Positions 1 through 64,000 of a stretch of 64,000 bases of DNA are shown piece by piece; within the stretch, counting starts at the first letter, position 1, and each line of letters starts with the position of its first letter. The notes under the pieces were generated by a model, which was not told where the DNA came from, did no database searches, and saw nothing but the letters and a program-made list of their open reading frames with translations. The stretch comes from Pseudomonadales bacterium (GTDB lineage Bacteria > Pseudomonadota > Gammaproteobacteria > Pseudomonadales > Azotimanducaceae): NCBI GenBank assembly GCA_028281885.1, contig JANQJA010000011.1:129200-193199 (forward strand), given 5' to 3'. The position numbers and the translations under genes are program-made.

Positions 1-2
1 GG

Positions 3-1322
3 CGCACCCTCACGGTTCGTCTGCCCGGTTCAGCCGCCGAACTGATCGCCCAGCCTCTCTCCGCGCCGGATGATGAAGTCGCGGTACTTAAGGTAAACGG
101 ATTATTTACCGTGCCGCTCGCGTTCAGTCGCGATTACGAAATAGGTCATCCCGTCTGGTCGGTTCATCGACTGGCGGGCGAGGGTGACTATCTGGTTTCG
201 TCGCAGGGCAGGCTCGCCAGCGTCGAGCAGTCAGGTAGTGTGGACTATCTCTTGCATTCTGCCGGGGTCGGCATCGACAACGCATCGATGGTCGTCAATG
301 AGTGTGGCCATGTTGTTGGCGTCAATATTGGCCAGCGGTTCCCGATCAGGACGCCCGCAGAGGACTCGCTGACCCGGGCGTTGGGCGTCGAGGGAGTGGC
401 GGCGGCAGCGGGGCGACACAATATCCGGCTGAATTATGTGGACGGCGGCTGTGTGTCAGCGATCGAACAGGCACGGGAAGAAGCGGCACGTGCTTCGGAA
501 CAGGCCCGGGTCGCCGTGCTGAATGCAGAGAGTGCTCAGGCCGTAGCCCGCGACCTGGAACAACGGTTATCAGCTTCCAATCAGCGAAATGAGGGACTGG
601 TGCAGCAGACCGAACTGGCCCGGGCCCGTGCGGAGCAGGCAATGGCCGCCGCGGAACTGGCGCGTCGCGATGCGGATGAGACGCGGCTGGAACTGGAGCG
701 TCGCACGGCGACGATCAAGGCCGAAACCGGGGCGCTGATGCAATCGCTGGAACGGGATCGCCGCGCGGCCGAAGAACGTTATCGCGAGGCATTGGATGAG
801 CAGCAACAGGCTGCGTTGAGTCGGGAGCGACTCTGGCTCGCCTTTTCGCTGGTTGCGCTGGTGGTCATCGTGACGATCGGGTTGTTGCTGTGGCGTCGCA
901 CTTCGACACAAAAACTGCCGCTCCCAGTGCTTAGACCGGGTCGAAGCGATGCGGCAGACCCTGACCCCGATACGGTGATGCACAACGAGTCTCTGGTTGA
1001 GTATGTGCTCGACGGACGGGACGAAGACGGGATTCGCTATCTGCTCAGGATTTCCGGTGATCAGATGAAGAACGGCGAGGGGATCATCATTGGCCGAAAT
1101 CCGCAGGACTCTCCCTACATCATCAATCATGCCGACGTGTCCCGAAAGCACGCCCGGATGCGGGTTATGAAAAACCGGGTATTCATCGAGGATTTAGGTT
1201 CCACCAACGGAACCTCGGTGAATGGTCAGTCGATCGACGACAAGGGACCGGTCTCGGTGGACAACGGTGACCAGATCATCATCGGCTCGGTGGTGATGAA
1301 ACTGAGAGTCCTGGACGCCTGA
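3..1322 (+). CDS. Membrane protein with N-terminal trypsin-like domain, coiled coil, one TM helix and C-terminal FHA domain; N-terminus lies outside the window
   Basis: Frame 3 is open from base 3 with no stop, so the ORF-track start at 111 is internal. DEVAVLKV and GHVVGVNIG resemble trypsin-like peptidase strands. There is an Ala/Arg/Glu-rich coiled-coil stretch and a TM helix LWLAFSLVALVVIVTIGLLLW. The FHA signature is IIIGRNPQ...VSRKHARM...DLGSTNGTSVNG. Confidence 0.75.
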   Translation, partial: RTLTVRLPGSAAELIAQPLSAPDDEVAVLKVNGLFTVPLAFSRDYEIGHPVWSVHRLAGEGDYLVSSQGRLASVEQSGSVDYLLHSAGVGIDNASMVVNECGHVVGVNIGQRFPIRTPAEDSLTRALGVEGVAAAAGRHNIRLNYVDGGCVSAIEQAREEAARASEQARVAVLNAESAQAVARDLEQRLSASNQRNEGLVQQTELARARAEQAMAAAELARRDADETRLELERRTATIKAETGALMQSLERDRRAAEERYREALDEQQQAALSRERLWLAFSLVALVVIVTIGLLLWRRTSTQKLPLPVLRPGRSDAADPDPDTVMHNESLVEYVLDGRDEDGIRYLLRISGDQMKNGEGIIIGRNPQDSPYIINHADVSRKHARMRVMKNRVFIEDLGSTNGTSVNGQSIDDKGPVSVDNGDQIIIGSVVMKLRVLDA

Positions 1323-1502
1323 GACCCCTACAAATGGGGGCTCGATCTGTTAATATCGCGTAAATTCGTCGAGGGGAAACAGCTCGCGTACTCGTCGTGA
1401 GCCACTTTTTTTGCCAGTTACTTTCAATCTAGTCCGGCTTGGGCGTACGGGTTCATTGCTGGACCGCGTCCTTGGATGTAACCGGACGGGAGCATGCATC
1501 AT

Positions 1503-3368
1503 ATGTCAGTTGTCGAAGAAATCAGTCAGGATTCTAATGCCCGGACTGTAGAGTCGGTCGTTGTGCGTTTCGCCGGTGATTCCGGCGACGGTATGCAACT
1601 TACCGGCACCAATTTTACCGAAGCGACCGCAATCTACGGTAATGACCTGGCGACATTTCCTGACTTTCCTGCCGAGATTCGCGCGCCGGCCGGGGCTACC
1701 TTCGGCGTCTCGGCATTCCAGATCTACTTTGGTTCTGAAGACGTTACCACGGCCGGTGACGATGTCGACGTATTGGTGGCAATGAATCCGGCGGCGCTGA
1801 TTACCAACCTGAAGGATCTGGTGGAAGGCGGGCTGGTCATCGTCGATGCCGATGCATTCACCGACAAGAATATGGCGCGCGCGGGCTACGAGAAGAACCC
1901 GCTCGAAGACGGTTCCCTTGATCGCTATCGCGTGCTGTCGATCGAAATTACCAAGCGGGTGCTGGAAGCCGTCAAGCCTTACGACCTGACCCACAAGTTC
2001 GCGGTGCGTTGTAAGAACATGTGGACCCTTGGTCTGGTGATGTGGCTGTTTGAGCGCAGCCGCGATGCGGCGATCGCAGGACTTGAAAGCAAGTTCGCCA
2101 ACCGGCCCGAGATCAGGGATGCCAACATCGCTGCCCTGAATGCGGGCCACGCCTATGGCGAAACCACCGAGTTGCCCACCGGCGTGCAGGTCTACAGCGT
2201 GCCACGTGCGGAGGTGCCGCCGGGATTGTATCGAAACACGACCGGCACCGAGGCGCTGGCGTTTGGTCTTATTGCTGGCAGTCAGCTTGCCAGCGTGCCG
2301 CTGGCTTTTGCGTCTTATCCGATTACGCCGGCCTCAAGCCTGTTGCACTCCCTGGCGAGCCATAAAGAGTTTGATGTCATGACCTTTCAGGCGGAAGACG
2401 AGATCGCGGCGGCCTGCGCGGCGATTGGTGCTTCCTTTGCTGGCGCGCTGGGCGTGACATCCAGTTCCGGGCCGGGTATCGCCCTAAAAGGTGAAGCCAT
2501 TGCGCTGGCTGCCGCCACCGAGCTGCCGCTGGTTATCGTCAACACCCAGCGCGGCGGACCATCGACGGGTCTGCCGACCAAGACAGAGCAGTCGGACCTC
2601 AATCAGGCATTGTTTGGTCGTCATGCGGACACCAGCCTTCCGGTGATCGCGTCCTGTACCTCCGCGGACTGTTTCGATGTTGCCATCGAAGCTGTGCGCA
2701 TCGCGACCAAGTACCGCGTACCGGTGATGCTGCTCAGTGATGGTTACATGGCGAATGCATCGGAACCCTGGCACGTACCGGATATGGGCGACTACGAGCC
2801 GTTCCCGGTGGCCTATGAAACGCAGCCGGATGGTTTTAGTCCCGCCAACCGCGATCCCGAGACACTGGCCCGGGTCTGGGCGAAGCCGGGTACGCCGGGT
2901 CTGGAGCACCGAATTGGCGGTATCGAAAAGAGCTATGAAACCGGTGACATCTCCTATGAACCGGAAAATCACCAGAAGATGACCGACGTCCGCAAGGCCA
3001 AGGTCGACGGCATTGCCCGCGATATTCCTGAACAGACAGTCGCGATGGGCGACAGCTCGGGCAAGCTGGCCGTGGTCGGCTGGGGTTCGACCTTCGGTGC
3101 AATTCACCAGGCGGTCAAGCGATGTCGTCGCGAAGGTATGGATGTTTCTCACATCCATATCCGTCATCTCTGGCCGCTGCCGCCGAACCTGGCGTCGCTG
3201 CTTTCCGGATATGACGCCGTGCTTGTGCCGGAGATGAACACGGGCCAACTGGTCAAGGTGTTGCGAGCAGAGTTCCTGATCGATGCGAAACCATTGAACA
3301 AAGTTTCCGGACAACCCTTCAAGATTCGAGAAATTGTCGATGCCATCAAGGCATCGCTGGAGTCATAG
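1503..3368 (+). CDS. korA: 2-oxoglutarate/2-oxoacid:ferredoxin (acceptor) oxidoreductase, alpha subunit
   Basis: About 620 aa. VVRFAGDSGDGMQLTG near the N-terminus and YPITPAS centrally are typical of two-subunit KorAB enzymes. The beta subunit follows 3 nt later. ATG 1503 is preferred over ATG 1494 because GGGAG (1488-1492) is only 1 nt from 1494. Confidence 0.85.
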   Translation: MSVVEEISQDSNARTVESVVVRFAGDSGDGMQLTGTNFTEATAIYGNDLATFPDFPAEIRAPAGATFGVSAFQIYFGSEDVTTAGDDVDVLVAMNPAALITNLKDLVEGGLVIVDADAFTDKNMARAGYEKNPLEDGSLDRYRVLSIEITKRVLEAVKPYDLTHKFAVRCKNMWTLGLVMWLFERSRDAAIAGLESKFANRPEIRDANIAALNAGHAYGETTELPTGVQVYSVPRAEVPPGLYRNTTGTEALAFGLIAGSQLASVPLAFASYPITPASSLLHSLASHKEFDVMTFQAEDEIAAACAAIGASFAGALGVTSSSGPGIALKGEAIALAAATELPLVIVNTQRGGPSTGLPTKTEQSDLNQALFGRHADTSLPVIASCTSADCFDVAIEAVRIATKYRVPVMLLSDGYMANASEPWHVPDMGDYEPFPVAYETQPDGFSPANRDPETLARVWAKPGTPGLEHRIGGIEKSYETGDISYEPENHQKMTDVRKAKVDGIARDIPEQTVAMGDSSGKLAVVGWGSTFGAIHQAVKRCRREGMDVSHIHIRHLWPLPPNLASLLSGYDAVLVPEMNTGQLVKVLRAEFLIDAKPLNKVSGQPFKIREIVDAIKASLES

Positions 3369-3371
3369 ACG

Positions 3372-4388
3372 ATGAATGCGCCTGCCAAACTGACGATCAA
3401 GGATTTCGAGACAGACCAGGAAGTTCGCTGGTGTCCGGGCTGCGGTGATTACGCCATCCTGAAGGCTGTACAGAAGCTGATGCCGGAACTGGATGTGCCG
3501 AAGGAGAACTTCGTTTTCATCTCCGGCATTGGCTGTTCATCCCGCTTTCCCTATTACATGGAGACCTTCGGGTTCCATACGATTCACGGCCGTGCGCCGG
3601 CGATCGCCAGTGGTGTCAAGCTCGCTAATCCGGAACTGGATGTCTGGGTCATTACCGGCGATGGTGACGGGCTCAGTATCGGTGGCAATCACATGATGCA
3701 TGTGCTCCGCCGCAACGTTGACCTGCAGATTCTGCTGTTCAACAACGAAATCTATGGTCTGACCAAAGGCCAGTACTCGCCCACCTCCAAGGTGGGAACG
3801 CGTTCGCCATCGACGCCTGACGGATCGGTGGATCTGCCGCTTTCTCCGTGCCAGTTCGCGCTCGGCTCCGGGGCACGATTCGTTGCCCGTTCCATCGATA
3901 CGGAAATGAAACATCTGACCGAGATGTTGACGCGGGCGCACGATCATCGTGGTGCTTCCTTCGTGGAGATTTACCAGAATTGTCCTGTCTACAACGACGG
4001 TGTGTTCGAAGCGGTCAAGAATAAAAAGAACGCGCCGGAAACACGGCTTGTTCTGGAGCATGGCAACCCGATGCGTTTCGGTCAGAATAATGACAAGGGT
4101 CTGATGCTTGATCCCAGGACGCTGAAGCTGAGTGTCGTGACACTGGGCGAGGATGGTGTCGAGGAAGAAGACCTGCTGGTACATGATGAAACCAACAAGG
4201 TGATCGCACAGATGCTGGCGGACCTGCGCGGCCCTGATTTCCCGACGCCGTTCGGCGTGCTGTACAACGCGCCGGCGCCTGCCTATGTAGCTGATGTTTA
4301 CGAGCAACGGATTGCGGTTCGTGAAAAGAAGGGCAGGGCGGATTTGAACGCGCTGCTTCGCAGCGGGCAGACCTGGACTGTCGAATAG
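3372..4388 (+). CDS. korB: 2-oxoglutarate/2-oxoacid:ferredoxin oxidoreductase, beta (TPP-binding) subunit
   Basis: WCPGCGDYAIL, GIGCSSRFPYY and the TPP-binding GDGDGLSIGGNH motifs. GGAG lies 9 nt upstream of the ATG. Confidence 0.88.
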   Translation: MNAPAKLTIKDFETDQEVRWCPGCGDYAILKAVQKLMPELDVPKENFVFISGIGCSSRFPYYMETFGFHTIHGRAPAIASGVKLANPELDVWVITGDGDGLSIGGNHMMHVLRRNVDLQILLFNNEIYGLTKGQYSPTSKVGTRSPSTPDGSVDLPLSPCQFALGSGARFVARSIDTEMKHLTEMLTRAHDHRGASFVEIYQNCPVYNDGVFEAVKNKKNAPETRLVLEHGNPMRFGQNNDKGLMLDPRTLKLSVVTLGEDGVEEEDLLVHDETNKVIAQMLADLRGPDFPTPFGVLYNAPAPAYVADVYEQRIAVREKKGRADLNALLRSGQTWTVE

Positions 4389-4405
4389 TCAAATCCTTGT
4401 CGATG

Positions 4406-4428
4406 TACTGCAGGCCCCTCCTGCAGTA
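4406..4428 (+). terminator. Hairpin downstream of korB (possible terminator; no U-tract)
   Basis: tactgcagg / cccct / cctgcagta forms a 9-bp perfect stem with a 5-nt loop, 18 nt after the korB stop. No T-run follows, so function is uncertain. Confidence 0.3.
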
Positions 4429-4482
4429 GCCATGACCTGGTGAAGCTGCTACTTTGCTGGCTTTCAAAAGCTTGGGGTTACG

Positions 4483-4956
4483 ATGGCACTTCCCAAAATC
4501 GGCAACATGGCACCGGCGTTTACCCTGAACAATCAGGATGGCAAGCCGGTCACGCTCAAAGATTTTCGCGACAACAAGATCGTCGTACTCTATTTCTATC
4601 CTAAGGCCATGACACCGGGTTGTACCACCCAGGCATGTGGCGTTCGCGACAACAAGGCAAAGTTATCGAGAGCCGGGGTCGTGGTGCTGGGGGTCAGCCC
4701 CGACCCGGTGGATCGTCTGCGCAAATTCCGGGAGAAAGAGAAACTGAATTTCGACCTCCTCTCAGATGAAGATCACAAGATCGCCGAAAAATATGGCGTC
4801 TGGGGGCTCAAGAAGTTTATGGGCCGTGAGTACATGGGTGTGAATCGGATGACTTTCATTATCGGTGCCGACGGTCGATTGAAGCACATCATGGAAAAGG
4901 TCAACACCAAGACCCATCATGAAGATGTGCTCGAGATGGTCAGGTCGCTCGGTTAA
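4483..4956 (+). CDS. bcp: Thioredoxin-dependent thiol peroxidase (peroxiredoxin Bcp)
   Basis: 157 aa. The YFYPKAMTPGCTTQAC active-site motif and overall length match Bcp/PrxQ. Confidence 0.9.
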   Translation: MALPKIGNMAPAFTLNNQDGKPVTLKDFRDNKIVVLYFYPKAMTPGCTTQACGVRDNKAKLSRAGVVVLGVSPDPVDRLRKFREKEKLNFDLLSDEDHKIAEKYGVWGLKKFMGREYMGVNRMTFIIGADGRLKHIMEKVNTKTHHEDVLEMVRSLG

Positions 4957-4981
4957 CCAAACGGATCAATAACCGCGCGGT

Positions 4982-5536
4982 CTAGCGATCCTGTTCCAGC
5001 GATCTCAGCGCGTTGGCAATCTCAGATACGTGGTCGTCGGGCTGACGGATGGCGTTCAGGGCGGATTCAAGATTGAACAGGTACTCCCGGTTGGTACCGC
5101 TCGGACCGCGCGCGGTGCTGATCTGACTGGCGATTTCCGCTGGTCTGGCGGGACCAAGGTAGTTGGGATTCTCTTTCGTCGCGTGATAGACGAGTCCCTC
5201 GACTTCAATGCCTGAGGCCAGCATCACCGGGACTGCTCGTCTTTGATATCCACCCTTCTCGCGGAAATCGAGTTGGGCCATGACGATGGGCGCTTGCGCG
5301 GCGCTGATGCAGTAGGCAACGCCCCAACAGGATTCTCCGGGTGCGTCCACCAGGGTGACCACCCGGCCGGGTGCTTCGGGTACACCGCGATGGTCCGTGG
5401 AGCCCTGCCAGAAGCGGCGACCAAAATCGGAAATGAAGCCGGGTTCTCGTGCCTCAAAAGGGAAGTCTGCTCGCCAGATCAGCGAACCATAAGCGAAAAT
5501 CCAGGCATTTGGTGCGATATGCGCGCTAGCTGCCAA
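4982..5536 (-). CDS. ChaC-family gamma-glutamylcyclotransferase
   Basis: YGSLIW, RRFWQGSTDHRG, GRVVTL and EKGGY motifs of the ChaC family. Overlaps the upstream gene's stop by 11 nt. Confidence 0.8.
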   Translation of the reverse strand: MAASAHIAPNAWIFAYGSLIWRADFPFEAREPGFISDFGRRFWQGSTDHRGVPEAPGRVVTLVDAPGESCWGVAYCISAAQAPIVMAQLDFREKGGYQRRAVPVMLASGIEVEGLVYHATKENPNYLGPARPAEIASQISTARGPSGTNREYLFNLESALNAIRQPDDHVSEIANALRSLEQDR

Positions 5537-7901
5537 GGCGGTAGCGAAGCTTGACGACGAAGGTGTCTACGGCTGGTTGGGTCAGGGCATCGCGGAAGCT
5601 TCGTTCAAAGCCTTCACCCACTCCTCTTTCAATGTTTGATCCGCGGGTGTAAACCACGAACAGATCAGAGAGCGGGGCGATTTCCCAGCGATAACGTGCC
5701 TGGAAGGTCAGACGACTCACTGAGAAGTCTCTCGAACTGGTGGCTACCCGGGTATCTGTCATCAGAGCCCCATCCTGCACGGGTACCTGCCACCGGGCAT
5801 TTTCAAATGCCTTCAGGCCAGCCCACTGCATGGTGACTCTGAACTGCTGCCTGGCGCTGAGGAAGAAATCTGCTTCGACCTCGGGCCGCCAGAATTCAGC
5901 CTCGAAGGTCGTAAAATCCCGACCTGTCTTGTGAATAAGCCAGCCGTCACGCTTCTCGTATTCAAGTTCCAGTGCCAGTGAGAACCGGTCAGAGGGTCGC
6001 CAGTTGGCCTCGATCTCGTATTCATGAATCAGCCCGTCGATGGGTTCCTGCTCTGCGAAGACGCCAAATCCCAGCGACAGAGGTCGGGATTCGTCCGTTT
6101 CAAAGAAGATCCCCGTGTTGAGACGACCCTGGATTGGAAAAGCGCCATTGTCGTCGCTCGTGATGTCGTCCCATCTCGACGGAATGTAGCGCAGGCGAGT
6201 GTATATCGAGTGGTTGTTACGCAGTACCAGATCCTGCTCGAAGTTGTACACGCCCATGACGCGCTGACTGTTGCTGTTGTACATGCGAACGAGATTCATA
6301 TTGCGCGTGACCTCTTTAAAGAGGCCGGACCCGGGACTACGCAGCTCGAGCTCGTAAGACCCACCCATGATGTCATTGCGCCGAAGGAATCCCAGATCGT
6401 TGAGGTTAATCTGGTCATCGAAATAGTCGAGTTTGAAATCATGGGTGATCCCCCGTCGCGGGGAATAGCTGAGATCAACAAATCCGCCCACGCCCTCGAC
6501 ATCATCAACGTCACTCATGAGGAGTTGACCGTCGAGTGACCAGCTGCCGTCCTCCGTCAGTAGGTGAAAGTCGAGACCATGAGCCAGCGCGTCTTCCTGC
6601 GGATGGGCCACCATCGTTGACATCCAGCCAAGAGAGCGTCTGCCGCCGCCGCTGGTTTCCTCATAAAGAACGCGCGCGATGCCGAAGTCCCTGCCATCCT
6701 GTTCGACATCGTAGGGCAGGCCGTTCAGTTCCCCCCTGAGCAGGGTGTCGTCTTCAAACGCGCCGAGAAAACCGTATCGAAAACGCCCGTTCTGACCGGT
6801 GACTTTCGCGGCGCCGAGCAGTTCGCTGGGCTGATTTTTCTCAATATCCGATAGCTCGAATCCCGTGATCCCGACTGAGTGCGGCGGGCCGCCGATACGT
6901 CTGGTATTGACCAGGGTTGTCGGTGGCTGATTGCTGTTTCGGCGGCGCCTGGCGCGGGGTGTGGCAACAAAGATTTCGTTTCCTTCGAGGAAAAAGGCTC
7001 GTTTTTCCGGAAAGAAAGTCTCGAATGCGGATAGATTGACGACAACATTGTCAGATTCAACGTTGCCAAAATCCGGGTTGACCGTTGCCGTGAGCTGCAG
7101 GTTGGTCGAGGGGCGCCAGAAGATGTCGAACCCTGCCTTGTAGCCATTCTCACTTTCAGTACGGTCATAGGTGGTTGATGCGAACGGATAGAAGGTGAAC
7201 TGCTGTTTCGGGTTGATGTCCTCAACGGTAAATGGCTGTAATGCGGAAAGGAATACGGGCCGCGTGGGCGGCAGCGCCGGATATGCCCACTGCTCATTTC
7301 TTTGTGACAGATAACGATTAACGTAATAGCCCATTTGCCGCACGTTGCCGTCGCTCTCTGGCATGGACATCATCGACCAGGGCAGAAACATCTCCGCTGA
7401 CCAGCCGCCTTCGCCTTGCGCGGTGGCGCCTTTCCAGGGACCATCCCATCGATTAGAGAACTGCCGTTCAGGCAGGACGGTGCCATCGTTCAGTGTGTCT
7501 CCCAGATTGATGGTGAACCAATAGCCATAGAGTCCCTCGCCGCTTGGATCGATGGTGATGCCGAAACGGTCACGGGACAGGAACTTGTCGCGGGCACTCA
7601 GTCTGACAACCTGTGTTTCTTCCGGTTGCTCGTTCCAGGCACCGACATAAAGTCCGCGCTCGGTATAGAACATCATTTTTTTGGTTTGGAGATCAGTCTG
7701 TTCAAGTGTGTCTGGCCTGATTACAACCATGCCGTCACGGCTCTCGAGGTTTTTCCAGATTTCCTCGTCAAGTCGACCATCAATGGTGAGATTGAGGTCT
7801 TTTTCCGGAACTTGTGTTAATGCGATGGGCATCTGCGCCACGGCCGAATGAAAGGCCTGAAGCAGCAGTGGAAGTGCGAACGTAACGAGTCTCAGTTTCA
7901 A
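5526..7901 (-). CDS. Secreted CBM9-like / DUF5916-type large beta-rich protein (probable outer-membrane associated)
   Basis: Signal peptide MKLRLVTFALPLLLQAFHSAVA. N-terminal IDGRLDEEIW is a CBM9-like motif. The remaining ~600 aa are Tyr/Phe/Gly/Asp-rich with alternating beta-type sequence. Confidence 0.6.
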   Translation of the reverse strand: MKLRLVTFALPLLLQAFHSAVAQMPIALTQVPEKDLNLTIDGRLDEEIWKNLESRDGMVVIRPDTLEQTDLQTKKMMFYTERGLYVGAWNEQPEETQVVRLSARDKFLSRDRFGITIDPSGEGLYGYWFTINLGDTLNDGTVLPERQFSNRWDGPWKGATAQGEGGWSAEMFLPWSMMSMPESDGNVRQMGYYVNRYLSQRNEQWAYPALPPTRPVFLSALQPFTVEDINPKQQFTFYPFASTTYDRTESENGYKAGFDIFWRPSTNLQLTATVNPDFGNVESDNVVVNLSAFETFFPEKRAFFLEGNEIFVATPRARRRRNSNQPPTTLVNTRRIGGPPHSVGITGFELSDIEKNQPSELLGAAKVTGQNGRFRYGFLGAFEDDTLLRGELNGLPYDVEQDGRDFGIARVLYEETSGGGRRSLGWMSTMVAHPQEDALAHGLDFHLLTEDGSWSLDGQLLMSDVDDVEGVGGFVDLSYSPRRGITHDFKLDYFDDQINLNDLGFLRRNDIMGGSYELELRSPGSGLFKEVTRNMNLVRMYNSNSQRVMGVYNFEQDLVLRNNHSIYTRLRYIPSRWDDITSDDNGAFPIQGRLNTGIFFETDESRPLSLGFGVFAEQEPIDGLIHEYEIEANWRPSDRFSLALELEYEKRDGWLIHKTGRDFTTFEAEFWRPEVEADFFLSARQQFRVTMQWAGLKAFENARWQVPVQDGALMTDTRVATSSRDFSVSRLTFQARYRWEIAPLSDLFVVYTRGSNIERGVGEGFERSFRDALTQPAVDTFVVKLRYRLGS

Positions 7902-8078
7902 CAGTTCGAGCCGCGCGACTTAACCATAATTAGTGGGAACAGGTGATCGTCGTCACGGGGGCCTTTAGCGCTAGGGCACGGGTGACAAGGGTTGAATTCT
8001 ACAGAACCGGCGTGTTGTGTGCCAATACGCGAGCGTTATGGAGTACCATTCACGTTCACTCAGAACGGGAGATTGCTC

Positions 8079-8894
8079 ATGTCGCTCAACCCTTCGAGTA
8101 CGGAAGAGTTGATTGTGGAAACGCATGGAAATGTTGCGGTTATATCACTCAATCGTCCCGACCGACTGAATGCAATCAGCCGTCCGATGTTGAATGAGCT
8201 GTCACGAAAGATGGTTGAGGCTGACAAGGACCCCGATGTGCGCTGCGTGGTGCTGACCGGTAAGGGCAGGGGATTCTGTTCAGGGCTTGACCTGGTCGAT
8301 GCTGACGGTGGCGGTATTGGCAGTCCCGAAGAGCGCAGTCAGCGGCGGCCGAGTCTGTTTGATCTGAGAGATGCCCCGCTGACGGTCATGTGGCGCATGG
8401 ATACGCCGGTGATCTGTGCCTTGAATGGTGCTGCCGCCGGGTATGGCATGGATATCACGCTGCTCTGCGACATGCGCATCGCTGCCGGCTCGGCGAAGAT
8501 GGCGGCAGTGACGGCGAAAAGAAATGTCGTACCGGAGTCGGGCGGCACCTGGCTTCTGCCGAGACTGATCGGATGGGGCAAGGCGGCGGAACTCTATTTT
8601 CGGGCCAGAACCATTGGCGCCGAGGAGTGTCTCGAACTCGGGCTCGTTAATGCTGTCGTGCCGGATGATCAGCTTATGGAGACGGCAATGACCTGGGCTC
8701 AGGAAGTCGCAGACAATGCGCCGCTTGCTGTCCAGACCACCAAGCGGATGATGCGCATGGGGATCGAGGAGTCCTATGAAACGGCCGTCGATCATCTGAT
8801 GGTTCATCTTGCCGGTATGTTCCGCAGCGAAGACTTCAAGGAAGGCGTGAGTGCGTTTCTTGAACGGCGCAAACCCAACTTTACCGGCCACTGA
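8079..8894 (+). CDS. Enoyl-CoA hydratase/isomerase (crotonase) family protein
   Basis: VAVISLNRPDRLNA, FCSGLDL and GAAAGYGMD crotonase motifs. ATG 8079 is preceded by GGGAG (8067-8071). The ORF-track start at 7992 adds an implausible Cys-rich leader. Confidence 0.85.
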   Translation: MSLNPSSTEELIVETHGNVAVISLNRPDRLNAISRPMLNELSRKMVEADKDPDVRCVVLTGKGRGFCSGLDLVDADGGGIGSPEERSQRRPSLFDLRDAPLTVMWRMDTPVICALNGAAAGYGMDITLLCDMRIAAGSAKMAAVTAKRNVVPESGGTWLLPRLIGWGKAAELYFRARTIGAEECLELGLVNAVVPDDQLMETAMTWAQEVADNAPLAVQTTKRMMRMGIEESYETAVDHLMVHLAGMFRSEDFKEGVSAFLERRKPNFTGH

Positions 8895-8899
8895 TTCCG

Positions 8900-9304
8900 G
8901 TGATTTGTGAGATTGAGGTGGAGGTGCCAGGCGCCGGTCTTCATGACATCACGCACCGGATCACCGAGGCTGTTTCCCAGGCGGATATCACAGAAGGGCT
9001 CTGCACGCTGTTCATCCAGCATACGTCGGCGAGTCTGTTGATTCAGGAAAACTACGACCCTTCAGCGCGTGCTGATCTTGAGCGATGGTTGAATCGCCTG
9101 GTGCCAGAAGGCGATGACATCTATACACATACACTGGAAGGACCTGATGACATGCCGGCGCACATCAAGTCTGCCCTGACAGCAACCAGCGTTGCGGTAC
9201 CGGTGCTGGACCGCAAACTCGCGCTGGGTAACTGGCAGGGAATTTTTATCTGGGAACATCGTCACCGACCCCATCGCCGCCGAGTCATCATTCATTTGAA
9301 TTAA
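8900..9304 (+). CDS. yjbQ: YjbQ/UPF0047 family protein (secondary thiamine-phosphate synthase-type)
   Basis: 134 aa. HTSASLLIQENYDP, EGPDDMPAHIKSAL and LGNWQGIFIWEHR are characteristic of the YjbQ family. Confidence 0.8.
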   Translation: MICEIEVEVPGAGLHDITHRITEAVSQADITEGLCTLFIQHTSASLLIQENYDPSARADLERWLNRLVPEGDDIYTHTLEGPDDMPAHIKSALTATSVAVPVLDRKLALGNWQGIFIWEHRHRPHRRRVIIHLN

Positions 9305-9398
9305 CACGCACCTTGATGTTGCTGGCATCGATTGTGTGGTTTTGCTAGCCTTCGGAAGTTTTTTTAGCGGTCTATTCTTAAAGAGGGAGCAACATCGC

Positions 9399-9824
9399 GT
9401 GGCTTACGACAAACCTATTCCAACGCCCAGTGCGCTGACCCAACCATTCTGGGATGGCGCCAGGGAAGGCAAACTCATGTTGCCAAGATGCACGAACTGT
9501 AATCGTGTTCACTGGTATCCAAGGCACCTTTGTCCGTTTTGCCATCACGATGTGATCGAATGGTTCGAAGCGAGTGGACAAGGCAGGCTGCATACCTATG
9601 CGGTACAGCACCGCGCGTTTGGTGGCTGGGCCAAGGAAGTTCCCTTTGTGACCTGCTACATCGATCTGAACGAAGGCGACCGGATGATGGGTGTACTTCG
9701 TGGCGTGGATGGCAAGAAGCCCGAAAGCATCAAGATCGGTTCTCTTTGCCAGATCGAGTTCGACCAAGCCAATGAGGATGTTCATATTCCCTTTTGGCGG
9801 GTGGTAGAGGAGGCGTCGTCATGA
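9399..9824 (+). CDS. Zn-ribbon/OB-fold protein (DUF35 family), partner of the thiolase-like protein
   Basis: CxxC...CxxC zinc ribbon (CTNCNRVHWYPRHLCPFCHH) followed by an OB-fold-like region. In-frame GTG 9399 is preceded by AGGGAG (9384-9389). Its stop overlaps the next ATG (ATGA). Confidence 0.7.
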   Translation: MAYDKPIPTPSALTQPFWDGAREGKLMLPRCTNCNRVHWYPRHLCPFCHHDVIEWFEASGQGRLHTYAVQHRAFGGWAKEVPFVTCYIDLNEGDRMMGVLRGVDGKKPESIKIGSLCQIEFDQANEDVHIPFWRVVEEASS

Positions 9825-11011
9825 GCTTTTCTCGTTCCGCTGCAATTGTCGGTGCTGCCGAAGCCAATGAGATCGGTTATCCCGAAGAGCCGGTAACCGC
9901 GCTGCAACTCCATATGGAGTCGATCAAAAATGTCAGTGAACAGACCGGCATCCCGATCTCGGATATCGATGGCATCTTCTCCGTCAACATGACATCTGAG
10001 ATCGCTGAACACCTGGGATTGCATCCGAAGTACATCGAAACCACGGCTGTGGGTGGCTGTTCGTTCGAAATTCATGTTCACCACGCGATGGCCGCAATCC
10101 ATGCCGGCATTATCGATATTGCGCTCGTCACCCATGGTGAAAATGGCTGGTCCCAGCGCAAGATCCCTGGCGGGGCGCGTTACCCACGGAATGAAACGTC
10201 CCCGGCGGTGCAGATGTCGATGCCGTACGGACTGTTCGGTGCACCGTCCAACTACGCGCATTCGATGGTCGCCCACAATCACCGGTTTGGAACAACGCCG
10301 GAGGATTTCGCTCACATTGCGGTGGTGACCCGGGAATGGGCGACGTTGAATCCACGGGCGGTGATGCACTCCAAAGACACTCATGAATTTGGTGGTCCGA
10401 TTACGATTGAAGACGTTCAGAAAGCGCCGATGATTACCTGGCCGCTGACCATGCTTCACTGTTGTCTGCAGACTGACCATGGCGGTTCGGTGATTGTTGC
10501 ACGACCCGAGATCGCCCGCAGCCTCAGGACCAAGCCCGTTTGGGTCGCTGGTGCGGGCGAGAACATGAGCCATTCCAACATGCTGGAGATGGGCGACTTT
10601 ACCCAGACATCGGCTTACCTGTCTGCCCAGACTGCCTATGAGATGGCGGGTATGGGGCCGAATGATATTGAACTGGCGCTGGTGTATGACTCGTTTACGC
10701 TGACAGCGGGTATCACGATGGAGATGCTGGGTCTGGCGCCCCGCGGGGAAGGTTACAAGCTATGGCGTGATGGCCATGCCGCGCCCGGTGGCCGGCTGCC
10801 GATCAATACCAACGGCGGCGGCCTGTCGTTTAACCACTCTGGCATGTATGGCATGCAGCTTCTGATCGAAGGTTATCGGCAGCTGTCAGGTACGGCGGAA
10901 GATGGCATCAACGGCATCAAGGGCAAGCAGACCGATGCCCGCACTGCGATCGTTAACGGTACCGGCGGAACCCTGTCCACCACAGGTACGCTGATTCTGG
11001 AAGCGGACTAA
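9821..11011 (+). CDS. Thiolase-like (SCP-x type) protein, DUF35-associated
   Basis: About 396 aa thiolase fold. C-terminal NTNGGGLS and GTGGTLSTTG motifs. ATG 9821 has GGAGG at 9808-9812 and an ATGA overlap with the DUF35 gene. Confidence 0.8.
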   Translation: MSFSRSAAIVGAAEANEIGYPEEPVTALQLHMESIKNVSEQTGIPISDIDGIFSVNMTSEIAEHLGLHPKYIETTAVGGCSFEIHVHHAMAAIHAGIIDIALVTHGENGWSQRKIPGGARYPRNETSPAVQMSMPYGLFGAPSNYAHSMVAHNHRFGTTPEDFAHIAVVTREWATLNPRAVMHSKDTHEFGGPITIEDVQKAPMITWPLTMLHCCLQTDHGGSVIVARPEIARSLRTKPVWVAGAGENMSHSNMLEMGDFTQTSAYLSAQTAYEMAGMGPNDIELALVYDSFTLTAGITMEMLGLAPRGEGYKLWRDGHAAPGGRLPINTNGGGLSFNHSGMYGMQLLIEGYRQLSGTAEDGINGIKGKQTDARTAIVNGTGGTLSTTGTLILEAD

Positions 11012-11061
11012 TGAGACCATTCGGGATTCGTCGCCGTGAGGCGATGTATCCCGATGTTCCT

Positions 11062-12447
11062 CTACTGCCGTGAATACGGCGGTCGCATCCTTGCCATGAT
11101 TTTCGAGATGCGCCGCGATTGGGTGTAGATGGACCGGGCATGACTGAACTGCCTGAAGCCGTCGAAACCGTGGTACGCGCCCATGCCGCTTGCGCCAATC
11201 CCGCCGAAGGGCAGATCTTCCATTGCCACATGCATGATGACGTCATTGAGTGTGACGCCGCCTGACGTTGTATGGGTGAGGACCCGTTCCCGTTCGTTCG
11301 TATCCTCGCCGAAATAATAGAGTCCCAGCGGCCTCGGGTGCGCGTTGATATAAGAGATTGGCTCGTCGATTCGCTGGTAACGCCTGATCGGAAGGATAGG
11401 GCCGAAGATTTCGTCCTGCATGACGGTCATGTCGTCGGTCGGATCGAGGATCAGGGTAGGGGGAATCCGGCGATGTTGCTGCTGGCTGAAATCTTCGCCA
11501 GCGGGATTGAGTTCGACGATTTCTGCCCCCTTGGCGCGAGCATCGTCGAGATATGCCCGTAGTCGGTCATAGTGTCGGTCGCTGATGATCGTCGTGTAGT
11601 CGGGGTTGTCCTTCAAGGTGGGATACATTCGAGTCACCGCCGCGCGAGCGGCATCAACGAATTCATCGAGGCGAGTCTCGGGCAACATGGCATAGTCCGG
11701 CGCGAGGCAGATCTGGCCGGCATTCATGGTCTTTCCAGACATGACATTGTCGGCAGTGAGCGCCATATCCGCCGAACCGCTGACGATGACCGGTGACTTG
11801 CCACCCAGTTCGAGGGTTACCGGGACCAGGTTCTCGGCTGCAGCCTTCATGATGATGCGCCCGATTGATGTGGCGCCGGTAAACAGCAGGTGATCGAAGG
11901 GCAGGCCGCTGAACTCTGCACCGACCTCAGGACCGCCTGTGAATACAGCGATTTCTTCCTGGGCAAAGGCCTCTTCGATCAGATCCTTCATCAGCTCTGA
12001 TGTCAGAGGTGTCAGCTCCGACGGTTTTATCATGGCGCGATTGCCCGCGGCTAGAATCCCGGCCAGCGGTGTGAACGTGAGATTGACCGGGAAATTCCAT
12101 GGACTGATGCAGCCAACCACGCCGACCGGCTGATATCGGACCTCGGCTCTACCGCCGAGCAGCCGAAGTGGAAATTGCAGCGGTCGTCGCTCTGTTTTCA
12201 TCCAGCTCCGAACGTGTTTGACAGCGTGTTTGAGTGGTGCAATTGAGCCGTTGATATCGGTTGACCGGCTCTGGTGGTGACTGCGATGGCCAAAATCTTC
12301 CGCCATGGCTTCGATCAGTCGTGAACCATGATCCTGTAGCAAACTGATGGCGCGCTGCAGACGATCGATGCGGACTTCGGCGGGGACGAATCCCTCGTTC
12401 AGATAAGACTTGCGCTGTATTTCCAGTACTTCTTGCATCGATGTCAT
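11062..12447 (-). CDS. Aldehyde dehydrogenase family protein (ALDH3 / coniferyl-aldehyde dehydrogenase-like)
   Basis: SPWNFP, ELGGKSP and the catalytic GQICLAPDY motifs. ATGA overlap with the upstream GNAT gene. Confidence 0.85.
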   Translation of the reverse strand: MTSMQEVLEIQRKSYLNEGFVPAEVRIDRLQRAISLLQDHGSRLIEAMAEDFGHRSHHQSRSTDINGSIAPLKHAVKHVRSWMKTERRPLQFPLRLLGGRAEVRYQPVGVVGCISPWNFPVNLTFTPLAGILAAGNRAMIKPSELTPLTSELMKDLIEEAFAQEEIAVFTGGPEVGAEFSGLPFDHLLFTGATSIGRIIMKAAAENLVPVTLELGGKSPVIVSGSADMALTADNVMSGKTMNAGQICLAPDYAMLPETRLDEFVDAARAAVTRMYPTLKDNPDYTTIISDRHYDRLRAYLDDARAKGAEIVELNPAGEDFSQQQHRRIPPTLILDPTDDMTVMQDEIFGPILPIRRYQRIDEPISYINAHPRPLGLYYFGEDTNERERVLTHTTSGGVTLNDVIMHVAMEDLPFGGIGASGMGAYHGFDGFRQFSHARSIYTQSRRISKIMARMRPPYSRQ

Positions 12448-13025
12448 GGTGGGTCTCCGGTCAATTGCGGCCTTGTTAGCGAGTAAAGGTAGGCATCGTG
12501 CATTCGTTGATGAATCTTGAGTCTTCGAGCCAGTTGGCCTTCATAACTGGCGCCCGCATTCTCTGCGACCTTGCGGCTCGCGGTGTTCTCGGTAGACATG
12601 ATGATTTCAATCCGTTCGACATCCAGCCAGCGAAACGCAAAATTGGCGAGGCCCAGGGTCGCTTCCGATGCGTACCCCTTACTGGTTTCGCTGGTCCGCA
12701 TCCAGTAACCGAGGTTCATCACCGGATGTTCGTCCAGTCGGCTCACGCCGCATCCGCCCAGTAGTCGTGACCGCTGCGTATCGTAGATGGCAAAGGAATA
12801 CACGGATCGATCCTGCCAGGCTGGCTCGACTGAACGAATCCAGTCTCTCGAATCCTCGATGGCGTAGTTGGGATGGCACCAGGGCAGAAATGCGTGGACT
12901 TCTCGGATTGATTCACGCGCTGCTTCATACAGGTGACGGGCGTCCGCCAGCACATAGCGTCTGACAAAGAGGCGGTCAGTCTCAAAAGACAGGGGGATTC
13001 CCTGCTTGCGAGCTAGGTTGACCAT
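12444..13025 (-). CDS. GNAT family N-acetyltransferase (RimJ/RimL-like)
   Basis: TDRLFVRRY start and ASRKVAENAGASYEG are GNAT motifs. ATG 13025 shares one base with the TGA of the upstream gene (TGATG). The ORF-track start at 13055 would overlap that gene by 31 nt. Confidence 0.75.
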   Translation of the reverse strand: MVNLARKQGIPLSFETDRLFVRRYVLADARHLYEAARESIREVHAFLPWCHPNYAIEDSRDWIRSVEPAWQDRSVYSFAIYDTQRSRLLGGCGVSRLDEHPVMNLGYWMRTSETSKGYASEATLGLANFAFRWLDVERIEIIMSTENTASRKVAENAGASYEGQLARRLKIHQRMHDAYLYSLTRPQLTGDPP

Positions 13026-14395
13026 CAGCTGAATTCTTCCGTCTGATATCGCCACACCTTGATCGTTTTGCTCCAGCCTTCCCGGGGCAGCCCCGCCTTG
13101 CGGCGAAGTTCGCCTACGAATCCGGTTGGATCCGCGATCTGTTCCCAGACTGAGGGCAGGTAGGTAGCGCGGCGGCCGCCATCATCAATGATCAGGCCGT
13201 CGATGCCGGGCCTGAGTTGTCCTTCCAGCGTTTCTCGATCCGCTACTGTCACCGGCTCGGGCACACTGAGTACCGAGATATGAACGTCAATATCCTGGTA
13301 TTCCTCCAGGCTCAGCGGCTTGAAGCGCGGATCCTGAAAGGCCGCGGCCTGGGCGTTGTTGAGGACGTCGACGACGAGTTCCCGGTGCGCGGTCAGGCTG
13401 CCGATACAGCCCCGCAGGTGCCCGGACCGGTTAATCGTTACAAAGCTGGCACGTTGCGCGCGTAGCGCTGCAGGAAACGATGCCGGGTCGATAGAATAGG
13501 AACCCTTGCCGAGCAGTGGTTGCAGAATCGCCTCCCGCGCCACCTGAAGCAATCGCTGGCGCCAGGCAGGTAGCAGTTCGCTTCCCAGTCGTGGATGTTC
13601 GTGAACGGCGAAGGCACCGTAGCCAACGACACGGCTCTTGTCTCCGGCCGTGTCACCGGAGTTACGAAGGTCGATCTGTTCGATGGCAAGACCGCGTCGT
13701 TTTGCCAGGGTGAGCAGCCCATTGATCGGTCGGTAGCCACAGGCCTCTTCGCCAACCAGGCAGTCATCCAGCGCGACGATACGTTCACAGGTGCGAGTGT
13801 CGATTTGGCGAGCTTCGTTATAAGAGTGGTAATGACTCAGGTCAGAACTGATGACAACCAGCGTCTCAGGTCCACCCCAGAGCAGTTCAAGGATGTCCGC
13901 GACATCCGTGGCACCAGCGTCACCCACGACCAGTGGAACCAGTTGAAAGTCACCGAGCGTTCGTTGCAGAAATGGTAAGTGCACTTCAAGACTGTGTTCC
14001 TGTGCATGCGCCTCGTCGAGAAAGCCGACCGAGGGGCGAGTCAATGCCTGCTGGATCGATTGGGTGTCGATGGGTATATCGCCGAGCGGGGTGCGGTAAG
14101 TCGTCGCAGAGGTCGCTGCGATGCCGCGAAAGCCAACCCGGTGGGAGGGGCCCAGCAAGACGACCCGGTTAATCCGGTCGGCGGCATTCTTGAGCGAGGC
14201 ATAGACGCTGGCTGCGACCGGGCCCGAGTAAATGTGTCCGGCGTGTGGTGCGATGACGGCCTTGGGCGGACTACCGCTCGTGGCGGCGGCATCAAGCATC
14301 TGGTCGACAGATTTGGCGAGTGCGACCGGATCTGCCGTATAAAAGGTGCCGGCAACCGCCGGTTCCCTGACCGCGTCCATGGCACTTTTACTCAT
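13025..14395 (-). CDS. amrB: Fused AmmeMemoRadiSam system protein B (MEMO1-like) and protein A (AMMECR1 domain)
   Basis: The N-terminal half has VIAPHAGHIYSG and SSDLSHY Memo-type motifs. The C-terminal half has the AMMECR1 motif ASFVTINRSGHLRGCIGS. It is divergent from the matching radical SAM gene. Confidence 0.85.
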   Translation of the reverse strand: MSKSAMDAVREPAVAGTFYTADPVALAKSVDQMLDAAATSGSPPKAVIAPHAGHIYSGPVAASVYASLKNAADRINRVVLLGPSHRVGFRGIAATSATTYRTPLGDIPIDTQSIQQALTRPSVGFLDEAHAQEHSLEVHLPFLQRTLGDFQLVPLVVGDAGATDVADILELLWGGPETLVVISSDLSHYHSYNEARQIDTRTCERIVALDDCLVGEEACGYRPINGLLTLAKRRGLAIEQIDLRNSGDTAGDKSRVVGYGAFAVHEHPRLGSELLPAWRQRLLQVAREAILQPLLGKGSYSIDPASFPAALRAQRASFVTINRSGHLRGCIGSLTAHRELVVDVLNNAQAAAFQDPRFKPLSLEEYQDIDVHISVLSVPEPVTVADRETLEGQLRPGIDGLIIDDGGRRATYLPSVWEQIADPTGFVGELRRKAGLPREGWSKTIKVWRYQTEEFS

Positions 14396-14446
14396 AGGTA
14401 GCGTTGCGTTAATTTGGATTCTAGAGCAAGCGTCTGAGGTCCACCA

Positions 14447-15571
14447 ATGTCAATGATTCTGGACTGGAGACTGGGTCAGTCGGGGCAGGGAGCCTCCGGG
14501 CCAATGCGGGCAGGCGGTTATTTCCACCGGCTGTCTGACGGTCGACTGCAATGTGATCTCTGCCCTCGATTTTGTCGTTTACGGGAAGGGCAGCGGGGGC
14601 TCTGCTTTGTCAGGGCCCGGCAAAATGACGAAATTGTGCTGACAACCTATGGTCGTTCCAGCGGTTTCTGCGTTGATCCCATCGAAAAGAAACCCCTCAA
14701 CCATTTTCTGCCGGGTACGCCGGTCCTGTCGTTTGGCACGGCAGGCTGTAACCTGGCCTGTAAATTCTGCCAGAACTGGGACATGAGCAAGTCCCGGGAA
14801 ATGGACACACTGGCCGATGAAGCGACGCCCGAAACGCTGGCCAGGGCTGCATCGGAACTCGGATGTCGAAGTATCGCGTACACCTACAACGATCCGGTGA
14901 TCTTTCTGGAATATGCAGTGGATGTTGCACGTGCTGCGCATGAGCTGGGCATTGCCTCTGTGGCGGTGACAGCGGGTTACATTACTCCTGAGCCGCGACG
15001 AGATTTTTTTAAGCATATCGATGCGGCCAACGTCGATCTGAAGGCTTTTACCGAGCGCTTCTACCACCGCATCTGCGGCGGTCATCTCAGGGACGTGCTC
15101 GATACATTGCTTTACCTCAAGCATGAAAGCACCACATGGTTTGAGTTAACGACGCTGTTGATTCCCGGTGAAAACGACTCTGCAGAGGAGATCGAGGCCA
15201 TGTCCCGGTGGGTGGCCGACAATCTGGGCCCTGACGTTCCGATGCACTTTACGGCCTTTCATCCCGACTATCGTATGCAGGACAAGAGCGCGACGCCCCC
15301 TGCGACGCTGAGCCGAGCGAGGGAAATTGCCCGGGCCAATGGCATTGCGCACGTTTACACCGGTAATGTTCATGACAGTGAAGGCGGCAGTACCTACTGC
15401 TCGGGATGTGGCGCCAGAGTGATCGAACGAGACTGGTACGCACTGGGTGAATGGCGATTGGACGCCCAGGGTTGTTGTCGCGCCTGCGGTACACGAGTGC
15501 CAGGTGTGTTTGATCCTGAGCCCGGTAACTGGGGGCGTCGTCGACAGCCGATCCGCCTCGGCAACCCCTGA
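14447..15571 (+). CDS. amrS: AmmeMemoRadiSam system radical SAM enzyme
   Basis: N-terminal CDLCPRFC cysteine cluster plus the radical SAM motif GCNLACKFCQNW. A C-terminal CSGCG...CCRACG cluster is also present. The start could be the in-frame ATG at 14504. Confidence 0.85.
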   Translation: MSMILDWRLGQSGQGASGPMRAGGYFHRLSDGRLQCDLCPRFCRLREGQRGLCFVRARQNDEIVLTTYGRSSGFCVDPIEKKPLNHFLPGTPVLSFGTAGCNLACKFCQNWDMSKSREMDTLADEATPETLARAASELGCRSIAYTYNDPVIFLEYAVDVARAAHELGIASVAVTAGYITPEPRRDFFKHIDAANVDLKAFTERFYHRICGGHLRDVLDTLLYLKHESTTWFELTTLLIPGENDSAEEIEAMSRWVADNLGPDVPMHFTAFHPDYRMQDKSATPPATLSRAREIARANGIAHVYTGNVHDSEGGSTYCSGCGARVIERDWYALGEWRLDAQGCCRACGTRVPGVFDPEPGNWGRRRQPIRLGNP

Positions 15572-15661
15572 TCGGCCTGGCGGACATCCGCTGTACCTGT
15601 TTCCTGCTTCACTATAGGCTTGTCTGCAACGTGTTGTGCAACCTAGTGTTTGGAGTTGACG

Positions 15662-17947
15662 ATGGCTTCCGAGCCAACTGAATCAGCCGGCAACTTGCTT
15701 GCCCAGATACGCACTCCCGGTACCTTGATGCTGGATTGCAGTGTGCTGAAAAAGGGTAATGACAACTACCATGTTGACATCCAGCTATCCAAACGCTTTA
15801 TCGGTGCGACCCGGGAAGTCATCCAGGGCATGTCGAAGCGCGCGTTGTCCGGACGCCGGCCAGCGGCCACATCCGAGGATGCCGAGGAGTTCCGCGAGGC
15901 CTACGTTGAGATCGTTGAGGACAGCCTGCATCGGACCAAGACAGACCTGACGCCAGCCGAGGTGTGTGTATTGCATTTCGGCGTGGTCAAGTTTGTCATT
16001 GCTGAAATTCGGGCGAGTCTCGACGCTGTCGTCCAGGATCTGGAAGAGACACTGGCACAGCAGCAGTATGCCGGCTCCCGCAGCCTGCTGGTTACGCAGC
16101 AGAAGTTCGCCTGGGTCAGGCAGCACTATGCTTCGTTTCAGTTTCGTATCACTCGCGCGATGTTGAGGCTGCTGCAGCGGGAAGAAAACAACCAGCTGCG
16201 CACGCTACGAGAGCAGTTTCTTGGCGACGCCATGATGGAGTTGCCTCACGTGTTGTTGAATCCGTTGCTGGCGGGCCCACCGCGGGATGCACTGCTGCTG
16301 ATGGAAAACTATGCCCTTTGGGCTGACAGCGGTAAGAGATTTTCGTCAGCCAACGAGAAGCTTGAGGCGCTTCTCAGGAAGCGGTTGAGTCAGCTTGATA
16401 TTGTTTCGTTGAAACCACCGGGTAAGTCGGAAGGTGCAACCGAAGTTTACGACGAGTTCGGCGGACTTTTCAGCATTCAGGAGATGCTGGGCCCGGCGGT
16501 CGATCAGAAGGAATCGGTATCCGAGGAATTCAGCTGGCTCGATCATCCGGGCAATTTTCGCCTGTTATTTGACGCCAGCGTGCACGAGCGGATGCGGGCT
16601 CAGCAGGAAGGTCGGCGTGCCCAATGGAAATTCCGCTCTGGGGCCAGGAAACTGGAGAAAATCGGCGTTGAAGCGATACGCGCCCTTGCCTCCGATGCTG
16701 AAGCGAAAATCATGATTGCAGGTTATGTGTTGCGGGAAGAGTGGCTGCCTGCCTGGGATGACATTCTTGATGTCGCCAGCGCCTGTGCTTATGTGGCAGG
16801 GCAGGATGACAAGCGAATCCTCGCCCGCATTGATCAGAGCAAGGAAGGCGCACTGCTGATGATCAAGAAGCTGGACGAATTGTCGAAAAAAGCTGCGCGA
16901 GTTTACAAGGAAGACATGGATGAGATTCGGGTGCGAATCCTCACCGATGTATCTCGATATCGACTGCATCTCAAATACTTCCGATTTGCCCATCGAATAT
17001 TCAATCGAATTTCTGTGTTAACTGAGCCTGAAGAGATCCATCTATCCAGGGCCAACGGGCGGCTCTATCAGCTTACCGGTCGCGAGGAAGATGAAGACGA
17101 TGTGTTGCATGAGCCGCAGATCATCCACCATGCGGTGCTCAAGGCGGATGTCAGGGGATCAACGACCGTGACACAGGAACTGATCCGGCAGAATCTGAAT
17201 CCTGCTTCCTATTTCAGTACTCGATTCTTTGGGCCTATCAATGACCTGCTGTCGGTGTATGGGGCAGAGAAAATTTTCATTGAGGGGGATGCCATCATTC
17301 TCGGGATCCATGAGTACGACCAGTCACCGGAGGACTGGTATTCGGTGAGCCGCATCTGCGGTATTGCCAAGGAAATTCTCGATATCGTCAGTTCGAAGAA
17401 TGCCCATTCAAAATCCACCGGTCTGCCGTTGCTGGAGCTGGGTATCGGCATCTGCTACGAGGATGACCGACCACTGTTTTTGTTTGATGAAGACAAGCCC
17501 ATCATGATTTCGCCGGCCATTGGTGAGGCCGATCGAATGAGCTCCTGTAGCTGGCGACTGCGAGAAGCGTTTGCGGAAGCTCCCTTCCATGTGCAGGTAC
17601 TGAACATGTCCGAGGACGACAGTAGTCGAGGTGAGAAGGGGCAGACCCAGGTTCGATACAACCTGAACGGCATCCTGATGGCTAACGATGCCTTTATCAA
17701 ACTGAAGTCTGAGATTCAGCTAAAGAAGGTCAGCATCAAGGTCGTGGATCGCAGCGAAACGATGTATGTGGGCCGCTTCCCGGATGTTAGGGGGAAGGAA
17801 CGTGAGCTGGTCATTCGCGAGGGTATTGTCGGTCGCTGGGACGGTGAACAATCAACCCCCGGACCGGAAGACGGAGAACGGTATTACGAAGTACTGCCCA
17901 ACTCGAAGCTGGCGAGCCAGGTGCTGGAGGTTGTGCGTAGCCAATAG
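15662..17947 (+). CDS. Large uncharacterised protein with C-terminal class III nucleotidyl-cyclase-like domain
   Basis: ATG 15662 is preceded by GGAG (15652-15655). Residues ~490-640 (nt 17117-17569) read VLKADVRGST ... FIEGDAIILG ... LGIGICYED ... SPAIGEADRMSS. These fit the beta1-Asp, GD-Asp and Arg positions of class III cyclases. The N-terminal ~480 aa are helical with no motif I recognise. Confidence 0.6.
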   Translation: MASEPTESAGNLLAQIRTPGTLMLDCSVLKKGNDNYHVDIQLSKRFIGATREVIQGMSKRALSGRRPAATSEDAEEFREAYVEIVEDSLHRTKTDLTPAEVCVLHFGVVKFVIAEIRASLDAVVQDLEETLAQQQYAGSRSLLVTQQKFAWVRQHYASFQFRITRAMLRLLQREENNQLRTLREQFLGDAMMELPHVLLNPLLAGPPRDALLLMENYALWADSGKRFSSANEKLEALLRKRLSQLDIVSLKPPGKSEGATEVYDEFGGLFSIQEMLGPAVDQKESVSEEFSWLDHPGNFRLLFDASVHERMRAQQEGRRAQWKFRSGARKLEKIGVEAIRALASDAEAKIMIAGYVLREEWLPAWDDILDVASACAYVAGQDDKRILARIDQSKEGALLMIKKLDELSKKAARVYKEDMDEIRVRILTDVSRYRLHLKYFRFAHRIFNRISVLTEPEEIHLSRANGRLYQLTGREEDEDDVLHEPQIIHHAVLKADVRGSTTVTQELIRQNLNPASYFSTRFFGPINDLLSVYGAEKIFIEGDAIILGIHEYDQSPEDWYSVSRICGIAKEILDIVSSKNAHSKSTGLPLLELGIGICYEDDRPLFLFDEDKPIMISPAIGEADRMSSCSWRLREAFAEAPFHVQVLNMSEDDSSRGEKGQTQVRYNLNGILMANDAFIKLKSEIQLKKVSIKVVDRSETMYVGRFPDVRGKERELVIREGIVGRWDGEQSTPGPEDGERYYEVLPNSKLASQVLEVVRSQ

Positions 17948-17951
17948 AACG

Positions 17952-18923
17952 CTAATTCGGTGGTAGGTACTTTGCGCAGGTTGCCTGGACCGCTTCGGCG
18001 GTTGGTGGTATCGGGGCGTCCTCGCTTGTCACATATCGGAACCGACCTGATCCGTGATCGGCGCCAAACAGGCGGACATTGACTTCCGGCACGACAAATC
18101 CGTTCCCACGAATTGCAGCGTATTCCTCATTAAGTTCATCGAAGGAGCGGCCGGATTCCTGATCGCCCGTTGTGACGCCTTCGTGCAACTGATGAAAGCT
18201 GCCTTCACCGGCCAGGTAGATGGGTACGACGCCTTTGTGCTCGACCGCTCGCTTGTAGAAGTCCAGGTTCACCAGCCCCCCACCCGGAGACTGAAAGGCT
18301 TCGTCAAAACCGGACAGCGACTGAAAGAGGCGTTGTGACACAACGATGCAGTTGCTTTCCGCAATCGGACCAAACCAGCCCTGCGGACATGAACCGCCCC
18401 AGCTGGCGATTTCAAACAGGCGATAGCCATCGCTTGGCCAGTCAATGTGCGCAAGCAGCCGGTCCTCCACGGATTGGGTATACCCTGCGTTGACGCTGTT
18501 TCGCTGATGGTCGGGCCCCAGGTGAAGTCCAAGCACGGCAATCACGGGTTCAGGGTTGTCCTTGACCGCCCGACGGGCGCCGGCCACCACACCGGGACTG
18601 AGCATGCGTGCGCCGTCGATCATGATGGCGACGTAATCTCCCTGTGCCTGCTGGACGCCATAATTGACGGCGCCCGCCGGGGAGGGGCTGGCCTCCTCCA
18701 GATAATAAGAGCGTAGCGGAACACCGATGTCTCGTGCATCGATGTCGAGCGGTGGTTTCGAACCGTTGTCGACCAGAATGACCTCCCAGTCGGTATCGGC
18801 AGAGTTCTGCTGGTAGCTTCTCGACAGCGTATGCAGCGTGCGTGAGATTTCTCGAGGCATGTTGTACGCGATGACAACAACGGAGATGAGCGGGCGTGGG
18901 TTCAGCAGTCTGCGAAGTCGCAT
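17952..18923 (-). CDS. Glycosyltransferase family 2
   Basis: The ISVVVIAYNMPREISRTL ... VILVDNGS GT2 N-terminus begins right after Met at 18923. The longer ORF (start 18992) would leave only 16 bp to the divergent gene. Confidence 0.75.
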   Translation of the reverse strand: MRLRRLLNPRPLISVVVIAYNMPREISRTLHTLSRSYQQNSADTDWEVILVDNGSKPPLDIDARDIGVPLRSYYLEEASPSPAGAVNYGVQQAQGDYVAIMIDGARMLSPGVVAGARRAVKDNPEPVIAVLGLHLGPDHQRNSVNAGYTQSVEDRLLAHIDWPSDGYRLFEIASWGGSCPQGWFGPIAESNCIVVSQRLFQSLSGFDEAFQSPGGGLVNLDFYKRAVEHKGVVPIYLAGEGSFHQLHEGVTTGDQESGRSFDELNEEYAAIRGNGFVVPEVNVRLFGADHGSGRFRYVTSEDAPIPPTAEAVQATCAKYLPPN

Positions 18924-19008
18924 GAGCGGGGTCGAGGTGGATCGATGATGATGGCTTATTGTAGTTGAACAGCCGCGGATTTGTTGTGCCATGCGTTAAC
19001 ATGATGCG

Positions 19009-21039
19009 ATGAATGAACCACCAATTAATGGATCGGCGCCGATCACTGTTGTTGTCACGGGCATGCACCGTTCCGGAACCTCGGCGGTTGCAGGGTATCT
19101 CGAACAACTCGGCTTCGCGGTCCCGTCAGAGACTCTGCCGCCGCATCCGCAGGACAACCCGGGTGGCTATTTTGAGCCCCGGGAACTGGTTCAGTTGAAC
19201 AATGGATTGCTGCGAGAGATGGGTGCGAGCTGGCAATCCTTCGATCCGATCGATCCCGGGTGTTTTTCTGCGGCAAATGTTGCGGGGTTCCGTTCCGATG
19301 CCAGGGCATACCTGCAGAAGGTCGGCGTCGGCAAACAATCACTGGTGCTGAAAGATCCACGTCTGACACGACTGATGCCGTTCTGGGCGCCGTTGCTGAA
19401 AGAGTGTGACCCTGATTTTCGGCTGGTTCATGTGCTGCGCGATGCCTGTTCGGTAGCGGTGTCGCTCGGACGGCGGGCACTTGATCCGAAACTTGCACCT
19501 GCAGCTATTGAGGACCCGCTCCATGGCACCTTGCTCTGGCTGCGATATAACCTGGATCTCTGTTGCCAGGCGCGGGCATTGGGCGTGTCCCCCTGGGTGG
19601 TTGGATACGAAGAATTTGTGTCGGAACGTGGGGTTCGTGAAACCCTGCTTCGCTCGCTGGGGCTCTCCGCCATCACCAAAGAATTTGTTCCAAACCGGCC
19701 GGGCCGTGCTGACGCAGAACCTGACCTCCCTGCGGACTGGATTCATGTCCTGAAGGCCGTAGCCGATGCGATCCGCAGACTCGATGTTGATGCGCTGAAC
19801 GGCATCGACGCGCTTGCATCGCAACCAATCCCCGCTTCGAATCAGAGGGCTCCGGACTTGCCCCCGGTAGAGCTTCTTGCAGCAGCGAGGGTCCGTCACG
19901 TTAGCGCACACTGGTCGAAGCCGTGGCCATATCTCGATACGCCAAAGAAGCAGACGAGTACACCAGGGCGCGATCCCGGTCGGGATGGAATTCTGTTTGT
20001 AACGGCAGATGCGGGTACCAGGGGGCATCTCTACCGGGTTAAGAACCCGGTTGATGCGCTGTCTCGAAAAGGACTGACCACGCACTGGACGACACTGGAG
20101 CACGTCTCGAGCGACCTCAGCGTCCTCGCTGGCTATCGTCATCTGATCGTGCATCGCTGTGAATGGGGCGAGGGTCTGGCAGCGTTGTATCGGGCCGCGC
20201 GCGCCGCCGGGATCAGGATCGTCTATGACATCGATGACCTGGTGTTTGATCCTGCCGTGCTGGAAGCAGGCGAGGTCGATTTCATCCAGCGTCTGAACCA
20301 GGCCGAGCGGGCCATGTGGAGGGCGCGGTTTAAGAAGTATCGTCAGGCCCTCTGCCATGCAGACCTGTCGCTGGTACCGACCGCGAGCCTACAGGAGGCG
20401 GCTGAGGCAGCGGGGACACCATCGGTGATCAAACCCAACGGGCTGAGTCCGGAGACGATCGCATTGAGTCGTTTCTGGGCATCACGGCCGCTTTCTGGTG
20501 CCAGGAGACTGGGCTATGCCAGCGGTACGCCCACTCACCAGGGAGATTTTGCGCAGATAGAAGATGTACTGATCGATTGTCTGGGGCAGCATCCCGACTG
20601 GACTATCACTGTGATTGGCCATCTCGACGTGACCTCGCTCAGAAAGCGGCTGGGAGCAGGCAGAGTCGAAACCAGGCCGGTGGTCGCACACATCAACCTT
20701 GCTTTCGAACTCGCGCGGCTCGATCTGACCGTAGCGCCGCTTGAGATGAATAACGCCTTTTGTGCTGGCAAGAGTCCGCTCAAGTGGTTCGAGGCTGCGG
20801 CCGTGGACGTACCTGTCATCGCGTCAGAGACGGGCGCGTTTCGTGATGCGATCAGGCACGGCAAAACGGGCCTGCTGGCGGCTGACGAAACTGAATGGGC
20901 AGTCGCCCTCGAGCGATTGATGTCGAGCGCCGATGAACGTCGAGCCATCGCGTCGGCAGCGAGCGAAGATGTCCTTGGCAGGTTCGCGGAAGATATTATC
21001 GCCGACGCTTTGATAAGAGAGCTGGACCTGATCGGTTGA
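19009..21039 (+). CDS. Bifunctional sulfotransferase (N-terminal) / glycosyltransferase family 1 (C-terminal) fusion protein
   Basis: The N-terminus has the 5'-PSB-like loop VVVTGMHRSGTS. The C-terminal ~340 aa contain GT1/GT4 motifs (GKSPLKWFEAAAVDVPVIASETGAFRDAIRHGKTGLLA). Confidence 0.75.
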   Translation: MNEPPINGSAPITVVVTGMHRSGTSAVAGYLEQLGFAVPSETLPPHPQDNPGGYFEPRELVQLNNGLLREMGASWQSFDPIDPGCFSAANVAGFRSDARAYLQKVGVGKQSLVLKDPRLTRLMPFWAPLLKECDPDFRLVHVLRDACSVAVSLGRRALDPKLAPAAIEDPLHGTLLWLRYNLDLCCQARALGVSPWVVGYEEFVSERGVRETLLRSLGLSAITKEFVPNRPGRADAEPDLPADWIHVLKAVADAIRRLDVDALNGIDALASQPIPASNQRAPDLPPVELLAAARVRHVSAHWSKPWPYLDTPKKQTSTPGRDPGRDGILFVTADAGTRGHLYRVKNPVDALSRKGLTTHWTTLEHVSSDLSVLAGYRHLIVHRCEWGEGLAALYRAARAAGIRIVYDIDDLVFDPAVLEAGEVDFIQRLNQAERAMWRARFKKYRQALCHADLSLVPTASLQEAAEAAGTPSVIKPNGLSPETIALSRFWASRPLSGARRLGYASGTPTHQGDFAQIEDVLIDCLGQHPDWTITVIGHLDVTSLRKRLGAGRVETRPVVAHINLAFELARLDLTVAPLEMNNAFCAGKSPLKWFEAAAVDVPVIASETGAFRDAIRHGKTGLLAADETEWAVALERLMSSADERRAIASAASEDVLGRFAEDIIADALIRELDLIG

Positions 21040-21043
21040 TATG

Positions 21044-21712
21044 CTATCGCTGAAACACGGCCATCTGCTGCGCTCTTGGATGCCGCCAGGTGTCATCGAA
21101 GGAAGCCGAAAGTCCGCCGAGTTCAGCCATCCGGCTGACTTCTTTGCGGGAATAGTGATAGGGGTTCATGTCGTGGTGGGTGACGATGCCGCCTGGCTGA
21201 TGGAGGATTTCATCGACCCATGCATCACCTGGCGCCTCGAAATAGGTTGCGTACATCGCTGCATTGGGGCCGAGCACACTCGCGGCTGATTTCAGGCACC
21301 TGACAATCTGGTCGCGGGGCAGATGGGTGAAAACGGACACTGCGACTGCCATGTCGAATGAATCGCCAAGCCTGTCGAAAGCAAATTCGCCATTGACGAT
21401 TAGTTTTGGTGCCTTTGCGGTCAGTCCTGCTTCCGTTAGCTCCACCTCGGCGGCCTTGATCAATGAAGGATTCACGTCGATGCCGTAATAGTTGCCTGTG
21501 GCCAGATAGTCGATGAAATGCAATCCACCCCGCAGGCTGCCGCAGCCGACATCCAGTAATCGGTGTTCAGGTTTCAGGCCCCGGGAGATGAGATAGTCGA
21601 GCTGCAGGCGGCCGACCTGCTCCCACATACCACCAACAAATTCGCGATGGCGCTTCTGCCGAATATCCTCGGCACTCAGTTCTTCACGGTCATATTTGCT
21701 GTTTCCGTTCAC
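21044..21712 (-). CDS. Class I SAM-dependent methyltransferase
   Basis: LLDVGCGSLRGG motif I. In-frame GTG 21712 is preceded by AAGGGGGA and lies just downstream of the OST stop (TAA at 21723-21725). The ORF-track start at 21871 would overlap the OST gene. Confidence 0.75.
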   Translation of the reverse strand: MNGNSKYDREELSAEDIRQKRHREFVGGMWEQVGRLQLDYLISRGLKPEHRLLDVGCGSLRGGLHFIDYLATGNYYGIDVNPSLIKAAEVELTEAGLTAKAPKLIVNGEFAFDRLGDSFDMAVAVSVFTHLPRDQIVRCLKSAASVLGPNAAMYATYFEAPGDAWVDEILHQPGGIVTHHDMNPYHYSRKEVSRMAELGGLSASFDDTWRHPRAQQMAVFQR

Positions 21713-21722
21713 AACGTCCCCC

Positions 21723-23882
21723 TTAATTGATCCGCCAGGCTCTTGCGGTAACGGTAGAGACCACCTCCTCGAATCCCGCGGGAGGATTGCCCAGCAAAAA
21801 CGCCTGAACAACCAGAGAATCGAGTAGTCTCGTATCGACCAGCAGTGTATCGCCGCGATCAACCCGGACAATGTAGGTCAGGTTGCCGCCTGGCCGTATA
21901 CGCCAGCGATAAGTGCGGTTGACCCTGCCCTGCGCATCCGACTCGGCAAAGATGACCTGGGAAACGTTTGCATTGGACACTGCTACCGTGCCTTTGGCCG
22001 GGTTGTCGTTGAACTGTTGGCGAAGAATCCGGCCTTCTGTTGAGGTTCCCTTGAAATAGGTGATCACCGGTGGCCTGGATGTTTCGCCTGTTCGGGGATC
22101 TACCGAACAGAAACGGTAAATCTGTCCCAGTTCGTCGAGCATCTCGTCGTTGAGAAAGAGATAGGTGTCATTCGCTGGATGACTGTCGGGAATTACCTGA
22201 CCGCCAATCAGCGCGTTGATCATCGCGTCATCCTGCCAGCGATAGCCCTGTTGCTCCACGTTCAGCGACAGCCTGCGAAGCAGGTTTCCTGCATCCTGCG
22301 CATCGCCGCAGATTAATGCATGGCTGACGGCGAAGAGCAGTTGTTGGTTGACCATCAGGCCGCCATCGATCACAACGTTGGCATTGCTGTAATAGCGCAG
22401 TGGATAGCCATAATCCCACCAGGTGATGGCCAGATCGCGGGCGCCGGCGACGTCAGCCAGTGCGGCGGCAGCCTCTGCCGTGGGGCTCAAAATGATCGGT
22501 GCCTGCAGCGAACTCCGTGCAGCTGAGACCTGGAGAACGACAACTGCACCGCAGGCGACTAGAGCCGTAGTGCGAATAAACTTCGGAACGAACGCGTTGG
22601 CCAGACAAAAGACCAGATAAGCCAGCCCCAGTGCCAGCCAGGGCACGGCGAAAATGCCGAAGCGGATGCCAAAGGGGAAAGCCAGCAATCCCAGGCCGAT
22701 CATTGGCAAGGCGATGGATAGTTCACGGCGTCTCACCATCATCAGAGCCATACCGATGACGGCGAAGACAAATATGAAGGGCGTGGCGCCCGACAGCATG
22801 CCCATGGTGTCACCGAAATCGGTCACGGACATTTCCGCGACCATCGATTGAACCTCAAGAAAAGAAAAGTTGCCCTGCGAAGCTGGCGTCTGCAGGAAAT
22901 AGAAACGGAATTTGTCGATGATGAATTCGGCGCTGGCGATCGCGATGGCCCCACAGGCAAGGACCCCGATGCCGGCGATCATCCTGGGGTTATTGAATGC
23001 AGTGGGCACTCGATCGACCAGCGGCCACAGCGCGTAGATTGCTATCGGCGCAATAAAACCAGCGATCGGCTGCAACTGGGTAACCAGTGCACCCGCCATC
23101 ATGGCCGGTATTGCGATCGCGCTGTGCTTGCCGCTCAGAAAAATGGCAATGACCCCCGCGATTGGCGTCATGGCGGCGAATACAATCCACATGGATGGAT
23201 ACCACCAGCTGCCAATGCTGATCATCAGGCTGCCAACAAGTCCGATGAGCCGCGAGCCTGTCTGCAGCGCGATGATGGTCCCGCAGGCTGCCGCTGTGGC
23301 CAGGGTGACGTTAAGCATATCGGTATCGAGGGCGCCCGGAATAGTACGGCCAAGATAGACTTCCGCTGTGGCTGCCAGGATTGCGGCGGCGAAACCCAGC
23401 CAGACAGAACCCAGTGCCGAGCCAAGCAGGACGATGGGTATGACGAGCAGGGAGCCAAGCAGGGGAGGTGCGAAAACAAAAATGTCTCCCAGTTCCAGGG
23501 GCAAAGCCAGGGCTGCGACGGCGGTCAGCTGGCTGACCGGGAATGCTGTACGCGATCTTGGATCCTGGCGGTCTTCGAGAATGTCCCGGGTGCCATCAGC
23601 CCAGGCGTAGCCGTCGTGGGTCGTGAGAATGTAACTGTCATCGAAGCGTGTATAGGGAGCATTGCCGTAGTCGATGAACCAGGTGCAACGTGCGCCGAAC
23701 GCCACGATAAAGGCAACGAAAACCAGCAACAGGATCGTCGGACGCGTCGGTTTTTCCAGTGTTATTTGCAGGCGTTCCAGTCGGGCCGGGCTTGAGCGTT
23801 TTTGGTTTCTTGCCAACTCAGGAACTCGTTTCTGTGATGGATTTTGGGGCGGATTGCATTGCGCGCGATATGCGCCGACCAA
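21723..23882 (-). CDS. pglB: PglB/STT3-type oligosaccharyltransferase (N-linked protein glycosylation)
   Basis: Polytopic N-terminal domain with HDGYAWADGTRD (23583-23618), DTDML (23313-23327) and FLEVQ. Then WWDYGYPLRYYSNANVVIDGG (WWDYG = 22407-22421) and a soluble C-terminal domain. No in-frame ATG exists near the start. Candidates are TTG 23882 or TTG 23816, the latter lying 1 nt after the acyltransferase stop. Confidence 0.85.
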   Translation of the reverse strand: MVGAYRAQCNPPQNPSQKRVPELARNQKRSSPARLERLQITLEKPTRPTILLLVFVAFIVAFGARCTWFIDYGNAPYTRFDDSYILTTHDGYAWADGTRDILEDRQDPRSRTAFPVSQLTAVAALALPLELGDIFVFAPPLLGSLLVIPIVLLGSALGSVWLGFAAAILAATAEVYLGRTIPGALDTDMLNVTLATAAACGTIIALQTGSRLIGLVGSLMISIGSWWYPSMWIVFAAMTPIAGVIAIFLSGKHSAIAIPAMMAGALVTQLQPIAGFIAPIAIYALWPLVDRVPTAFNNPRMIAGIGVLACGAIAIASAEFIIDKFRFYFLQTPASQGNFSFLEVQSMVAEMSVTDFGDTMGMLSGATPFIFVFAVIGMALMMVRRRELSIALPMIGLGLLAFPFGIRFGIFAVPWLALGLAYLVFCLANAFVPKFIRTTALVACGAVVVLQVSAARSSLQAPIILSPTAEAAAALADVAGARDLAITWWDYGYPLRYYSNANVVIDGGLMVNQQLLFAVSHALICGDAQDAGNLLRRLSLNVEQQGYRWQDDAMINALIGGQVIPDSHPANDTYLFLNDEMLDELGQIYRFCSVDPRTGETSRPPVITYFKGTSTEGRILRQQFNDNPAKGTVAVSNANVSQVIFAESDAQGRVNRTYRWRIRPGGNLTYIVRVDRGDTLLVDTRLLDSLVVQAFLLGNPPAGFEEVVSTVTARAWRIN

Positions 23883-24960
23883 GGTTCATGGCTGGCAGCT
23901 CGATCACTCGATAGGTGATTGCCGCACATCCGATCGTCGCGATCAAGGCAATCCATGCGGCCAAAAACGATGGTAACGACTCTGCCAGGGTGACAGCGCG
24001 GATTACCGGAATGTGCAGCAGATAGATGCTGAAACTGATCCGCCCGGTGATGGCCAGGGCAGGGTGACCGAGCCAGGTGCGAATGATGTCGGGTCCAAAC
24101 AGTGTGCAGGCCATGACCATACCCCAGATGATCGCGTAGGGTCCGATCCAGCCGTGAAAGTAGTCGAGTCCGATAGCATCGTTCGAGAAAACCAGCTGAG
24201 TCAGGCGTGGTACTGAAATGAGGACCAGCGACATTGACAGGCAAAACAACGCAATGCTGCAGGGTTTGAGCCAACGCCTGAGCAGAGGGGCGTAGTGGTG
24301 GCCGGCGTATGCGAGTCCCATCCCGACCATGAACGTGGGCCAGTAGGCCCAGAGGTTGATGGTATTTCGGGTGTAGGCGCCACCCCAGGGAACAACAAAT
24401 GGCAGCATAAAAAGCAAAATAAAAAGGCCGAGGCCAGCCGAGAGGTTACCGAAGCGCCCGATGAAGACAGCCGCTGCCAGCGCGACCGGCAACAGACCGT
24501 AGAACAGGAATTCAACCGGTATTGCCCAGAAGATGGAGCGGCCTTCGAGCATGGCCAGGTGCCTGAGCGCATCCGACAGGTCCATTCGGATAATACTGAT
24601 CGGCCAGGCGTAGCTGGTGGCAACGACGCAGAACAGCAGAACGGTGGTGTAGAGGGGCAGGATACGCAGGCATCGACGTAAAAGGTAACCGCACCAGTAG
24701 AGGGTGCTCCAGCCGCGGCTTTCCCTCGCCTGAATAGCCTGGTTTGTCAGTAGCCATGCGCTCAGAACGAAAAACAGGTACACGCCGGCCTTGCCGATAC
24801 CCTGAAAATCGGCGCCTGGAATAAGGTCCAGGCCAAAGCCACTGAGATGGCTCAGCAGTACGATAAGTACGGCGATACCGCGAATTCCGTCGAGGGCGGG
24901 CATGTTATTACCAAAACTGGACCTGTCGAAGCATACCCTGAGGTCGTCTGCCGATGCCAC
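23818..24960 (-). CDS. Acyltransferase family 3 (membrane O-acyltransferase)
   Basis: LDGIRGIAVLIVLLSH N-terminal motif and ~10 predicted TM helices. Sits directly upstream of the OST gene on the same strand. Confidence 0.8.
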   Translation of the reverse strand: MASADDLRVCFDRSSFGNNMPALDGIRGIAVLIVLLSHLSGFGLDLIPGADFQGIGKAGVYLFFVLSAWLLTNQAIQARESRGWSTLYWCGYLLRRCLRILPLYTTVLLFCVVATSYAWPISIIRMDLSDALRHLAMLEGRSIFWAIPVEFLFYGLLPVALAAAVFIGRFGNLSAGLGLFILLFMLPFVVPWGGAYTRNTINLWAYWPTFMVGMGLAYAGHHYAPLLRRWLKPCSIALFCLSMSLVLISVPRLTQLVFSNDAIGLDYFHGWIGPYAIIWGMVMACTLFGPDIIRTWLGHPALAITGRISFSIYLLHIPVIRAVTLAESLPSFLAAWIALIATIGCAAITYRVIELPAMNLGRRISRAMQSAPKSITETSS

Positions 24961-25153
24961 GGGATTAGCATCTTTTTCAGCAATATCATGGGGTTAGCGT
25001 GCAATTATCGGATTCTGGCCGATATTTGACCATTAAGTTGCTATAAAATAGGCGATGAAGGTCGCTCGAATTAAGATTTCGCAAAGACCAAAATCGACCC
25101 TTTCTGGTTGGTCAAATAAGCCGATAAGCGGTGTGTAGCGGGACTTTCGGCGC

Positions 25154-25182
25154 TTGACAAGGCGCAGCACGGTTCATAGTAT
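25154..25182 (+). promoter_or_regulatory. Sigma70-type promoter for the secreted-protein gene
   Basis: TTGACA (25154-25159), a 17-nt spacer, then TAGTAT (25177-25182). This predicts a 5' UTR of roughly 80-85 nt before ATG 25272. Confidence 0.55.
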
Positions 25183-25271
25183 GCGTCGTTGAGGGTGCTC
25201 TTGGCTCTCACGGAATTCCTTGGTCGACAAGGTGTTTCTTCGAACCAACAATTAAGTAGGAAACGTTTCTT

Positions 25272-26723
25272 ATGAAAAAACTGTTACTTAGTCTGGCTAT
25301 GGTTGCGACCATGGGGATTTCTGTGGGGGCCAACGCTGTAGTAGCCATTGACGATGGATCCTCTGCGGATGCAATCGCCATTGCGGGCGAGTACACCATC
25401 CCAGCAGGTGGTCTTATCACTAACTCTACAACGAACCAGCTTGATCTTTCGACAGAACTGGGCTTTGGTACTGCGCAAAACGTTTCGCGTGCGATCCGTA
25501 TTGACTGGACTAACGCAACAGTCAACGGAGAGCATACGTTCGAAGTCGACAGTTCTGACTGTACGATGGGTACGCCGGTGACTGGCGTTACCCCGTCAGT
25601 AGGTGGTTCTGGCGATTCGTTCCTGATCTTCGAATTCGATAACACTTGTGGTGAAGACTTGCCGCAGGAAGCTGGGATCTTCGTCAGGGTGGGGAGCCTG
25701 AATGTAAGCGCATTCCCCGTTACCGTTCAGTACCGACTGTTTGAAAACTCATTCGCGGCAACTGACCCGGATAACAACCCAGCAGGTTCAACCGAATCCG
25801 ATACAGTGTTGACATCTTCTGATGCTCTTGAATTTGCGGCTTCAGCAGATTCCGGTACGGAACAGATTGACGTGACTCAGGATTCCACGTTCTTTAACGG
25901 TGGTACTGGTGACGATACAACTCCGTTTGGTAATGCAACCCTGGATCTGGCTTCTCCGGCTCCGTTTATTCCGTCAGGTGGTGATCTGGTACAGCTGACC
26001 TCGGTGAGCCAGGTGGTTGACGATTCAGACAGTGACCTGACGGTAACTGGTGAGTTCGGTGCAGCTGCAAACCTCGGTTGTAACGGTTCTGCCTCATCCA
26101 CTGCAGCCAGTATTCTGGACGGTGCGGATGCTGTTTTCCCGGCCTCTGCCACGGATGATGCGACCTTCAACGGTAACGAGACGTATAGCTGTTTCTTTGA
26201 AGCTGACGGTACTACGATTATTGAAGAAACCACGTTCTCGCTGACTGCGAATCTGGCGGGTCAGACAGGATTTAACGCTTCAGTATTCGGTCCGTTCACT
26301 TTGAGTGAGTTCGACAAGAACGGTTCTTCAGCGATGGTTAACGTCCTGCTGAACAGCTCGCTCTTTGTTAACACGGTTCGTATTCTGAACAAGTCGTCCA
26401 TTGCGGGTGACGTGAGCATCACCATCTATAACGATGGCGGTGACTCGGTGACCTTCCCACTGTCAGTGGTCAATCCATTTGGCCGCAATGACATCATCAC
26501 CTCGTCAAATCTGGGTGCTGGTGAAGCGACACCTGCCATGCGAGTGAGTGACCTGATCACTGCAGCACGTACGGTTGATTCAGGCTTCGGTCAGACCTCA
26601 GCACTGAAGAACAAGTACCGCATTGTAGTTGATGCTGAGTTTGGTTCAGCAGCCAACCCGGTTCGAGTTCAGGTGACGGTTGTTTCTAACGGTTGGGGTG
26701 TCGATATCGACAACATCAACTAA
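25272..26723 (+). CDS. Secreted acidic Asn/Ser/Thr/Asp/Gly-rich protein of unknown function (candidate glycoprotein)
   Basis: Signal peptide MKKLLLSLAMVATMGISVGANA|VV. AGGA lies 10 nt upstream of the ATG. There are 11 N-X-S/T sequons and 4 Cys. Its own promoter and a strong terminator make it monocistronic. Confidence 0.8.
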   Translation: MKKLLLSLAMVATMGISVGANAVVAIDDGSSADAIAIAGEYTIPAGGLITNSTTNQLDLSTELGFGTAQNVSRAIRIDWTNATVNGEHTFEVDSSDCTMGTPVTGVTPSVGGSGDSFLIFEFDNTCGEDLPQEAGIFVRVGSLNVSAFPVTVQYRLFENSFAATDPDNNPAGSTESDTVLTSSDALEFAASADSGTEQIDVTQDSTFFNGGTGDDTTPFGNATLDLASPAPFIPSGGDLVQLTSVSQVVDDSDSDLTVTGEFGAAANLGCNGSASSTAASILDGADAVFPASATDDATFNGNETYSCFFEADGTTIIEETTFSLTANLAGQTGFNASVFGPFTLSEFDKNGSSAMVNVLLNSSLFVNTVRILNKSSIAGDVSITIYNDGGDSVTFPLSVVNPFGRNDIITSSNLGAGEATPAMRVSDLITAARTVDSGFGQTSALKNKYRIVVDAEFGSAANPVRVQVTVVSNGWGVDIDNIN

Positions 26724-26748
26724 GATGATTTAGACATCTGAAGACAAG

Positions 26749-26777
26749 AAAGCCCCTGCTCGCAGGGGCTTTTTTTT
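26749..26777 (+). terminator. Rho-independent terminator
   Basis: Stem agcccctg (26751-26758) / caggggct (26763-26770), loop ctcg, followed by seven T (26771-26777). It is preceded by an A-rich tract, so it may act in both directions. Confidence 0.85.
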
Positions 26778-27117
26778 GCCTGCAGGAACTAACGCCTGCT
26801 ATGTTGGGTTGACTGAACCGAAAGACGGAAGCGCTTTCTCTATATCGACTGGCGAAATCCTGATGTCAGGCGCGGTTAAGATTAAGCTGGCGTTGGCAGG
26901 TTAACGACGAGTTCCTCTGAACCCTGCGATAGATAAGTCTCGTCAAGGCGTTCTGGCCCGAAGGCATGGAAGTGTGTTTGGAGTGATGATGGATCGGACT
27001 AAAGTGGCGGGCCTGCTCGCAGGTTTCGATCGGCTGGCTACCGTTGCGACCTCCAATTAAGGCACGGATATCCCTGCTTGCGTTCTTAATCGACATGGTG
27101 CCTTGCGGGTTGGCTGC

Positions 27118-29163
27118 TTACTCGGGCTGGATCAGTGCTTCTCTCAGCTGATCGGATATTCGCTGCGCATCTGACTCGTCCTTCAACACATAGGCCGCCA
27201 CCATCACAAGCAGTTCAGTACTGCTCCCGGTGGCCGACTCGGATTTGAACGCCTTGCCCAATAGCGGGATGCGGCCCAGCAACGGGATACCCTGTTCGCC
27301 CTTGCTCTGGGTATTGGAGATCAGACCACCGAGTACGATCGAACCCCCGTCCCGCAGGGTTAGCGAGGTATTGACGGATCGATTGAACACAGTGGGCAGA
27401 AAGGTATCACCGGAGCCAGTGTCCTGGGTTTCCGCGAGCGTCTGTTGAATCTCGATCTCGACCAGTCCGCTGGCCTGGACAATGGGTTTCACACTGAGAG
27501 TGACGCCCGTGCGGCGGTATTGGAACTGCTGCAGCACATTGGTATTTCCATCGGACTGGAAATCGCCCTGCGTCGTTGACGTCAAAACCGGTATCTCATT
27601 GCCCACTTCGATAGTGGCCTCTTCGCCACTTTTGACCATGAGTTTCGGTGATGAGCGGATCACTGCGCGATTTGAATCGTAAAACGCATTAATGACTGCC
27701 CGGGTCTGCCCCGCACTGTTGAGCGTGTAGGTAAAGCCACGCCCACCCAGGCCCAGCCCGCCGAGCGTTCCCAGTGTACCTGACAGATCATCAGCGGTTC
27801 CTTTGGCCAGCCATTCGACGCCGGTGCCTTCTGAATCGTTCAGCGTGACTTCCGCTAGCAGGACTTCCAGCAGTACGGACGGGACTGTCTTGTCCAGCTT
27901 CTGGATGATCTCAAGTAGTTCCATCCATTCGCTGCCGCGGCCTCGATAGATCAGCACGTTTCGCTGTTCATCCACGACCAGGCTGCCATCACCGACCTGA
28001 CTGTTCACTGCATCCGTTGACTGGTCCTCTGACCCCTGACTTCGCATTGAAGTTCCGTTGCCGCTGTATAGACGGCTCACCAGCGAAGCCAGGTCTTCGG
28101 CGCTGGTATTTTGCACTTCGTAGGTAAAGATGCCGGAGTCGATCTGGCGCTGGTAATCCCGGTCCAGGCGCGTTGCCCAGGACTGTACGTTATTCAAGGC
28201 GACTTTGTCGTTTGCCAGAACAACCAGCGCTTCCAGCTCTGGCATTGGAACCAGTGTAATGGTGCCCGGCAGACCACTGGGGCGACTGACGGCATAACCG
28301 GACGCAGACAGCAGGTCTGTCAGTCCTTTTTCCAACGCCGGGATTTCGATAAAGGCGGGTCGAATCAGGATCGAGTTCTTGCCCTTTAACAAGGGCTGAT
28401 CGAAGTAGCGAATTGCGTCAACCGCGTCAGCCACTTCTGCAGCGGGCCCGCGGAGCAGTATTGCATTTCGTGTGTTGTCCTGGGTCATGGTGACGCGTTG
28501 CCCCTTGATCAGGCCGTCCACGATACTGGTGATCTGGGAGGTTCGAACCACGTTTAGCTCGACTACCTGAAACACCGGCCGGTGGCTTGAGGGCACTTCG
28601 GGCATGGCTTCGCCTGTAATCAGCAGCGGCCGCTGATCGCCGGACACCGAACCTGACATATTGAATTGCCAGATGTTGGCCACCTGTTCGAGCGTCACAC
28701 CATAATTGGACAGGACCGTTCGCGCGGTTCGAAACAGTTCTTTGGGGGGCAACGGATCAGTCAGCCTGAGCGTCACCAGATCTGTCCGGTTCCTGAGTGC
28801 TGGTGCAAGCGTGTAGGAGAGATTCAGTTTTTCTCCGAAGATTTCGTTGATAAAGACAGGCAATGGCAGTTCGTTGACGCTGAGTTCGATCGGTGGCCCC
28901 TTCAGCTCGGGAACCTCGCTTGAGCTGCTAACTGACCGAGGTGCGCCGGTTGCCATGACTGGGCCGGGTTCTATTTCGATCGAGGTCTGCCCCCGATCAA
29001 CTGCCGCTTGTTCCGTGCTCTCGGCCCGGCCTGTACCGGTTTCCAATCGTTGACTGCCAAATAGTGAGCTGCGGTCAAGTGGGGTGCCAACGCATCCCCC
29101 CAGTGCGACGGTGCTTGAAATAGCGACGGCGAGTGCCCGTTTCTTGAAGGTCGGATTATTCAT
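27118..29163 (-). CDS. gspD: Type II secretion system secretin GspD (lipoprotein-type)
   Basis: Secretin C-domain motifs (VTLSVKPIV..., GGLISN..., GIPLLGRIPLLGKAFKS). N0/N1-like N-terminal repeats. Last gene of the gsp operon. Confidence 0.85.
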   Translation of the reverse strand: MNNPTFKKRALAVAISSTVALGGCVGTPLDRSSLFGSQRLETGTGRAESTEQAAVDRGQTSIEIEPGPVMATGAPRSVSSSSEVPELKGPPIELSVNELPLPVFINEIFGEKLNLSYTLAPALRNRTDLVTLRLTDPLPPKELFRTARTVLSNYGVTLEQVANIWQFNMSGSVSGDQRPLLITGEAMPEVPSSHRPVFQVVELNVVRTSQITSIVDGLIKGQRVTMTQDNTRNAILLRGPAAEVADAVDAIRYFDQPLLKGKNSILIRPAFIEIPALEKGLTDLLSASGYAVSRPSGLPGTITLVPMPELEALVVLANDKVALNNVQSWATRLDRDYQRQIDSGIFTYEVQNTSAEDLASLVSRLYSGNGTSMRSQGSEDQSTDAVNSQVGDGSLVVDEQRNVLIYRGRGSEWMELLEIIQKLDKTVPSVLLEVLLAEVTLNDSEGTGVEWLAKGTADDLSGTLGTLGGLGLGGRGFTYTLNSAGQTRAVINAFYDSNRAVIRSSPKLMVKSGEEATIEVGNEIPVLTSTTQGDFQSDGNTNVLQQFQYRRTGVTLSVKPIVQASGLVEIEIQQTLAETQDTGSGDTFLPTVFNRSVNTSLTLRDGGSIVLGGLISNTQSKGEQGIPLLGRIPLLGKAFKSESATGSSTELLVMVAAYVLKDESDAQRISDQLREALIQPE
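29092..29163 (-). other. Lipoprotein signal peptide/lipobox of GspD
   Basis: MNNPTFKKRALAVAISSTVALGG|C gives an L-G-G-C lipobox with Cys24. Confidence 0.6.
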
Positions 29164-29170
29164 ATCTGAT

Positions 29171-29713
29171 CTACTGTGTCAGTTGACTCATGTTGGCAGT
29201 TAAATCTGGCCTGGGGAACAGCTCAAGCCAGCGTGATTCCTGATGGGCGTTCTTGAGCAGCACGCGGTTACCTTCGATGCGTTTCAGGATCACAGCATCA
29301 GGAAGATGGGTGCCTGTTGTTGCTGAAAGGATCTCGATGCCATCTGATCCACGATCCGCTAGCAGGGCTTCGACCGGCGAGCCGCGAACGTTGATGATGG
29401 CGACGAGATGAAAACGATCGAGTCCCGAAGGAAGCGCCGGCTTCACGATGACAGGTTCCGGTTTGGACGGCCGTTCTTCGACCTGAACCGGTGGTGCGGG
29501 TGCTCTTGACGGTGCCGAGAAGTAACTTTTCTCCATGATCTGATTTAGCGCGGGTTCTGTCGTTTCAAGACCAATAAATGCCTGCTGGCTGTCACCCAGT
29601 ATCGTGTTGGTGTCGTTAAATCCCGAACCGCGGTATCCCGGCGCTGCCAGCCACCAGCCCAGCACGAGGATAGTGCTACCAAGGATCAGTGCGACTTTCT
29701 GGCGCAGCGTCAT
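29171..29713 (-). CDS. T2SS inner-membrane component, GspC/XpsN-like
   Basis: N-terminal TM helix (VALILGSTILVLGWWLAAP), a Pro-rich linker and a small C-terminal beta domain. Its position between gspM and gspD matches xps-type clusters. The assignment rests on position and architecture only. Confidence 0.45.
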   Translation of the reverse strand: MTLRQKVALILGSTILVLGWWLAAPGYRGSGFNDTNTILGDSQQAFIGLETTEPALNQIMEKSYFSAPSRAPAPPVQVEERPSKPEPVIVKPALPSGLDRFHLVAIINVRGSPVEALLADRGSDGIEILSATTGTHLPDAVILKRIEGNRVLLKNAHQESRWLELFPRPDLTANMSQLTQ

Positions 29714-30300
29714 TGGTCGTTACTCTCAAGACCGGTCAATGGTGTATTCACGTCAATCACCATAAAGACCCCTTTTCGGGTGCCGACGCGAATGTCGATG
29801 GTGTCAATGATCATTAACGGTTGATAGGACTCGAGCCTGGCGAGCCAGTCCCAGGGGACATTGACGCCGTCTTCCAATGCAGCCGTGATCTGACCTGTCA
29901 TCGTCCAGAGTTCTCTCGAAATCGGCTGCGGTTCGCCGAATTCGACCCTTCGGATCTCGACAGGGTCGATGGTATTGGTGCTCAGGTTGTCGATCGCTTC
30001 CCTGATCACAGCTTTGGCGAGCCCCCCGGTATCAACCGTCCAGGTCTGTTCCAGCAGGGCCTGGTGTTGAGACTCCACCACAGAGGCTTGCTTTGACCAG
30101 AAGGTATCGTCCTGTAAAGATCGCAGGTTCTCAAGCGCTGCTGTTTCACGCTGCCAGGCGATCTGTTTCAGGGTTAGTTCGTCGTCCAGCCACAAAGCAG
30201 CATAGAGCAGCAGAATCGCGCCGATCGCCCAGGTCCCCAGGCGCAATAATCCACTGCTCGCCCACTGCTCGCGCAGTTCAAGTTGTAATCGCTCAATCAT
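29710..30300 (-). CDS. gspM: T2SS protein GspM-like
   Basis: 196 aa with a single N-terminal TM helix (LLRLGTWAIGAILLLYAALWL). Overlaps gspL and the next gene by 8 and 4 nt. The assignment rests mainly on position and architecture. Confidence 0.55.
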   Translation of the reverse strand: MIERLQLELREQWASSGLLRLGTWAIGAILLLYAALWLDDELTLKQIAWQRETAALENLRSLQDDTFWSKQASVVESQHQALLEQTWTVDTGGLAKAVIREAIDNLSTNTIDPVEIRRVEFGEPQPISRELWTMTGQITAALEDGVNVPWDWLARLESYQPLMIIDTIDIRVGTRKGVFMVIDVNTPLTGLESNDQ

Positions 30301-31411
30301 CAGCGCTGCCTGGGGTGTCGTTCGTTGCGACGTTCAGATTGACAATGGCCAGGTGCTGATTCGTCGGCGTCTCCGCCTGAACGTTACTTAGTGCGGGCAA
30401 CTCCTCAAGGGAGCGGACGATGGTCGCCGCATTGATACCGATCGGCTGTTTATGCCACATCAGGGTGAGCTGGCCGCCCCGGTAGGACCATTGGCGCAGC
30501 ATGGTGTCATCCAGTTGCAGCGTATCTCCGATATCCCGTGCCAGTTCGAGGTGGGAGGGCTGCCTCATCGAGGTCAGTGCCCGGTTAAACTGGCTTAACA
30601 GGCGAACCTGATCGCGCTTTGCCAGCACGCTTTGAACTTCTGCCTTGATCTCCTGCTGTGACCGTTTTAGCGCATAGACCTCCCAGCTGGCACGCAGGTT
30701 AGCGACAAGAAAGATGGCAACGACGACAGCCAGCGCGGCACAGGTCATGGGCAGGACCCGGGACTCCAGCAGGCTGGTGGATGCCACAAGAGGTTCGCCG
30801 CGGGGCTGGCTGTCCTTGTCAATAGAGGGGCGGAGCGTTGGTTCAAGCGGGGCGGTGATACTGGCCTGCTGGCGACCCAGCCAGGCTCGGGCCTCGTCTG
30901 GGGAGATAGGACGGACTTCCCGTCGCTCGAACAAGCCAAGCGTCGGGTGCTGGTACTGAAGCAGGAACAAGCCTGACTCGTCATCGCAGACATAGCGGTA
31001 TTGGCCGTCAGCTAGCACAGGCCACATTGCGGTTTCAGGAACCAGGGTCACGTCACCCAGACTTTCGTGAATCTGCTGTTCGAGCGTCCTGGGCCAATAC
31101 CAGACGAGGGCGCGCTCACCATCGCGGACATACCAACCGTTGGCATCCTTGTAGGGGGCGCTTGCTTCCAGCTCGAGGGCAATGGATTCGCGCCATTGGC
31201 TGCGTGGCACTCCCTTCAGGTCGATGCGGGCGAACAGCAGCGCCTGCCGGGGCAGGGCGCAGGCGCCAAGCGGCAGCGATGGCATCGCGCCGATGGGCAG
31301 GGCGTCGTTACCCGTCCAGCGAAAGCTCGGACGGGAAATACGCTCGATAGTTGGGCCAGCTAGTTGCCGGACGCGCCTCACCATCTGATCGAGAGATTCC
31401 ATCAGGGCCAT
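30293..31411 (-). CDS. gspL: T2SS protein GspL-like
   Basis: A ~220-aa cytoplasmic domain, one TM helix (LPMTCAALAVVVAIFLVANL) and a ~125-aa periplasmic domain. ATG 31411 has AGGAA 9 nt upstream but overlaps the gspK 3' end by 104 nt. An alternative start is ATG 31285. Confidence 0.55.
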   Translation of the reverse strand: MALMESLDQMVRRVRQLAGPTIERISRPSFRWTGNDALPIGAMPSLPLGACALPRQALLFARIDLKGVPRSQWRESIALELEASAPYKDANGWYVRDGERALVWYWPRTLEQQIHESLGDVTLVPETAMWPVLADGQYRYVCDDESGLFLLQYQHPTLGLFERREVRPISPDEARAWLGRQQASITAPLEPTLRPSIDKDSQPRGEPLVASTSLLESRVLPMTCAALAVVVAIFLVANLRASWEVYALKRSQQEIKAEVQSVLAKRDQVRLLSQFNRALTSMRQPSHLELARDIGDTLQLDDTMLRQWSYRGGQLTLMWHKQPIGINAATIVRSLEELPALSNVQAETPTNQHLAIVNLNVATNDTPGSADD

Positions 31412-32399
31412 GGGTTGATTCCTGGAGCTTTGTGAATGGAAGATCGACGCGGTGATCGTATTCGATCACCCACGGTTCTTCCCCCGAGGAAGTAAATGTT
31501 ACGTTGATCCAGCGTGCTTGTCGCCCGTCCGCTCCCAACATGATTCGAACCGGGCCGAGCGGAAAGTATTGGGTGGACTCCGAGAAAGGAACAATCATAC
31601 CGGTCAGGTTCTGCACGGTATCGGGGCCGGTCAGGTTGTATCGCTGCCGGGCGGAGACGAATCGCGACGCCTGCTGTTCAGACCAGCCAAGCGCCGCCTG
31701 GAGCCACAGTCTGGTTGCCGTATTGAGCTGTACTGAACCGCCACGCAACGTGTGTGAGTTGGTGATCAGGTCCTGCAGCGATGGTCCCAGCTCGTCAGCA
31801 ATCGGCAGATTATTGAGTTCGTGAGGAGATACCATATAGCGATTGGCCGGGGCGGGCAGCGAGAGCGAACGATAGTCGGTATCTTCTGCACCGTTAATGG
31901 ACCTGAAATCATCGAGGTCCTGGTAGTCGGTCACCTGGCTCATGAGACGCGCACCCGCTTCGGCGGAGAGCCCCAGTGTGTGAGTCATCGGTCGCCATTC
32001 TTCCGCAAACTCAGAAACCAGAGAGAAGGTCGACAGGGTATCCTGCAAGGCGAAGGTGACATCGCCAATTCCATCGTACGGTGTACTGTCGAACCGCAAC
32101 GACGGGCTGATATCCACCTGGTCTTCAAATCCAGACAGAGGATCCAGTTCCATCTCGTTGTCGTTCGGCGTCAGGTCGGCACCTGCTGCGGTTCGGGGCA
32201 GGCCGGACAGCAGGAACAGCAGCGTCTGCTCGGTGGCCAGCATGTTGCGTTCCCGCTCGGAGACGAGACGCATTCGATAGGTCTGGTCGATCGTGGCATT
32301 GATCTGCGCGATGATCGTGCCGGCAATGATGGTCATCGCCGCCAGCGTCCACAGGACGACAGCGAGGATGAAGCCGGATTCACGATGCTGCTCCTTCAA
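31308..32399 (-). CDS. gspK: T2SS minor pseudopilin GspK
   Basis: N-terminus ESGFILAVVLWTLAAMTIIAGT is a prepilin-like helix lacking Glu+5, as in GspK. In-frame TTG 32399 is preceded by GAGGAG and overlaps the gspJ stop (TTGA). The longer ORF-track N-terminus is Arg/Pro-rich and implausible. Confidence 0.7.
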   Translation of the reverse strand: MKEQHRESGFILAVVLWTLAAMTIIAGTIIAQINATIDQTYRMRLVSERERNMLATEQTLLFLLSGLPRTAAGADLTPNDNEMELDPLSGFEDQVDISPSLRFDSTPYDGIGDVTFALQDTLSTFSLVSEFAEEWRPMTHTLGLSAEAGARLMSQVTDYQDLDDFRSINGAEDTDYRSLSLPAPANRYMVSPHELNNLPIADELGPSLQDLITNSHTLRGGSVQLNTATRLWLQAALGWSEQQASRFVSARQRYNLTGPDTVQNLTGMIVPFSESTQYFPLGPVRIMLGADGRQARWINVTFTSSGEEPWVIEYDHRVDLPFTKLQESTHGPDGISRSDGEARPATSWPNYRAYFPSELSLDG

Positions 32400-33067
32400 A
32401 ATCCGATCTCCTCTCGAACGTCGGGCATGCCCACCGGTCGTTGCCGGAGGTTGGCAAAGCCGAATACGGTTCGATGGCTGTCTTCGATCCGGATCGCTTT
32501 TGGCATCGACAGCGGCAGTTGACGTCCATAGACGTCGTCGCCTGGCAGAACCGTCGGGTGTTCCCAGCGACTCACCCATTTGCCCTCATCGTCCTGGTAG
32601 CTGAAACGCGCATCGGCAGGCAAATCCAGCGACGACAAGGATGTCGTGGCAGGCGCTTCTGGACGACCTTCACGGGCAACGAGGGTCGCATCGCCGGAAC
32701 CCGGCATCAGCTCCCAGCGGATCCAGGTTCGTGTTCCCGGCCGCGAATGAATACCGGCGAATGTATAGCCTTCGAAGGCTGTCGAGTTGCCGGTCAGGCA
32801 GTGGCTGGCATCGGCGCAGCCGATCAGGGAGACGAGAGAATCCTCGAACCAGAGCGCATCCCGCACCTGGACATCGAGGCCAGCGGAGATACGGGTCACC
32901 CGCTCATAAAGCCCCAGGGCGATGCCCAGTCCCTGAACGACGAGAGTGATCAGCAGTGTACCGATCACCATGGCGGCGAGCAGTTCCATCAGTGTCATTC
33001 CCGATTCAGAATTGAGGCGTCGGCGCATATTGAAGGCTCTCCACCTTACGGGTGACATATCGATCAA
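32396..33067 (-). CDS. gspJ: T2SS minor pseudopilin GspJ
   Basis: Prepilin-type N-terminus SESG|MTLMELLAAMVIGTLLITL. The start may be ATG 33028 (MRRRLNSESGMTLMEL). Confidence 0.7.
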   Translation of the reverse strand: MIDMSPVRWRAFNMRRRLNSESGMTLMELLAAMVIGTLLITLVVQGLGIALGLYERVTRISAGLDVQVRDALWFEDSLVSLIGCADASHCLTGNSTAFEGYTFAGIHSRPGTRTWIRWELMPGSGDATLVAREGRPEAPATTSLSSLDLPADARFSYQDDEGKWVSRWEHPTVLPGDDVYGRQLPLSMPKAIRIEDSHRTVFGFANLRQRPVGMPDVREEIGF

Positions 33068-33470
33068 TCAGTCTTGTGTCTTCAAGGATGTTGACGTCAA
33101 CGTTGTACAGGGCGATCAGGTGAATGCCCTGCTGGCCGACCGGGCTTCGCGTGGTCGCTGCCCGCATCCGGTCAAAGGTGGCATTGACCTGGTAGTCCTG
33201 GCCGTTCCGGGTGATGCTGAATTGCGCCGTGTGCTGCTCAGCCAGCTCCGGAATCTCGATGTGCCTGATCCAGGCAAGGACATCTGGTTGAATCGCAGCG
33301 GCCATTGCATGTGCTTCGGCCCTGGTGAGCCCCTGCAGCCCGGTATTGATCAGCGCAAAGAGGGCGCTACCGGCACCTGCGACCAGCACAATGGCAACCA
33401 GCGCCTCCAGCAGTGCAAAGCCGCCGAACCGCTTCCTGTTCTGGTGGGTCAGGTGCGCTGGGGCTGGCAT
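33006..33470 (-). CDS. gspI: T2SS minor pseudopilin GspI
   Basis: Prepilin-type N-terminus KRFGG|FALLEALVAIVLVAG. Size and position fit GspI. Confidence 0.7.
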   Translation of the reverse strand: MPAPAHLTHQNRKRFGGFALLEALVAIVLVAGAGSALFALINTGLQGLTRAEAHAMAAAIQPDVLAWIRHIEIPELAEQHTAQFSITRNGQDYQVNATFDRMRAATTRSPVGQQGIHLIALYNVDVNILEDTRLIDRYVTRKVESLQYAPTPQF

Positions 33471-33865
33471 CGTGGTGCCTCAAGTTGAATGGTAAAGGGC
33501 GTCTGATTGGCAAATTGCCAGCGGAGCAGTCCGCCGGTGCAGGCGCCGTTGGCGCGCCAGGTAACAGGTTCCTGTACCCATACTTTTAAAGACTGGAAAT
33601 GCTCAGGCAGCGGTTCCGGGGATTTACTTAGAATCCGGGTCGCTGGTTTGAATCCTTCAGTCCGGTTGATGTTGAAACTCTCGATGTCTTCCATCGTTCG
33701 GACCGGTAACGCCCGCAGGTAGACGATAACGCTGTTCTCATGCTGTTCTTCATCCAGTGAATCCACCAGCCGGACCAGGGACGGCATAGCGACACTCGCG
33801 CCCAGTCCCAGGATTACCAGGACGACAATCAGTTCCAGCAGAGTAAAACCGGTCATGTGTTTCAT
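33449..33865 (-). CDS. gspH: T2SS minor pseudopilin GspH
   Basis: MKHMTG|FTLLELIVVLVILG prepilin N-terminus. ATGA overlap with gspG. Confidence 0.7.
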   Translation of the reverse strand: MKHMTGFTLLELIVVLVILGLGASVAMPSLVRLVDSLDEEQHENSVIVYLRALPVRTMEDIESFNINRTEGFKPATRILSKSPEPLPEHFQSLKVWVQEPVTWRANGACTGGLLRWQFANQTPFTIQLEAPRCQPQRT

Positions 33866-34314
33866 CTTTGGTCGGGCAGATAGCCCACGTCTCCATCCAG
33901 CAAATCACCCCCTTGCTGACCGTCAGCGCCGTAGGAATACAGTACAAATCCCTGTGAATGGGACTGGCTGGGTCGGTAGATGTAGGGATTTCGCCAGGGG
34001 TCGAGAGGAAGTTCCCCATCGAGGTAGGGGCCCTGCCAGAAGGCTCGTTCGCGTTCGCTGGCGGGCGGGTTGTTCAGTGCGATGAGTCCCTCCGCTTCGG
34101 TCGGGAAGCGGCCCATATCAAGCCGGTAAGTCAGCAAAGCGGACTTGATCATCTGGATCTGGGTTTCCGCCGTCTGAATCTTCGCCGTGTCGGCCTTGCC
34201 GAACAGACGTGGGCCTACCAGGCCGGCCAGCAGTCCCAGAATCACGAGTACGACAAGGAGTTCTATCAGGGTGAAGCCGTATGTTTTTTGAATCATGTGG
34301 TTGCGGTATTTCAT
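33862..34314 (-). CDS. gspG: T2SS major pseudopilin GspG
   Basis: KTYG|FTLIELLVVLVILGLLAGLVGPR followed by GRFPTEAEGL ... DPWRNPYIY ... YSYGADGQQGG. These are classic GspG blocks. Confidence 0.9.
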   Translation of the reverse strand: MKYRNHMIQKTYGFTLIELLVVLVILGLLAGLVGPRLFGKADTAKIQTAETQIQMIKSALLTYRLDMGRFPTEAEGLIALNNPPASERERAFWQGPYLDGELPLDPWRNPYIYRPSQSHSQGFVLYSYGADGQQGGDLLDGDVGYLPDQR

Positions 34315-34333
34315 TTCAATTCCGGGTAAGAGA

Positions 34334-35563
34334 TTAGATGACGATGTCGTTGGCGCTGGTAATGGCCAGTATCACGCCCATGATAATGATACCGATGACG
34401 CCGCCGATCAGCAGGATCGCGGCGGGTTCGATCAGGGTCAGGAACCGGGTCATGCGGTTTCGGCCCGAGGTGTCATGCAGTTCTGCCAGCGCGGACAATA
34501 ACTGCGCGACTTCCCCCGACTTTTCCCCGGCTCGCAGCAGGTTGAACCCCGTTTCTGTGATCACGGCATTGTCCTTGAGCGCGGTCGACAAGGGTACGCC
34601 GGACTTCACCTGCGAAGCGGCGCGGTTCAGTCGGCGTCGCCGACTGGGTAGCTGGACACTGGATTCCGCCAGTTCAAGCGCTTTGAGGATCGGTACCCGG
34701 TGACGAGTCAGCGCGGCCATGATCGATGCCCAGCGTGCTGTTTCGGCTTCGACGATCCACTCGCCCACCACGGGAATCCTTTGCAGCGCGTCCGCGACTC
34801 TCAATCGAACGCCTGGCATGGCTGCCACGCGGACGAGAACGATGGCCGCGGCCGCCCCGCAGCCCAGCACCCACCAAAGGTGGGCGTTGACCCATTTGCC
34901 TGTGACGAGGACAGACCAGGCCAGTAGCGGCAGGTCGGCACTCCGGTCAAGCAGGTTCTCAAACTTGGGTACGACGAAGGTAAATACGAGCAGTACCGCC
35001 GCGATACCGGAGAAAACCAGGACCGCCGGGTAGATCAGCGCGTTCTGCATCTCGTCCCTGATCTTTTTTTCGTAGCTCAGCTGATCCACCGCGGTCTGCA
35101 GGCTTCTTCCCATTTCACCGGTGAGTTCGCCCGCCTGGACCAACTGGATCACATAGTCGGGCAGATCCACCGACGACTCCGTGAGGGCCTGGCTAAGGGA
35201 GTTACCCTGACGCAGTTGCGTCGCCCAGTTTTCGATGAGGGCCTGCAGACTTGCCTCTCGATCGCCGCCACTTAACGAATCCAGCGCGTCCTTCAGATTG
35301 ACGCCGGAACGCAGCAGGGTTGCCAGCTCTGTCAGGGTCAGTAACAAGGCATCGCGGCTGACCCTGCCGGATCGAGCCGTTGCCTGGCGTGAGTCAGCTT
35401 CGTGCAAGCGGGTAACCCTGAGTCCTTGTCGGGCGAGTTGTTCAAGGGCTTCCCTGCGATCCATGGCCTGGAGATCTGCTTCCAGTTTTCTGCCATTCGG
35501 GTCGATGGCGCGGTATCGAAAGTTCACGCCGGTACTCTCATGCTGGCACACCTGCTTCATCAC
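34334..35563 (-). CDS. gspF: T2SS inner-membrane platform protein GspF
   Basis: About 400 aa with two GspF-type repeats and three TM segments. FRYRAIDPNGRK start. The C-terminus EPAAILLIGGVIGIIIMGVILAI is typical. The true start may be GTG 35527. Confidence 0.88.
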   Translation of the reverse strand: MMKQVCQHESTGVNFRYRAIDPNGRKLEADLQAMDRREALEQLARQGLRVTRLHEADSRQATARSGRVSRDALLLTLTELATLLRSGVNLKDALDSLSGGDREASLQALIENWATQLRQGNSLSQALTESSVDLPDYVIQLVQAGELTGEMGRSLQTAVDQLSYEKKIRDEMQNALIYPAVLVFSGIAAVLLVFTFVVPKFENLLDRSADLPLLAWSVLVTGKWVNAHLWWVLGCGAAAAIVLVRVAAMPGVRLRVADALQRIPVVGEWIVEAETARWASIMAALTRHRVPILKALELAESSVQLPSRRRRLNRAASQVKSGVPLSTALKDNAVITETGFNLLRAGEKSGEVAQLLSALAELHDTSGRNRMTRFLTLIEPAAILLIGGVIGIIIMGVILAITSANDIVI

Positions 35564-37250
35564 TGACCTGCGTGCCCGCTACACGCAATACCTCGGAAAT
35601 TGTCGTTTCACCCCTGGCAGCCTTGATCAGCCCATCCTGTAACAGGGTTCGATAGCCCTGGGCTTCTGCCCACTGCCGCAAATCATTGATCTCGGCATTC
35701 TCGGCGACAAGGTTCTGCAGGTCTTCCCCGGCAGGAATGATCTCGTAGATACCAAGTCGGCCCCGGTATCCGGTACCGTGGCACCGTTCGCAGCCCTGAA
35801 CGTCGACGAACCGGGGTTCGGTGACCCAATCTCCGGCCGCAGGTCGCCAGAGTGAGTCCGGCGGTGAGGCGGGTGTGGCGCAATGGGTACAGGCCCTTCG
35901 AACCAGCCGCTGGGCCTGCACCGCCTTGATCGGAGCCGCGACCAAATACGGTTCGACACCCATATCGATCAGCCTGGTAAAGGCCGACAGGGCGTCGTTG
36001 GTGTGTACTGTGGACAGCACCAGGTGCCCGGTCAGCGCAGACTGGATGGCAATCTCGGCGGTCTCAAGGTCGCGGATCTCACCAATCATGATGATGTCGG
36101 GGTCCTGGCGCAGGATGGCGCGCAGTGCCCGGGCAAAGGTGTAGCCGATCTCGGCATTGGCCTGGATCTGGGTCACTCCCTGGACCTGGACTTCGACCGG
36201 GTCCTCGACGGTGATGATCTTCTGGCGTCCGTCGACCAGTTCCGAAAGACCACTGTAGAGCGTTGTAGACTTGCCCGAGCCAGTGGGGCCTGTCACCAGC
36301 ACGATGCCGTTGGACACCTTGAGCATGCTCCGCATCAGCTTCAGGTGATCCGGCTCCATGCCCAGTGTGTCCAGGGACATGGACTCACGGTGCTTGGGAA
36401 GCAGTCGCAGCACGACAGATTCGCCGAATGCACAGGGCGCTGTGGACACGCGGATGTCCATCTCCCGGCCGCCCAGTCTGGCAGTGATTCGGCCGTCCTG
36501 GGGCAGCCGGGACTCGGCGATATCCATACCACTGATCAACTTGATTCGGGACGCGACGGCGGGGAAACGGTTGATCGACTGGGTCATCTGGGAGTGCAGC
36601 ACGCCGTCAACCCGGTATCGGATGACAAACAGTTCCTCGTCCGGGTCGATATGCACGTCTGACGCACCCGCGTTAGCGGCCCGGGTCAGGATATTGTTGA
36701 CGAGTTCAATCACCGGGGCCTCCTCGGCGAGTTCCAGCAAACTCTGGTTGGAATCGGTGGAGAGGAGCCGGGTGACGGCGATCTCCTGCTTGATGAACCC
36801 GGTCATCCGTTCGATTTCGTAGCTGGAAGCCAGTGCCCACGCCAGCCTGAATCCGGCAGGAACCAGCGTAGTTTCCAGAACTTCCCGCAGTTCATCGCGG
36901 TCGAATTGCGATGACACCGTCCAGAGGCACTGCGGATCTGATGGATCCCGCCAGATGATGGTGTCGTGGTCGATCAGCCAGTCGGTTGAGAGGGGGAGTT
37001 CTCGCATGGTCTCGAACAACTCGAAATCATCGATGGCGGTGACTTCCTGACCAAGGATCGGGTACCCCCATTGCCGTGACAGCGCCTGGATGATCATGTC
37101 CTCGCTGGCCGCGCCCGAGCGAACCAGCAGGTGGCCCAGCCGGCCGCCGATGCGGGACTGTAGTTCGAGGGCCTGCTGAATGTCCGTCTCGGAGACGGTG
37201 CCGAGTTCCACCAGCCATTCGCCCAGCGGTTTCCAGGTGCTGTTAGTCAT
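35538..37250 (-). CDS. gspE: T2SS ATPase GspE with N-terminal MshEN-type domain
   Basis: Walker A GPTGSGKST, Asp and His boxes, and the tetracysteine motif CTHC...CERCHGTGY. Confidence 0.92.
   Translation of the reverse strand: MTNSTWKPLGEWLVELGTVSETDIQQALELQSRIGGRLGHLLVRSGAASEDMIIQALSRQWGYPILGQEVTAIDDFELFETMRELPLSTDWLIDHDTIIWRDPSDPQCLWTVSSQFDRDELREVLETTLVPAGFRLAWALASSYEIERMTGFIKQEIAVTRLLSTDSNQSLLELAEEAPVIELVNNILTRAANAGASDVHIDPDEELFVIRYRVDGVLHSQMTQSINRFPAVASRIKLISGMDIAESRLPQDGRITARLGGREMDIRVSTAPCAFGESVVLRLLPKHRESMSLDTLGMEPDHLKLMRSMLKVSNGIVLVTGPTGSGKSTTLYSGLSELVDGRQKIITVEDPVEVQVQGVTQIQANAEIGYTFARALRAILRQDPDIIMIGEIRDLETAEIAIQSALTGHLVLSTVHTNDALSAFTRLIDMGVEPYLVAAPIKAVQAQRLVRRACTHCATPASPPDSLWRPAAGDWVTEPRFVDVQGCERCHGTGYRGRLGIYEIIPAGEDLQNLVAENAEINDLRQWAEAQGYRTLLQDGLIKAARGETTISEVLRVAGTQVSDEAGVPA
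37071..37229 (-). other. Tandem MshEN-type (c-di-GMP-binding) motif in GspE residues 8-60
   Basis: The region reads PLGEWLVELGTVSETDIQQALELQ, spacer SRIGG, then RLGHLLVRSGAASEDMIIQALSRQ. Two 24-residue repeats fit RLGxx(L/V/I)(L/V/I)xxG(L/V/I)(L/V/I)xxxxLxxxLxxQ, separated by 5 residues. Confidence 0.6.
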
Positions 37251-37335
37251 AATGGGGGTAAGAATCTGCCTCTAAGCGATTGATATTAACAGAGAAGTCG
37301 CGCTGACCCGAGGGTATTGAGCGACAGTCCGAGGT

Positions 37336-38355
37336 TCAGGTTCGGAAAATGAAGAAGCGCTGGATCAGGAAATTCACGAAGAACAGAACACTGGTGATCA
37401 TCAGGTAGAAGATTGTACTGGAGTTCCCGGCCAGTGGACCAATACCACCCATCACCAGTGATGCCACGAGTATGTTGATCCCCACTAGCGATACATATTC
37501 AACGAACTGCCGGGGTATTGAGCGATGCGAGTGGTAAACGAACCGTCGCATGGTAAAGAAGTACAACGTCGCGGTGATGGGGCGGACGATCAGGAAGGCA
37601 GCCCCCGGCGGAAGTAACAGCGCGATCAGGCTGAACGCCCCGAAATCAAGCGCGGCGAATAATAGCGCGACGGCGGTATGCCGAATAAAGACAAAGTAGA
37701 TCCGAGCTGAGTCCAGCAGTGGTCGAAAATGGGAGGTCGGGTTGCCCGGCTCATAGACCGTCTCGATTGGAATCTCGGTGTAAGGTTTTGACCGGACCAG
37801 CTTCGCCAGCACGTCGAACTCGAACTCATATCGGTTGGACGGGGTCTTGAGTAGCGTGTCATAAGTCGCCGCCGGATATCCGCGCAATCCCGTCTGAGTG
37901 TCTCTTAGCGGTTTTCGCATGGTTATCCGGAACAGATGATTGGTGACGAGGTTGCCAGCCCGGCTGCGTAGAGGTACTTCTGCGCCAAATTCGCGATAAC
38001 CGAGCGTCAGGGTGCCTGATTCGGCTGTCGCCCGGGCGATCCTTTCGATGTCTTTGGCAAGATGCTGTCCATCCGCATCAGCGGTCACGACGTAGGGTGC
38101 ACCGTGTTTCGATGCGAACTCAATGCCGGTTCGAATGGCGGCTCCCTTGCCGATGTTCTCGGGATGTCGAATCACTGTGGCGCCGCATGCCGATATGCTG
38201 TCGAAGATGTGTTGATGTGTCGGATCGGATCCATCATCGATCACGACGATCTGGTTGAATTGACCCGTGCTTTCAAGACATTGAACAAGCTCTACCAGTG
38301 CAGTGTCTGGTTGGTAGGCCGGAATCAGCAACATGCCCCGGATTGCTTCAGTCAT
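37336..38355 (-). CDS. Bifunctional glycosyltransferase family 2 / GtrA-like membrane domain protein (polyprenyl-phosphate sugar synthase-like)
   Basis: GT2 N-terminus (LLIPAYQP...VVIDDGSD...DADGQH). The C-terminal ~110 aa have four TM helices resembling GtrA. Confidence 0.75.
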   Translation of the reverse strand: MTEAIRGMLLIPAYQPDTALVELVQCLESTGQFNQIVVIDDGSDPTHQHIFDSISACGATVIRHPENIGKGAAIRTGIEFASKHGAPYVVTADADGQHLAKDIERIARATAESGTLTLGYREFGAEVPLRSRAGNLVTNHLFRITMRKPLRDTQTGLRGYPAATYDTLLKTPSNRYEFEFDVLAKLVRSKPYTEIPIETVYEPGNPTSHFRPLLDSARIYFVFIRHTAVALLFAALDFGAFSLIALLLPPGAAFLIVRPITATLYFFTMRRFVYHSHRSIPRQFVEYVSLVGINILVASLVMGGIGPLAGNSSTIFYLMITSVLFFVNFLIQRFFIFRT

Positions 38356-40213
38356 CTGTGACCTGCTTTGAATTCGGGTCGATGGGGTGAAGCTGCAGTC
38401 CGTCTGCGCCCAATTCGATGCGAAAGAGGGTTCCCAGTACGTCCGGCATTTCCGCCTCGGGGATGAAACTGATGACCAGCCTCGCGAGGGGCTGGTCGAG
38501 ACGGGTAAAGATTACGAATCGGTAGGGCGTAAGGAGTTCAGTAAGGGCGTCGGGTGTGAGGTCACCTGGTGGCTCGAGATTAAAATGGCTGACAGCGGGA
38601 GACAGGTCGTGGGCAATCATCATCCGATAAAACTGTGCCTCTCTGGCAATATCCACCAGTATCTTGTCTCCCGGTGCGGTGTTTGACAGTACATACTCGG
38701 CGATTGGCGCGAATTGGTGTCTGAATGGCTGCTTCCAGGGCTTCTTGTAGAGAGCGGGAAGGTAAGGGGGAGATAGCACATAGAGCAGGGTCGCCAGTGC
38801 CGGTGGTATCCAGTGTGAGGCGCGATGTCCTCCCGAGAAGTTTGGCAGGTGAACAGCAAAGGCAATCCCAATCAGTGGCAGCAGGACAATGTTGGCATAG
38901 CGTACATAGGAAACCAGGTTGAGTCCCGCCCGTTCGGGAAAGATAAACAGATACAGGCAAAGCAGCAGCCCGAGATAGAGCAGCGTCGTACCGAACATGA
39001 ATAGCGCCGTCGCCGTGACCTGGCGCCTCTTGTCGGGCGCGAGCCAGAAAGCCCCCGCGAACATCAGTAGTGCGATCAGTCCCCAGCCCACGGCGGACGG
39101 CTGCAGCGACTTTGAGTATTCACTCGTCAGCGGATAGCTGAACTCGTTGTAGCGAATCGACATCTCGTCACTGCCAGTTTGCTGGGCAAAAAGCACTTCT
39201 GCAAAGCGGCTGAGCACAGGTTCCCGTGCCGGATCGATGTCCAGCCCGAGCGTTGTCTGGATGCCTGTCGCGGCATCCAGCTTGCGAGCTTCTTCAGTGA
39301 CGCCGACCATGGTCTGTCGGGCCGACCAGAGACCGCTGGCGAGTAGAGGGGTTGCCATGGTCATGATGGTGAGCAGGATAGCCAGGCCCGCTGAGATATT
39401 TCTTGTGCAGAAGAACCTGACGAGAACGAAAAGCCCGCCACACGCCGCAAAGTAGATGCCCACGTCCTTGACCAGGGCGAGGACGACAAGGGGCGGCAGA
39501 AGCAGAAATGTCTGTCTGACTGAAGGCTCATCGTTCAGCTGAACCAGAATGACGCCGAGGAATAACGCGGCCACGACATGATCGACATAGAGGCTGGCCC
39601 AGCCATGTCCGAGCACCGAGAGCAGAAACAGCATTGTAAGCGTCGCGGCAACAACTGCGGGCGTATCTCGCCAGTTCAGCCGATCCAATAGCGGAAGCAG
39701 TGCTGCGATCAACACGACAAACTGTGCGGTGTAGGTTGCCCCTTCGCTGTAGCCAAGGTTCAGTGTGACGAAGTAGTTCCAGAGCGGTATCGCGGGCGGG
39801 TAGTTAAGGAACGCAACACTGCTGTCTGGTCCATAAAGTGTGTCATGGCCCAGCATGTCGCGGACCACGAGCCCCCAGTGGGAGAATTCATCCCACTTGA
39901 AATACTCGGCGTTCTGGAACAAAAACCAGTGAATGAAGGTTAGGACAACGAGCACCATCAATGGCGGGGAGAGCGCGACCTGTCGCAGGCGACCTCCTTG
40001 CTGCAGGCGCCATCCACCATAGATGCCTGCCAGCATGCCCGACCAGAAGAGTCCAATTGCTGCAGGCTTGAGGAATCCGGAGATGCCAGCGACGAACAAG
40101 GCACAGATCAAAGAGGCAATGACAAACAGGGGCGCTTTGCCTGGCGACATTGATTCGTTCGACGCCGTTAGCAGAACGTAGCCCAGGACAGGCAGGGTAA
40201 TCAGGGTGGTCAC
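38348..40213 (-). CDS. Large polytopic membrane protein, possible GT-C-fold glycosyltransferase
   Basis: 621 aa with more than 12 predicted TM helices. An acidic motif KWDEFSHWG sits after the early helices and is reminiscent of GT-C loop-1 DE/DxD motifs. Overlaps the downstream GT2/GtrA gene by 8 nt. Confidence 0.45.
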   Translation of the reverse strand: MTTLITLPVLGYVLLTASNESMSPGKAPLFVIASLICALFVAGISGFLKPAAIGLFWSGMLAGIYGGWRLQQGGRLRQVALSPPLMVLVVLTFIHWFLFQNAEYFKWDEFSHWGLVVRDMLGHDTLYGPDSSVAFLNYPPAIPLWNYFVTLNLGYSEGATYTAQFVVLIAALLPLLDRLNWRDTPAVVAATLTMLFLLSVLGHGWASLYVDHVVAALFLGVILVQLNDEPSVRQTFLLLPPLVVLALVKDVGIYFAACGGLFVLVRFFCTRNISAGLAILLTIMTMATPLLASGLWSARQTMVGVTEEARKLDAATGIQTTLGLDIDPAREPVLSRFAEVLFAQQTGSDEMSIRYNEFSYPLTSEYSKSLQPSAVGWGLIALLMFAGAFWLAPDKRRQVTATALFMFGTTLLYLGLLLCLYLFIFPERAGLNLVSYVRYANIVLLPLIGIAFAVHLPNFSGGHRASHWIPPALATLLYVLSPPYLPALYKKPWKQPFRHQFAPIAEYVLSNTAPGDKILVDIAREAQFYRMMIAHDLSPAVSHFNLEPPGDLTPDALTELLTPYRFVIFTRLDQPLARLVISFIPEAEMPDVLGTLFRIELGADGLQLHPIDPNSKQVTDD

Positions 40214-40233
40214 AAGATCATCAACCGAGAAGT

Positions 40234-41187
40234 CTACTCCCGGCGTTCCCCCTCATTCCGGCAGAACCACTCATAGGTGGAGGCCAGCCCCTCTTCAAGT
40301 GCAATCGTTGCTTTCCAGCCCAGGCTTTCGATTTTGGTGACATCCAGCAGCTTGCGCGGTGTGCCGTCCGGTTTGCTGGCGTCGTACTCCAGCTCTCCTC
40401 TGAAACCGATAATCTGTACCAGCAGCTCGGCAAGCTCGCGAATGGATACATCGGTGCCGGTACCCACGTTGATATGGGAAAGCATGGGGGATGTGACCTC
40501 ATCGTACTTGCTCTTCTCAATGCGCATGATATGCACACAGGCCGAGGCGAGGTCATCCACATGAAGAAATTCGCGGCGGGCTGAACCGGTTCCCCAGATG
40601 GTTACTGCCTTGTCGCTGTTCTCTTTCGCCTCGTGAATCCTGCGCATCAATGCGGGGATCACGTGGCTGTCAGTGGCGTGAAAGTTATCGCCGGGACCGT
40701 ACAGATTGGTTGGCATCAGCGACCGGTAGTCTCGGCCATATTGGCGATTGTAGGACTCGCAGAGCTTGATGCCGGCGATCTTTGCGATTGCGTAGGGCTC
40801 GTTGGTGGATTCCAGTGAGCCAGTCAGCAATGCCTCCTCGGTCATGGGCTGCTCGGCCAGTTTCGGGTAGATACATGAGCTGCCCAGAAACAACACTCGA
40901 TCGCAGCCGGCCAGATGGGCCCCATGGATCAGGTTCGCCTCGATCATCAGGTTTTCATAGATGAACCGGGCGGGGTAGGCGTTGTTAGCGTGAATCCCGC
41001 CGACGCGGGCTGCGGCGACGATGACGGTATCCGGCCTCTTTTTGCCTAGAAATTCCGTCACAGCCGACTGATTGATCAGGTCGATTTCACCTCGGGACGC
41101 AAGAATCAGCTGTTCTTCAGAGCCAGTCAGTGCCCTGACGATGGCAGAGCCCACCATACCGTTGTGTCCGGATACAAATGTTGTCAT
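40234..41187 (-). CDS. fcl: GDP-L-fucose synthase
   Basis: Alignable end to end with E. coli Fcl as I recall it ([67 protein letters not shown]). Confidence 0.92.
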
Positions 41188-41298
41188 CAGTCAGCCGAAT
41201 GTTTATTGAGAGCCCAATTATACGCGGCGACTTGCCAATGTCTTGGGCGCCCGCAAAATGTTTAAAATGGAACTCGACCCAGTCGTGAACGCAGCTCC

Positions 41299-42420
41299 TT
41301 GAAAATACTTGTTAATGCAATCAATCTGACGTCCGCGGGGACGCGCTCGACTGGGGTTGAACTTTTTAAAGCGCTCTCAGCGATGGATGTGTCGCATCAG
41401 TTGGTTATCCTGATCCCGGCGGGATATGGACTCCGTCCGAATGAATTGTCGGAGTATCTTGAATATGTTGAATACAGTCCGCCCAAAGGGCTGCTGTATT
41501 GGTTGTGGCGTTTGTGGTTCGATTTTTTTGAGATCCCGCGAGTGGCAACGACTTATCAGGTTGCCGCAGTGTTTGCGCTTGGTAATCATCTTCCGGCCCG
41601 GATCGATGTTCCGGGCGTTGTTTTGTACCGGAATCCGCATTATGTGTTGCCGGTGGAGGCGCTTTCTTTACCGAAAAGGCTCGAACGCATGCTGTTCGGA
41701 TTAACGGTTAGACGAGGTCATCACTTCATCGCACAAACAGAGATGATGAAGCGGAAGTTGGTTGATGTATGGGGGTTATCTGAAGTTCAGGTATCAGTAG
41801 TACCCAATGGCGTCTCGCCGGTCGTTAAGCGGCGGGATACGCCAAGACAATTAGTTCAGCGAGATAGTTTTCGCCTGCTCTACGTCAGCCGTTACTATCC
41901 CCACAAGAATCATGAGTTCCTCATTGCGCTTTTGGCGCGATTTGCGGAACTTGGTATCGATCAGGTAGAGATACGATGCACTGTGGATGCTTCAGGAAGC
42001 GCTGGTTTGGCGCTCCAGAGAAGCGCCAGAAGAGCAGGCGTCGAACGATTTCTAACGCTTATCGGCGAAGTTTCCGACGCTGAACTCTCGAATGAATATG
42101 AGTCGGCTGATGCTTTCATTTATCCGTCGACAATGGAAACTTTTGGTAATCCTCTGGTTGAAGCGTTGTGTGCCGGTTTGCCAGTATTTGTCGCAGATAT
42201 GCCCTACGCCCACGAGATATGCGGAGACGCTGCGATCTATTTCTCTCTGGACCGGGTCGATGATGTGCGAAGGAAGATAGAAGTCTTGATCAATGATGCG
42301 GATGGCTATGCCGCGCGATCCGAATTGTCTCTTGAGCGAGCTGGACGTTATCCTGACTGGAGTACTGTGGCGCGCCAGTATCTTCAGATTTTGCAGCGCA
42401 AGATTGAAACGTCCGGATAA
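41299..42420 (+). CDS. Glycosyltransferase family 1 (GT4-type)
   Basis: TTG start giving MKILVNAINL. The C-terminal EX7E-type region reads PSTMETFGNPLVEALCAGLPVFVAD. Confidence 0.8.
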   Translation: MKILVNAINLTSAGTRSTGVELFKALSAMDVSHQLVILIPAGYGLRPNELSEYLEYVEYSPPKGLLYWLWRLWFDFFEIPRVATTYQVAAVFALGNHLPARIDVPGVVLYRNPHYVLPVEALSLPKRLERMLFGLTVRRGHHFIAQTEMMKRKLVDVWGLSEVQVSVVPNGVSPVVKRRDTPRQLVQRDSFRLLYVSRYYPHKNHEFLIALLARFAELGIDQVEIRCTVDASGSAGLALQRSARRAGVERFLTLIGEVSDAELSNEYESADAFIYPSTMETFGNPLVEALCAGLPVFVADMPYAHEICGDAAIYFSLDRVDDVRRKIEVLINDADGYAARSELSLERAGRYPDWSTVARQYLQILQRKIETSG

Positions 42421-43283
42421 TGAACAAGATCAAACGTATCAGTATTGTGACGCCTTGCTTAAATGCGGAACGGTACATCCTCGAGACAGCCCAATCTATT
42501 CTTAACCAGTCGGCTGTGAGAAGTGGTCAGGTAGAACTGGAATACGTCGTTGTTGATGGCCAATCCACTGACCGCACCGTCGAACTATTGAGATCATTGG
42601 AAGACGACAGGATTAGGATTATCTCCGAACCGGACTCTGGCATGTACGATGCGCTCGCCAAGGGGTTGAGGCTGGTAACGGGGGACGTGGTGGCCTATCT
42701 GAATGCCGGGGATCTCTATTTTGAACACGCTTTTCAGATTCTGGTGGATATCTTCACAAATCCTTCAGTCAGATGGATAACCGGGTTCAAAGTAATATTC
42801 AACGAGAAATCAGAGGTCATCGGTGTGTATCGTCCGTTTCGATACAAACGAGAATTGATTCTCGCAGGGTCCTACGGTTCCATGTTGCCGTTCATTCAGC
42901 AGGAGTCGACCTTCTGGCGTCGCGAACTGCTAGAGTCAGTTGATCTTGAGGGATTAAAAGAGTTTCGGCTGGCGGGTGATAGCTATTTATGGTGGCGCTT
43001 TGCAAAAGCAGGTGAGGAACCCAGAGTGGTTACATCACTGCTGGGCGGGTTCAGAAAGCACGTAGGCCAACTTTCTGAGAATAGGGCTAGATACATGGCT
43101 GAAATGAGATCGATGACTTCGCCAACCTTGCGTGAAAAAGCCTTGGCGCTGTTTGAGAGACTGATTTGGCCGATGCCCTGGCGTATCAAAAATCGCCTGA
43201 GCAATACTTACAGTATTGGATACCATCTTGATACAGGAACCTGGCGCGCGGGCGAATCCGACGGCACGTTTGGTGCCAACTGA
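42420..43283 (+). CDS. Glycosyltransferase family 2 (small WcaE-like type)
   Basis: ISIVTPCLNAERYI ... YVVVDGQSTDRT. TAATG overlap with the preceding gene. Confidence 0.8.
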   Translation: MNKIKRISIVTPCLNAERYILETAQSILNQSAVRSGQVELEYVVVDGQSTDRTVELLRSLEDDRIRIISEPDSGMYDALAKGLRLVTGDVVAYLNAGDLYFEHAFQILVDIFTNPSVRWITGFKVIFNEKSEVIGVYRPFRYKRELILAGSYGSMLPFIQQESTFWRRELLESVDLEGLKEFRLAGDSYLWWRFAKAGEEPRVVTSLLGGFRKHVGQLSENRARYMAEMRSMTSPTLREKALALFERLIWPMPWRIKNRLSNTYSIGYHLDTGTWRAGESDGTFGAN

Positions 43284-44128
43284 TGCATCTGGCCGCGCTC
43301 ACCACCTGTCACAATCGTAGAGACAAGACACTGACCGCTCTGGCTGATCTGATCGGCCAGAAACTATCGGATGGTGACATACTTCAGATACTGGTCGTCG
43401 ATGATGGCGGGACTGACGGGACGAGTGAAGCGATTCGAGATCGGTTTCCTGAAGCGCGCGTGATCGCCGGTTCAGGTGATCTCTTTTGGGCGGGCGGAAT
43501 GCGGTTCGGTTTCTCTCAGCTTGACATGTCTCAATACGACGCCTTGCTTGTCTTCAACGATGATGTGCGCCTTAAGCCTGGTGCGGTAAGGACATTGATT
43601 GAATCCAGTCGTGAGATTGAACGTTTCGCGGGAGCGTTGCATGCAATCTGTGGCAGCCTTGCGAGCGAAACGGGCGGCGCGGTGACCTACGGTGGGTATC
43701 GGTCAACATCTCGATGGTTCCCCCTGAGCCACGCCCGGCTACCGCCGATAGATTCGGTGCAGCCAGTTGATACGTTCAACATGAACTTTGCTTTGATACG
43801 GAGGGAGGCCATCGAGCACATTGGTTTCCTGGCGCCTTATTTCAGGCATTCCGAAGCGGACATCGAATTTTGTCGACGGCTTACCAGGGCGGGCGGGAGG
43901 TGCTGGATGGCGCCCGGAATTCAGGGGTGCTGTGAGCGCAATGATGTCGCTGGCACATGGATGGAGTCAGACATTTCCAGGTTTGAACGCTTGCGTCGCT
44001 TTAGTTCAGTCAAGGCCTGGCCGTTCTGGACGCGGCTCAGGTACTGCGTGACATATGGAGGGTGGTTCTGGCCAGCTACCTGGCTTGCTCCTTATGTGAG
44101 GATGATTGTCTTTAATCGAATCAAGTAA
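43283..44128 (+). CDS. Glycosyltransferase family 2
   Basis: TTCHNRRDKT ... VVDDGGTDGTSE ... FNDDV motifs. TGATG overlap with the preceding gene. Confidence 0.75.
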   Translation: MHLAALTTCHNRRDKTLTALADLIGQKLSDGDILQILVVDDGGTDGTSEAIRDRFPEARVIAGSGDLFWAGGMRFGFSQLDMSQYDALLVFNDDVRLKPGAVRTLIESSREIERFAGALHAICGSLASETGGAVTYGGYRSTSRWFPLSHARLPPIDSVQPVDTFNMNFALIRREAIEHIGFLAPYFRHSEADIEFCRRLTRAGGRCWMAPGIQGCCERNDVAGTWMESDISRFERLRRFSSVKAWPFWTRLRYCVTYGGWFWPATWLAPYVRMIVFNRIK

Positions 44129-44870
44129 CCTGCCGCGGAGAAATCCACTGAGAGAGTTTCCTGAGGGGTTTAAACAGAGTTGTCCAGGGGTAGGGCTTTA
44201 AAGCGTTGACTTCCCAGGCTCTCTGGTCCATCCGGTTTGCCTTTAATCTTGCCTTGATCGACTGGTTGCTGGCACCGCCAATCAGCATCTCCGTGATCAA
44301 CATAGGAATGTAGCTGCATGATGCCCTATGTTTGTAGAGTAATCGCAGCATCATCTCATAGTCAGCCGAAGTGCCAAGATCGAGGCGATAGGTACCATAT
44401 TGATCGTAGAGTTCCTTTCTCACAAAGAATCCAGGGTGTGGAGGCATCCATCCCCAAAGGAAACGTGATCTCTCGAAATCGCCGCCGCGCCAGTAGCGTA
44501 CGGGTTTCCCTGAACGATCTACGTACCTGATATCACCGTAACAACAGTCGACGCCAGTTGACGCCATGTGATCAAGAACTGCTTCGAGAACTGAATCAGT
44601 AACATACCTGTCGTCGCTGTTGAGAATCCCAATGACGTTACCACTGGCATGTTCGATGCCTTTGTTGATTGCATCGTAAATGCCGTTGTCGGTTCCTGAG
44701 ATATATCTATTAACGTGTTCGAAAGATTGAACTATATCGGAAGTTTGGTCTGAAGAAAGGCCATCAACCACAATGTGTTCGGCAGCGATCGTTTGGGACG
44801 CGACGCTCTTAAGACAAATCTGAATCGTTGGCGCTGAGTTGCGAGCAGGCGTAATGATCGAGATATTCAC
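44121..44870 (-). CDS. Glycosyltransferase family 2 (small WcaE-like type)
   Basis: ISIITPARNSAPTI ... HIVVDGLSSDQT ... ILNSDDRY. Its 3' end overlaps the convergent gene by 8 nt. Confidence 0.8.
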   Translation of the reverse strand: MNISIITPARNSAPTIQICLKSVASQTIAAEHIVVDGLSSDQTSDIVQSFEHVNRYISGTDNGIYDAINKGIEHASGNVIGILNSDDRYVTDSVLEAVLDHMASTGVDCCYGDIRYVDRSGKPVRYWRGGDFERSRFLWGWMPPHPGFFVRKELYDQYGTYRLDLGTSADYEMMLRLLYKHRASCSYIPMLITEMLIGGASNQSIKARLKANRMDQRAWEVNALKPYPWTTLFKPLRKLSQWISPRQVT

Positions 44871-45940
44871 GAGATCGTGGCGCTTTTTGTTCGTAGATAG
44901 AGCCAGACTCTCAGTCCGATAAAGCCCCAGAATGAAACGACAATGAAAACGGATATGACCCAGGCTGGCACCTGGCTGATTTCAAGTGCAAACCCGGCGA
45001 GAGAAAAACTGACGGCTAGAGCTAGGATTAAGTGTCGAGCATGAGATTGAGAATAGCCCAGGTCCAAGAGTAGGTGGTGAAGATGGAGCCTGTCGGCGGA
45101 TAGAGGCGATCGACCATGAGCGATCCTCCAGCCCATGAGCACAAGACAGTCGCAAACAGGAACGGCGATGGGGAAGAAAGCGGTGACAGGTTGAATCATA
45201 TTCTTGAATCCTACGCAGACGAGAGCCGTAGCAGCGATGAATCCTATTAGGCGTGCCCCTGAATCTCCTAGGAAGACGACTCTTGATTCCCCAAACCATC
45301 CAACGTTTGCAGCGTAAATGGGAACGAGGGCGATGGTTGCGATAGTAAGGCTTGATAGAATCGGCTGATTCCATCCTGTGTGCAGTATTACAAGCCCTAT
45401 CGTAGTCAAAAAGCTTATGATTCCTAAGCTCGTGCAGAGTCCATCGATGCCGTCTGCCATGTTGAAGGCGTTACTCGCAGCAACAAAACAGAATATAGTC
45501 ATCGGAATAGAGAAGTAGCCAAGCCAAATTGTTCCGAATCCGAAAAGATCTTCGAGGTCAGTGAGCCTGATCATTCCGAATATACAGATGATCAGAGCCA
45601 ACAATGTGTCAATCGCTAATCGCGTTAGCGAGTGCAGCTCGATTATGTCGTCTATTGCGTGTAGAACGATTAGAGCAAAGAAGCAAATTCCTATCGTTTC
45701 CCACACCATGTCAGAAAAACCCGGAACAGGGACGGTGATATTGGATGCGGCAAATATGATGCATAGCGTCGAAAACAGCGACACGCCGCCGGTTAGGGGA
45801 ATGCTCGCCTCGTGGAACTTTCTATGTTCGTCTGGGTGGTCTATCAACTTCAGAGCTTTACCTAGAGGCCGCAGACCAACGACAAGCACAGCAGATAAGA
45901 TAGCCGTAGCGGGAATTAGCGCCGCAAGATCGGATAGCAC
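44867..45940 (-). CDS. MraY/WecA-family polyprenyl-phosphate N-acetylhexosamine-1-phosphate transferase (initiating enzyme)
   Basis: About 11 TM helices. NAFNMADGIDGL motif and LIDHPDEHRKFHEASIPLTGG N-terminal block of GT4-family (WecA/WbpL-like) phosphoglycosyl transferases. Confidence 0.8.
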   Translation of the reverse strand: MLSDLAALIPATAILSAVLVVGLRPLGKALKLIDHPDEHRKFHEASIPLTGGVSLFSTLCIIFAASNITVPVPGFSDMVWETIGICFFALIVLHAIDDIIELHSLTRLAIDTLLALIICIFGMIRLTDLEDLFGFGTIWLGYFSIPMTIFCFVAASNAFNMADGIDGLCTSLGIISFLTTIGLVILHTGWNQPILSSLTIATIALVPIYAANVGWFGESRVVFLGDSGARLIGFIAATALVCVGFKNMIQPVTAFFPIAVPVCDCLVLMGWRIAHGRSPLSADRLHLHHLLLDLGYSQSHARHLILALAVSFSLAGFALEISQVPAWVISVFIVVSFWGFIGLRVWLYLRTKSATIS

Positions 45941-46117
45941 TTCTTTTTTCTCGACTTTGAGTTGATCAAGGCTAGCACAGATAATTTTTCAGCTATATTG
46001 TAATTGGTTGGGAAGGAGAGATTTTGGGATGAGTGTATGGGTACTCTGTTCTGGTTGGGCGCATAGGTAGCGTGTGATGAGCATATATAACTATAGCACG
46101 CAATACGAGTCAGAGAG

Positions 46118-46909
46118 ATGTCGATCACTAGAATTTTAGGCCGGATTCGGAACGCACTTGTCGTCATTCTAATTGGTCGGTTCAAGTGGAGGTATCTTAG
46201 TTGGGCTTTGACTGAACAGTGGAGGCTAGCGAGGTTTGAAAACATTCACAAAGGTGACGCATGTTTCATCATCGGTAATGGCCCGTCATTAAGACTGATG
46301 GACCTCTCGGCCTTAAATGAATGCCATACATTTGGCTTGAACAAGATTTACCTAATGCAGCAAGAAGTTGATCTTCAGTTGAGCTATCATGTGGCAGTGA
46401 ATGAGCTTGTTGTGCAACAGGGTTTTGAAGAATTGAAGAGATTGCCTTGTCCGAAGTTTCTGTCTTCTAAATCGATTGGCACGCTAAGAAAAAGCGATGA
46501 TATGTTCGTGCTATTGACCGAAGGTGCGAACCTATCCTTTCAAAGTGATCTAACGCGAGAGATGTCAGAAGGATTTACAGTAACTTTTGTCGCAATGCAG
46601 TTGGCATACTACATGGGGTTCGATGAAGTCTTTCTGATTGGTGTTGACCATCATTTTAACGAAACTAGCAAAACTGAAAAACGCCAGTTCTTGAAAGGGG
46701 ATGATCCGAATCACTTCTCGCCTGACTATTTCAAAGATCAAACGTGGGATTTGCCTGATCTCGAAGGTTCTGAACTCGCGTATATGTTAGCGCGTTTTGC
46801 TTTCGAGAGGGATGGGAGAAAGATTTGGGATGCAACGATCAAAGGGAGATTGGAGGTTTTTGAGAAGATTTCCTATAAAGACGCACTTGCCCGAGCAACG
46901 GCGAAGTAG
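46118..46909 (+). CDS. DUF115 (MptE-like / Maf / GT42-like) putative glycosyltransferase
   Basis: CFIIGNGPSL ... GFTVTFVAMQLAYYMGFDEVFLIGVDHHF ... DDPNHFSPDYF. It is a paralogue of the N-terminal domain of the convergent 1519-aa gene. Confidence 0.65.
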   Translation: MSITRILGRIRNALVVILIGRFKWRYLSWALTEQWRLARFENIHKGDACFIIGNGPSLRLMDLSALNECHTFGLNKIYLMQQEVDLQLSYHVAVNELVVQQGFEELKRLPCPKFLSSKSIGTLRKSDDMFVLLTEGANLSFQSDLTREMSEGFTVTFVAMQLAYYMGFDEVFLIGVDHHFNETSKTEKRQFLKGDDPNHFSPDYFKDQTWDLPDLEGSELAYMLARFAFERDGRKIWDATIKGRLEVFEKISYKDALARATAK

Positions 46910-46937
46910 TTATGTGGGACTTCTACGGTCAGCGTGC

Positions 46938-49900
46938 CTACCAATTTAGATCCTTTTCGTAGCCCAGTCGGACTAGAAGATCTCCATATCGTTCCTTGAA
47001 CAAAGATGTAATTTTGGGAGTAAAGTGATTTTGCCATGACTCGACGTCGGATGAACTCGTGTTGCGTAGATTAAGGCCTGCGATTGAAGGAACCTTCAAG
47101 AACGTCGCGATTTGTTTGAGGCACTGCTGCGTATTCGCGGCATAGGCCTCTAGCTTAACTGTCATGATCCGATGGTCGTCGAGATTGGCGCCGATCTGAT
47201 CGGTTAAGACCTCGCCGGATATATTATTGAGCTCGTAGAGAATTCCTTCCTCTTCGCCCAGTTCTCTCAGTTTCGGACGATCGAGAATCAATTTGTCCCA
47301 AACCCAGCCACGATAGTGTGTGTGGTGGTCGGTCTTGTGGTGAAAGTAATTCGAAATCAAAATATGTCTCGGATCCCGAATCACTCGAAGCCCTAGCCAG
47401 TCTTCGGTTGTCTGCTGAACCAGTTCAAGAGACCTTTGCGTTGTATTCGCAAAGACCACGACTTCTCTTTCGTCCTCGGCTAGATTGGAGAGGTCAATAT
47501 TCTGCAGGTCAAGTTCATCCATTTGAGAGTAATGGAAGGGTGGTGATTTGACTTCATAACCCTTAAAGTCTGCTCCAATTAGCTCGGCGACCCTGGAAAA
47601 GACCTCGAATCTGAAAAATCTGGAAGCACACTTGTGGTGACCGAAGAAGACGAGGCGTTGTGGAGCATCAGGATAACGAATTTCACCGAGCTGTCGCTCA
47701 ATCGCCGTTGTGCGTTCTTCGAGGTAAGTTTCTGTAACAGATTGAGCTAGCTGAGCGGCCAGATTGGTCTGTGACTTTTCTAGAGATTCAACTCTCGCGC
47801 TTGCTTTCTCAAGCGAGACTCGCTGAGGCGCAACGAGTTCGTTTAGTTGGAGAACAAGCCTGGTCTCTGCCCTCTGGACGGAGGTATCGATTCGGCGCTG
47901 CAATTGTCGCTTGAAACGATTGAGCGCTGTTTCCAGGTAGCTCAAAGTCAGTAATGTGAAGATGCATGAAAGCGTAAGTACTAATCCAACTGTGAAGAGC
48001 CACCAGATGTAGCTCCCGGTCGTTGTTAGGAACAAAGCGGTCAATTCCAACGCGACTACGACGCACGCGAACGCAGCGAACGATTTGCGTCGAATAGACA
48101 TATTCAAAGCGTGGCGTGCAATGTCAGCCAGGCGGCGAATCGTTCTAGGGGTCTTTTTGTTTCGGAACTGGTGTTCTTCGACTAAATGTACATCTATAGT
48201 GGATCTACTGTCGGCGATGGCTGCATTGTGATCTGCCGCAAAGGTTTCAAGTGTCTCATTCAGTGGCGGGGTTTCCTCCGTTGTTGACAAGTTGTTGTCT
48301 GCATTCGGCGAGGTCGAATTGGTGTCAATATGATCGGGCGATTGAATCAAACCATCCAATGTTTCCAGAAGTGTTGGGCGAGATCCATCTGATTCGGACG
48401 CTGGATGTTCCGGGTGATCAATAGGCCTGGTGGTCGGTCGTGATGGTTGAGGTAGTTCTGCATGCTCAATTACTGGCTTGATCAGTTCGTTCAGCGACTG
48501 GAACAATGACTTCTGCGGCACAACTCGCGTAGTGGAGTCTGAATTGTCCGACCGGCGATGTGGAGACGTCTCGGGCTTGATCGGTTGTATTAGCCTACGC
48601 AATGAGTCGAGCAGGTTCTTCGTTCGTCTTGTCTGGTGTTGTCCTTCATGAATTGCACTTGATCGCTCATCCAGCCGAATTACTTTACTAAGAGCACTGG
48701 TAAGCAGTTGGTCATCGGGTGGGTTTAGGAAGCCAATTAAATTGCCCCAGGATGTTGTGTCTTCAAGCTCACAGGGATAATGTTTGATGCCGCGCCAGTC
48801 GTGCGCGATTCCGTAGCGCTTGATCGGGTACCATTCGCTTACATAAACAGTGTATCCATTTTCTACTAGATAGTCTGCGATATCCTTCCATGTGTGTCCA
48901 AGTCTCGAGGTTTTTGAATCCTCGAACTCGCACTGGACGATTCTTGGTCTGTTAGTTGACCATGGGACGCCGCGCAGTACGGAGAGGTCGTGGCCTTCGA
49001 CATCGATTTTCAGATAGTCGATCTCTCCGAGATTGAATTCTTCAATAACGTCAGTGATTGTCGTAGTGTGAACTACATCAACCTGCTTATGGGAATCTCT
49101 GAATGCCATTAGACCACTAATGCCGGTACTTTCGGGAGATCGAAAGAATGGAACAGCGTTCGAAGTAACGTCGGAAACAGCACGTTCGTCAATGTGAACG
49201 TTTGGTGATTCGGAAAATCTTCGTTGGAGTTGTTCACGGTTCACGGCATCGGGTTCAAAACAGAACGAGTTCCAGCCGTTTTCTACAAAATATGTAGAGC
49301 TCATTCCATGGTGTGCACCGACATCGATCATCTGTCCTGGGGAATCGGTAGCGATTAGCTTTGCAATCAGTTCCGACTCATCGATTCTGGCATGATCGTT
49401 TCGTCGAAACGGTTTTTTGATGAATCTCTGGCTGGAGTGTCCAATGTCTGCTGTTGAATTTAACGCTGAAAGAAATCGATCTCTGATTTCATGGATGTTG
49501 AGAGTCGTTCTGCTGATCGCAAGCGCGTTTGAGATGGTCGCCTTTACGGTTGCAGGATCTGACAAAAGTTGGAGGATCGCATGTTCAATTGCGGAAGTGT
49601 CGATCTCTGAGACAACGAGTGCGCAATCATAGTATTTCAAGAATTCGACTGTCGCCACATTTGACGGTCCATGTGCGAGCGTTGGGACCCCTGACGCGAG
49701 ACACTCAGGCATCTTGTTTGCCAGTGAATACTGGATATAAGTCTTGGACCTATTGTCGAAGTTGTATGCGATCAACAACAAGTCAGCGCCTTGTATCCAC
49801 TTTCGATATTCGTGATCGGGAAGCGTCGAAGAAATGATTTGAGTGTGATCGAGGTTTTCAAATTTGTGCTGTGCTAGATTTCTGAAATATTGGTTGGTCT

Positions 49901-51497
49901 TTATTTCAAATCGGATCGGCTGTGTCATTGCAAGCTTTTCGATGGTCTCGGCCACGCGCACAATGCTATCTAAGGTCATATCTTCTGCGAGCGAGCCGGC
50001 ATATCTCACTAGGATTTCCCGTCCCTCTGGTGGCGTCCAAACCTTAGTTTCCCAATCGTTGGGATCAATGCCATTTGCAATTGGCTCGAAAGACACTCTG
50101 TAGCGTTGCTCAAAAGCATCTGACATCGACTGGCTAATGCTGAAGCATCTGTGAGATCGTTTGAGAAGAATCTTCAAATCTGAAAGTAACTCGGGTGACT
50201 TGGGGTCGCGGGCCCGCTCAAGTGCCATTGGCCAGTCATCCACTATCCATGTTACTAACGGTATAGTTGGCCAGCGTTCTACAAATTTCATAGCAAGTTG
50301 ATGAAGCTTGGAGTTGTTTGGCACCGGCCTATACAATATAACGTCAGGCCGGAAATCTTCGACCAATTGTCTGGCGTCATTGAAGCTTTCGACCACTCTT
50401 TGCTTTCCCATGAATGAGAAATCGACTTGGTCTTCTCCCCCAGAAAAGAATTGTAGGAGGTTTGAGGCCGGCCAATTGGAAAAGATGTTCTTCTTTAGTT
50501 CACCGGTTGCAGTACCGTCCCCGGTCCTAGTGAAGTCGACAAGTAAGCATCTTGGACTATCGCTTGGGCTCAATGGAGAAGCTTTCAATCTTGGCCGATG
50601 GAAGGGAGAAAACAGACTGTCGAAGTTTATGCGAGGAAATACCTCCAGTTCCCCGCCCATTGTTGCGTTCAGAATTTGTTGATTGCTATCGCTTACAACA
50701 GTTCGGGCCTCTTCGTATGCGTCAAGCATCTTGTCGACCTGAGGATCATGCCAGCGGTATCCCTTTCCGAAATAGTCGGGATGGAAGTGATTTGGGTCGT
50801 CGGACTCCATATCGAGGATACCGACTGAATACCGGCTGCCCAGATTTACATCTGTAGGAATCTCATAGTCTGCATCTACACCTATCAGATAGATCTCCTT
50901 AAAGCCCATATAATAAGCAAGTTGCAGACATGTAAATGTTACAGTGCATCCTGCGTATGTGTTCTCTGCTGCATCCGTCGAGAAGTCGAACCCGTCCGGA
51001 TAGCTCTTTCTGGGCAGATGCTTGAAGAAAGTTGTGTTCGGTCCGTCGTCAAGACAGTATGCAAGGTAGATTGGAAAGAGTTTGTGCGGCCCTTTCAACG
51101 CGTTTATCGCATCTTGTCGATCTTCAGCGACAAGGTGGTCTTCGACGACATAAAAGGTCGGAGTCCAGTCTAGATCTGCCATTTTTAGAAAGAATCCGTT
51201 GACGGCAAAAGTCACTTCATTCTTAAGGGCTGCAAGATTGGTTTGGTTAAGGCTGGGTCCGTTGCCAATTACGAAGCACCGCTCTTGATCCTTGTATCGT
51301 TCTCTTAAAGCCCGAAGTTGGGGTTGATAGGTTTGCTCGAAAGTCTCTTCATAGATTCGTTTGACCGCACGTAGGCCCGAAAGGGCTTTGTCAGCACCGA
51401 TTTTCTCTGTAGGGAGAAAAATCTCAGAACGTGTCGGTAGTGACTCGACTATGGAGTCGATCTCCGCTTGTTGCTTAGACTCGGTATTTGAAATCAT
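46938..51497 (-). CDS. 1519-aa multidomain glycan-tailoring protein: DUF115-like + GT1-like + FkbM methyltransferase + repeat linker + TM hairpin + coiled coil + sulfotransferase
   Basis: Residues 70-290: CFVIGNGPSL...CTVTFTCLQLAYYMGFKEIYLIGVDADY. Residues ~315-680: GT1-like (ANKMPECLASGVPTLAHG). Residues ~705-900: FkbM (IDVGAHHGMSS...IDYLKIDVEGHDLSVL). Residues 1139-1187: two TM helices. Residues ~1278-1519: sulfotransferase (LVFFGHHKCASRFF, VIRDPRHILIS). Confidence 0.75.
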   Translation of the reverse strand: MISNTESKQQAEIDSIVESLPTRSEIFLPTEKIGADKALSGLRAVKRIYEETFEQTYQPQLRALRERYKDQERCFVIGNGPSLNQTNLAALKNEVTFAVNGFFLKMADLDWTPTFYVVEDHLVAEDRQDAINALKGPHKLFPIYLAYCLDDGPNTTFFKHLPRKSYPDGFDFSTDAAENTYAGCTVTFTCLQLAYYMGFKEIYLIGVDADYEIPTDVNLGSRYSVGILDMESDDPNHFHPDYFGKGYRWHDPQVDKMLDAYEEARTVVSDSNQQILNATMGGELEVFPRINFDSLFSPFHRPRLKASPLSPSDSPRCLLVDFTRTGDGTATGELKKNIFSNWPASNLLQFFSGGEDQVDFSFMGKQRVVESFNDARQLVEDFRPDVILYRPVPNNSKLHQLAMKFVERWPTIPLVTWIVDDWPMALERARDPKSPELLSDLKILLKRSHRCFSISQSMSDAFEQRYRVSFEPIANGIDPNDWETKVWTPPEGREILVRYAGSLAEDMTLDSIVRVAETIEKLAMTQPIRFEIKTNQYFRNLAQHKFENLDHTQIISSTLPDHEYRKWIQGADLLLIAYNFDNRSKTYIQYSLANKMPECLASGVPTLAHGPSNVATVEFLKYYDCALVVSEIDTSAIEHAILQLLSDPATVKATISNALAISRTTLNIHEIRDRFLSALNSTADIGHSSQRFIKKPFRRNDHARIDESELIAKLIATDSPGQMIDVGAHHGMSSTYFVENGWNSFCFEPDAVNREQLQRRFSESPNVHIDERAVSDVTSNAVPFFRSPESTGISGLMAFRDSHKQVDVVHTTTITDVIEEFNLGEIDYLKIDVEGHDLSVLRGVPWSTNRPRIVQCEFEDSKTSRLGHTWKDIADYLVENGYTVYVSEWYPIKRYGIAHDWRGIKHYPCELEDTTSWGNLIGFLNPPDDQLLTSALSKVIRLDERSSAIHEGQHQTRRTKNLLDSLRRLIQPIKPETSPHRRSDNSDSTTRVVPQKSLFQSLNELIKPVIEHAELPQPSRPTTRPIDHPEHPASESDGSRPTLLETLDGLIQSPDHIDTNSTSPNADNNLSTTEETPPLNETLETFAADHNAAIADSRSTIDVHLVEEHQFRNKKTPRTIRRLADIARHALNMSIRRKSFAAFACVVVALELTALFLTTTGSYIWWLFTVGLVLTLSCIFTLLTLSYLETALNRFKRQLQRRIDTSVQRAETRLVLQLNELVAPQRVSLEKASARVESLEKSQTNLAAQLAQSVTETYLEERTTAIERQLGEIRYPDAPQRLVFFGHHKCASRFFRFEVFSRVAELIGADFKGYEVKSPPFHYSQMDELDLQNIDLSNLAEDEREVVVFANTTQRSLELVQQTTEDWLGLRVIRDPRHILISNYFHHKTDHHTHYRGWVWDKLILDRPKLRELGEEEGILYELNNISGEVLTDQIGANLDDHRIMTVKLEAYAANTQQCLKQIATFLKVPSIAGLNLRNTSSSDVESWQNHFTPKITSLFKERYGDLLVRLGYEKDLNW
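48222..48620 (-). repeat. Four degenerate intragenic peptide repeats in the linker of the 1519-aa protein
   Basis: KNLLDSLRRLIQPIKPE (48570-48620), KSLFQSLNELIKPVIEH (48462-48512), PTLLETLDGLIQSPDHI (48327-48377) and PPLNETLETFAADHNA (48222-48269). They are separated by Pro/Ser/Thr/Asp-rich spacers. Confidence 0.55.
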
Positions 51498-51616
51498 TGC
51501 TTTCCTTGAACATCTAGTACTGGAGTGGCGCTGGAATGATGGTCAGCGCAGCCTCAGTTCGATAATATCGCGACTGGTAGAAAGTGGTCTAGGTTCAAAA
51601 AGATGTTTGAAACATT

Positions 51617-52615
51617 GTGAATGATTTTTGGAAAGATCGGCCCGTAGCCGTGACAGGGGCCAGTGGCTTTATCGCGAGCCACCTTTGTGAGGCGCTTGTT
51701 CAAGTGGGCGCTAGAGTTCGTGCTATCACACACTACGATAGCCGTGCCGAGCAGTCCAATCTGGAATTCGTTAGCGAAGACGTCCGGAGCTCTCTGGAGG
51801 TTATTCCAGGTGATGTTACTGATCCGTGGTTTGTCTCGCGTGTACTTGATGATCAGGATACTGTTTTTCATCTTGCCGCGCTTATCGCGATTCCCTACTC
51901 TTACAGGGCACCAGCTTCATATGTGAAGACAAACGTTGAGGGTACCTTGAACGTGCTTGAGGCGTTTCGCACTTCCTGCGGGCGCAAGCTGGTCCATACG
52001 TCTACATCTGAGGTGTACGGGACGGCGCAATACACGCCCATTGACGAGCAACATCCCCTTCAGGGTCAGTCGCCATATTCAGCATCGAAGATTGGCGCCG
52101 ACAAGATTGCTGAAAGTTACTTTCTATCGTTTGACACGCCTGTGGTGACCCTACGCCCCTTCAACACATATGGTCCTCGCCAAAGCGCGCGGGCAGTTAT
52201 TCCCACGATTATCGCGCAGTGTCTTTCTCAGAGTAGCGAGATTCAGTTGGGGGATTTAAGAACGGTCAGAGATTTCAACTTTGTTCTAGATACTGTGGAT
52301 GCGTTTCTTGAAGTCGCTAGCAACGATTCGTGTATTGGCGAAACCTTTAATGCGGGTTCCGGTGAGGTAGTTACGATCCGAGAGACGGCTGAGATGATTT
52401 TGCGTTTGACGGGAGCGAACAAAGAAATTCGTGAGGATGCTTCGAGGATGCGTCCCGAGAAGAGCGAAGTAAGAGTATTGCGCGCAGATGCATCGAAGCT
52501 AATGTCAGCAACCAAGTGGCAGCCGAGATATTCACTTGAGCAAGGCTTGAAACGAACTATTGATTTTGTGCGTAATCACATCGATACATTTCGACCTGGG
52601 ACAAATGCAATATGA
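51617..52615 (+). CDS. NAD-dependent sugar-nucleotide epimerase/dehydratase (extended SDR)
   Basis: VTGASGFIASHL Rossmann motif and catalytic YSASKIGADK (YxxxK). First gene of an 11-gene co-directional array. Confidence 0.8.
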   Translation: MNDFWKDRPVAVTGASGFIASHLCEALVQVGARVRAITHYDSRAEQSNLEFVSEDVRSSLEVIPGDVTDPWFVSRVLDDQDTVFHLAALIAIPYSYRAPASYVKTNVEGTLNVLEAFRTSCGRKLVHTSTSEVYGTAQYTPIDEQHPLQGQSPYSASKIGADKIAESYFLSFDTPVVTLRPFNTYGPRQSARAVIPTIIAQCLSQSSEIQLGDLRTVRDFNFVLDTVDAFLEVASNDSCIGETFNAGSGEVVTIRETAEMILRLTGANKEIREDASRMRPEKSEVRVLRADASKLMSATKWQPRYSLEQGLKRTIDFVRNHIDTFRPGTNAI

Positions 52616-53349
52616 ATCGTGATGTTGGTGTCCATGCAGTTATCCTGGCTGGTGGTCAAGGTACTAGGTTGAAACCCTATACTACTGTTGTCCCAAAACC
52701 GCTTATGCCGATTGGCGACGTGCCAATTCTTGAGGTCGTATTACGCCAACTTGGCGCCGCTGGTATTAAGCGTGTGACTATTGCGACCGGTTATCTTGCC
52801 CATCTCATTGAGGCATTTGTTGGAGACGGTGTTAGATGGGGACTCGATGTCGATTATTCCTTGGAAGAGCACTCGCTTGGTACGGCGGGTCCGATTGCGC
52901 TTCTGAAAGAGAAGTTAATCGGCTCTGATGTTGTTATTGCGCTCAACGGCGATATTCTTACTACCCTCAATTATCGAGAGGCTATCGATTTTCATCGAAA
53001 CAATGCGGCAGCAGCAACCATTTGCGTCAATCGGAGAGAGCAGTTTGTTGATTTTGGAGTTATTCATTCGGATGAGACAGGGCGCTTCCAGCGATATGAA
53101 GAGAAGCCGACGCTAGAGTATGAAGTCTCGATGGGCATCAACATCTTTTCAACAGAGGCGCTAGAATATTTATTGAAGCCAACCGAGTTCGACAATATTC
53201 CGGATTTGATCACACGATTACATGAAGGGGGTCAAAAGGTTTTTGCTTACAAGGAACCCTGTTATTGGTTGGATATTGGTCGTGTGGACGACTACAATGA
53301 AGCGACTCGGGTTTTCGATGATCGCAGGTCCGAGTTCCTGCCGGATTGA
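52612..53349 (+). CDS. Sugar-1-phosphate nucleotidyltransferase
   Basis: AVILAGGQGTRLKPYTTVVPKPLMPIG signature. 4-nt overlap with the preceding gene. Confidence 0.85.
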   Translation: MNRDVGVHAVILAGGQGTRLKPYTTVVPKPLMPIGDVPILEVVLRQLGAAGIKRVTIATGYLAHLIEAFVGDGVRWGLDVDYSLEEHSLGTAGPIALLKEKLIGSDVVIALNGDILTTLNYREAIDFHRNNAAAATICVNRREQFVDFGVIHSDETGRFQRYEEKPTLEYEVSMGINIFSTEALEYLLKPTEFDNIPDLITRLHEGGQKVFAYKEPCYWLDIGRVDDYNEATRVFDDRRSEFLPD

Positions 53350-53432
53350 ATACTTTGTGTCAAAGGTGGTGTTGGCTTGGGCTGCGAAAGCTTCAGGCAA
53401 ATGATGGCGAGTAGGGGGCAGGTCTAGTCACA

Positions 53433-54371
53433 ATGTCGCTACGTTCTTCGATCCGAAGCTGGTTGAGTGTGACGTTTCGGGTTTGTGTGTCTTGCGGGTT
53501 GCTTGTATTCCTGATACAGAGCATAGACACGACAGAACTGGATTTTTCTGATCTTCCCCTGTCGGGGCTAGATGTTGTAACCGTAGTGATGCTTCTTTGT
53601 CTCGGGGCGGTATCTAATGCTTTTCGGTGGAAACTGATTCTTGTTAGGTGCGGACACGTCATCAGTAGCTTTGAGGCGGTTCGCCTTTTTTTTGTTGGAC
53701 TTTTTTTTAGTCAAGCCTTGCCGACGTCCATTGGAGGAGATGCCGTTAGAGGTTACTACCTTACCAAACTGGGAGTTAGTGTAGAGGATGCGGTCAAGAG
53801 CGTCTTGATAGATCGATTGAGCGGTCTATTTTGTCTATTGATCTTGTCGGGGTCTGGACTTTTCTTGCTCTTACTGCTGAACGTCAGCTTTCAGCTCGTG
53901 GTTGTATTTGGTGTCCTTGTTTTGGCGTCATCGATTGGCTTTGTCTTCCTGGTATCTCTGGACCTGCTTCCATTGTTCACCGTTCCAACCTGGATAAGTC
54001 AAGCCAGAGGGATGTCGCGTAGTGCAAGGAGCATTCTATTTAATCAATCAGAGTACTGGATCTTTACTTTGTCGTTGATTGGTCAGGCGTTGTCGATACA
54101 AGCTTTTATTACGTTGGGCTCCGCGATGAACATCAGTATCGAATTCTACATCTGGTGGGCCTTAATTCCTTCGGTTCTTATCGCGACTATCATTCCGATT
54201 TCTTTAGCTGGATGGGGTGTTCGAGAGGGGCTGATTGTCTACTCTTTAAACGCTTTCGCAGTCGACTCAGAGCGTGCGTTGATAGTTGCAATTTTATTTG
54301 GCTTCGCGCAGGTGATTCGAGCGCTGCCAGGAGGAGTGAGTTGGCTGTTGGATAGTAGAAATGGGAAGTAG
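53433..54371 (+). CDS. UPF0104 / lysyl-PG-synthase-TM-like (flippase-like) membrane protein
   Basis: About 8 TM helices and the LPTSIGGDAVRGYYL motif typical of the flippase-like UPF0104 family. Confidence 0.65.
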   Translation: MSLRSSIRSWLSVTFRVCVSCGLLVFLIQSIDTTELDFSDLPLSGLDVVTVVMLLCLGAVSNAFRWKLILVRCGHVISSFEAVRLFFVGLFFSQALPTSIGGDAVRGYYLTKLGVSVEDAVKSVLIDRLSGLFCLLILSGSGLFLLLLLNVSFQLVVVFGVLVLASSIGFVFLVSLDLLPLFTVPTWISQARGMSRSARSILFNQSEYWIFTLSLIGQALSIQAFITLGSAMNISIEFYIWWALIPSVLIATIIPISLAGWGVREGLIVYSLNAFAVDSERALIVAILFGFAQVIRALPGGVSWLLDSRNGK

Positions 54372-55860
54372 CGACCTCAATCGTAAAGAAGGCTTGGCCT
54401 GTCGAGGTGCCTTGCAAGTATGTTTGTTAAGAACAGGGACGATACTTCTCCGAGTGATCGCAATTTTGGCAATCAATTTTGTGATATTCGCTCATCAAGT
54501 GTTGCAGCGCGAAGAGGTAAACTCAGTCCAATATATGAGTCTCTTGCATTCGGTCAATTCCGCAGCAACCTTTCTGGACCAAGACGTCTATTTTCTGGTC
54601 GATTATCCTGACGGGAGCTTCAGAGCTTGGGAAACTCTCGCAGTTGATGACCCAGGTTATCCATTCATGTTGACGACCCTTGTGGGGTTAGGTGCGATCC
54701 AGCTAAATCCTGATGTTGTGGAACTTGTCACACGTGAAAACTATCACTTGTATGGTCTGTTCGATCCTCGGCACCCTAATAGTGGATCAGTTCAGCGTCG
54801 GTATGATCCAGCCATTGAAGATCTAGTAACGGCGATCTGGCGTGTTCCGTTCTATGTTTACTTCCTGGTGGTCAGTCTAATTTCGATTGTCTTGCTTACG
54901 CTTTATTCGTCATGGGGGCCTGTAAGAGTAATTCTTGCGAACATATTTTTGTTACAGCTACCATTGGTTGCGCCCAGCTTATTTTTTGACAGATTGCACT
55001 CTCATTCCTTGATTGTGTCTTCAGTAATGTGCGGTGTATTGGCGGCATTGTTGATTCTGTCAGGATATAGGAGGTCGCTTCCCTTTACAGCAGTGCTCAA
55101 TATTTTGGCGGGATTTCTTTTGGGTATTGGAGACCAGATGCGCCATGCTGAAGGACTTATCTTGATTGTAGCGATTTTAATGGGATCGATTTTTCTCGAA
55201 AGGACCTGGCCGCGAAAGTTTTTTATTGTCTTTGTGTTGATCGCCAGCTTCGGCCTAGTAGGCTTACTGTCTGATGCGCTTCGATATGAGCGAAATCAGC
55301 AGGTAGAAATATCGGGCGCTTCAACACAGCAATCGAATCACCCGTTTGGTCATGTTGGACTAATGGGTGTCAGACAGTCTGACAATGCTCTCGGTGTCAA
55401 GAATATGGACGAGATTGCGAAGGCGGTTGCGGAACATGCTGGTAAGGACCTAAAGATGGGGCAGCCAGAATATCATCTCGCAGCGCAAAGACTTTTTTTG
55501 GAGTACGTTCGCACCAACCCCATGGAGTACTTCACGATCCTAATCGCAAAGGTAGGTCCGATCGCTCAGTATGCTGCCTTCCGTATGCTTCCGGAAAGTT
55601 TAAAAACTGATGTTAAGAAAGTCATTGCGGGTGGTCTCTGGATGATATTCCTTTTGTTCTTGGCTGTAGGCATCATCTGGGGCGGATTTGAAGTGCGATG
55701 GTTCTCTTGTGTCCTTGTTCTTGTTTCAGCCGGATGCCTCGCGCCTCCGATATTGACTGGTGCTTACTATTCATTCGGACTAACAGTCCTGCTCTTCCTT
55801 GTATTGCTCGCCGGTACTCTTTGGATGCTTGGTTTCAGCCCTGCCCGCCGTCATGAGTGA
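54361..55860 (+). CDS. Polytopic membrane protein of unknown function (possible GT-C glycosyltransferase or polymerase)
   Basis: 499 aa with more than 10 TM helices and an acidic loop LAVDDPGYPF after the first helix. I can assign no confident family. Confidence 0.4.
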   Translation: MGSSDLNRKEGLACRGALQVCLLRTGTILLRVIAILAINFVIFAHQVLQREEVNSVQYMSLLHSVNSAATFLDQDVYFLVDYPDGSFRAWETLAVDDPGYPFMLTTLVGLGAIQLNPDVVELVTRENYHLYGLFDPRHPNSGSVQRRYDPAIEDLVTAIWRVPFYVYFLVVSLISIVLLTLYSSWGPVRVILANIFLLQLPLVAPSLFFDRLHSHSLIVSSVMCGVLAALLILSGYRRSLPFTAVLNILAGFLLGIGDQMRHAEGLILIVAILMGSIFLERTWPRKFFIVFVLIASFGLVGLLSDALRYERNQQVEISGASTQQSNHPFGHVGLMGVRQSDNALGVKNMDEIAKAVAEHAGKDLKMGQPEYHLAAQRLFLEYVRTNPMEYFTILIAKVGPIAQYAAFRMLPESLKTDVKKVIAGGLWMIFLLFLAVGIIWGGFEVRWFSCVLVLVSAGCLAPPILTGAYYSFGLTVLLFLVLLAGTLWMLGFSPARRHE

Positions 55861-56929
55861 TGTACATGCGACGCCGTTTGTTTTGATAACTGGCAATGCA
55901 CGATCGGGAACGACCTTTGTGTCATCCCAGCTTGCGCGCAAGTTTGACATTGCGATTCCCGTCGAGAGCTTTTTTATCCCGCACTTTGAACGCTATGCAG
56001 GTCTGTTCTCGATCCTGGGTCGGGGCGATAGTCGGTTGCTCGCTCAAGCGGTGCAGGACTATCTTGAAATATCCCTGTATGCGGGAACGCGGTCTCCGGC
56101 GCCTCAGAGCATGTTGCTGAACAGCCTGCTGTCAACAATCTATAGACAGCGAGCGACACTGAGTAATTGCCATGGATATAGTGAGTTCTTGAATGAGCTC
56201 TTTAGACTGTACGCGGAGGAGCAAGGGGCCAGCCGCTGGGGTGAGAAAGGTATGAACTATGAGCTAGAACGATTAGAGCGGTACGATCGGTGTCTAAATC
56301 ATATGAAAGTCCTTCACATCGTTCGTGATGGTCGGGACGTCGCGCTATCTTGGATGAGGGAGTGGTTCGGCCCAAAATCGGTAGCAGAGTCGGCGATGCT
56401 CTGGCGACGTCACGTGCTCCATTATCGTGCCTGGGGAAACCAGAATCCAGATCGCTATTTCGAGGTTCGGTACGAGGACTTTCTTGCTCGTCCAGATTCA
56501 ATACTTTCAGCGATCGGTATGTTTTTCGAGTTGAACCCAATTGAGTCAGATGCCGGTTCCACATTGACCGATAGCTTGCGTCACGAAGTTTGGGCGCGCA
56601 ACTTGCGTCGGCCCATCATGAAGGAAAACTCAAACAAGTGGATTCGAGAGATGTCTTCGCGCGACGTCGCCCTGTTCGAGTCAATCGCGGGAGACGCGTT
56701 GAATCGATTCGGGTATTCGCCCGCTACTGAGTCACGATATTCAAAGCTCTTTGTTCGTCGATTGCAGGGTTATGTCCTCAGGCTCGCTGACTCGAATTTC
56801 TATAGACGTAAGATTAGGAGACATCTCCCCCTGGTATTAATTGTATCCCGTCTAATAGCTTATCGATTCGTTTCGTTCCTGATAGATCGTTTTGTCGTGC
56901 GTGGCGTGCGAGTTGTGGAGGTTAAGTGA
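55853..56929 (+). CDS. Sulfotransferase family protein
   Basis: 5'-PSB loop LITGNARSGTTF and 3'-PB-like LHIVRDGRDVALS. ATG 55853 overlaps the preceding stop by 8 nt. The ORF-track start at 55799 lies inside the previous gene. Confidence 0.8.
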   Translation: MSDVHATPFVLITGNARSGTTFVSSQLARKFDIAIPVESFFIPHFERYAGLFSILGRGDSRLLAQAVQDYLEISLYAGTRSPAPQSMLLNSLLSTIYRQRATLSNCHGYSEFLNELFRLYAEEQGASRWGEKGMNYELERLERYDRCLNHMKVLHIVRDGRDVALSWMREWFGPKSVAESAMLWRRHVLHYRAWGNQNPDRYFEVRYEDFLARPDSILSAIGMFFELNPIESDAGSTLTDSLRHEVWARNLRRPIMKENSNKWIREMSSRDVALFESIAGDALNRFGYSPATESRYSKLFVRRLQGYVLRLADSNFYRRKIRRHLPLVLIVSRLIAYRFVSFLIDRFVVRGVRVVEVK

Positions 56930-57783
56930 ATTCGCGGAAATTTCTGATAGTGAACGCCGATGATTTTGGCATAAGTGAGTCGGTATCTCGGGGTATTCTG
57001 TTTGGTCATGAGTTCGGGGTCGTTTCATCTACGACGGCCATCACGAACGGTAGATTTTTTGAAGAAGGTGCGCGATTGCTCCGTTCGATGCCGGCGTTGG
57101 GTGTAGGTGTCCACTTAAATCTGGACGAGGAGACAGCGGCTTTGCCCCCTTCAAAAATCCCTTCGCTCGTGGATGAAGAGGGTAGGTTCTATTCTCGATG
57201 GACTATGATTAGTCGATTAATTCGCGGCACCTCGTTGGTTTCAGATGTTGCGGCAGAATGGAGCGCGCAGATCCGGCGTTGCCTGGATTTTGGTATCAGC
57301 CCTAGTCATCTTGACTCGCACGGTCATATTTATCATCTTCCAGTGCTTCACGCGCTGATCGGAGATTTGGCTGTCAAGTTTGGCATTAACTCGGTTAGGA
57401 GAACCACACCTCAACTGGGCTCTTTGGCGAGGAACCCCGGCGCGCTCATGAAGTCCATATCGCTGCTCGCTTGCGGGATTCCCTTTGACCGCAGACCTCA
57501 ACTTCAAAAGGTGGCGAAGGTTCGAGCAATTGGGTTGGAAGAAAGTGGCCGATGTACGCACCTAGATCTGGTAAATCATATACGACGGTTACCACCCGGC
57601 GTCACTGAAATCATGTTGCATCCAGGATTCAATGGGCCCGATAACAGTGTTTATGAGGGATGGCAATATCGATGGGAGCAGGAACTTCAGGCGATTACCG
57701 ACATTCGGGTGATTGAAGAAATCGAGAGAAATGGCGTTGAGCTCGTTAGTCATCACGATCTGGTGGGACTTAGATATGAATAA
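56926..57783 (+). CDS. YdjC/ChbG/HpnK-family carbohydrate deacetylase
   Basis: LIVNADDFGISESVSRGI and LDSHGHIY motifs of the YdjC family. Confidence 0.8.
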   Translation: MNSRKFLIVNADDFGISESVSRGILFGHEFGVVSSTTAITNGRFFEEGARLLRSMPALGVGVHLNLDEETAALPPSKIPSLVDEEGRFYSRWTMISRLIRGTSLVSDVAAEWSAQIRRCLDFGISPSHLDSHGHIYHLPVLHALIGDLAVKFGINSVRRTTPQLGSLARNPGALMKSISLLACGIPFDRRPQLQKVAKVRAIGLEESGRCTHLDLVNHIRRLPPGVTEIMLHPGFNGPDNSVYEGWQYRWEQELQAITDIRVIEEIERNGVELVSHHDLVGLRYE

Positions 57784-58492
57784 CCAGAAGAATGACAAGT
57801 GGCAGGATTATTGGAATAGCGATGAAGTTGAGAAACTTGAGACGCCCTATTGGACGGAGTTTTACGTAGATGCGATTAGTGCGCTCGACGTCATCGGGGC
57901 AGAAGCTACGGTTCTAGATTTTGGCGCAGGATGGGGGGCTATTGGTGCATCCTTGGGCGCGCACTGTAGAAGACTCATCCTTCTCGATGCTAGTGAAAAG
58001 CTAAGGCATCTTATGGCTCGTCGATTCGAGGACGACTCTGGAACCCTGGTAGTGGCTTCCTTGGAAGAGGTTAATGAATCAATCGACGTCATACTGGCAA
58101 ATAGTGTCTTCCAGTATATCCCTCTTCACGAAGGTGTTCGCATTCTAGAGAGCTTCAGTTTGATATCGCGCCCGGGGACGATACTCCTGATGTCGGATCT
58201 CGTTCCGATAAAGTATTCAAAGGTGGAGGATCTTATATTCTTGCTTGCTCATACATTCCGAGTTGGAAGGCTTCCAACGTTTATTTCTCATGTCTGGCGC
58301 GCTGTTCGGCAGTCAGGTGACACGAATCTCGCGGATAGATTAGAACGATATGAGAGCGGTTTTATACTGCGTGTACTCGATCAGCTCGGTTTTGATGCGA
58401 AAGTGCTTCCTCGCAATCTGACACCATCCTCAAGAAGGTACTCGGTACTGGCGGTTAAGCGAGCCGACAGATCTATTCAGGAGGAACTGTGA
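57776..58492 (+). CDS. Class I SAM-dependent methyltransferase
   Basis: VLDFGAGWGAIG motif I. ATG 57776 overlaps the preceding stop by 8 nt. Confidence 0.7.
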   Translation: MNNQKNDKWQDYWNSDEVEKLETPYWTEFYVDAISALDVIGAEATVLDFGAGWGAIGASLGAHCRRLILLDASEKLRHLMARRFEDDSGTLVVASLEEVNESIDVILANSVFQYIPLHEGVRILESFSLISRPGTILLMSDLVPIKYSKVEDLIFLLAHTFRVGRLPTFISHVWRAVRQSGDTNLADRLERYESGFILRVLDQLGFDAKVLPRNLTPSSRRYSVLAVKRADRSIQEEL

Positions 58493-59457
58493 GCGATAGA
58501 CGTGTCTTGGTGCTTGGTGGAGCGGGCTTCATCGGAAGCCATGTAGTAGCTGAACTCATAAAAAGCGATTACGAGGTTTTTGTTATTGATGGACTTTGCC
58601 CAGAGACCGGAGGAGCGGCGGAAAATTTGGCCGAAATCGGACTGGCTGAATCCAATGTCAATCTTGAACCGATCGCGTCGAGTCCAGATGTGCGTGACTG
58701 GCTATCGAGTTCCAACGTTGTATTGGATCTGATGGCACTAACTTCTCATGGATACGGTTTTGAGCATCCAATCCAGGACGCGATGTTCAATCTTATGTCA
58801 CACGTTGTGCTTCTAGATCTGATCCAGGAGGTTTCCTATCGCGGGCGCGTCGTGTTATTCGGATCAAGAGGGCAATACGGCAGGGTTGATGATCACGGAT
58901 TCGACGAGTCTGTACGAAGAGAACCACTGGATCCACAAGGGGTTAATAAAGCGGCAGCCGAGAGGCTTTTCGAATTATACTCTCGTCGCGTGGGTTTTCA
59001 TTGTGACGCACTTAGAATCACGAACTGCTTCGGCCCTCGTCAGAAGTTGAAGGGTGATGACATTGGATTGGTTGGGACCTTCATTAAAGAGCTACTGAGA
59101 AATCGCGAGATTGATCTGTACGGATCAGGCGACAGGACCAAGGATCTGCTTTTCGTGAACGATTTGGTAGAAATGGTTGCAAATTTGTTGCAGAAGCCGG
59201 GCGGCGGCTTCCGAGCGTTGAACGTCGGGGGCGCTGCCGTCGCTGTGGGCGATTTAGTAAGTCTGCTCGTTGAAATTTGCGGCACCGGATCCTATAGGAT
59301 TACGCCATTTCCTGAAGAGACGTTGCAATCAGACGTTGGCGAAGCCGCGATGGATTGTTCGGCTTTGCAGGAAATCGCTGGCGTGGCTGAGTTGACCGAA
59401 TTATCTTGCGCTCTAGAGATAACAGTTGAAGATTTCAAGAAGCGGTTGGGAGAGTAG
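58489..59457 (+). CDS. NAD-dependent epimerase/dehydratase family protein
   Basis: VLVLGGAGFIGSHV Rossmann motif and extended-SDR length. Confidence 0.75.
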   Translation: MSDRRVLVLGGAGFIGSHVVAELIKSDYEVFVIDGLCPETGGAAENLAEIGLAESNVNLEPIASSPDVRDWLSSSNVVLDLMALTSHGYGFEHPIQDAMFNLMSHVVLLDLIQEVSYRGRVVLFGSRGQYGRVDDHGFDESVRREPLDPQGVNKAAAERLFELYSRRVGFHCDALRITNCFGPRQKLKGDDIGLVGTFIKELLRNREIDLYGSGDRTKDLLFVNDLVEMVANLLQKPGGGFRALNVGGAAVAVGDLVSLLVEICGTGSYRITPFPEETLQSDVGEAAMDCSALQEIAGVAELTELSCALEITVEDFKKRLGE

Positions 59458-59458
59458 T

Positions 59459-60574
59459 TTGATCTGGAGATGTGATTTGCAGGCACAGTATGAAGCCTTT
59501 CGTGAGGAAGTGCTTTCAACCGTAAGTGATGTGCTTGAATCGGGACGCTACACGCTTGCTGAAAGGGTCAGATCTTTTGAAGCTGAGTTTGCTGAATTTG
59601 TTGACGCCCAACATTGTTTATCCGTCGGCAGCGGGACGGATGCACTGATTATCAGTCTAAAGTTGGCTGGAATCGAGCCTGGAGATGAGGTTATAACCAC
59701 CCCCTTTACAGCAATACCGACGGTGTCGGCGATAATCGCGGCCGGAGCGAAGCCGGTATTCGTAGATATAGAAGAGTCGACCTATTTAATGGACATCAAC
59801 AAAGCACTTGCAGCTGTTAATGAGAGAACCAAAGCGGTGATGCCTGTTCACATTTTTGGAAATGTATTCGATGTTGAGGCACTTCGTTCTGAGTTGCGTG
59901 AAGATATCCTGATGATAGAGGATGCAGCGCAGGCACATGGTAGCCGTATTCGGGGGCGCTCTGCTGGTGCGATTGGTGATCTCGGAGCGTTTAGCTTTTA
60001 CCCAACCAAGAATCTAGGTGGCTACGGCGACGGTGGCGCAATCGTATTCGAGCGAGAAGAGTTCCGACCTAGGATCGAAAGGTTGCGTCAGTATGGAATG
60101 GTCGACAAGGATCATATTGTGCACCACGGTATCAATTCGAGGATGGACGAGATTCAAGCTGCAATCCTTTTGGTTAAGCTAAAACATCTGGAAGCGATGA
60201 ATCGACGGCGTCGTGAACTTGCTGATGTTTACGTTTCAGAACTTGAAGGTTATCTTTTATTTCAAGAAATACCGAAGGACGTTGTACACAATTTCCACGT
60301 CATGGTGGGTCGCGTTATAGGAGATAGGAACGCGCTTTTGGAGCGCATGACCCGACGCGAGATTCAGTGCAATATCTACTATCCGTTACCGTTACATCTC
60401 CAGGAAGCCAATCGGTTTCTTGGTTATCAGGTTGGTGATTTTCCGATAACGGAGAAGTTGTGTGGCGAGGTACTTGCGCTACCTATGTATCCTGAACTCC
60501 CCGAACCATTGTTGCGAAGAACGATAGAGGTGCTTAGATCGGAGATGGGAGAGATGAATGCCCGCTTTGGATAA
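59459..60574 (+). CDS. DegT/DnrJ/EryC1/StrS-family sugar aminotransferase
   Basis: DLQAQYEAF start, GSGTDAL, EDAAQAHG and the FSFYPTKNLG lysine motif. TTG 59459 is preceded by GGGAGAG (59447-59453). Confidence 0.85.
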   Translation: MIWRCDLQAQYEAFREEVLSTVSDVLESGRYTLAERVRSFEAEFAEFVDAQHCLSVGSGTDALIISLKLAGIEPGDEVITTPFTAIPTVSAIIAAGAKPVFVDIEESTYLMDINKALAAVNERTKAVMPVHIFGNVFDVEALRSELREDILMIEDAAQAHGSRIRGRSAGAIGDLGAFSFYPTKNLGGYGDGGAIVFEREEFRPRIERLRQYGMVDKDHIVHHGINSRMDEIQAAILLVKLKHLEAMNRRRRELADVYVSELEGYLLFQEIPKDVVHNFHVMVGRVIGDRNALLERMTRREIQCNIYYPLPLHLQEANRFLGYQVGDFPITEKLCGEVLALPMYPELPEPLLRRTIEVLRSEMGEMNARFG

Positions 60575-61538
60575 ACCTACTGTTTCAGTGGTTCTGCCAA
60601 CGCTCAACGAAGCGAAGAACATTCCGATCATTACGAACATGCTTCGTGATAGGCTTCGTGAATCGGAATGTGACTATGAAATTATTTTCGTTGATGATGA
60701 TAGTCACGACGGGTCTGATGAGATCTTCGATCGGTTAAACTGTGAAGACCCGAAAGTACGATTTATTGTGATGTCCAGGCGATTTGGTGATCAGGTTTGT
60801 CTGATGGCGGGCATCAATGCGGCGACTGGAGACGCGGTCATCACGATGGATTCAGATCTGCAACATCCGCCTAGTGATATCCCGAAAATGATCGCGGCAT
60901 GGAAGCAAGGGGCGGATATCGTCATTATGATCCGCAAGTCGGCTGGCCATCGAAGTTGGGTTAAGAAGCTGACAGAAATTTCTTTCTACCGCATCTTAAG
61001 CCTGCTGTCGGACTCGCCTATCATCCATAGATTTGCTGGGTTTGCATTGATTGACCGCAGAGCAGTTGATGCGGTCAGCCAACACCGGGAGGCCGAGCCC
61101 TTCTTGCGGGGCCTGATACCGCTTGTGGGATTCCGTCGCCAGGAAATGTTTTACGTCGAGAGTGAACGGCAGCACGGAGATACAAAATACAATTTTCTTA
61201 GGATGTGGCGTTTGGCTCTATCGGGATTAACGTCGTTTTCGGTTAAACCATTGTACTTCTCGATTTACTTCGGTGGATTCGTCGTTGCGATGGCGAGTAT
61301 CTACGCGATGTATCTCCTGCTGCGATATTTGTTTCTCGACGAAGTTACGCAGCCTGGCTGGGCATCCACCATGATTATCACACTGTTCATGGGAGGGACC
61401 CAACTCTTTTGCATTGGACTCCTAGGGTTGTACCTAAGCAAGATTTTTCTGGAAGTAAAAGGCAGACCTCGATACACGATTGCCCGTCAAAGTTCTCCTC
61501 AACGGGATGTCAGGAAAGTAGATAGTACGCCGTCCTGA
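60558..61538 (+). CDS. Glycosyltransferase family 2, polyprenyl-phosphate sugar synthase type (ArnC/GtrB/DPM1-like)
   Basis: VSVVLPTLNEAKNI, FVDDDSHDGS and MDSDLQHPP motifs plus two C-terminal TM helices. Confidence 0.8.
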   Translation: MPALDKPTVSVVLPTLNEAKNIPIITNMLRDRLRESECDYEIIFVDDDSHDGSDEIFDRLNCEDPKVRFIVMSRRFGDQVCLMAGINAATGDAVITMDSDLQHPPSDIPKMIAAWKQGADIVIMIRKSAGHRSWVKKLTEISFYRILSLLSDSPIIHRFAGFALIDRRAVDAVSQHREAEPFLRGLIPLVGFRRQEMFYVESERQHGDTKYNFLRMWRLALSGLTSFSVKPLYFSIYFGGFVVAMASIYAMYLLLRYLFLDEVTQPGWASTMIITLFMGGTQLFCIGLLGLYLSKIFLEVKGRPRYTIARQSSPQRDVRKVDSTPS

Positions 61539-61585
61539 GTTGACGGGCGGCTTTGCGAACAGGAATGGACATTTGGGAGTAGGTA

Positions 61586-62290
61586 TTGTTATCAATCGTT
61601 GATAAAGAAACGTATTGGAAATTGGTTGATGTTGGCTATGAGCGGCTGATTCCCAAGCCAGAAATCTGGCACCTCAAGTCGGTGCAAGACCTCGTTGCTC
61701 TAAGCGTTCTCCAGCATTGCGAGGACGAATCAATCGCAGAGATTGGAGGCGGAGCATCGCGCTTATTACCGTTTCTCGCGAAGCGAAACCAGTGTGCAAA
61801 CATCGAAGAGTTTCGTGGGGAGAATGGCGGTCCCTCTAGCGAAATAGTGATTGAAAACGTTGAAAATATATCAACCAAGATTGGAGAGTTTTCAGAGTTG
61901 GTTGAGTCGGAGTCTTTCGACACGGTATTCTCGATTTCGGTGGTCGAACATGTTGGTTCTGATAGGCTGAAAGGCTTCTTTCGCGATTGCCATCGAATCT
62001 TGAGGCCAGGTGGCATCATGTGCCATTTAATCGACATCTATCTTGAGGACGTGAATGGCGACAATCGCTATGCGTCTTCAAGAATTGAACTCTATCGCGA
62101 GCCCTTCGAAACGGGATTATTCGAAGCGAAGGGTGATCTTCTTGTCAGCAAGGAAGCGGTGTTTTCAACGCGATATGTCACCAATCCCGACAATGTCATG
62201 ATGCTCTGGAATCGGAGCGCCCCCCATCTCGTGGAAAAACGTCAATGCGCTCAAAGCTGTTCACTTTTGATGCTTGGGGTGAAAATCTAA
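61586..62290 (+). CDS. Class I SAM-dependent methyltransferase
   Basis: IAEIGGGASR motif I and FDTVFSISVVEHV...LRPGGIM. TTG 61586 is preceded by GGGAG (61575-61579). Confidence 0.65.
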   Translation: MLSIVDKETYWKLVDVGYERLIPKPEIWHLKSVQDLVALSVLQHCEDESIAEIGGGASRLLPFLAKRNQCANIEEFRGENGGPSSEIVIENVENISTKIGEFSELVESESFDTVFSISVVEHVGSDRLKGFFRDCHRILRPGGIMCHLIDIYLEDVNGDNRYASSRIELYREPFETGLFEAKGDLLVSKEAVFSTRYVTNPDNVMMLWNRSAPHLVEKRQCAQSCSLLMLGVKI

Positions 62291-62624
62291 CCGTGTTGTA
62301 CGCGTCCACAACTATTTTGTTGCGGTACGTTTTGAATATCTGAGCAAATATTAAGCGGTAGAAAACTCTGACTGGCAGTGAAACTAAGTGAGAGGTATTT
62401 ATATATGGACTCAAACGGGCACATGTTCAACCTTCATGACGAACCGTTCTTTCTCTTGTAGGGTTCAACTTATGAAGTTCTGGGGTGGGCTTGCCCGCTT
62501 GGTCAAATATTAACCTGATCCTACGTTGCTGCGCTGAGGTATAGCTAAACCCATTCAATCATATTTCAACTACTACCGGCAGATTGCAATAATGTGATGG
62601 CGCAAATTGCAATTCTCGCCATTG

Positions 62625-63383
62625 TCACGACGGCGCCGGGTCCAAAAGTCCGCCGTGGATTCCGCCGCTGGCATTGATGCACGCACCATGAACGAATTGT
62701 GCTTTCTCTGAACACAGAAAAACAGCGAGCTCTGCGATCTCTTGTGGCTCCGCGATACGTCCTGCGGGATGGAGTTCCTCAAGCTTTCGTAGTTCTTCCT
62801 CGCGGCCAATAAAACCAGCATCTAGCATCTCTGTTCTCACCGCTGCGGGCTCTATCGCATTAATTCTTATTCGATCTCTGAGATCCACTGCAAGGCTTCG
62901 GGTCAGGGTGCTTAAGGCACCTTTAGTCGTGGCGTAAGTGACAAAACGTTGTTTCGTTTGCGTCGCGTGGATACTGCTAATGTTGACGACAGCACCATGA
63001 TTTCTCTCAAGCTGTTCTAAAAAAAGCTGGATCAAGAAAAAAGGGGCGGAAAGATTTACAGCGAGGCTTTCGGCCCAGTCCGATCTGGTTACATCACGGC
63101 TACTGGCCAGCCTCTGGATTGCTGCATTATTGACGAGTGCAGAAATTCCAGTTTGATTGGTAGCTTGAGAAATGCGCGCTAAGAACTCGGCCGCGACTCC
63201 TTCATCGGTCGCCAACTCTGTTAGGTCGAGCGCCTGATGTTTGACTTTCTCATGCTGAAAAGGGTCCTTGTCAACACTATCTGTTGCAATGACCGAGTAA
63301 CCCGCAGCGATGAATTCCCAAACAAGCGCTTGGCCGATGCCGCCGTTAGCACCAGTTATCAGCACCCACTTTTGGCTAGTCAT
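62625..63383 (-). CDS. Short-chain dehydrogenase/reductase (classical SDR)
   Basis: VLITGANGGIGQAL, NNAA and YATTKGAL (YxxxK) motifs. Confidence 0.85.
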   Translation of the reverse strand: MTSQKWVLITGANGGIGQALVWEFIAAGYSVIATDSVDKDPFQHEKVKHQALDLTELATDEGVAAEFLARISQATNQTGISALVNNAAIQRLASSRDVTRSDWAESLAVNLSAPFFLIQLFLEQLERNHGAVVNISSIHATQTKQRFVTYATTKGALSTLTRSLAVDLRDRIRINAIEPAAVRTEMLDAGFIGREEELRKLEELHPAGRIAEPQEIAELAVFLCSEKAQFVHGACINASGGIHGGLLDPAPS

Positions 63384-63999
63384 TTAGGAATTCGCCAAGC
63401 AGTTTAAGAGCTTCGTTGGACGCACGACGCACTGCCTCTTCAGTATTTGAGCCGTTGTGGGAGCCAAATATGACGTTGTCGAAATCCCGCAATGCAGAAC
63501 TCAATGGCAGCGGCTCGACTTCGAAGACATCGAGTGCTGCGCCAATGACTTTATTGCCTAAAATGGCGTCGATGAGTGCAGTCTCATCGATTAGGGGGCC
63601 TCGCGACACGTTGATGATCCGAATTCCTCGCTTTGTTTTGTTGAGGACGCGGGAGTCAAGCATTTGTTTGTTGCTGTCGGTGAGTGCACAGGCAAATATC
63701 AGGAAATCAATGTTCTCGATGTCCTGGGGCCAATCTACTCGCTCCATCGTTTCAATCCCCAGATTGCTATCAATAAATGGGTCGTATCCTATGAGCTGAA
63801 CACCGAATCTCTCCAGCCGGTAGGCAATCGAATATCCGATGTCGCCGAGTCCGACGATTCCAACCACCTTCCCCCGCAGGCTGGTGCCTCTGGGTTTGGG
63901 CCAACCTCCGTGTTTTACGCCATCATGAATCTGATAAGTATGTCTCGCGAGCGCGAGAAGATAGGCGATCGCGAGATCAGCGACTTCTTCACCGAACTG
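63376..63999 (-). CDS. D-isomer-specific 2-hydroxyacid dehydrogenase family protein; N-terminus outside the window
   Basis: My manual translation upstream of the ORF-track start stays open to the window edge (QFGEEVADLAIAYLLALARHTYQIHDGVKHGGWPKPRGTSLRGK-VVGIVGLGDIG). The NAD-binding GxGxxG is present. Overlaps the SDR gene by 8 nt. Confidence 0.8.
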   Translation of the reverse strand, partial: QFGEEVADLAIAYLLALARHTYQIHDGVKHGGWPKPRGTSLRGKVVGIVGLGDIGYSIAYRLERFGVQLIGYDPFIDSNLGIETMERVDWPQDIENIDFLIFACALTDSNKQMLDSRVLNKTKRGIRIINVSRGPLIDETALIDAILGNKVIGAALDVFEVEPLPLSSALRDFDNVIFGSHNGSNTEEAVRRASNEALKLLGEFLND

Positions 64000-64000
64000 T

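Follow-up and report, generated by a model that had tools for sequence, protein, structure and literature searches.

Slr4 is an S-layer protein of marine Gammaproteobacteria that was first described in Pseudoalteromonas tunicata (PMC7821379). The slr4 gene has been reported to lie beside T2SS genes (PMC7821379, PMC11094555), and Aeromonas vapA likewise adjoins a T2SS gene set, as cited in PMC10765051. Another S-layer protein, NpdA, occurs in related marine Gammaproteobacteria, e.g. Congregibacter and Haliea (PMC10765051).

Here, we describe a gene that likely encodes a divergent Slr4-family S-layer subunit with a dedicated T2SS, found in a 64,000 nucleotide stretch of a Pseudomonadales contig (JANQJA010000011.1), referred to below as the window. 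What is notable is the architecture of the locus, in which the S-layer gene lies between a T2SS cluster and the gene for a nearly orphan PglB that is accompanied by sulfotransferase, methyltransferase and acyltransferase genes. The arrangement of S-layer gene, T2SS and PglB is conserved in the only related genome. To our knowledge, the glycans so far described from bacterial S-layers are O-linked, S-layers with N-linked glycans are known from Archaea only, and characterised bacterial PglBs and OST-type N-glycosylation come from Epsilon- and Deltaproteobacteria only.

The gene and its Slr4-like product

The features of the transcription unit are as follows:

25154–25182, + strand: sigma-70-type promoter (TTGACA, 17-nt spacer, TAGTAT; 10/12 consensus positions)
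25189–25271, + strand: 5' UTR of ~83 nt with small hairpins; predicted transcription start near 25189
25272–26723, + strand: CDS, putative Slr4-like S-layer protein precursor (483 aa)
25272–25337, + strand: Sec signal peptide, residues 1–22; predicted cleavage A-N-A/V
26749–26777, + strand: intrinsic terminator, a 10-bp G+C-rich stem with a 4-nt loop (26749–26772), then a T run to ~26777

The original prediction was of a strongly expressed, monocistronic gene for a Sec-exported protein adjoining a genuine oligosaccharyltransferase (OST), and in this it was right. The promoter and terminator that it described are both present, and both promoter hexamers are unchanged at the orthologous locus (L005). 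A Shine-Dalgarno sequence, AGGA, is found at 25258–25261, 10 nt 5' of the ATG. Compared with L005, the 5' UTR is unusually conserved. The region from the promoter through the signal-peptide codons (25151–25337) shows 88–98% identity to the orthologue, compared with 63% in the CDS; the promoter and UTR block (25151–25271) shares 87.6% nucleotide identity and the signal-peptide stretch 95.5%, synonymous sites included, while the figures are 63.5% for the CDS and 52% farther upstream of the promoter block. This highly conserved promoter and leader could serve as a strong expression element. The hairpin predicted in the 5' UTR exists but its fold is unexceptional, as the folding energy of −25.6 kcal/mol (z = −1.76) gives no support for a discrete regulatory structure. 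Rfam returned no match for the leader and none across the whole window.

Both the codon bias and the lower G+C that had been claimed relative to the neighbours are present, in a high-expression pattern. The S-layer gene has a G+C of 0.515 and a GC3 of 0.514, compared with a GC3 of ~0.61–0.75 in neighbouring genes, and its codon shares include GGT 70%, AAC 82%, CGT 40%, ACT 30%, CTG 66% and CCG 65%. The bias is real and of the translational-selection type, typical of high expression: there is a C to T shift at four-fold sites (0.35 vs 0.15 in neighbours), the preference for C is retained at two-fold sites (0.60 vs 0.55 in neighbours) and rare codons are avoided. Horizontal transfer as the source of the low G+C was rejected on this codon pattern, which differs from that of the nearby, genuinely low-GC glycan island, where the AT shift is uniform.

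The Sec signal peptide, MKKLLLSLAMVATMGISVGANA, is followed by VV at the predicted cleavage point, after ANA as originally proposed, and the A-x-A motif is conserved in the family (A20 in 66/81 and A22 in 79/81 members). The mature protein is 461 aa and 47.4 kDa. It is acidic, as had been noted, with a pI of 4.05 and 59 Asp and Glu residues against 16 Lys and Arg; Ser, Ala, Thr, Gly, Val and Asp are abundant, and Lys, Arg, His and Met are scarce. With a 3-sequence alignment AlphaFold2 gave a pLDDT of 41, and a usable model (pLDDT 88.5, pTM 0.80) was obtained only with the 81-sequence family alignment. The fold is predicted to be almost entirely beta-strand. When the model was compared with the PDB using Foldseek, only low-TM (~0.2) matches to multi-domain proteins, e.g. 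integrin ectodomains, Gram-positive pilins and adhesins, were returned and no solved S-layer protein was among the best 50 hits, so the comparison has no say on function. A sequence search of the PDB with the protein returned nothing meaningful.

An exhaustive HMMER search seeded with the protein returned 389 cluster representatives (E <= 1e-3), with end-to-end matches and nearly all of 450–500 aa. The protein and its two closest relatives matched neither Slr4 (PF19526) nor any other Pfam family at E <= 10. Among the 81 aligned family members, 11 match PF19526, and the subfamily members P0015 (38.5 bits) and P0019 (41.9 bits) exceed its gathering score of 25. The protein matches P0015 over residues 1–459 (BLASTP E = 5e-38) and P0019 with E = 4e-18. 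The 81-sequence family profile also matched P. tunicata Slr4 (EAR28894) with 24.8 bits and a conditional E of 5.8e-10 in HMMER, and with 90% probability and E = 1.6e-6 over 199 columns in hhalign; the Slr4 sequence used was taken from the OCR text of the paper's supplement and may contain errors. The Slr4 stretches IDVKGDRQQF, VVTGDFSW, KLNGS and RHTN....GDITV are aligned with their conserved counterparts in the family. Slr4 was not detected with a 10-sequence subfamily profile (hhalign E = 0.22). As the protein has no direct Pfam match and the narrow subfamily profile misses P. tunicata Slr4, membership is transitive, through intermediates. The Slr4 family is thereby extended to sequences that the current Pfam model misses. 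Lattice formation has been shown experimentally for only one member of the whole family.

The NpdA family was considered as an alternative identity and rejected, because the family profile gave no reportable match to NpdA WP_011797163 with all filters off and the phmmer scores were noise.

Neighbouring T2SS and PglB genes

The genes downstream of the S-layer gene are:

27118–37250, − strand: T2SS cluster, convergent with the S-layer gene (GspD secretin, GspK, minor pseudopilins, GspG, GspF, GspE)
within 27118–37250, − strand: three small or unassigned single-pass membrane proteins, possible C/L/M/N equivalents
37336–38355, − strand: DPMS/GtrB-like GT2, upstream of gspE
38348–40213, − strand: 621-aa protein with ~10 predicted membrane spans and no Pfam match, upstream of gspE
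40234–41187, − strand: NAD-dependent sugar epimerase, upstream of gspE

GspE is encoded at the far end of the T2SS cluster, at 35538–37250. The convergence with gspD (27118–29163) was correctly called, but both the Slr4-family identity of the protein and the fact that this gspD is part of a T2SS cluster accompanying the family were missed. As the GspD, GspE and GspF scores fall under the NCBIfam equivalog cut-offs, the T2SS appears to be a divergent paralogue. A locus scan using the 10-sequence subfamily alignment recovered four genome loci plus 15 metagenome contigs, most of them short, a sample in which the frequency of PglB linkage is poorly covered. At least parts of the T2SS cluster adjoin the family gene in 4/4 genome loci (L005–L008, from a Pseudomonadales MAG, Azorhizophilus, Glaciecola and Bowmanella), and parts of it do so in metagenome contig L011. 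Because the cluster adjoins the family gene in all four genome loci, as published for Slr4, the gspD neighbour of the S-layer gene is not incidental.

On the other side of the S-layer gene are:

23818–24960, − strand: Acyltransferase_3 family membrane protein, first gene of the divergent OST operon; missing at that position in the orthologous locus
21723–23882, − strand: PglB/STT3-type oligosaccharyltransferase (Pfam STT3 and STT3-PglB_core)
21044–21871, − strand: SAM methyltransferase, conserved in L005
19009–21039, + strand: sulfotransferase-GT1 fusion, conserved in L005
17952–18992, − strand: GT2, conserved in L005

The S-layer gene starts 312 bp from the divergent acyltransferase, PglB and methyltransferase genes, the distance given in the original prediction. 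That the adjacent enzyme is a genuine OST, also part of that prediction, is borne out by its STT3 domains, by its match to the C. lari PglB 3RCE (E = 1.3e-47) and by the WWDYGYP motif; the acidic motifs DGYA and DTDML are also present, and a Glu stands opposite ClPglB E319 in the alignment. ClPglB R331, which reads the −2 Asp, aligns to a Met here, in agreement with the earlier view that a relaxed-sequon OST would be needed. In C. jejuni PglB, substitution of that Arg and its upstream neighbour relaxes specificity, and naturally relaxed PglBs exist (PMC4894442).

A search of 5.8 billion sequences turned up a single close homologue of this PglB, whose lineage is almost an orphan. In both known genomes PglB and the S-layer gene are adjacent and divergent, and the two PglBs are 50% identical. 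At the family loci from three further genomes (L006–L008) a T2SS is present and there is no PglB within ~10 kb. Homologues of the GT2, sulfotransferase and methyltransferase genes also adjoin family genes in metagenome contigs L010–L012, with no PglB on the contig. Several sulfotransferase genes lie within the glycan island of the window.

Sequons and the case for N-glycosylation

The protein includes 11 N-X(not P)-S/T sequons (N51, N70, N81, N144, N221, N271, N302, N335, N350, N361 and N373), exactly the number and positions predicted. As was also predicted, only one of these, D-K-N350-G-S, has an acidic residue at −2 and fits the bacterial extended sequon D/E-X-N-X-S/T, a rule that may not apply where the R331 equivalent is Met. 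The sequon density, 22.8 per 1000 aa, is the highest in the window. Shuffling of the mature protein gave an expectation of 6.65 ± 2.2 sequons, and at least 11 were found in 4.9% of shuffles (P = 0.049). Within the family, the excess (z = 1.96) ranks 15th of 81. Across the whole family there are 580 forward sequons compared with 439 reversed motifs and 443 expected, and 87 of the excess fall at two conserved positions, N350 (K-N-G-S/T; Asn in 60/81 members, sequon in 43) and N373 (N-x-S; Asn in 79/81, sequon in 44). The 62%-identical orthologue keeps 5/11 sequons as sequons, and Asn is conserved in it at 6/11 sequon positions and 6/22 other positions (P = 0.15). Three of the sequons that it keeps, N51, N81 and N271, are sequons in only 4, 14 and 2 of the 81 members, respectively.

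The sequon richness is therefore real in number but appears to be mostly a matter of composition. As evidence for an N-glycoprotein it was overvalued, since the excess is marginal and shared by the family, and the sequons are retained at only five of 11 positions in the orthologue. The original prediction had named a sequon frequency no higher than expected from composition as a finding that would count against it, and because the excess is marginal and family-wide and the sequons are weakly conserved in the orthologue, the values obtained come close to that. N-glycosylation is still a reasonable hypothesis because of the conserved gene linkage, not because of the sequon counts. Decoration of the S-layer protein by the neighbouring OST is plausible, and we regard N-glycosylation of the protein as possible, at somewhat less than an even chance.

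The following route can be proposed. An abundant monocistronic mRNA would be produced from the near-consensus promoter, with the conserved ~83-nt leader, a good ribosome-binding site, optimised codons and a strong terminator; these signals are all present, and the abundance is what they suggest. The precursor would cross the inner membrane via Sec, be cut after Ala22 and, going by the model, adopt a mostly all-beta fold once in the periplasm. There it would be exposed to the active site of the adjoining PglB-type OST and, as the gene linkage suggests, may gain an N-linked glycan, made by the products of the glycosyltransferase, sulfotransferase, methyltransferase and acyltransferase genes that flank the OST and possibly bearing methyl, sulfate or acyl groups. 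The T2SS, whose genes follow directly downstream, would then carry the protein across the outer membrane, by analogy with Slr4 and Aeromonas and given the conserved linkage, and self-assembly into a lattice on the cell surface would be expected of a family member. In its full form, the proposal is of an N-glycosylated S-layer subunit modified in the periplasm before T2SS export by a deep-branching gammaproteobacterial relaxed PglB, dedicated to or co-evolved with an Slr4-type protein, with a glycan that is possibly sulfated, methylated or acylated. We put this forward only tentatively.

A reading close to the original prediction, in which the sequons are numerous because a relaxed OST heavily N-glycosylates the secreted protein and most of the 11 are selected sites, is unlikely. 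It can call on a genuine PglB, with WWDYGYP and the aligned acidic residues, that has stayed adjacent and divergent in both genomes despite the PglBs being only 50% identical, and on the Met in place of the −2-reading Arg, given the effect of the Arg and neighbour substitution in C. jejuni PglB (PMC4894442). The window-leading sequon density, the retention in the orthologue of N51, N81 and N271, which are sequons in few other members, and a topology in which Sec delivers the protein to the periplasm, where PglB acts, ahead of the T2SS, are all in keeping with it. However, the excess over composition (P = 0.049) is unremarkable in the family (15/81), N350 and N373 are conserved family-wide, 6/11 sequons are lost in the orthologue with no clear preference for sequon Asn (P = 0.15), the fit to D/E-X-N-X-S/T is 1/11, and L006–L008 have the T2SS with no PglB within ~10 kb. 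The same weak sequon statistics fit a reading to which we give a substantial probability, a little short of one half: that the S-layer protein is unglycosylated, that PglB and the glycan genes act on other proteins of the periplasm or outer membrane or make a lipopolysaccharide or other glycan to which the S-layer is anchored, and that the adjacency reflects an envelope gene island. The region from 17.9 to 62 kb is indeed one large envelope/glycan island, with a WecA/MraY-type initiating transferase, many glycosyltransferases, sulfotransferases, sugar epimerases and dehydratases and an aminotransferase. In Caulobacter and Aeromonas, specific O-polysaccharides anchor the S-layer, and the metagenome relatives with GT2, sulfotransferase and methyltransferase genes beside the S-layer gene have no PglB on the contig. 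Against an unglycosylated protein, PglB is immediately beside the S-layer gene in both genomes though it has one close homologue among 5.8 billion sequences, and the S-layer protein, with its 11 potential acceptor sites, is probably one of the most abundant to transit the periplasm.

It is also conceivable, but very unlikely, that the product is a T2SS-secreted soluble exoprotein or a biofilm-matrix adhesin that forms no crystalline lattice. Gram-positive pilins and surface adhesins are among the best Foldseek matches, at a TM of only ~0.2; Slr4 is also a major biofilm-matrix component (PMC7821379), and a lattice has been imaged for one family member only. Such a product would have to be reconciled with the full-length homology to Pfam Slr4 members, with expression signals, codon bias, size, acidity and composition that match those of S-layer subunits, and with a gene linked to a T2SS cluster, as slr4 and vapA are.

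If the OST does modify the S-layer protein, this would be the first N-glycosylated bacterial S-layer, in parallel to archaeal S-layer glycosylation, and would place OST-type N-glycosylation in Gammaproteobacteria. It would also provide a natural PglB without the −2-reading Arg, of interest for glycoengineering, where relaxed-specificity OSTs are sought after (PMC4894442, PMC12229607).

Comparison with described systems

The protein and P. tunicata D2 Slr4 (EAR28894; Ali et al. 2020, PMC7821379) share a Sec signal peptide with predicted cleavage near residue 22–23, an adjoining T2SS cluster (GspD, E, F, G, K) and a gammaproteobacterial host. They are of comparable size, the protein described here (483 aa) being ~100 aa shorter than Slr4 (579 aa), and the first ~170 residues of Slr4 are unmatched by it. 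It also differs in being strongly acidic, in escaping detection by the Pfam model and in the PglB OST, sulfotransferase, methyltransferase and acyltransferase genes that adjoin its gene. The Slr4 paper (PMC7821379) contains no word with the stem 'glycos', and 'glycosyl' is absent from the AnnoView paper on the slr4 neighbourhood. NpdA, of a Beta- and Gammaproteobacterial S-layer family, resembles it in size (~50 kDa), in having a signal peptide and in the adjoining 12-gene gsp cluster (PMC10765051). Aeromonas VapA/AhsA is likewise a Sec-dependent S-layer subunit encoded beside a secretin/T2SS set, which work cited in PMC7821379 and PMC10765051 describes as dedicated to exporting it.

If the N-glycosylation hypothesis holds, an STT3-family OST would decorate the subunit on the outer face of the cytoplasmic membrane, as in the AglB-dependent S-layer glycoproteins of Haloferax, Halobacterium and Sulfolobus. 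The Halobacterium S-layer carries sulfated N-glycans. The archaeal systems belong to another domain of life and have unrelated S-layer proteins, and the system described here would add an outer-membrane crossing by a T2SS. We know of no N-glycosylation of, or OST linkage to, the S-layer proteins of Aeromonas.

The PglB found here shares 25–27% identity with the PglBs of classic pgl loci, and their C-terminal PF18527 domain was not detected in it. One classic-type pgl locus includes Bac_transf, hexapeptide-repeat, DegT aminotransferase, dehydratase and GT4 genes, in place of which the locus described here has sulfotransferases, a methyltransferase and an acyltransferase_3. While the host is a Pseudomonadales-like gammaproteobacterium, the likeness to the Campylobacter and Desulfovibrio systems extends to a single-subunit STT3/PglB OST with WWDYG and aligned acidic residues, to clustered glycan-assembly genes and to an OST placed to act on Sec-exported proteins in the periplasm.

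The target gene and its leader

The target, encoded at 25272–26723, had been singled out in the original prediction as a strongly signalled, secreted and sequon-rich candidate N-glycoprotein beside an oligosaccharyltransferase (OST). The promoter, terminator and neighbour layout described for it are all present, as follows.

25154–25182, + strand: promoter, TTGACA, 17-nt spacer, TAGTAT (10/12 consensus positions matched)
10 nt 5' of the target ATG, + strand: ribosome-binding site, AGGA
25272–26723, + strand: target CDS, 483 aa
26749–26777, + strand: terminator, 10-bp G+C-rich stem, 4-nt loop and T run

The target start is separated by 312 bp from divergent acyltransferase_3, PglB and methyltransferase genes, and a secretin gene is convergent with it. 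The N-terminus is predicted to be a signal peptide, MKKLLLSLAMVATMGISVGANA, with VV following the cut. The mature protein (461 aa, 47.4 kDa, pI 4.05) is rich in Ser, Ala, Thr, Gly, Val and Asp, and Lys, Arg, His and Met are scarce.

The lower G+C and biased codon choice noted previously were borne out: the gene has a G+C content of 0.515 and a GC3 of 0.514, against a GC3 of approximately 0.61–0.75 in its neighbours, GGT and AAC account for 70% and 82% of their codon sets (CGT 40%, CTG 66%, CCG 65%), and ATA, CTA and AGA are missing from the CDS. Four-fold degenerate sites have shifted from C to T (T = 0.35 versus 0.15 in neighbours), while the preference for C at two-fold sites is maintained or stronger (0.60 versus 0.55). 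As the AT shift in the glycan island at 41–62 kb is uniform, unlike this pattern, foreign origin was ruled out as the cause of the low G+C content, which we attribute to codon selection.

A segment from the −35 box through the signal-peptide codons (25151–25337), including the 83-nt leader, shares 88–98% nucleotide identity with positions 9878–10060 of the orthologous locus in a Pseudomonadales MAG (L005), while the remaining CDS is only approximately 63% identical and the flanking DNA cannot be aligned. Synonymous sites in the signal-peptide codons are conserved too, suggesting that the RNA or DNA sequence is itself constrained. On this comparison, constraint on the leader is clear. The family genes of Glaciecola (L007, 9591–9990) and Bowmanella (L008, 9597–9996) have leaders of approximately 100 nt that are 77% identical, compared with approximately 50–55% across most of the CDS, and leader conservation may be typical of the family. 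The predicted 5' UTR hairpin is present, but its fold is statistically ordinary (z = −1.76), and no Rfam family matched the leader. The conservation could reflect control of translation, mRNA stability or a 5' cassette conserved by recombination.

Relationship to the Slr4 family

When the target was used in a word-indexed protein search, only itself, one 62% identical orthologue and one 25% identical relative with a weak precomputed Slr4 label were returned. An exhaustive HMMER search seeded with these three sequences returned 389 cluster representatives at E ≤ 1e-3 and 238 at E ≤ 1e-10, nearly all 450–500 aa long and matching end to end. The Pfam model for S-layer protein Slr4 (PF19526) was matched by 11 of 81 aligned family members, though not by the target. 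P0015 and P0019, which belong to the same acidic subfamily as the target, scored 38.5 and 41.9 bits (gathering cut-off 25), and the target aligns with P0015 over residues 1–459 (BLASTP E = 5e-38).

The sequence used for the experimentally characterised Slr4 of P. tunicata came from the Ali et al. 2020 supplement as OCR text that may contain errors. The 81-sequence family profile matched it with a HMMER conditional E of 5.8e-10 and an hhalign probability of 90%, and the Slr4 stretches IDVKGDRQQF, VVTGDFSW, KLNGS and RHTN....GDITV pair with conserved family stretches. A narrow profile of 10 subfamily sequences did not reach it. Given relatives that pass the Pfam cut-off and a family-profile match to Slr4, set against a target that Pfam does not see and a subfamily profile that falls short, we place the target within the wider Slr4 family, as a divergent member connected through intermediates. 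NpdA, the other recent S-layer family linked to type II secretion (T2SS), was rejected, as it is unrelated to the family profile.

A confident AlphaFold2 model built with the 81-sequence alignment (pLDDT 88.5, pTM 0.80) is almost wholly beta-strand. Foldseek matches were confined to multi-domain proteins (integrin ectodomains, pilins and adhesins) at low TM (approximately 0.2), and no solved close relative was among the matches listed.

PglB, sequons and glycan genes

The glycan-related features are:

21723–23882, − strand: PglB (OST), divergent from and upstream of the target, Pfam STT3 and STT3-PglB_core
37336–41187, − strand: sugar epimerase, 621-aa protein with approximately 10 membrane spans and DPMS/GtrB-like GT2, directly upstream of gspE on the same strand
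41299–62290: low-GC glycan-biosynthesis island, approximately 20 kb (G+C approximately 44–51% versus 55–61% elsewhere)
44867–45940: WecA/MraY-type initiating transferase, in the island
46938–51497: 1519-aa multidomain protein with MptE-like, GT4-like, FkbM methyltransferase and sulfotransferase domains
55799–56929: sulfotransferase, in the island

The OST predicted beside the target is a genuine PglB by its Pfam STT3 domain, WWDYGYP motif and similarity to C. lari PglB (E = 1.3e-47); it also has acidic DGYA and DTDML motifs and a Glu aligned to C. lari PglB E319. The C-terminal PF18527 domain was not detected in it. Its longest ORF uses a TTG start that overlaps the acyltransferase gene, and the source annotation gives 697 aa. 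Arg331 of C. lari PglB, the proposed binder of the −2 acidic side chain, aligns with a Met at high posterior confidence. C. jejuni PglB has been relaxed by changing the corresponding Arg together with the residue upstream of it, and some naturally relaxed PglBs still carry the Arg (PMC4894442). Among 5.8 billion sequences a single 50% homologue was found, in the same MAG as the S-layer orthologue; the next best matches were 25–27% identical, and the one examined sits in a classic pgl-type locus. The window PglB thus represents a nearly orphan lineage.

All 11 predicted sequons (N-X-S/T, X not P) are exactly placed, with an acidic −2 residue at N350 alone, and their density (22.8 per 1000 aa) is the highest in the window. 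Their excess over composition is only marginal: 6.8 are predicted by composition alone, and shuffled mature sequences contain 6.65 ± 2.2, with at least 11 in 4.9% of shuffles. The z-score of 1.96 ranks 15th among the 81 members (mean +0.84). Together these have 580 sequons in the forward sense, where 443 are expected and the reversed S/T-x-N motif occurs 439 times. Two positions conserved throughout the family hold 87 of that excess: N350, in a K-N-G-S/T stretch (Asn in 60/81, next Gly in 79/81), and N373, in N-x-S (Asn in 79/81). No OST was found within approximately 10 kb of family loci in three other genomes. The 62% identical orthologue keeps five of the 11 sequons (N51, N81, N271, N350 and N373), and sequon Asn residues are not significantly better conserved than others (6/11 versus 6/22, P = 0.15). 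The observation of a sequon-rich protein with a signal peptide stands, and its reading as a candidate N-glycoprotein is supported in part. The richness mainly reflects composition plus the two positions that the family conserves, and in itself carries little weight as a sign of glycosylation.

The MAG retains GT2, sulfotransferase-GT1, methyltransferase, PglB, S-layer gene and T2SS in that order, and no acyltransferase was found at the corresponding position. Three short metagenome contigs (L010–L012) carry family members that share 31–33% identity with the target, next to GT2 (61% identical to the window's), sulfotransferase, methyltransferase and GspD (63–69%) genes, and no PglB was seen on them. 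Glycan-modifying genes thus accompany the family more widely than PglB does. As the adjacency of this deep-branching PglB is conserved, we regard N-glycosylation of the S-layer protein as a live, if tentative, hypothesis, and one that would be notable if true. PglB would modify the target in the periplasm at N-X-S/T without requiring an acidic −2 residue, using a modified glycan.

The 621-aa protein has no Pfam match and is possibly a GT-C-type glycosyltransferase. Its pairing with the GtrB-like GT2 suggests a second periplasmic glycosylation step, dependent on polyprenyl-phosphate sugar, whose genes may be co-transcribed with the T2SS. The island also contains several GT2 and GT4 genes, a DegT aminotransferase, a nucleotidyltransferase and a YdjC-like protein. 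Three sulfotransferase domains, two in the island and one at 19009–21039, hint at a glycan that is sulfated.

Elsewhere in the window, the genes for a Memo-AMMECR1 fusion protein and a radical-SAM enzyme are divergent (13025–15571), a pair found at the same island-side position in the MAG (L001, L005). After the pair comes a conserved 765-aa protein (15650–17947; 67% identical in L005) without a Pfam match. The 791-aa DUF5916 protein at 5526–7901 on the − strand (E = 1.7e-42) adjoins genes of fatty-acid and aldehyde metabolism and seems to have no connection with the island.

Type II secretion and the proposed export route

27118–37250, − strand: T2SS cluster, convergent with and downstream of the target; GspD, three small or unassigned single-pass membrane proteins, GspK, pseudopilins, GspG, GspF and GspE

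GspD, GspE and GspF score under the NCBIfam equivalog cut-offs, indicating a divergent T2SS paralogue. Near its N-terminus, at residues 8–60, GspE (35538–37250, − strand) contains a cyclic-di-GMP-binding motif of MshE type (NF053729, E = 6e-16), through which c-di-GMP may control S-layer export.

In each of the four genome loci recovered (the Pseudomonadales MAG, Azorhizophilus paspali, Glaciecola siphonariae and Bowmanella yangjiangensis), T2SS genes adjoin the family gene, as they do on metagenome contig L011; PglB is linked to the family gene in one related genome, the MAG. The target is probably an S-layer subunit of the Slr4-like type, served by a dedicated T2SS. An abundant precursor would be exported by Sec and cleaved after A22, and the mature protein would fold in the periplasm, leave the cell via the T2SS and assemble into a lattice on the surface.

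Aeromonas vapA, as cited in PMC10765051, offers a further precedent for a T2SS beside an S-layer gene. The published Slr4 neighbourhood has the same arrangement, for which the authors suggested a T2SS dedicated to exporting the S-layer (PMC7821379, PMC11094555); a T2SS cluster adjoining the S-layer gene is common to the P. tunicata Slr4 locus and the locus described here.

What the first reader, a model, noticed from the sequence alone, without database searches (positions are those of the whole stretch)
46938..51497. 1519-aa fusion of four glycan-modifying domains around a TM hairpin
A single ORF encodes, in order: a DUF115/MptE-like domain (nt ~50628-51290), a GT1-like domain (~49458-50555), an FkbM-type methyltransferase (~48798-49385) and a Pro/Ser/Thr-rich repeat linker. 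Next come two adjacent TM helices (47937-48083), a coiled coil and a sulfotransferase (46938-47666). Two TM helices back to back would put all catalytic domains on the same, presumably cytoplasmic, face, anchored to the membrane where Und-PP-glycan is built. I am not aware of a characterised enzyme with this domain combination. It looks like an assembly-line tailoring scaffold combining transferase, methylation and sulfation activities.
Basis: partly seen in the sequence, partly recalled or inferred. Interest (0 to 1): 0.7.

Follow-up and report, generated by a model that had tools for sequence, protein, structure and literature searches.

The report
Membrane-anchored four-enzyme glycan assembly protein
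One 1519-residue bacterial protein really does string two sugar transferases, a methyltransferase and a stalk-mounted sulfotransferase around a membrane hairpin; it belongs to a widespread, unstudied family built much like the known enzymes that both build and cap surface polysaccharide chains.

Summary
Window 46938-51497 (-) is one uninterrupted 1519-aa ORF. In order it holds:
- a DUF115/MptE-like domain, which a profile places next to GT42 sialyltransferases and Maf;
- a GT4-type GT-B glycosyltransferase;
- an FkbM methyltransferase;
- a 215-aa disordered linker;
- a two-helix membrane hairpin with both ends in the cytoplasm;
- an ~88-residue helical stalk;
- a PAPS-type sulfotransferase with intact cofactor motifs.

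It is not a chimera. Methyloceanibacter caenitepidi encodes a collinear protein, and the three-domain core recurs at 38-59% identity in several phyla.

In this family the hairpin is followed by a stalk of very variable length, tipped by either a methyltransferase or a sulfotransferase. Relatives often sit beside wzm/wzt export genes whose Wzt carries the cap-binding Wzt_C module. That is the layout of the WbdD/WbbB polymerase-terminator systems, so sulfate may be a new chain cap. This is inferred, and the island here has no wzm/wzt.

The DUF115 clade is also tightly linked to a conserved GT2, NeuA-like cytidylyltransferase, 2-hydroxyacid dehydrogenase and SDR cassette. The cassette lies at the window's end.

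The "tailoring scaffold" reading is partly supported. I rate this a new variant of a known kind.

The parts
46938..51497 (-). Whole ORF, 1519 aa, ATG start, stop codon at 46938-46940
   Evidence: The identical protein is present in an NCBI assembly and in a Logan assembly of SRR20820735. It is collinear with Methyloceanibacter P0003.
50598..51440 (-). DUF115/MptE-like transferase domain with a GT42/Maf-like sialyltransferase-type fold (aa 20-300). Motifs: IGNGPSLN at aa 77-84 and EIYLIGVDADY at aa 201-211.
   Evidence: Pfam PF01973, E 7e-16. This is the most conserved part of the family, with invariant E119, E125, R127, R163, D208, D229, D234 and N277. A domain profile matches Cst-II at 2.7e-5 over about 190 aa, Cst-I at 2e-4, an LOS sialyltransferase (9c08) at 7e-4, and Maf (5mu5) at 0.012. 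There is a faint WaaZ Kdo-transferase similarity.
49437..50552 (-). GT4-type GT-B glycosyltransferase domain (aa 316-687). E598 is invariant.
   Evidence: Pfam hits are below cut-off. The AlphaFold model has pLDDT 90. Foldseek matches BshA (6n1x) at E 2.6e-15, plus MshA, WaaG, PimA and PglH. E598 is invariant in 120 family members.
48729..49379 (-). FkbM-family SAM methyltransferase domain (aa 707-923), with the motif DVGAHHG at aa 725-731
   Evidence: Pfam PF05050 at 7e-18 and TIGR01444 at 7e-23. A family profile matches the FkbM structure 2py6.
48084..48728 (-). Low-complexity linker (aa 924-1138) with four copies of a short amphipathic motif. It has no homologue and is about twice the usual family length.
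   Evidence: There is no DNA tandem repeat.
47937..48083 (-). Transmembrane hairpin (aa 1139-1187), with both ends predicted to be cytoplasmic
   Evidence: Hydropathy peaks of 2.25 and 2.29, a short loop, and Arg/Lys on both flanks. A hairpin at the same relative position is present in most family members.
47676..47936 (-). Helical stalk (aa 1188-1274). It is continuous with TM2 and ends in the conserved junction ERQxGxxRYPxAP.
   Evidence: AlphaFold predicts a single helix over aa 1163-1274. The hydrophobic period is 3.7 residues, reached by 1 of 1000 shuffles. In relatives the stalk ranges from 79 to 552 aa and reaches about 677 aa in methyltransferase-tipped members.
46941..47675 (-). PAPS-type sulfotransferase domain (aa 1275-1519). 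Motifs: FFGHHKCAS at aa 1284-1292 (5'-phosphosulfate loop) and RDPRHILIS at aa 1374-1382 (3'-phosphate R...S).
   Evidence: Pfam PF00685 scores 22.6 bits against a cut-off of 22. The motifs are invariant in 61 homologues. The fold matches SULT2A1, TPST and CurM-ST.
46118..46909 (+). Stand-alone DUF115/MptE-like protein (263 aa), convergent with the big gene and of the same clade as its N-terminal domain
   Evidence: Pfam hit at 5e-10. It is 32% identical to the N-terminal domain and 42-48% identical to DUF115 genes of other phyla.
44867..45940 (-). WecA-like polyprenyl-phosphate HexNAc-1-phosphate transferase, the likely initiating enzyme
   Evidence: PF00953 at 2e-22. TIGR02380 scores 191 bits, below its cut-off of 326.
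62625..63999 (-). In-window part of the conserved cassette: SDR (62625-63383) and the C-terminal 207 aa of a D-2-hydroxyacid dehydrogenase (63376 onward). The cassette continues past the window end with a NeuA-like cytidylyltransferase and a GT2.
   Evidence: The cassette lies within 10 kb of the DUF115 gene in 53-55 of 80 species-representative loci.
40234..41187 (-). GDP-L-fucose synthase (Fcl), a recurrent neighbour of family members
   Evidence: NF047922 scores 506 bits, above its cut-off of 500. Homologues at 49-61% identity lie within 10 kb in 20-21 related loci.

Best explanation
The gene encodes a membrane-anchored, multi-module enzyme that assembles and finishes a surface glycan on the cytoplasmic face of the inner membrane. 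The glycan is most likely built on an undecaprenyl-diphosphate-linked primer made by the adjacent WecA-like enzyme.

Shown here:
- It is one ORF.
- All four catalytic folds have intact motifs.
- The hairpin has an in/in topology.
- A long helix carries the sulfotransferase.
- The protein belongs to a large family with a conserved DUF115-GT4-FkbM core.
- Family members have a hairpin, a stalk of variable length and a swappable distal methyl- or sulfotransferase.
- Relatives are genetically linked to wzm/wzt-Wzt_C export genes and to a GT2, NeuA-like cytidylyltransferase, 2-hydroxyacid dehydrogenase and SDR cassette.

Inferred:
- The GT42/Maf-like DUF115 domain transfers a CMP-activated acidic (ulosonic-type) sugar made by that cassette.
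- The GT4 domain adds a second sugar from an NDP-sugar. GDP-6-deoxyhexose or GDP-mannose are candidates because Gmd and Fcl are frequent neighbours.
- The FkbM domain O-methylates the product.
- The sulfotransferase, held about 13 nm from the membrane on the stalk, sulfates the distal end of the growing chain. It would then act like the WbdD/WbbB terminators, where a coiled-coil ruler places the capping enzyme away from the polymerase.
For: - ORF and domains.
- Topology.
- Collinear orthologue in a complete genome.
- Family: 549 hits. The N-terminal ~61% (about 930 aa) is 45-52% identical in proteins of 975-2455 aa whose C-termini differ.
- Hairpin: it lies about 60-220 aa after the FkbM domain in most members.
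- Distal enzyme: Methyltransf_24/CmcI-type in P0014, P0016, P0012 and P0071, with stalks of about 147, 184, 677 and 230 aa. In about 30 representative clusters it is this sulfotransferase, with stalks of 79-552 aa.
- The same hairpin-stalk-sulfotransferase module also exists as separate proteins: P0124, P0129, P0131 and P0133.
- wzm plus wzt lie directly beside the giant gene in L006, L015, L019, L030, L056, L008-L010 and L088.
- Those Wzt proteins carry Wzt_C: L056 scores 41 bits, above the cut-off of 30.4, and three others have E 3e-6 to 2e-4.
- Published model: in terminated ABC-transporter-dependent O-antigens the extended coiled coil is the marker of the strategy. The terminator sits at its distal end, and a Wzt carbohydrate-binding module reads the cap (PMC11231755, read).
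- Cassette linkage. The only solved relatives of its cytidylyltransferase are CMP-Neu5Ac synthetases.
- Donors: Maf enzymes use CMP-nonulosonic acids and CMP-Kdo (abstracts of 10.1101/2020.06.03.131540 and PMC11339370).
Against: - No wzm/wzt is present in the 64-kb window or in the 2 kb of island beyond it. The Methyloceanibacter, L004, L086 and L087 loci also lack one within 10 kb.
- The stalk here is short, about 88 residues, and is not a clean heptad coiled coil. Oligomerisation was not tested.
- The catalytic core hangs on a roughly 215-aa flexible linker, not close to the membrane as in WbbB.
- The locus has other sulfotransferases (55799-56929 and 19009-21039) and other methyltransferases. 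Sulfate and methyl groups may therefore decorate the chain rather than cap it.
- No activity, donor, acceptor or product was tested, and sulfate is not a documented chain terminator.
- A PglB-type oligosaccharyltransferase 23 kb away allows a short defined oligosaccharide instead of a polymer.
Confidence: 0.5

Rival explanations
1. It is a non-processive tailoring scaffold. The protein adds one acidic sugar, one hexose, one methyl and one sulfate to a defined lipid-linked oligosaccharide. That oligosaccharide is then flipped and used for protein N-glycosylation by the PglB homologue, or for a lipooligosaccharide. This is essentially the first reader's reading.
For: - A PglB/STT3 homologue lies at 21723-23882.
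- WecA-like, GT4 and several GT2 genes are in the same island.
- The island has a flippase-like LPG_synthase_TM protein and two 10-TM proteins instead of wzm/wzt.
- No ABC exporter is present in the island.
Against: - PglB is found beside none of 80 related loci.
- Here it is separated from the island by a type II secretion / type IV pilus cluster and lies in the 58% GC part of the window, not the 48% GC island.
- This reading does not explain the variable-length stalk with a swappable distal enzyme, or the wzt-Wzt_C neighbours in relatives.
Confidence: 0.25
2. It is a polymerase with in-line decoration. The DUF115 and GT4 domains polymerise a disaccharide repeat. The FkbM and sulfotransferase domains modify every repeat. 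The hairpin and stalk serve only for membrane anchoring and dimerisation, not for measuring or terminating the chain.
For: - Two GT modules are the usual number for a disaccharide-repeat polymerase, as in WbbB (PMC11231755).
- The extra stand-alone sulfotransferases and methyltransferases in the locus suggest heavy decoration.
- Some family members have the core and hairpin but no distal enzyme, for example P0029. Others have the core only and still sit next to wzm/wzt, as in L008-L010.
Against: - Stalk length ranges from 79 to about 680 aa while the flanking modules stay conserved. That is hard to explain by dimerisation alone.
- The Wzt_C modules in relatives imply a specific terminal epitope.
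Confidence: 0.2
3. It is a Maf-like protein glycosyltransferase that directly O-glycosylates a pilin, a secreted protein or a flagellin in the cytoplasm.
For: - The characterised PF01973 members discussed in the papers found are Maf flagellin glycosyltransferases.
- A type II secretion / type IV pilus gene cluster lies next to the island here. The closest homologue, P0002, also sits near one.
Against: - Similarity to Maf (5mu5, E 0.012) is weaker than to the lipooligosaccharide sialyltransferases Cst-II and Cst-I.
- No flagellin or pilin genes were noted among the listed neighbours of the fetched relatives.
- The neighbours seen are wzm/wzt, WecA-like and nucleotide-sugar genes.
Confidence: 0.04
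4. It is an assembly chimera or an overlooked frameshift that joins separate genes.
For: None was found. The linker at aa 924-1138 has no homologue.
Against: - The reading frame is uninterrupted.
- The same protein appears in two assemblies, although these may share reads.
- The collinear protein in the complete Methyloceanibacter genome aligns on both sides of the linker, at 49% and 45% identity.
- Dozens of further proteins carry the same C-terminal module on a giant N-terminal part.
Confidence: 0.01

Closest known systems
WbbB of Klebsiella pneumoniae O12 / Raoultella terrigena, a single-protein polymerase-terminator
   Same: - One polypeptide combines glycosyltransferase modules with a chain-finishing enzyme, separated by a long helical spacer.
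- One module uses a CMP-activated ulosonic acid.
- It acts on an Und-PP-linked glycan started by WecA.
- Relatives of the window protein sit next to wzm/wzt with a Wzt_C module.
   Different: - The WbbB terminator is a GT99 beta-Kdo transferase at the N-terminus and its polymerase modules are C-terminal. It is not reported to have a TM hairpin, methyltransferase or sulfotransferase.
- Here the ulosonic-type transferase is DUF115/GT42-like and the distal enzyme is a sulfotransferase.
- The anchor is a TM hairpin in the middle of the protein.
- No sequence relationship to WbbB was found in any search.
WbdD of E. coli O9a/O8, a coiled-coil terminator and chain-length ruler
   Same: A small-group transferase is held away from a membrane anchor by an extended helical stalk whose length differs between homologues. 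Methyltransferase-tipped family members are the closest analogy.
   Different: - WbdD has a methyltransferase, with or without a kinase, at the N-terminus.
- Its anchor is a C-terminal amphipathic helix rather than a TM hairpin.
- It recruits a separate polymerase, WbdA.
- Here the order is reversed, the polymerase-like modules are fused, and the cap would be sulfate.
- The ruler function was not tested here.
Cst-II / Cst-I (CAZy GT42) and Maf flagellin glycosyltransferases (PF01973)
   Same: The N-terminal domain shares the GNGPSL and G-(Y/F)-K/E-E-I-Y-L-x-G-x-D motifs. A domain profile matches over about 190 residues. A NeuA-like CMP-sugar synthetase is linked in the genome.
   Different: - E-values are only 1e-5 to 1e-2.
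- In the HMM alignment, the Cst-II residue that I recall (from memory) as the catalytic base, His188, does not appear to align with a His. The family instead has an invariant HFHPDY motif.
- The donor is unknown.
- No known member is fused to GT4, FkbM and sulfotransferase domains.
Klebsiella O7 ORF6 (methyltransferase-kinase, coiled coil, two GT2 modules)
   Same: It is a multi-module protein with a terminator on one side of a coiled coil and glycosyltransferases on the other. This shows that module distribution in these systems is flexible.
   Different: The catalytic families differ, ORF6 is not described as having a TM hairpin, and its cap is methyl phosphate.

Membership tests
Polymerase-terminator glycan assembly proteins of ABC-transporter-dependent pathways (WbdD/WbbB type) | Extended coiled-coil spacer within the protein | tested here: inconclusive
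   AlphaFold predicts one continuous helix over aa 1163-1274. The hydrophobic period is 3.7 residues, reached by 1 of 1000 shuffles, but the heptad pattern is not clean and the oligomeric state is unknown. Relatives have much longer stalks that match coiled-coil models (Apolipoprotein, DUF7310).
Polymerase-terminator glycan assembly proteins of ABC-transporter-dependent pathways (WbdD/WbbB type) | Terminating (capping) enzyme at the end of the spacer far from the membrane | tested here: inconclusive
   The architecture fits: the sulfotransferase is at the far end of the stalk, and in relatives it is interchangeable with a methyltransferase. Capping activity cannot be tested with these tools.
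Polymerase-terminator glycan assembly proteins of ABC-transporter-dependent pathways (WbdD/WbbB type) | wzm/wzt exporter in the locus, with a Wzt C-terminal carbohydrate-binding module | tested here: not met
   There is none in the 64-kb window or in the rest of the island. The feature is met in relatives' loci L006, L015, L019, L056 (wzm + wzt-Wzt_C) and L088 (wzm + wzt). The rest of the source genome was not available.
Polymerase-terminator glycan assembly proteins of ABC-transporter-dependent pathways (WbdD/WbbB type) | Processive polymerising glycosyltransferase modules | not testable with these tools
   Two GT domains with conserved catalytic-site residues are present. Processivity needs biochemistry.
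PF01973 MptE-like / DUF115 (Maf, GT42-like fold) | Pfam model matched above the curated cut-off, with the GNGPSL nucleotide-binding motif | tested here: met
   The score is 58.8 bits against a cut-off of 34.6. The motif is invariant. The profile matches Cst-II and Maf structures.
CAZy GT4 (retaining GT-B) | GT-B two-Rossmann fold with the conserved C-terminal Glu of the EX7E region | tested here: met
   Foldseek matches BshA, MshA, WaaG, PimA and PglH at E 1e-15 to 1e-11 with target TM about 0.7. E598 is invariant. Pfam sequence scores are below cut-off, so the domain is a divergent member.
FkbM family methyltransferases (PF05050 / TIGR01444) | Model matched above cut-off, with a SAM-binding DxGAxxG motif | tested here: met
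   Scores are 65.8 bits against 22.7 and 81.6 bits against 37.7. The motif DVGAHHG lies at aa 725-731.
PAPS-dependent sulfotransferases (PF00685) | Sulfotransferase fold with a 5'-phosphosulfate-binding loop and a 3'-phosphate-binding R...S motif | tested here: met
   The score of 22.6 bits is just above the cut-off of 22. GHHKCAS and RDPRxxxxS are invariant in 61 homologues. The best 48 structural matches are all sulfotransferases.

The most novel reading that the evidence does not exclude
Two linked novelties remain open.

(1) The DUF115 clade to which the N-terminal domain belongs may define an undescribed pathway. It is linked across at least six to eight phyla to the cassette of GT2, NeuA-like cytidylyltransferase, D-2-hydroxyacid dehydrogenase and SDR. 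The cassette could make a CMP-activated 2-keto (ulosonic) acid sugar without a NeuB/KdsA-type condensing enzyme, for example a hex-2-ulosonic acid made by oxidising an aldose or aldonate. A sialyltransferase-like enzyme would then transfer it.

(2) In the sulfotransferase-tipped subfamily, sulfation by a stalk-mounted enzyme may be a new chemical way to terminate, and so to measure, a bacterial polysaccharide chain.
Probability: 0.2. Interest if true: 0.8.

Novelty: new variant of a known kind. Interest (0 to 1): 0.55.

Why it matters
How bacteria set the length of surface polysaccharides is understood for only a few enterobacterial systems. In those, the caps are methyl, methyl phosphate or Kdo. 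This family would extend the ruler-and-cap principle in several ways:
- to many environmental phyla;
- to a transmembrane-hairpin anchor;
- to a possible sulfate cap, which bears on how marine and sediment bacteria make sulfated glycans.

The strongly conserved DUF115 core and its linked cytidylyltransferase cassette also point to a widespread acidic sugar whose identity is unknown. Both ideas can be tested directly with cloned genes. Methyloceanibacter caenitepidi, a named isolate with a complete genome, carries a collinear orthologue.

Tried and rejected
- **Assembly chimera or frameshift:** rejected, because of the collinear orthologue and dozens of similar fusions.
- **LegB-like dehydratase (51617-52615) as the conserved partner of the giant gene:** rejected. 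The epimerases next to relatives are only 25-31% identical to it. Fcl and the cytidylyltransferase cassette are the recurrent neighbours instead.
- **PglB as a conserved partner:** rejected, 0 of 80 loci.
- **First strict ABC-ATPase regular expression:** it found almost nothing, because Wzt-type proteins have YSxGM in place of LSGGQ.
- **Identifying the source organism:** this failed. The proteins are unnamed singletons, the genome scan did not return the source genome, and the PglB search gave unnamed hits.
- **Sequence search of the whole protein against PDB:** only chance hits on the TM region. Profiles were needed.
- **Foldseek on the three-domain model:** the hits listed were dominated by the GT-B domain, so the DUF115 fold could not be searched on its own.
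- **DNA tandem repeats in the linker:** none.
- **Promoter and terminator scans:** no more sites than in shuffled sequence.
- **Literature searches** for sulfate as a chain terminator, and for this domain combination: nothing found. A link between the cassette and the 4-deoxy-2-hexulosonic acid of the E. coli K3 capsule could not be tested.
Full report
**1. Observation**

Window 46938..51497 on the minus strand is a single ATG-initiated ORF of 1519 codons with no internal stop.

Library scans give four domains:
- MptE-like/DUF115 at aa 53-212 (E 7e-16, above cut-off).
- Weak Glyco_transf_4 and Glyco_trans_1_4 matches at aa 362-647.
- FkbM at aa 725-883 (Pfam 7e-18, TIGR01444 7e-23).
- Sulfotransfer_1 at aa 1372-1470 (22.6 bits against a cut-off of 22).

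Hydropathy shows exactly two TM-like segments, aa 1139-1161 and 1165-1187. These correspond to nt 47937-48083. The loop is very short and Arg/Lys residues cluster on both flanks, so both ends should be cytoplasmic.

**2. Structure models**

*C-terminal part.* An AlphaFold model of aa 1100-1519, built on 61 homologues, has mean pLDDT 86.9. It shows TM1, a short loop, and then one unbroken helix from aa 1163 to 1274. That helix is TM2 plus about 88 residues, roughly 13 nm. It leads into a globular domain with pLDDT above 90. The 48 best PDB matches of that domain are all PAPS sulfotransferases.

The cofactor motifs FFGHHKCAS (aa 1284-1292) and RDPRxxxxS (aa 1374-1382) are invariant across the 61 homologues.

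The stalk has a hydrophobic period of 3.7 residues, reached by 1 of 1000 shuffles. It is not a clean heptad pattern, and a monomer model cannot show oligomerisation.

*N-terminal part.* A model of aa 1-930 has mean pLDDT 90 and shows three separate domains. The central one matches GT4 enzymes (BshA, MshA, WaaG, PimA, PglH) at E down to 2.6e-15 with target TM about 0.7.

A profile of the DUF115 domain alone matches:
- the GT42 sialyltransferase Cst-II at 2.7e-5 over about 190 residues;
- Cst-I at 2e-4;
- another lipooligosaccharide sialyltransferase at 7e-4;
- Maf at 0.012.

All four assignments are therefore supported, and each domain keeps its family's conserved motifs.

**3. Not a chimera, and not unique**

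The identical protein is present in an NCBI assembly and in a Logan assembly of SRR20820735.

Methyloceanibacter caenitepidi (complete genome AP014648.1) encodes a 1387-aa protein that aligns at 49% identity over aa 9-936 and at 45% over aa 1126-1519. The second stretch includes the hairpin, stalk and sulfotransferase. Only the linker differs.

A search of 5.8 billion proteins gave 549 hits. The first ~61% of the query (about 930 aa: DUF115, GT4 and FkbM) is 45-52% identical in proteins of 975-2455 aa. Their remaining parts carry extra GT2 or GT1 modules, Methyltransf_24/CmcI/TylF methyltransferases, TPR repeats or this sulfotransferase.

A scan of one genome per GTDB species found at least 467 loci with a DUF115 relative. 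The full core occurs in Hyphomonadaceae, Maricaulis/Oceanicaulis, Rhodobacterales, Methyloligella, Rhodospirillales, Gammaproteobacteria, cyanobacteria, a Desulfatitalea MAG and Planctomycetaceae.

**4. Family anatomy**

In most members a two-helix hairpin follows the FkbM domain after a linker of 57-223 aa. After the hairpin comes a helical stretch of very variable length and then a small-group transferase.

With a C-terminal Methyltransf_24-type domain the stalk lengths are:
- about 147 aa in P0014;
- about 184 aa in P0016;
- about 230 aa in P0071 (Hyphomonas);
- about 677 aa in P0012 (Litorimonas), which matches an apolipoprotein-like coiled-coil model.

With the sulfotransferase, the distance from TM2 to the PAPS loop is 79, 79, 100 (the query), 133, 150, 152, 160, 165, 176, 209, 274, 411, 479, 497 and 552 aa. 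Pro and Gly are few in the shorter stalks.

The hairpin-stalk-sulfotransferase module also exists as separate proteins (P0124, P0129, P0131-P0133). In P0127 it is fused to a lone DUF115 domain. The catalytic domain alone exists as proteins of about 240 aa.

An exhaustive HMMER search of 1.84 billion representatives found 55 clusters at E<=1e-30. Of the 31 best, 27 place the domain at the extreme C-terminus of 861-2575-aa proteins.

Some members have the core and hairpin only (P0029), or the core only (L008-L010).

**5. Genomic context elsewhere**

Wzt-type ABC ATPases, recognised by GxNGxGK[ST] plus the YSxGM signature, lie within 10 kb in 22 of 80 species-representative loci.

In L006, L015, L019, L030 and L056 (Hyphomonadaceae, Maricaulis, Oceanicaulis) a 6-TM wzm and a wzt of 347-437 aa sit directly beside the giant gene. 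In the gammaproteobacterial MAGs a wzt lies immediately upstream of it (L008-L010), with a wzm-like 4-TM gene before it in L008.

Four of those Wzt proteins match the Wzt_C carbohydrate-binding module. L056 scores 41 bits, above the cut-off of 30.4. The others have E 3e-6 to 2e-4.

A sulfotransferase-tipped member (P0006, locus L088) is followed directly by ABC2_membrane and ABC_tran genes.

According to the Whitfield laboratory's synthesis (PMC11231755), terminated ABC-transporter-dependent O-antigens share three features:
- a terminating enzyme at its distal end;
- a Wzt module that recognises the cap.

The known caps are methyl, methyl phosphate and Kdo. The family described here has the same three features in a different arrangement, with a TM hairpin as anchor and either a methyltransferase or a sulfotransferase at the tip.

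**6. A conserved donor cassette**

The Logan contig extends 4.8 kb past the window end. Reading on the window's minus strand it shows:
- the SDR at 62625-63383;
- a D-2-hydroxyacid dehydrogenase, which starts inside the window at 63376 and is open to its end;
- a CTP_transf_3 cytidylyltransferase;
- a GT2;
- then aconitase-type housekeeping genes.

The same block is found in the Methyloceanibacter locus and in L088.

Across the 80 species-representative loci, homologues lie within 10 kb of the DUF115 gene as follows. Many of these loci are truncated by contig ends.

| Gene | Loci out of 80 |
|---|---|
| Cytidylyltransferase (38-67% identity) | 55 |
| 2-hydroxyacid dehydrogenase | 53 |
| SDR | 40 |
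| Cassette GT2 | 40 |

In Chloroflexota the order is cytidylyltransferase, dehydrogenase, SDR, DUF115, contiguous on one strand.

The only solved relatives of the cytidylyltransferase are CMP-Neu5Ac synthetases (best E 8.5e-11). Its best NCBIfam match is PseF, far below cut-off.

The dehydrogenase resembles phosphoglycerate and glyoxylate/2-ketogluconate reductases. The SDR resembles glucose-1-dehydrogenase and KduD.

The three loci with Pfam annotation (L002, L088, L089) show no NeuB- or KdsA-type synthase.

I infer that the DUF115 domain transfers a CMP-activated acidic sugar made by this cassette. The sugar's identity is unknown. Hex-2-ulosonic acids do occur in ABC-transporter-dependent capsules: E. 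coli K3 is cited in PMC10433991 and in 10.1101/2025.01.29.635457. No test links them to this cassette.

GDP-L-fucose synthase is another recurrent neighbour. It is present in the window at 40234-41187 (506 bits, above the cut-off of 500) and in 20-21 other loci at 49-61% identity.

**7. The window's own locus**

G+C falls from about 58% to about 48% from roughly 42 kb to the window end.

The island spans about 37.3 kb to about 65.9 kb in window coordinates. It holds:
- a GT2 with a GtrA-like TM tail, next to a 10-TM protein;
- Fcl;
- one GT4 and three GT2 genes;
- a WecA-like transferase;
- a stand-alone DUF115 gene;
- the giant gene;
- a LegB-like 4,6-dehydratase and a sugar-1-phosphate nucleotidyltransferase;
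- a flippase-like LPG_synthase_TM protein and another 10-TM protein;
- a sulfotransferase, a YdjC-like protein and a methyltransferase;
- an epimerase, a PseC/LegC-like aminotransferase, a GT2 and a methyltransferase;
- the cassette.

There is no wzm/wzt. This is the main weakness of applying the polymerase-terminator model to this particular gene. The exporter may lie elsewhere in the genome, or a different flippase may be used.

A PglB/STT3 homologue lies at 21723-23882, outside the low-GC island and beyond a type II secretion / type IV pilus cluster. PglB is absent from all 80 related loci.

**8. Mechanism and rivals**

*Most likely (about 0.5).* The protein is a membrane-anchored, cytoplasmic-face assembly enzyme. 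Its DUF115 and GT4 domains add an acidic CMP-activated sugar and a second sugar to an Und-PP-linked glycan. Its FkbM domain methylates the product. Its stalk-mounted sulfotransferase modifies the distal end of the chain in the manner of WbdD or WbbB.

*Rivals.*
- A non-processive tailoring scaffold for a defined oligosaccharide, possibly a PglB substrate (0.25).
- A polymerase with in-line methylation and sulfation, in which the stalk only anchors or dimerises (0.2).
- A Maf-like protein glycosyltransferase (0.04).
- An artefact (0.01).

The shown facts are the ORF, the folds and motifs, the topology signal, the family architecture and the gene linkages. Donors, acceptors, processivity, capping and the ruler function are inferences.

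**9. Novelty**

No paper describing this fusion family, or sulfate as a chain terminator, was found. The source annotations that carry a name call these proteins 'FkbM family methyltransferase'.

The design principle is known. The catalytic set, the TM-hairpin anchor, the sulfotransferase tip and the linked cytidylyltransferase cassette are not. I therefore rate this a new variant of a known kind, of moderate to good interest (0.55).

Noticed in passing
window 62625-64000 (-), continuing to about 65.9 kb on Logan contig L089 (1-6201): A four-gene cassette of GT2, NeuA-like cytidylyltransferase, D-2-hydroxyacid dehydrogenase and SDR. It is linked to DUF115 genes in 53-55 of 80 species-representative loci from many phyla. 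It probably makes an unidentified CMP-activated acidic sugar.
   Followed up: partly
window 21723-23882 (-): A PglB/STT3-type oligosaccharyltransferase homologue with very few relatives: one at 50% identity and five at 25-27%. This suggests bacterial N-linked protein glycosylation in this organism.
   Followed up: partly
window 19009-21039 (+): A 676-aa fusion of an N-terminal Sulfotransfer_3 domain with a C-terminal GT1-type glycosyltransferase, next to the PglB homologue. It is a second sulfotransferase-glycosyltransferase fusion in the same window.
   Followed up: no
window 27118-37250 (-): A secretin, T2SSF and T2SSE cluster (type II secretion or type IV pilus) directly abuts the glycan island. 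The closest homologue of the giant protein (P0002, locus L086) also has T2SSE/T2SSF about 7 kb upstream, with T2SSE 45% identical.
   Followed up: partly
window 37336-40213 (-): A GT2 with a GtrA-like TM tail (a polyprenyl-phosphate sugar synthase type) overlaps a 621-aa, roughly 10-TM protein with no Pfam match. The pair resembles the synthase plus GT-C parts of the systems that add sugars to glycans outside the cytoplasm.
   Followed up: no
window 51617-53349 (+) and 59426-60574 (+): A LegB-like NAD-dependent 4,6-dehydratase (418 bits, cut-off 475), a sugar-1-phosphate guanylyl/nucleotidyl-transferase and a PseC/LegC-like aminotransferase. Together they look like the start of a legionaminic-acid-type or bacillosamine-type amino-dideoxy-sugar pathway. 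No NeuB-type synthase was seen.
   Followed up: partly
window ~42000-64000: G+C drops from about 0.58 to about 0.48 across the glycan island, consistent with horizontal acquisition.
   Followed up: no
window 48084-48728 (-), aa 962, 998, 1043, 1079: Four copies of a short amphipathic motif, L[LFN]x[STE]L[RNDE]x[LF][IA], spaced 36-45 residues apart in the otherwise disordered linker. The exact motif is absent from the linkers of other family members. It may be a docking or membrane-contact element.
   Followed up: partly
window 53433-55860 (+): A flippase-like LPG_synthase_TM protein is followed by an overlapping 10-TM protein of 441-499 aa with no family match. These are candidate translocation or polymerase components in an island that lacks wzm/wzt and a recognisable Wzx.
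   Followed up: no
window 13025-15571: A Memo-AMMECR1 fusion lies next to a radical SAM protein (the AmmeMemoRadiSam trio). With the 2-oxoacid:ferredoxin oxidoreductase genes at 1494-4388, this hints at an anaerobic host.
   Followed up: no
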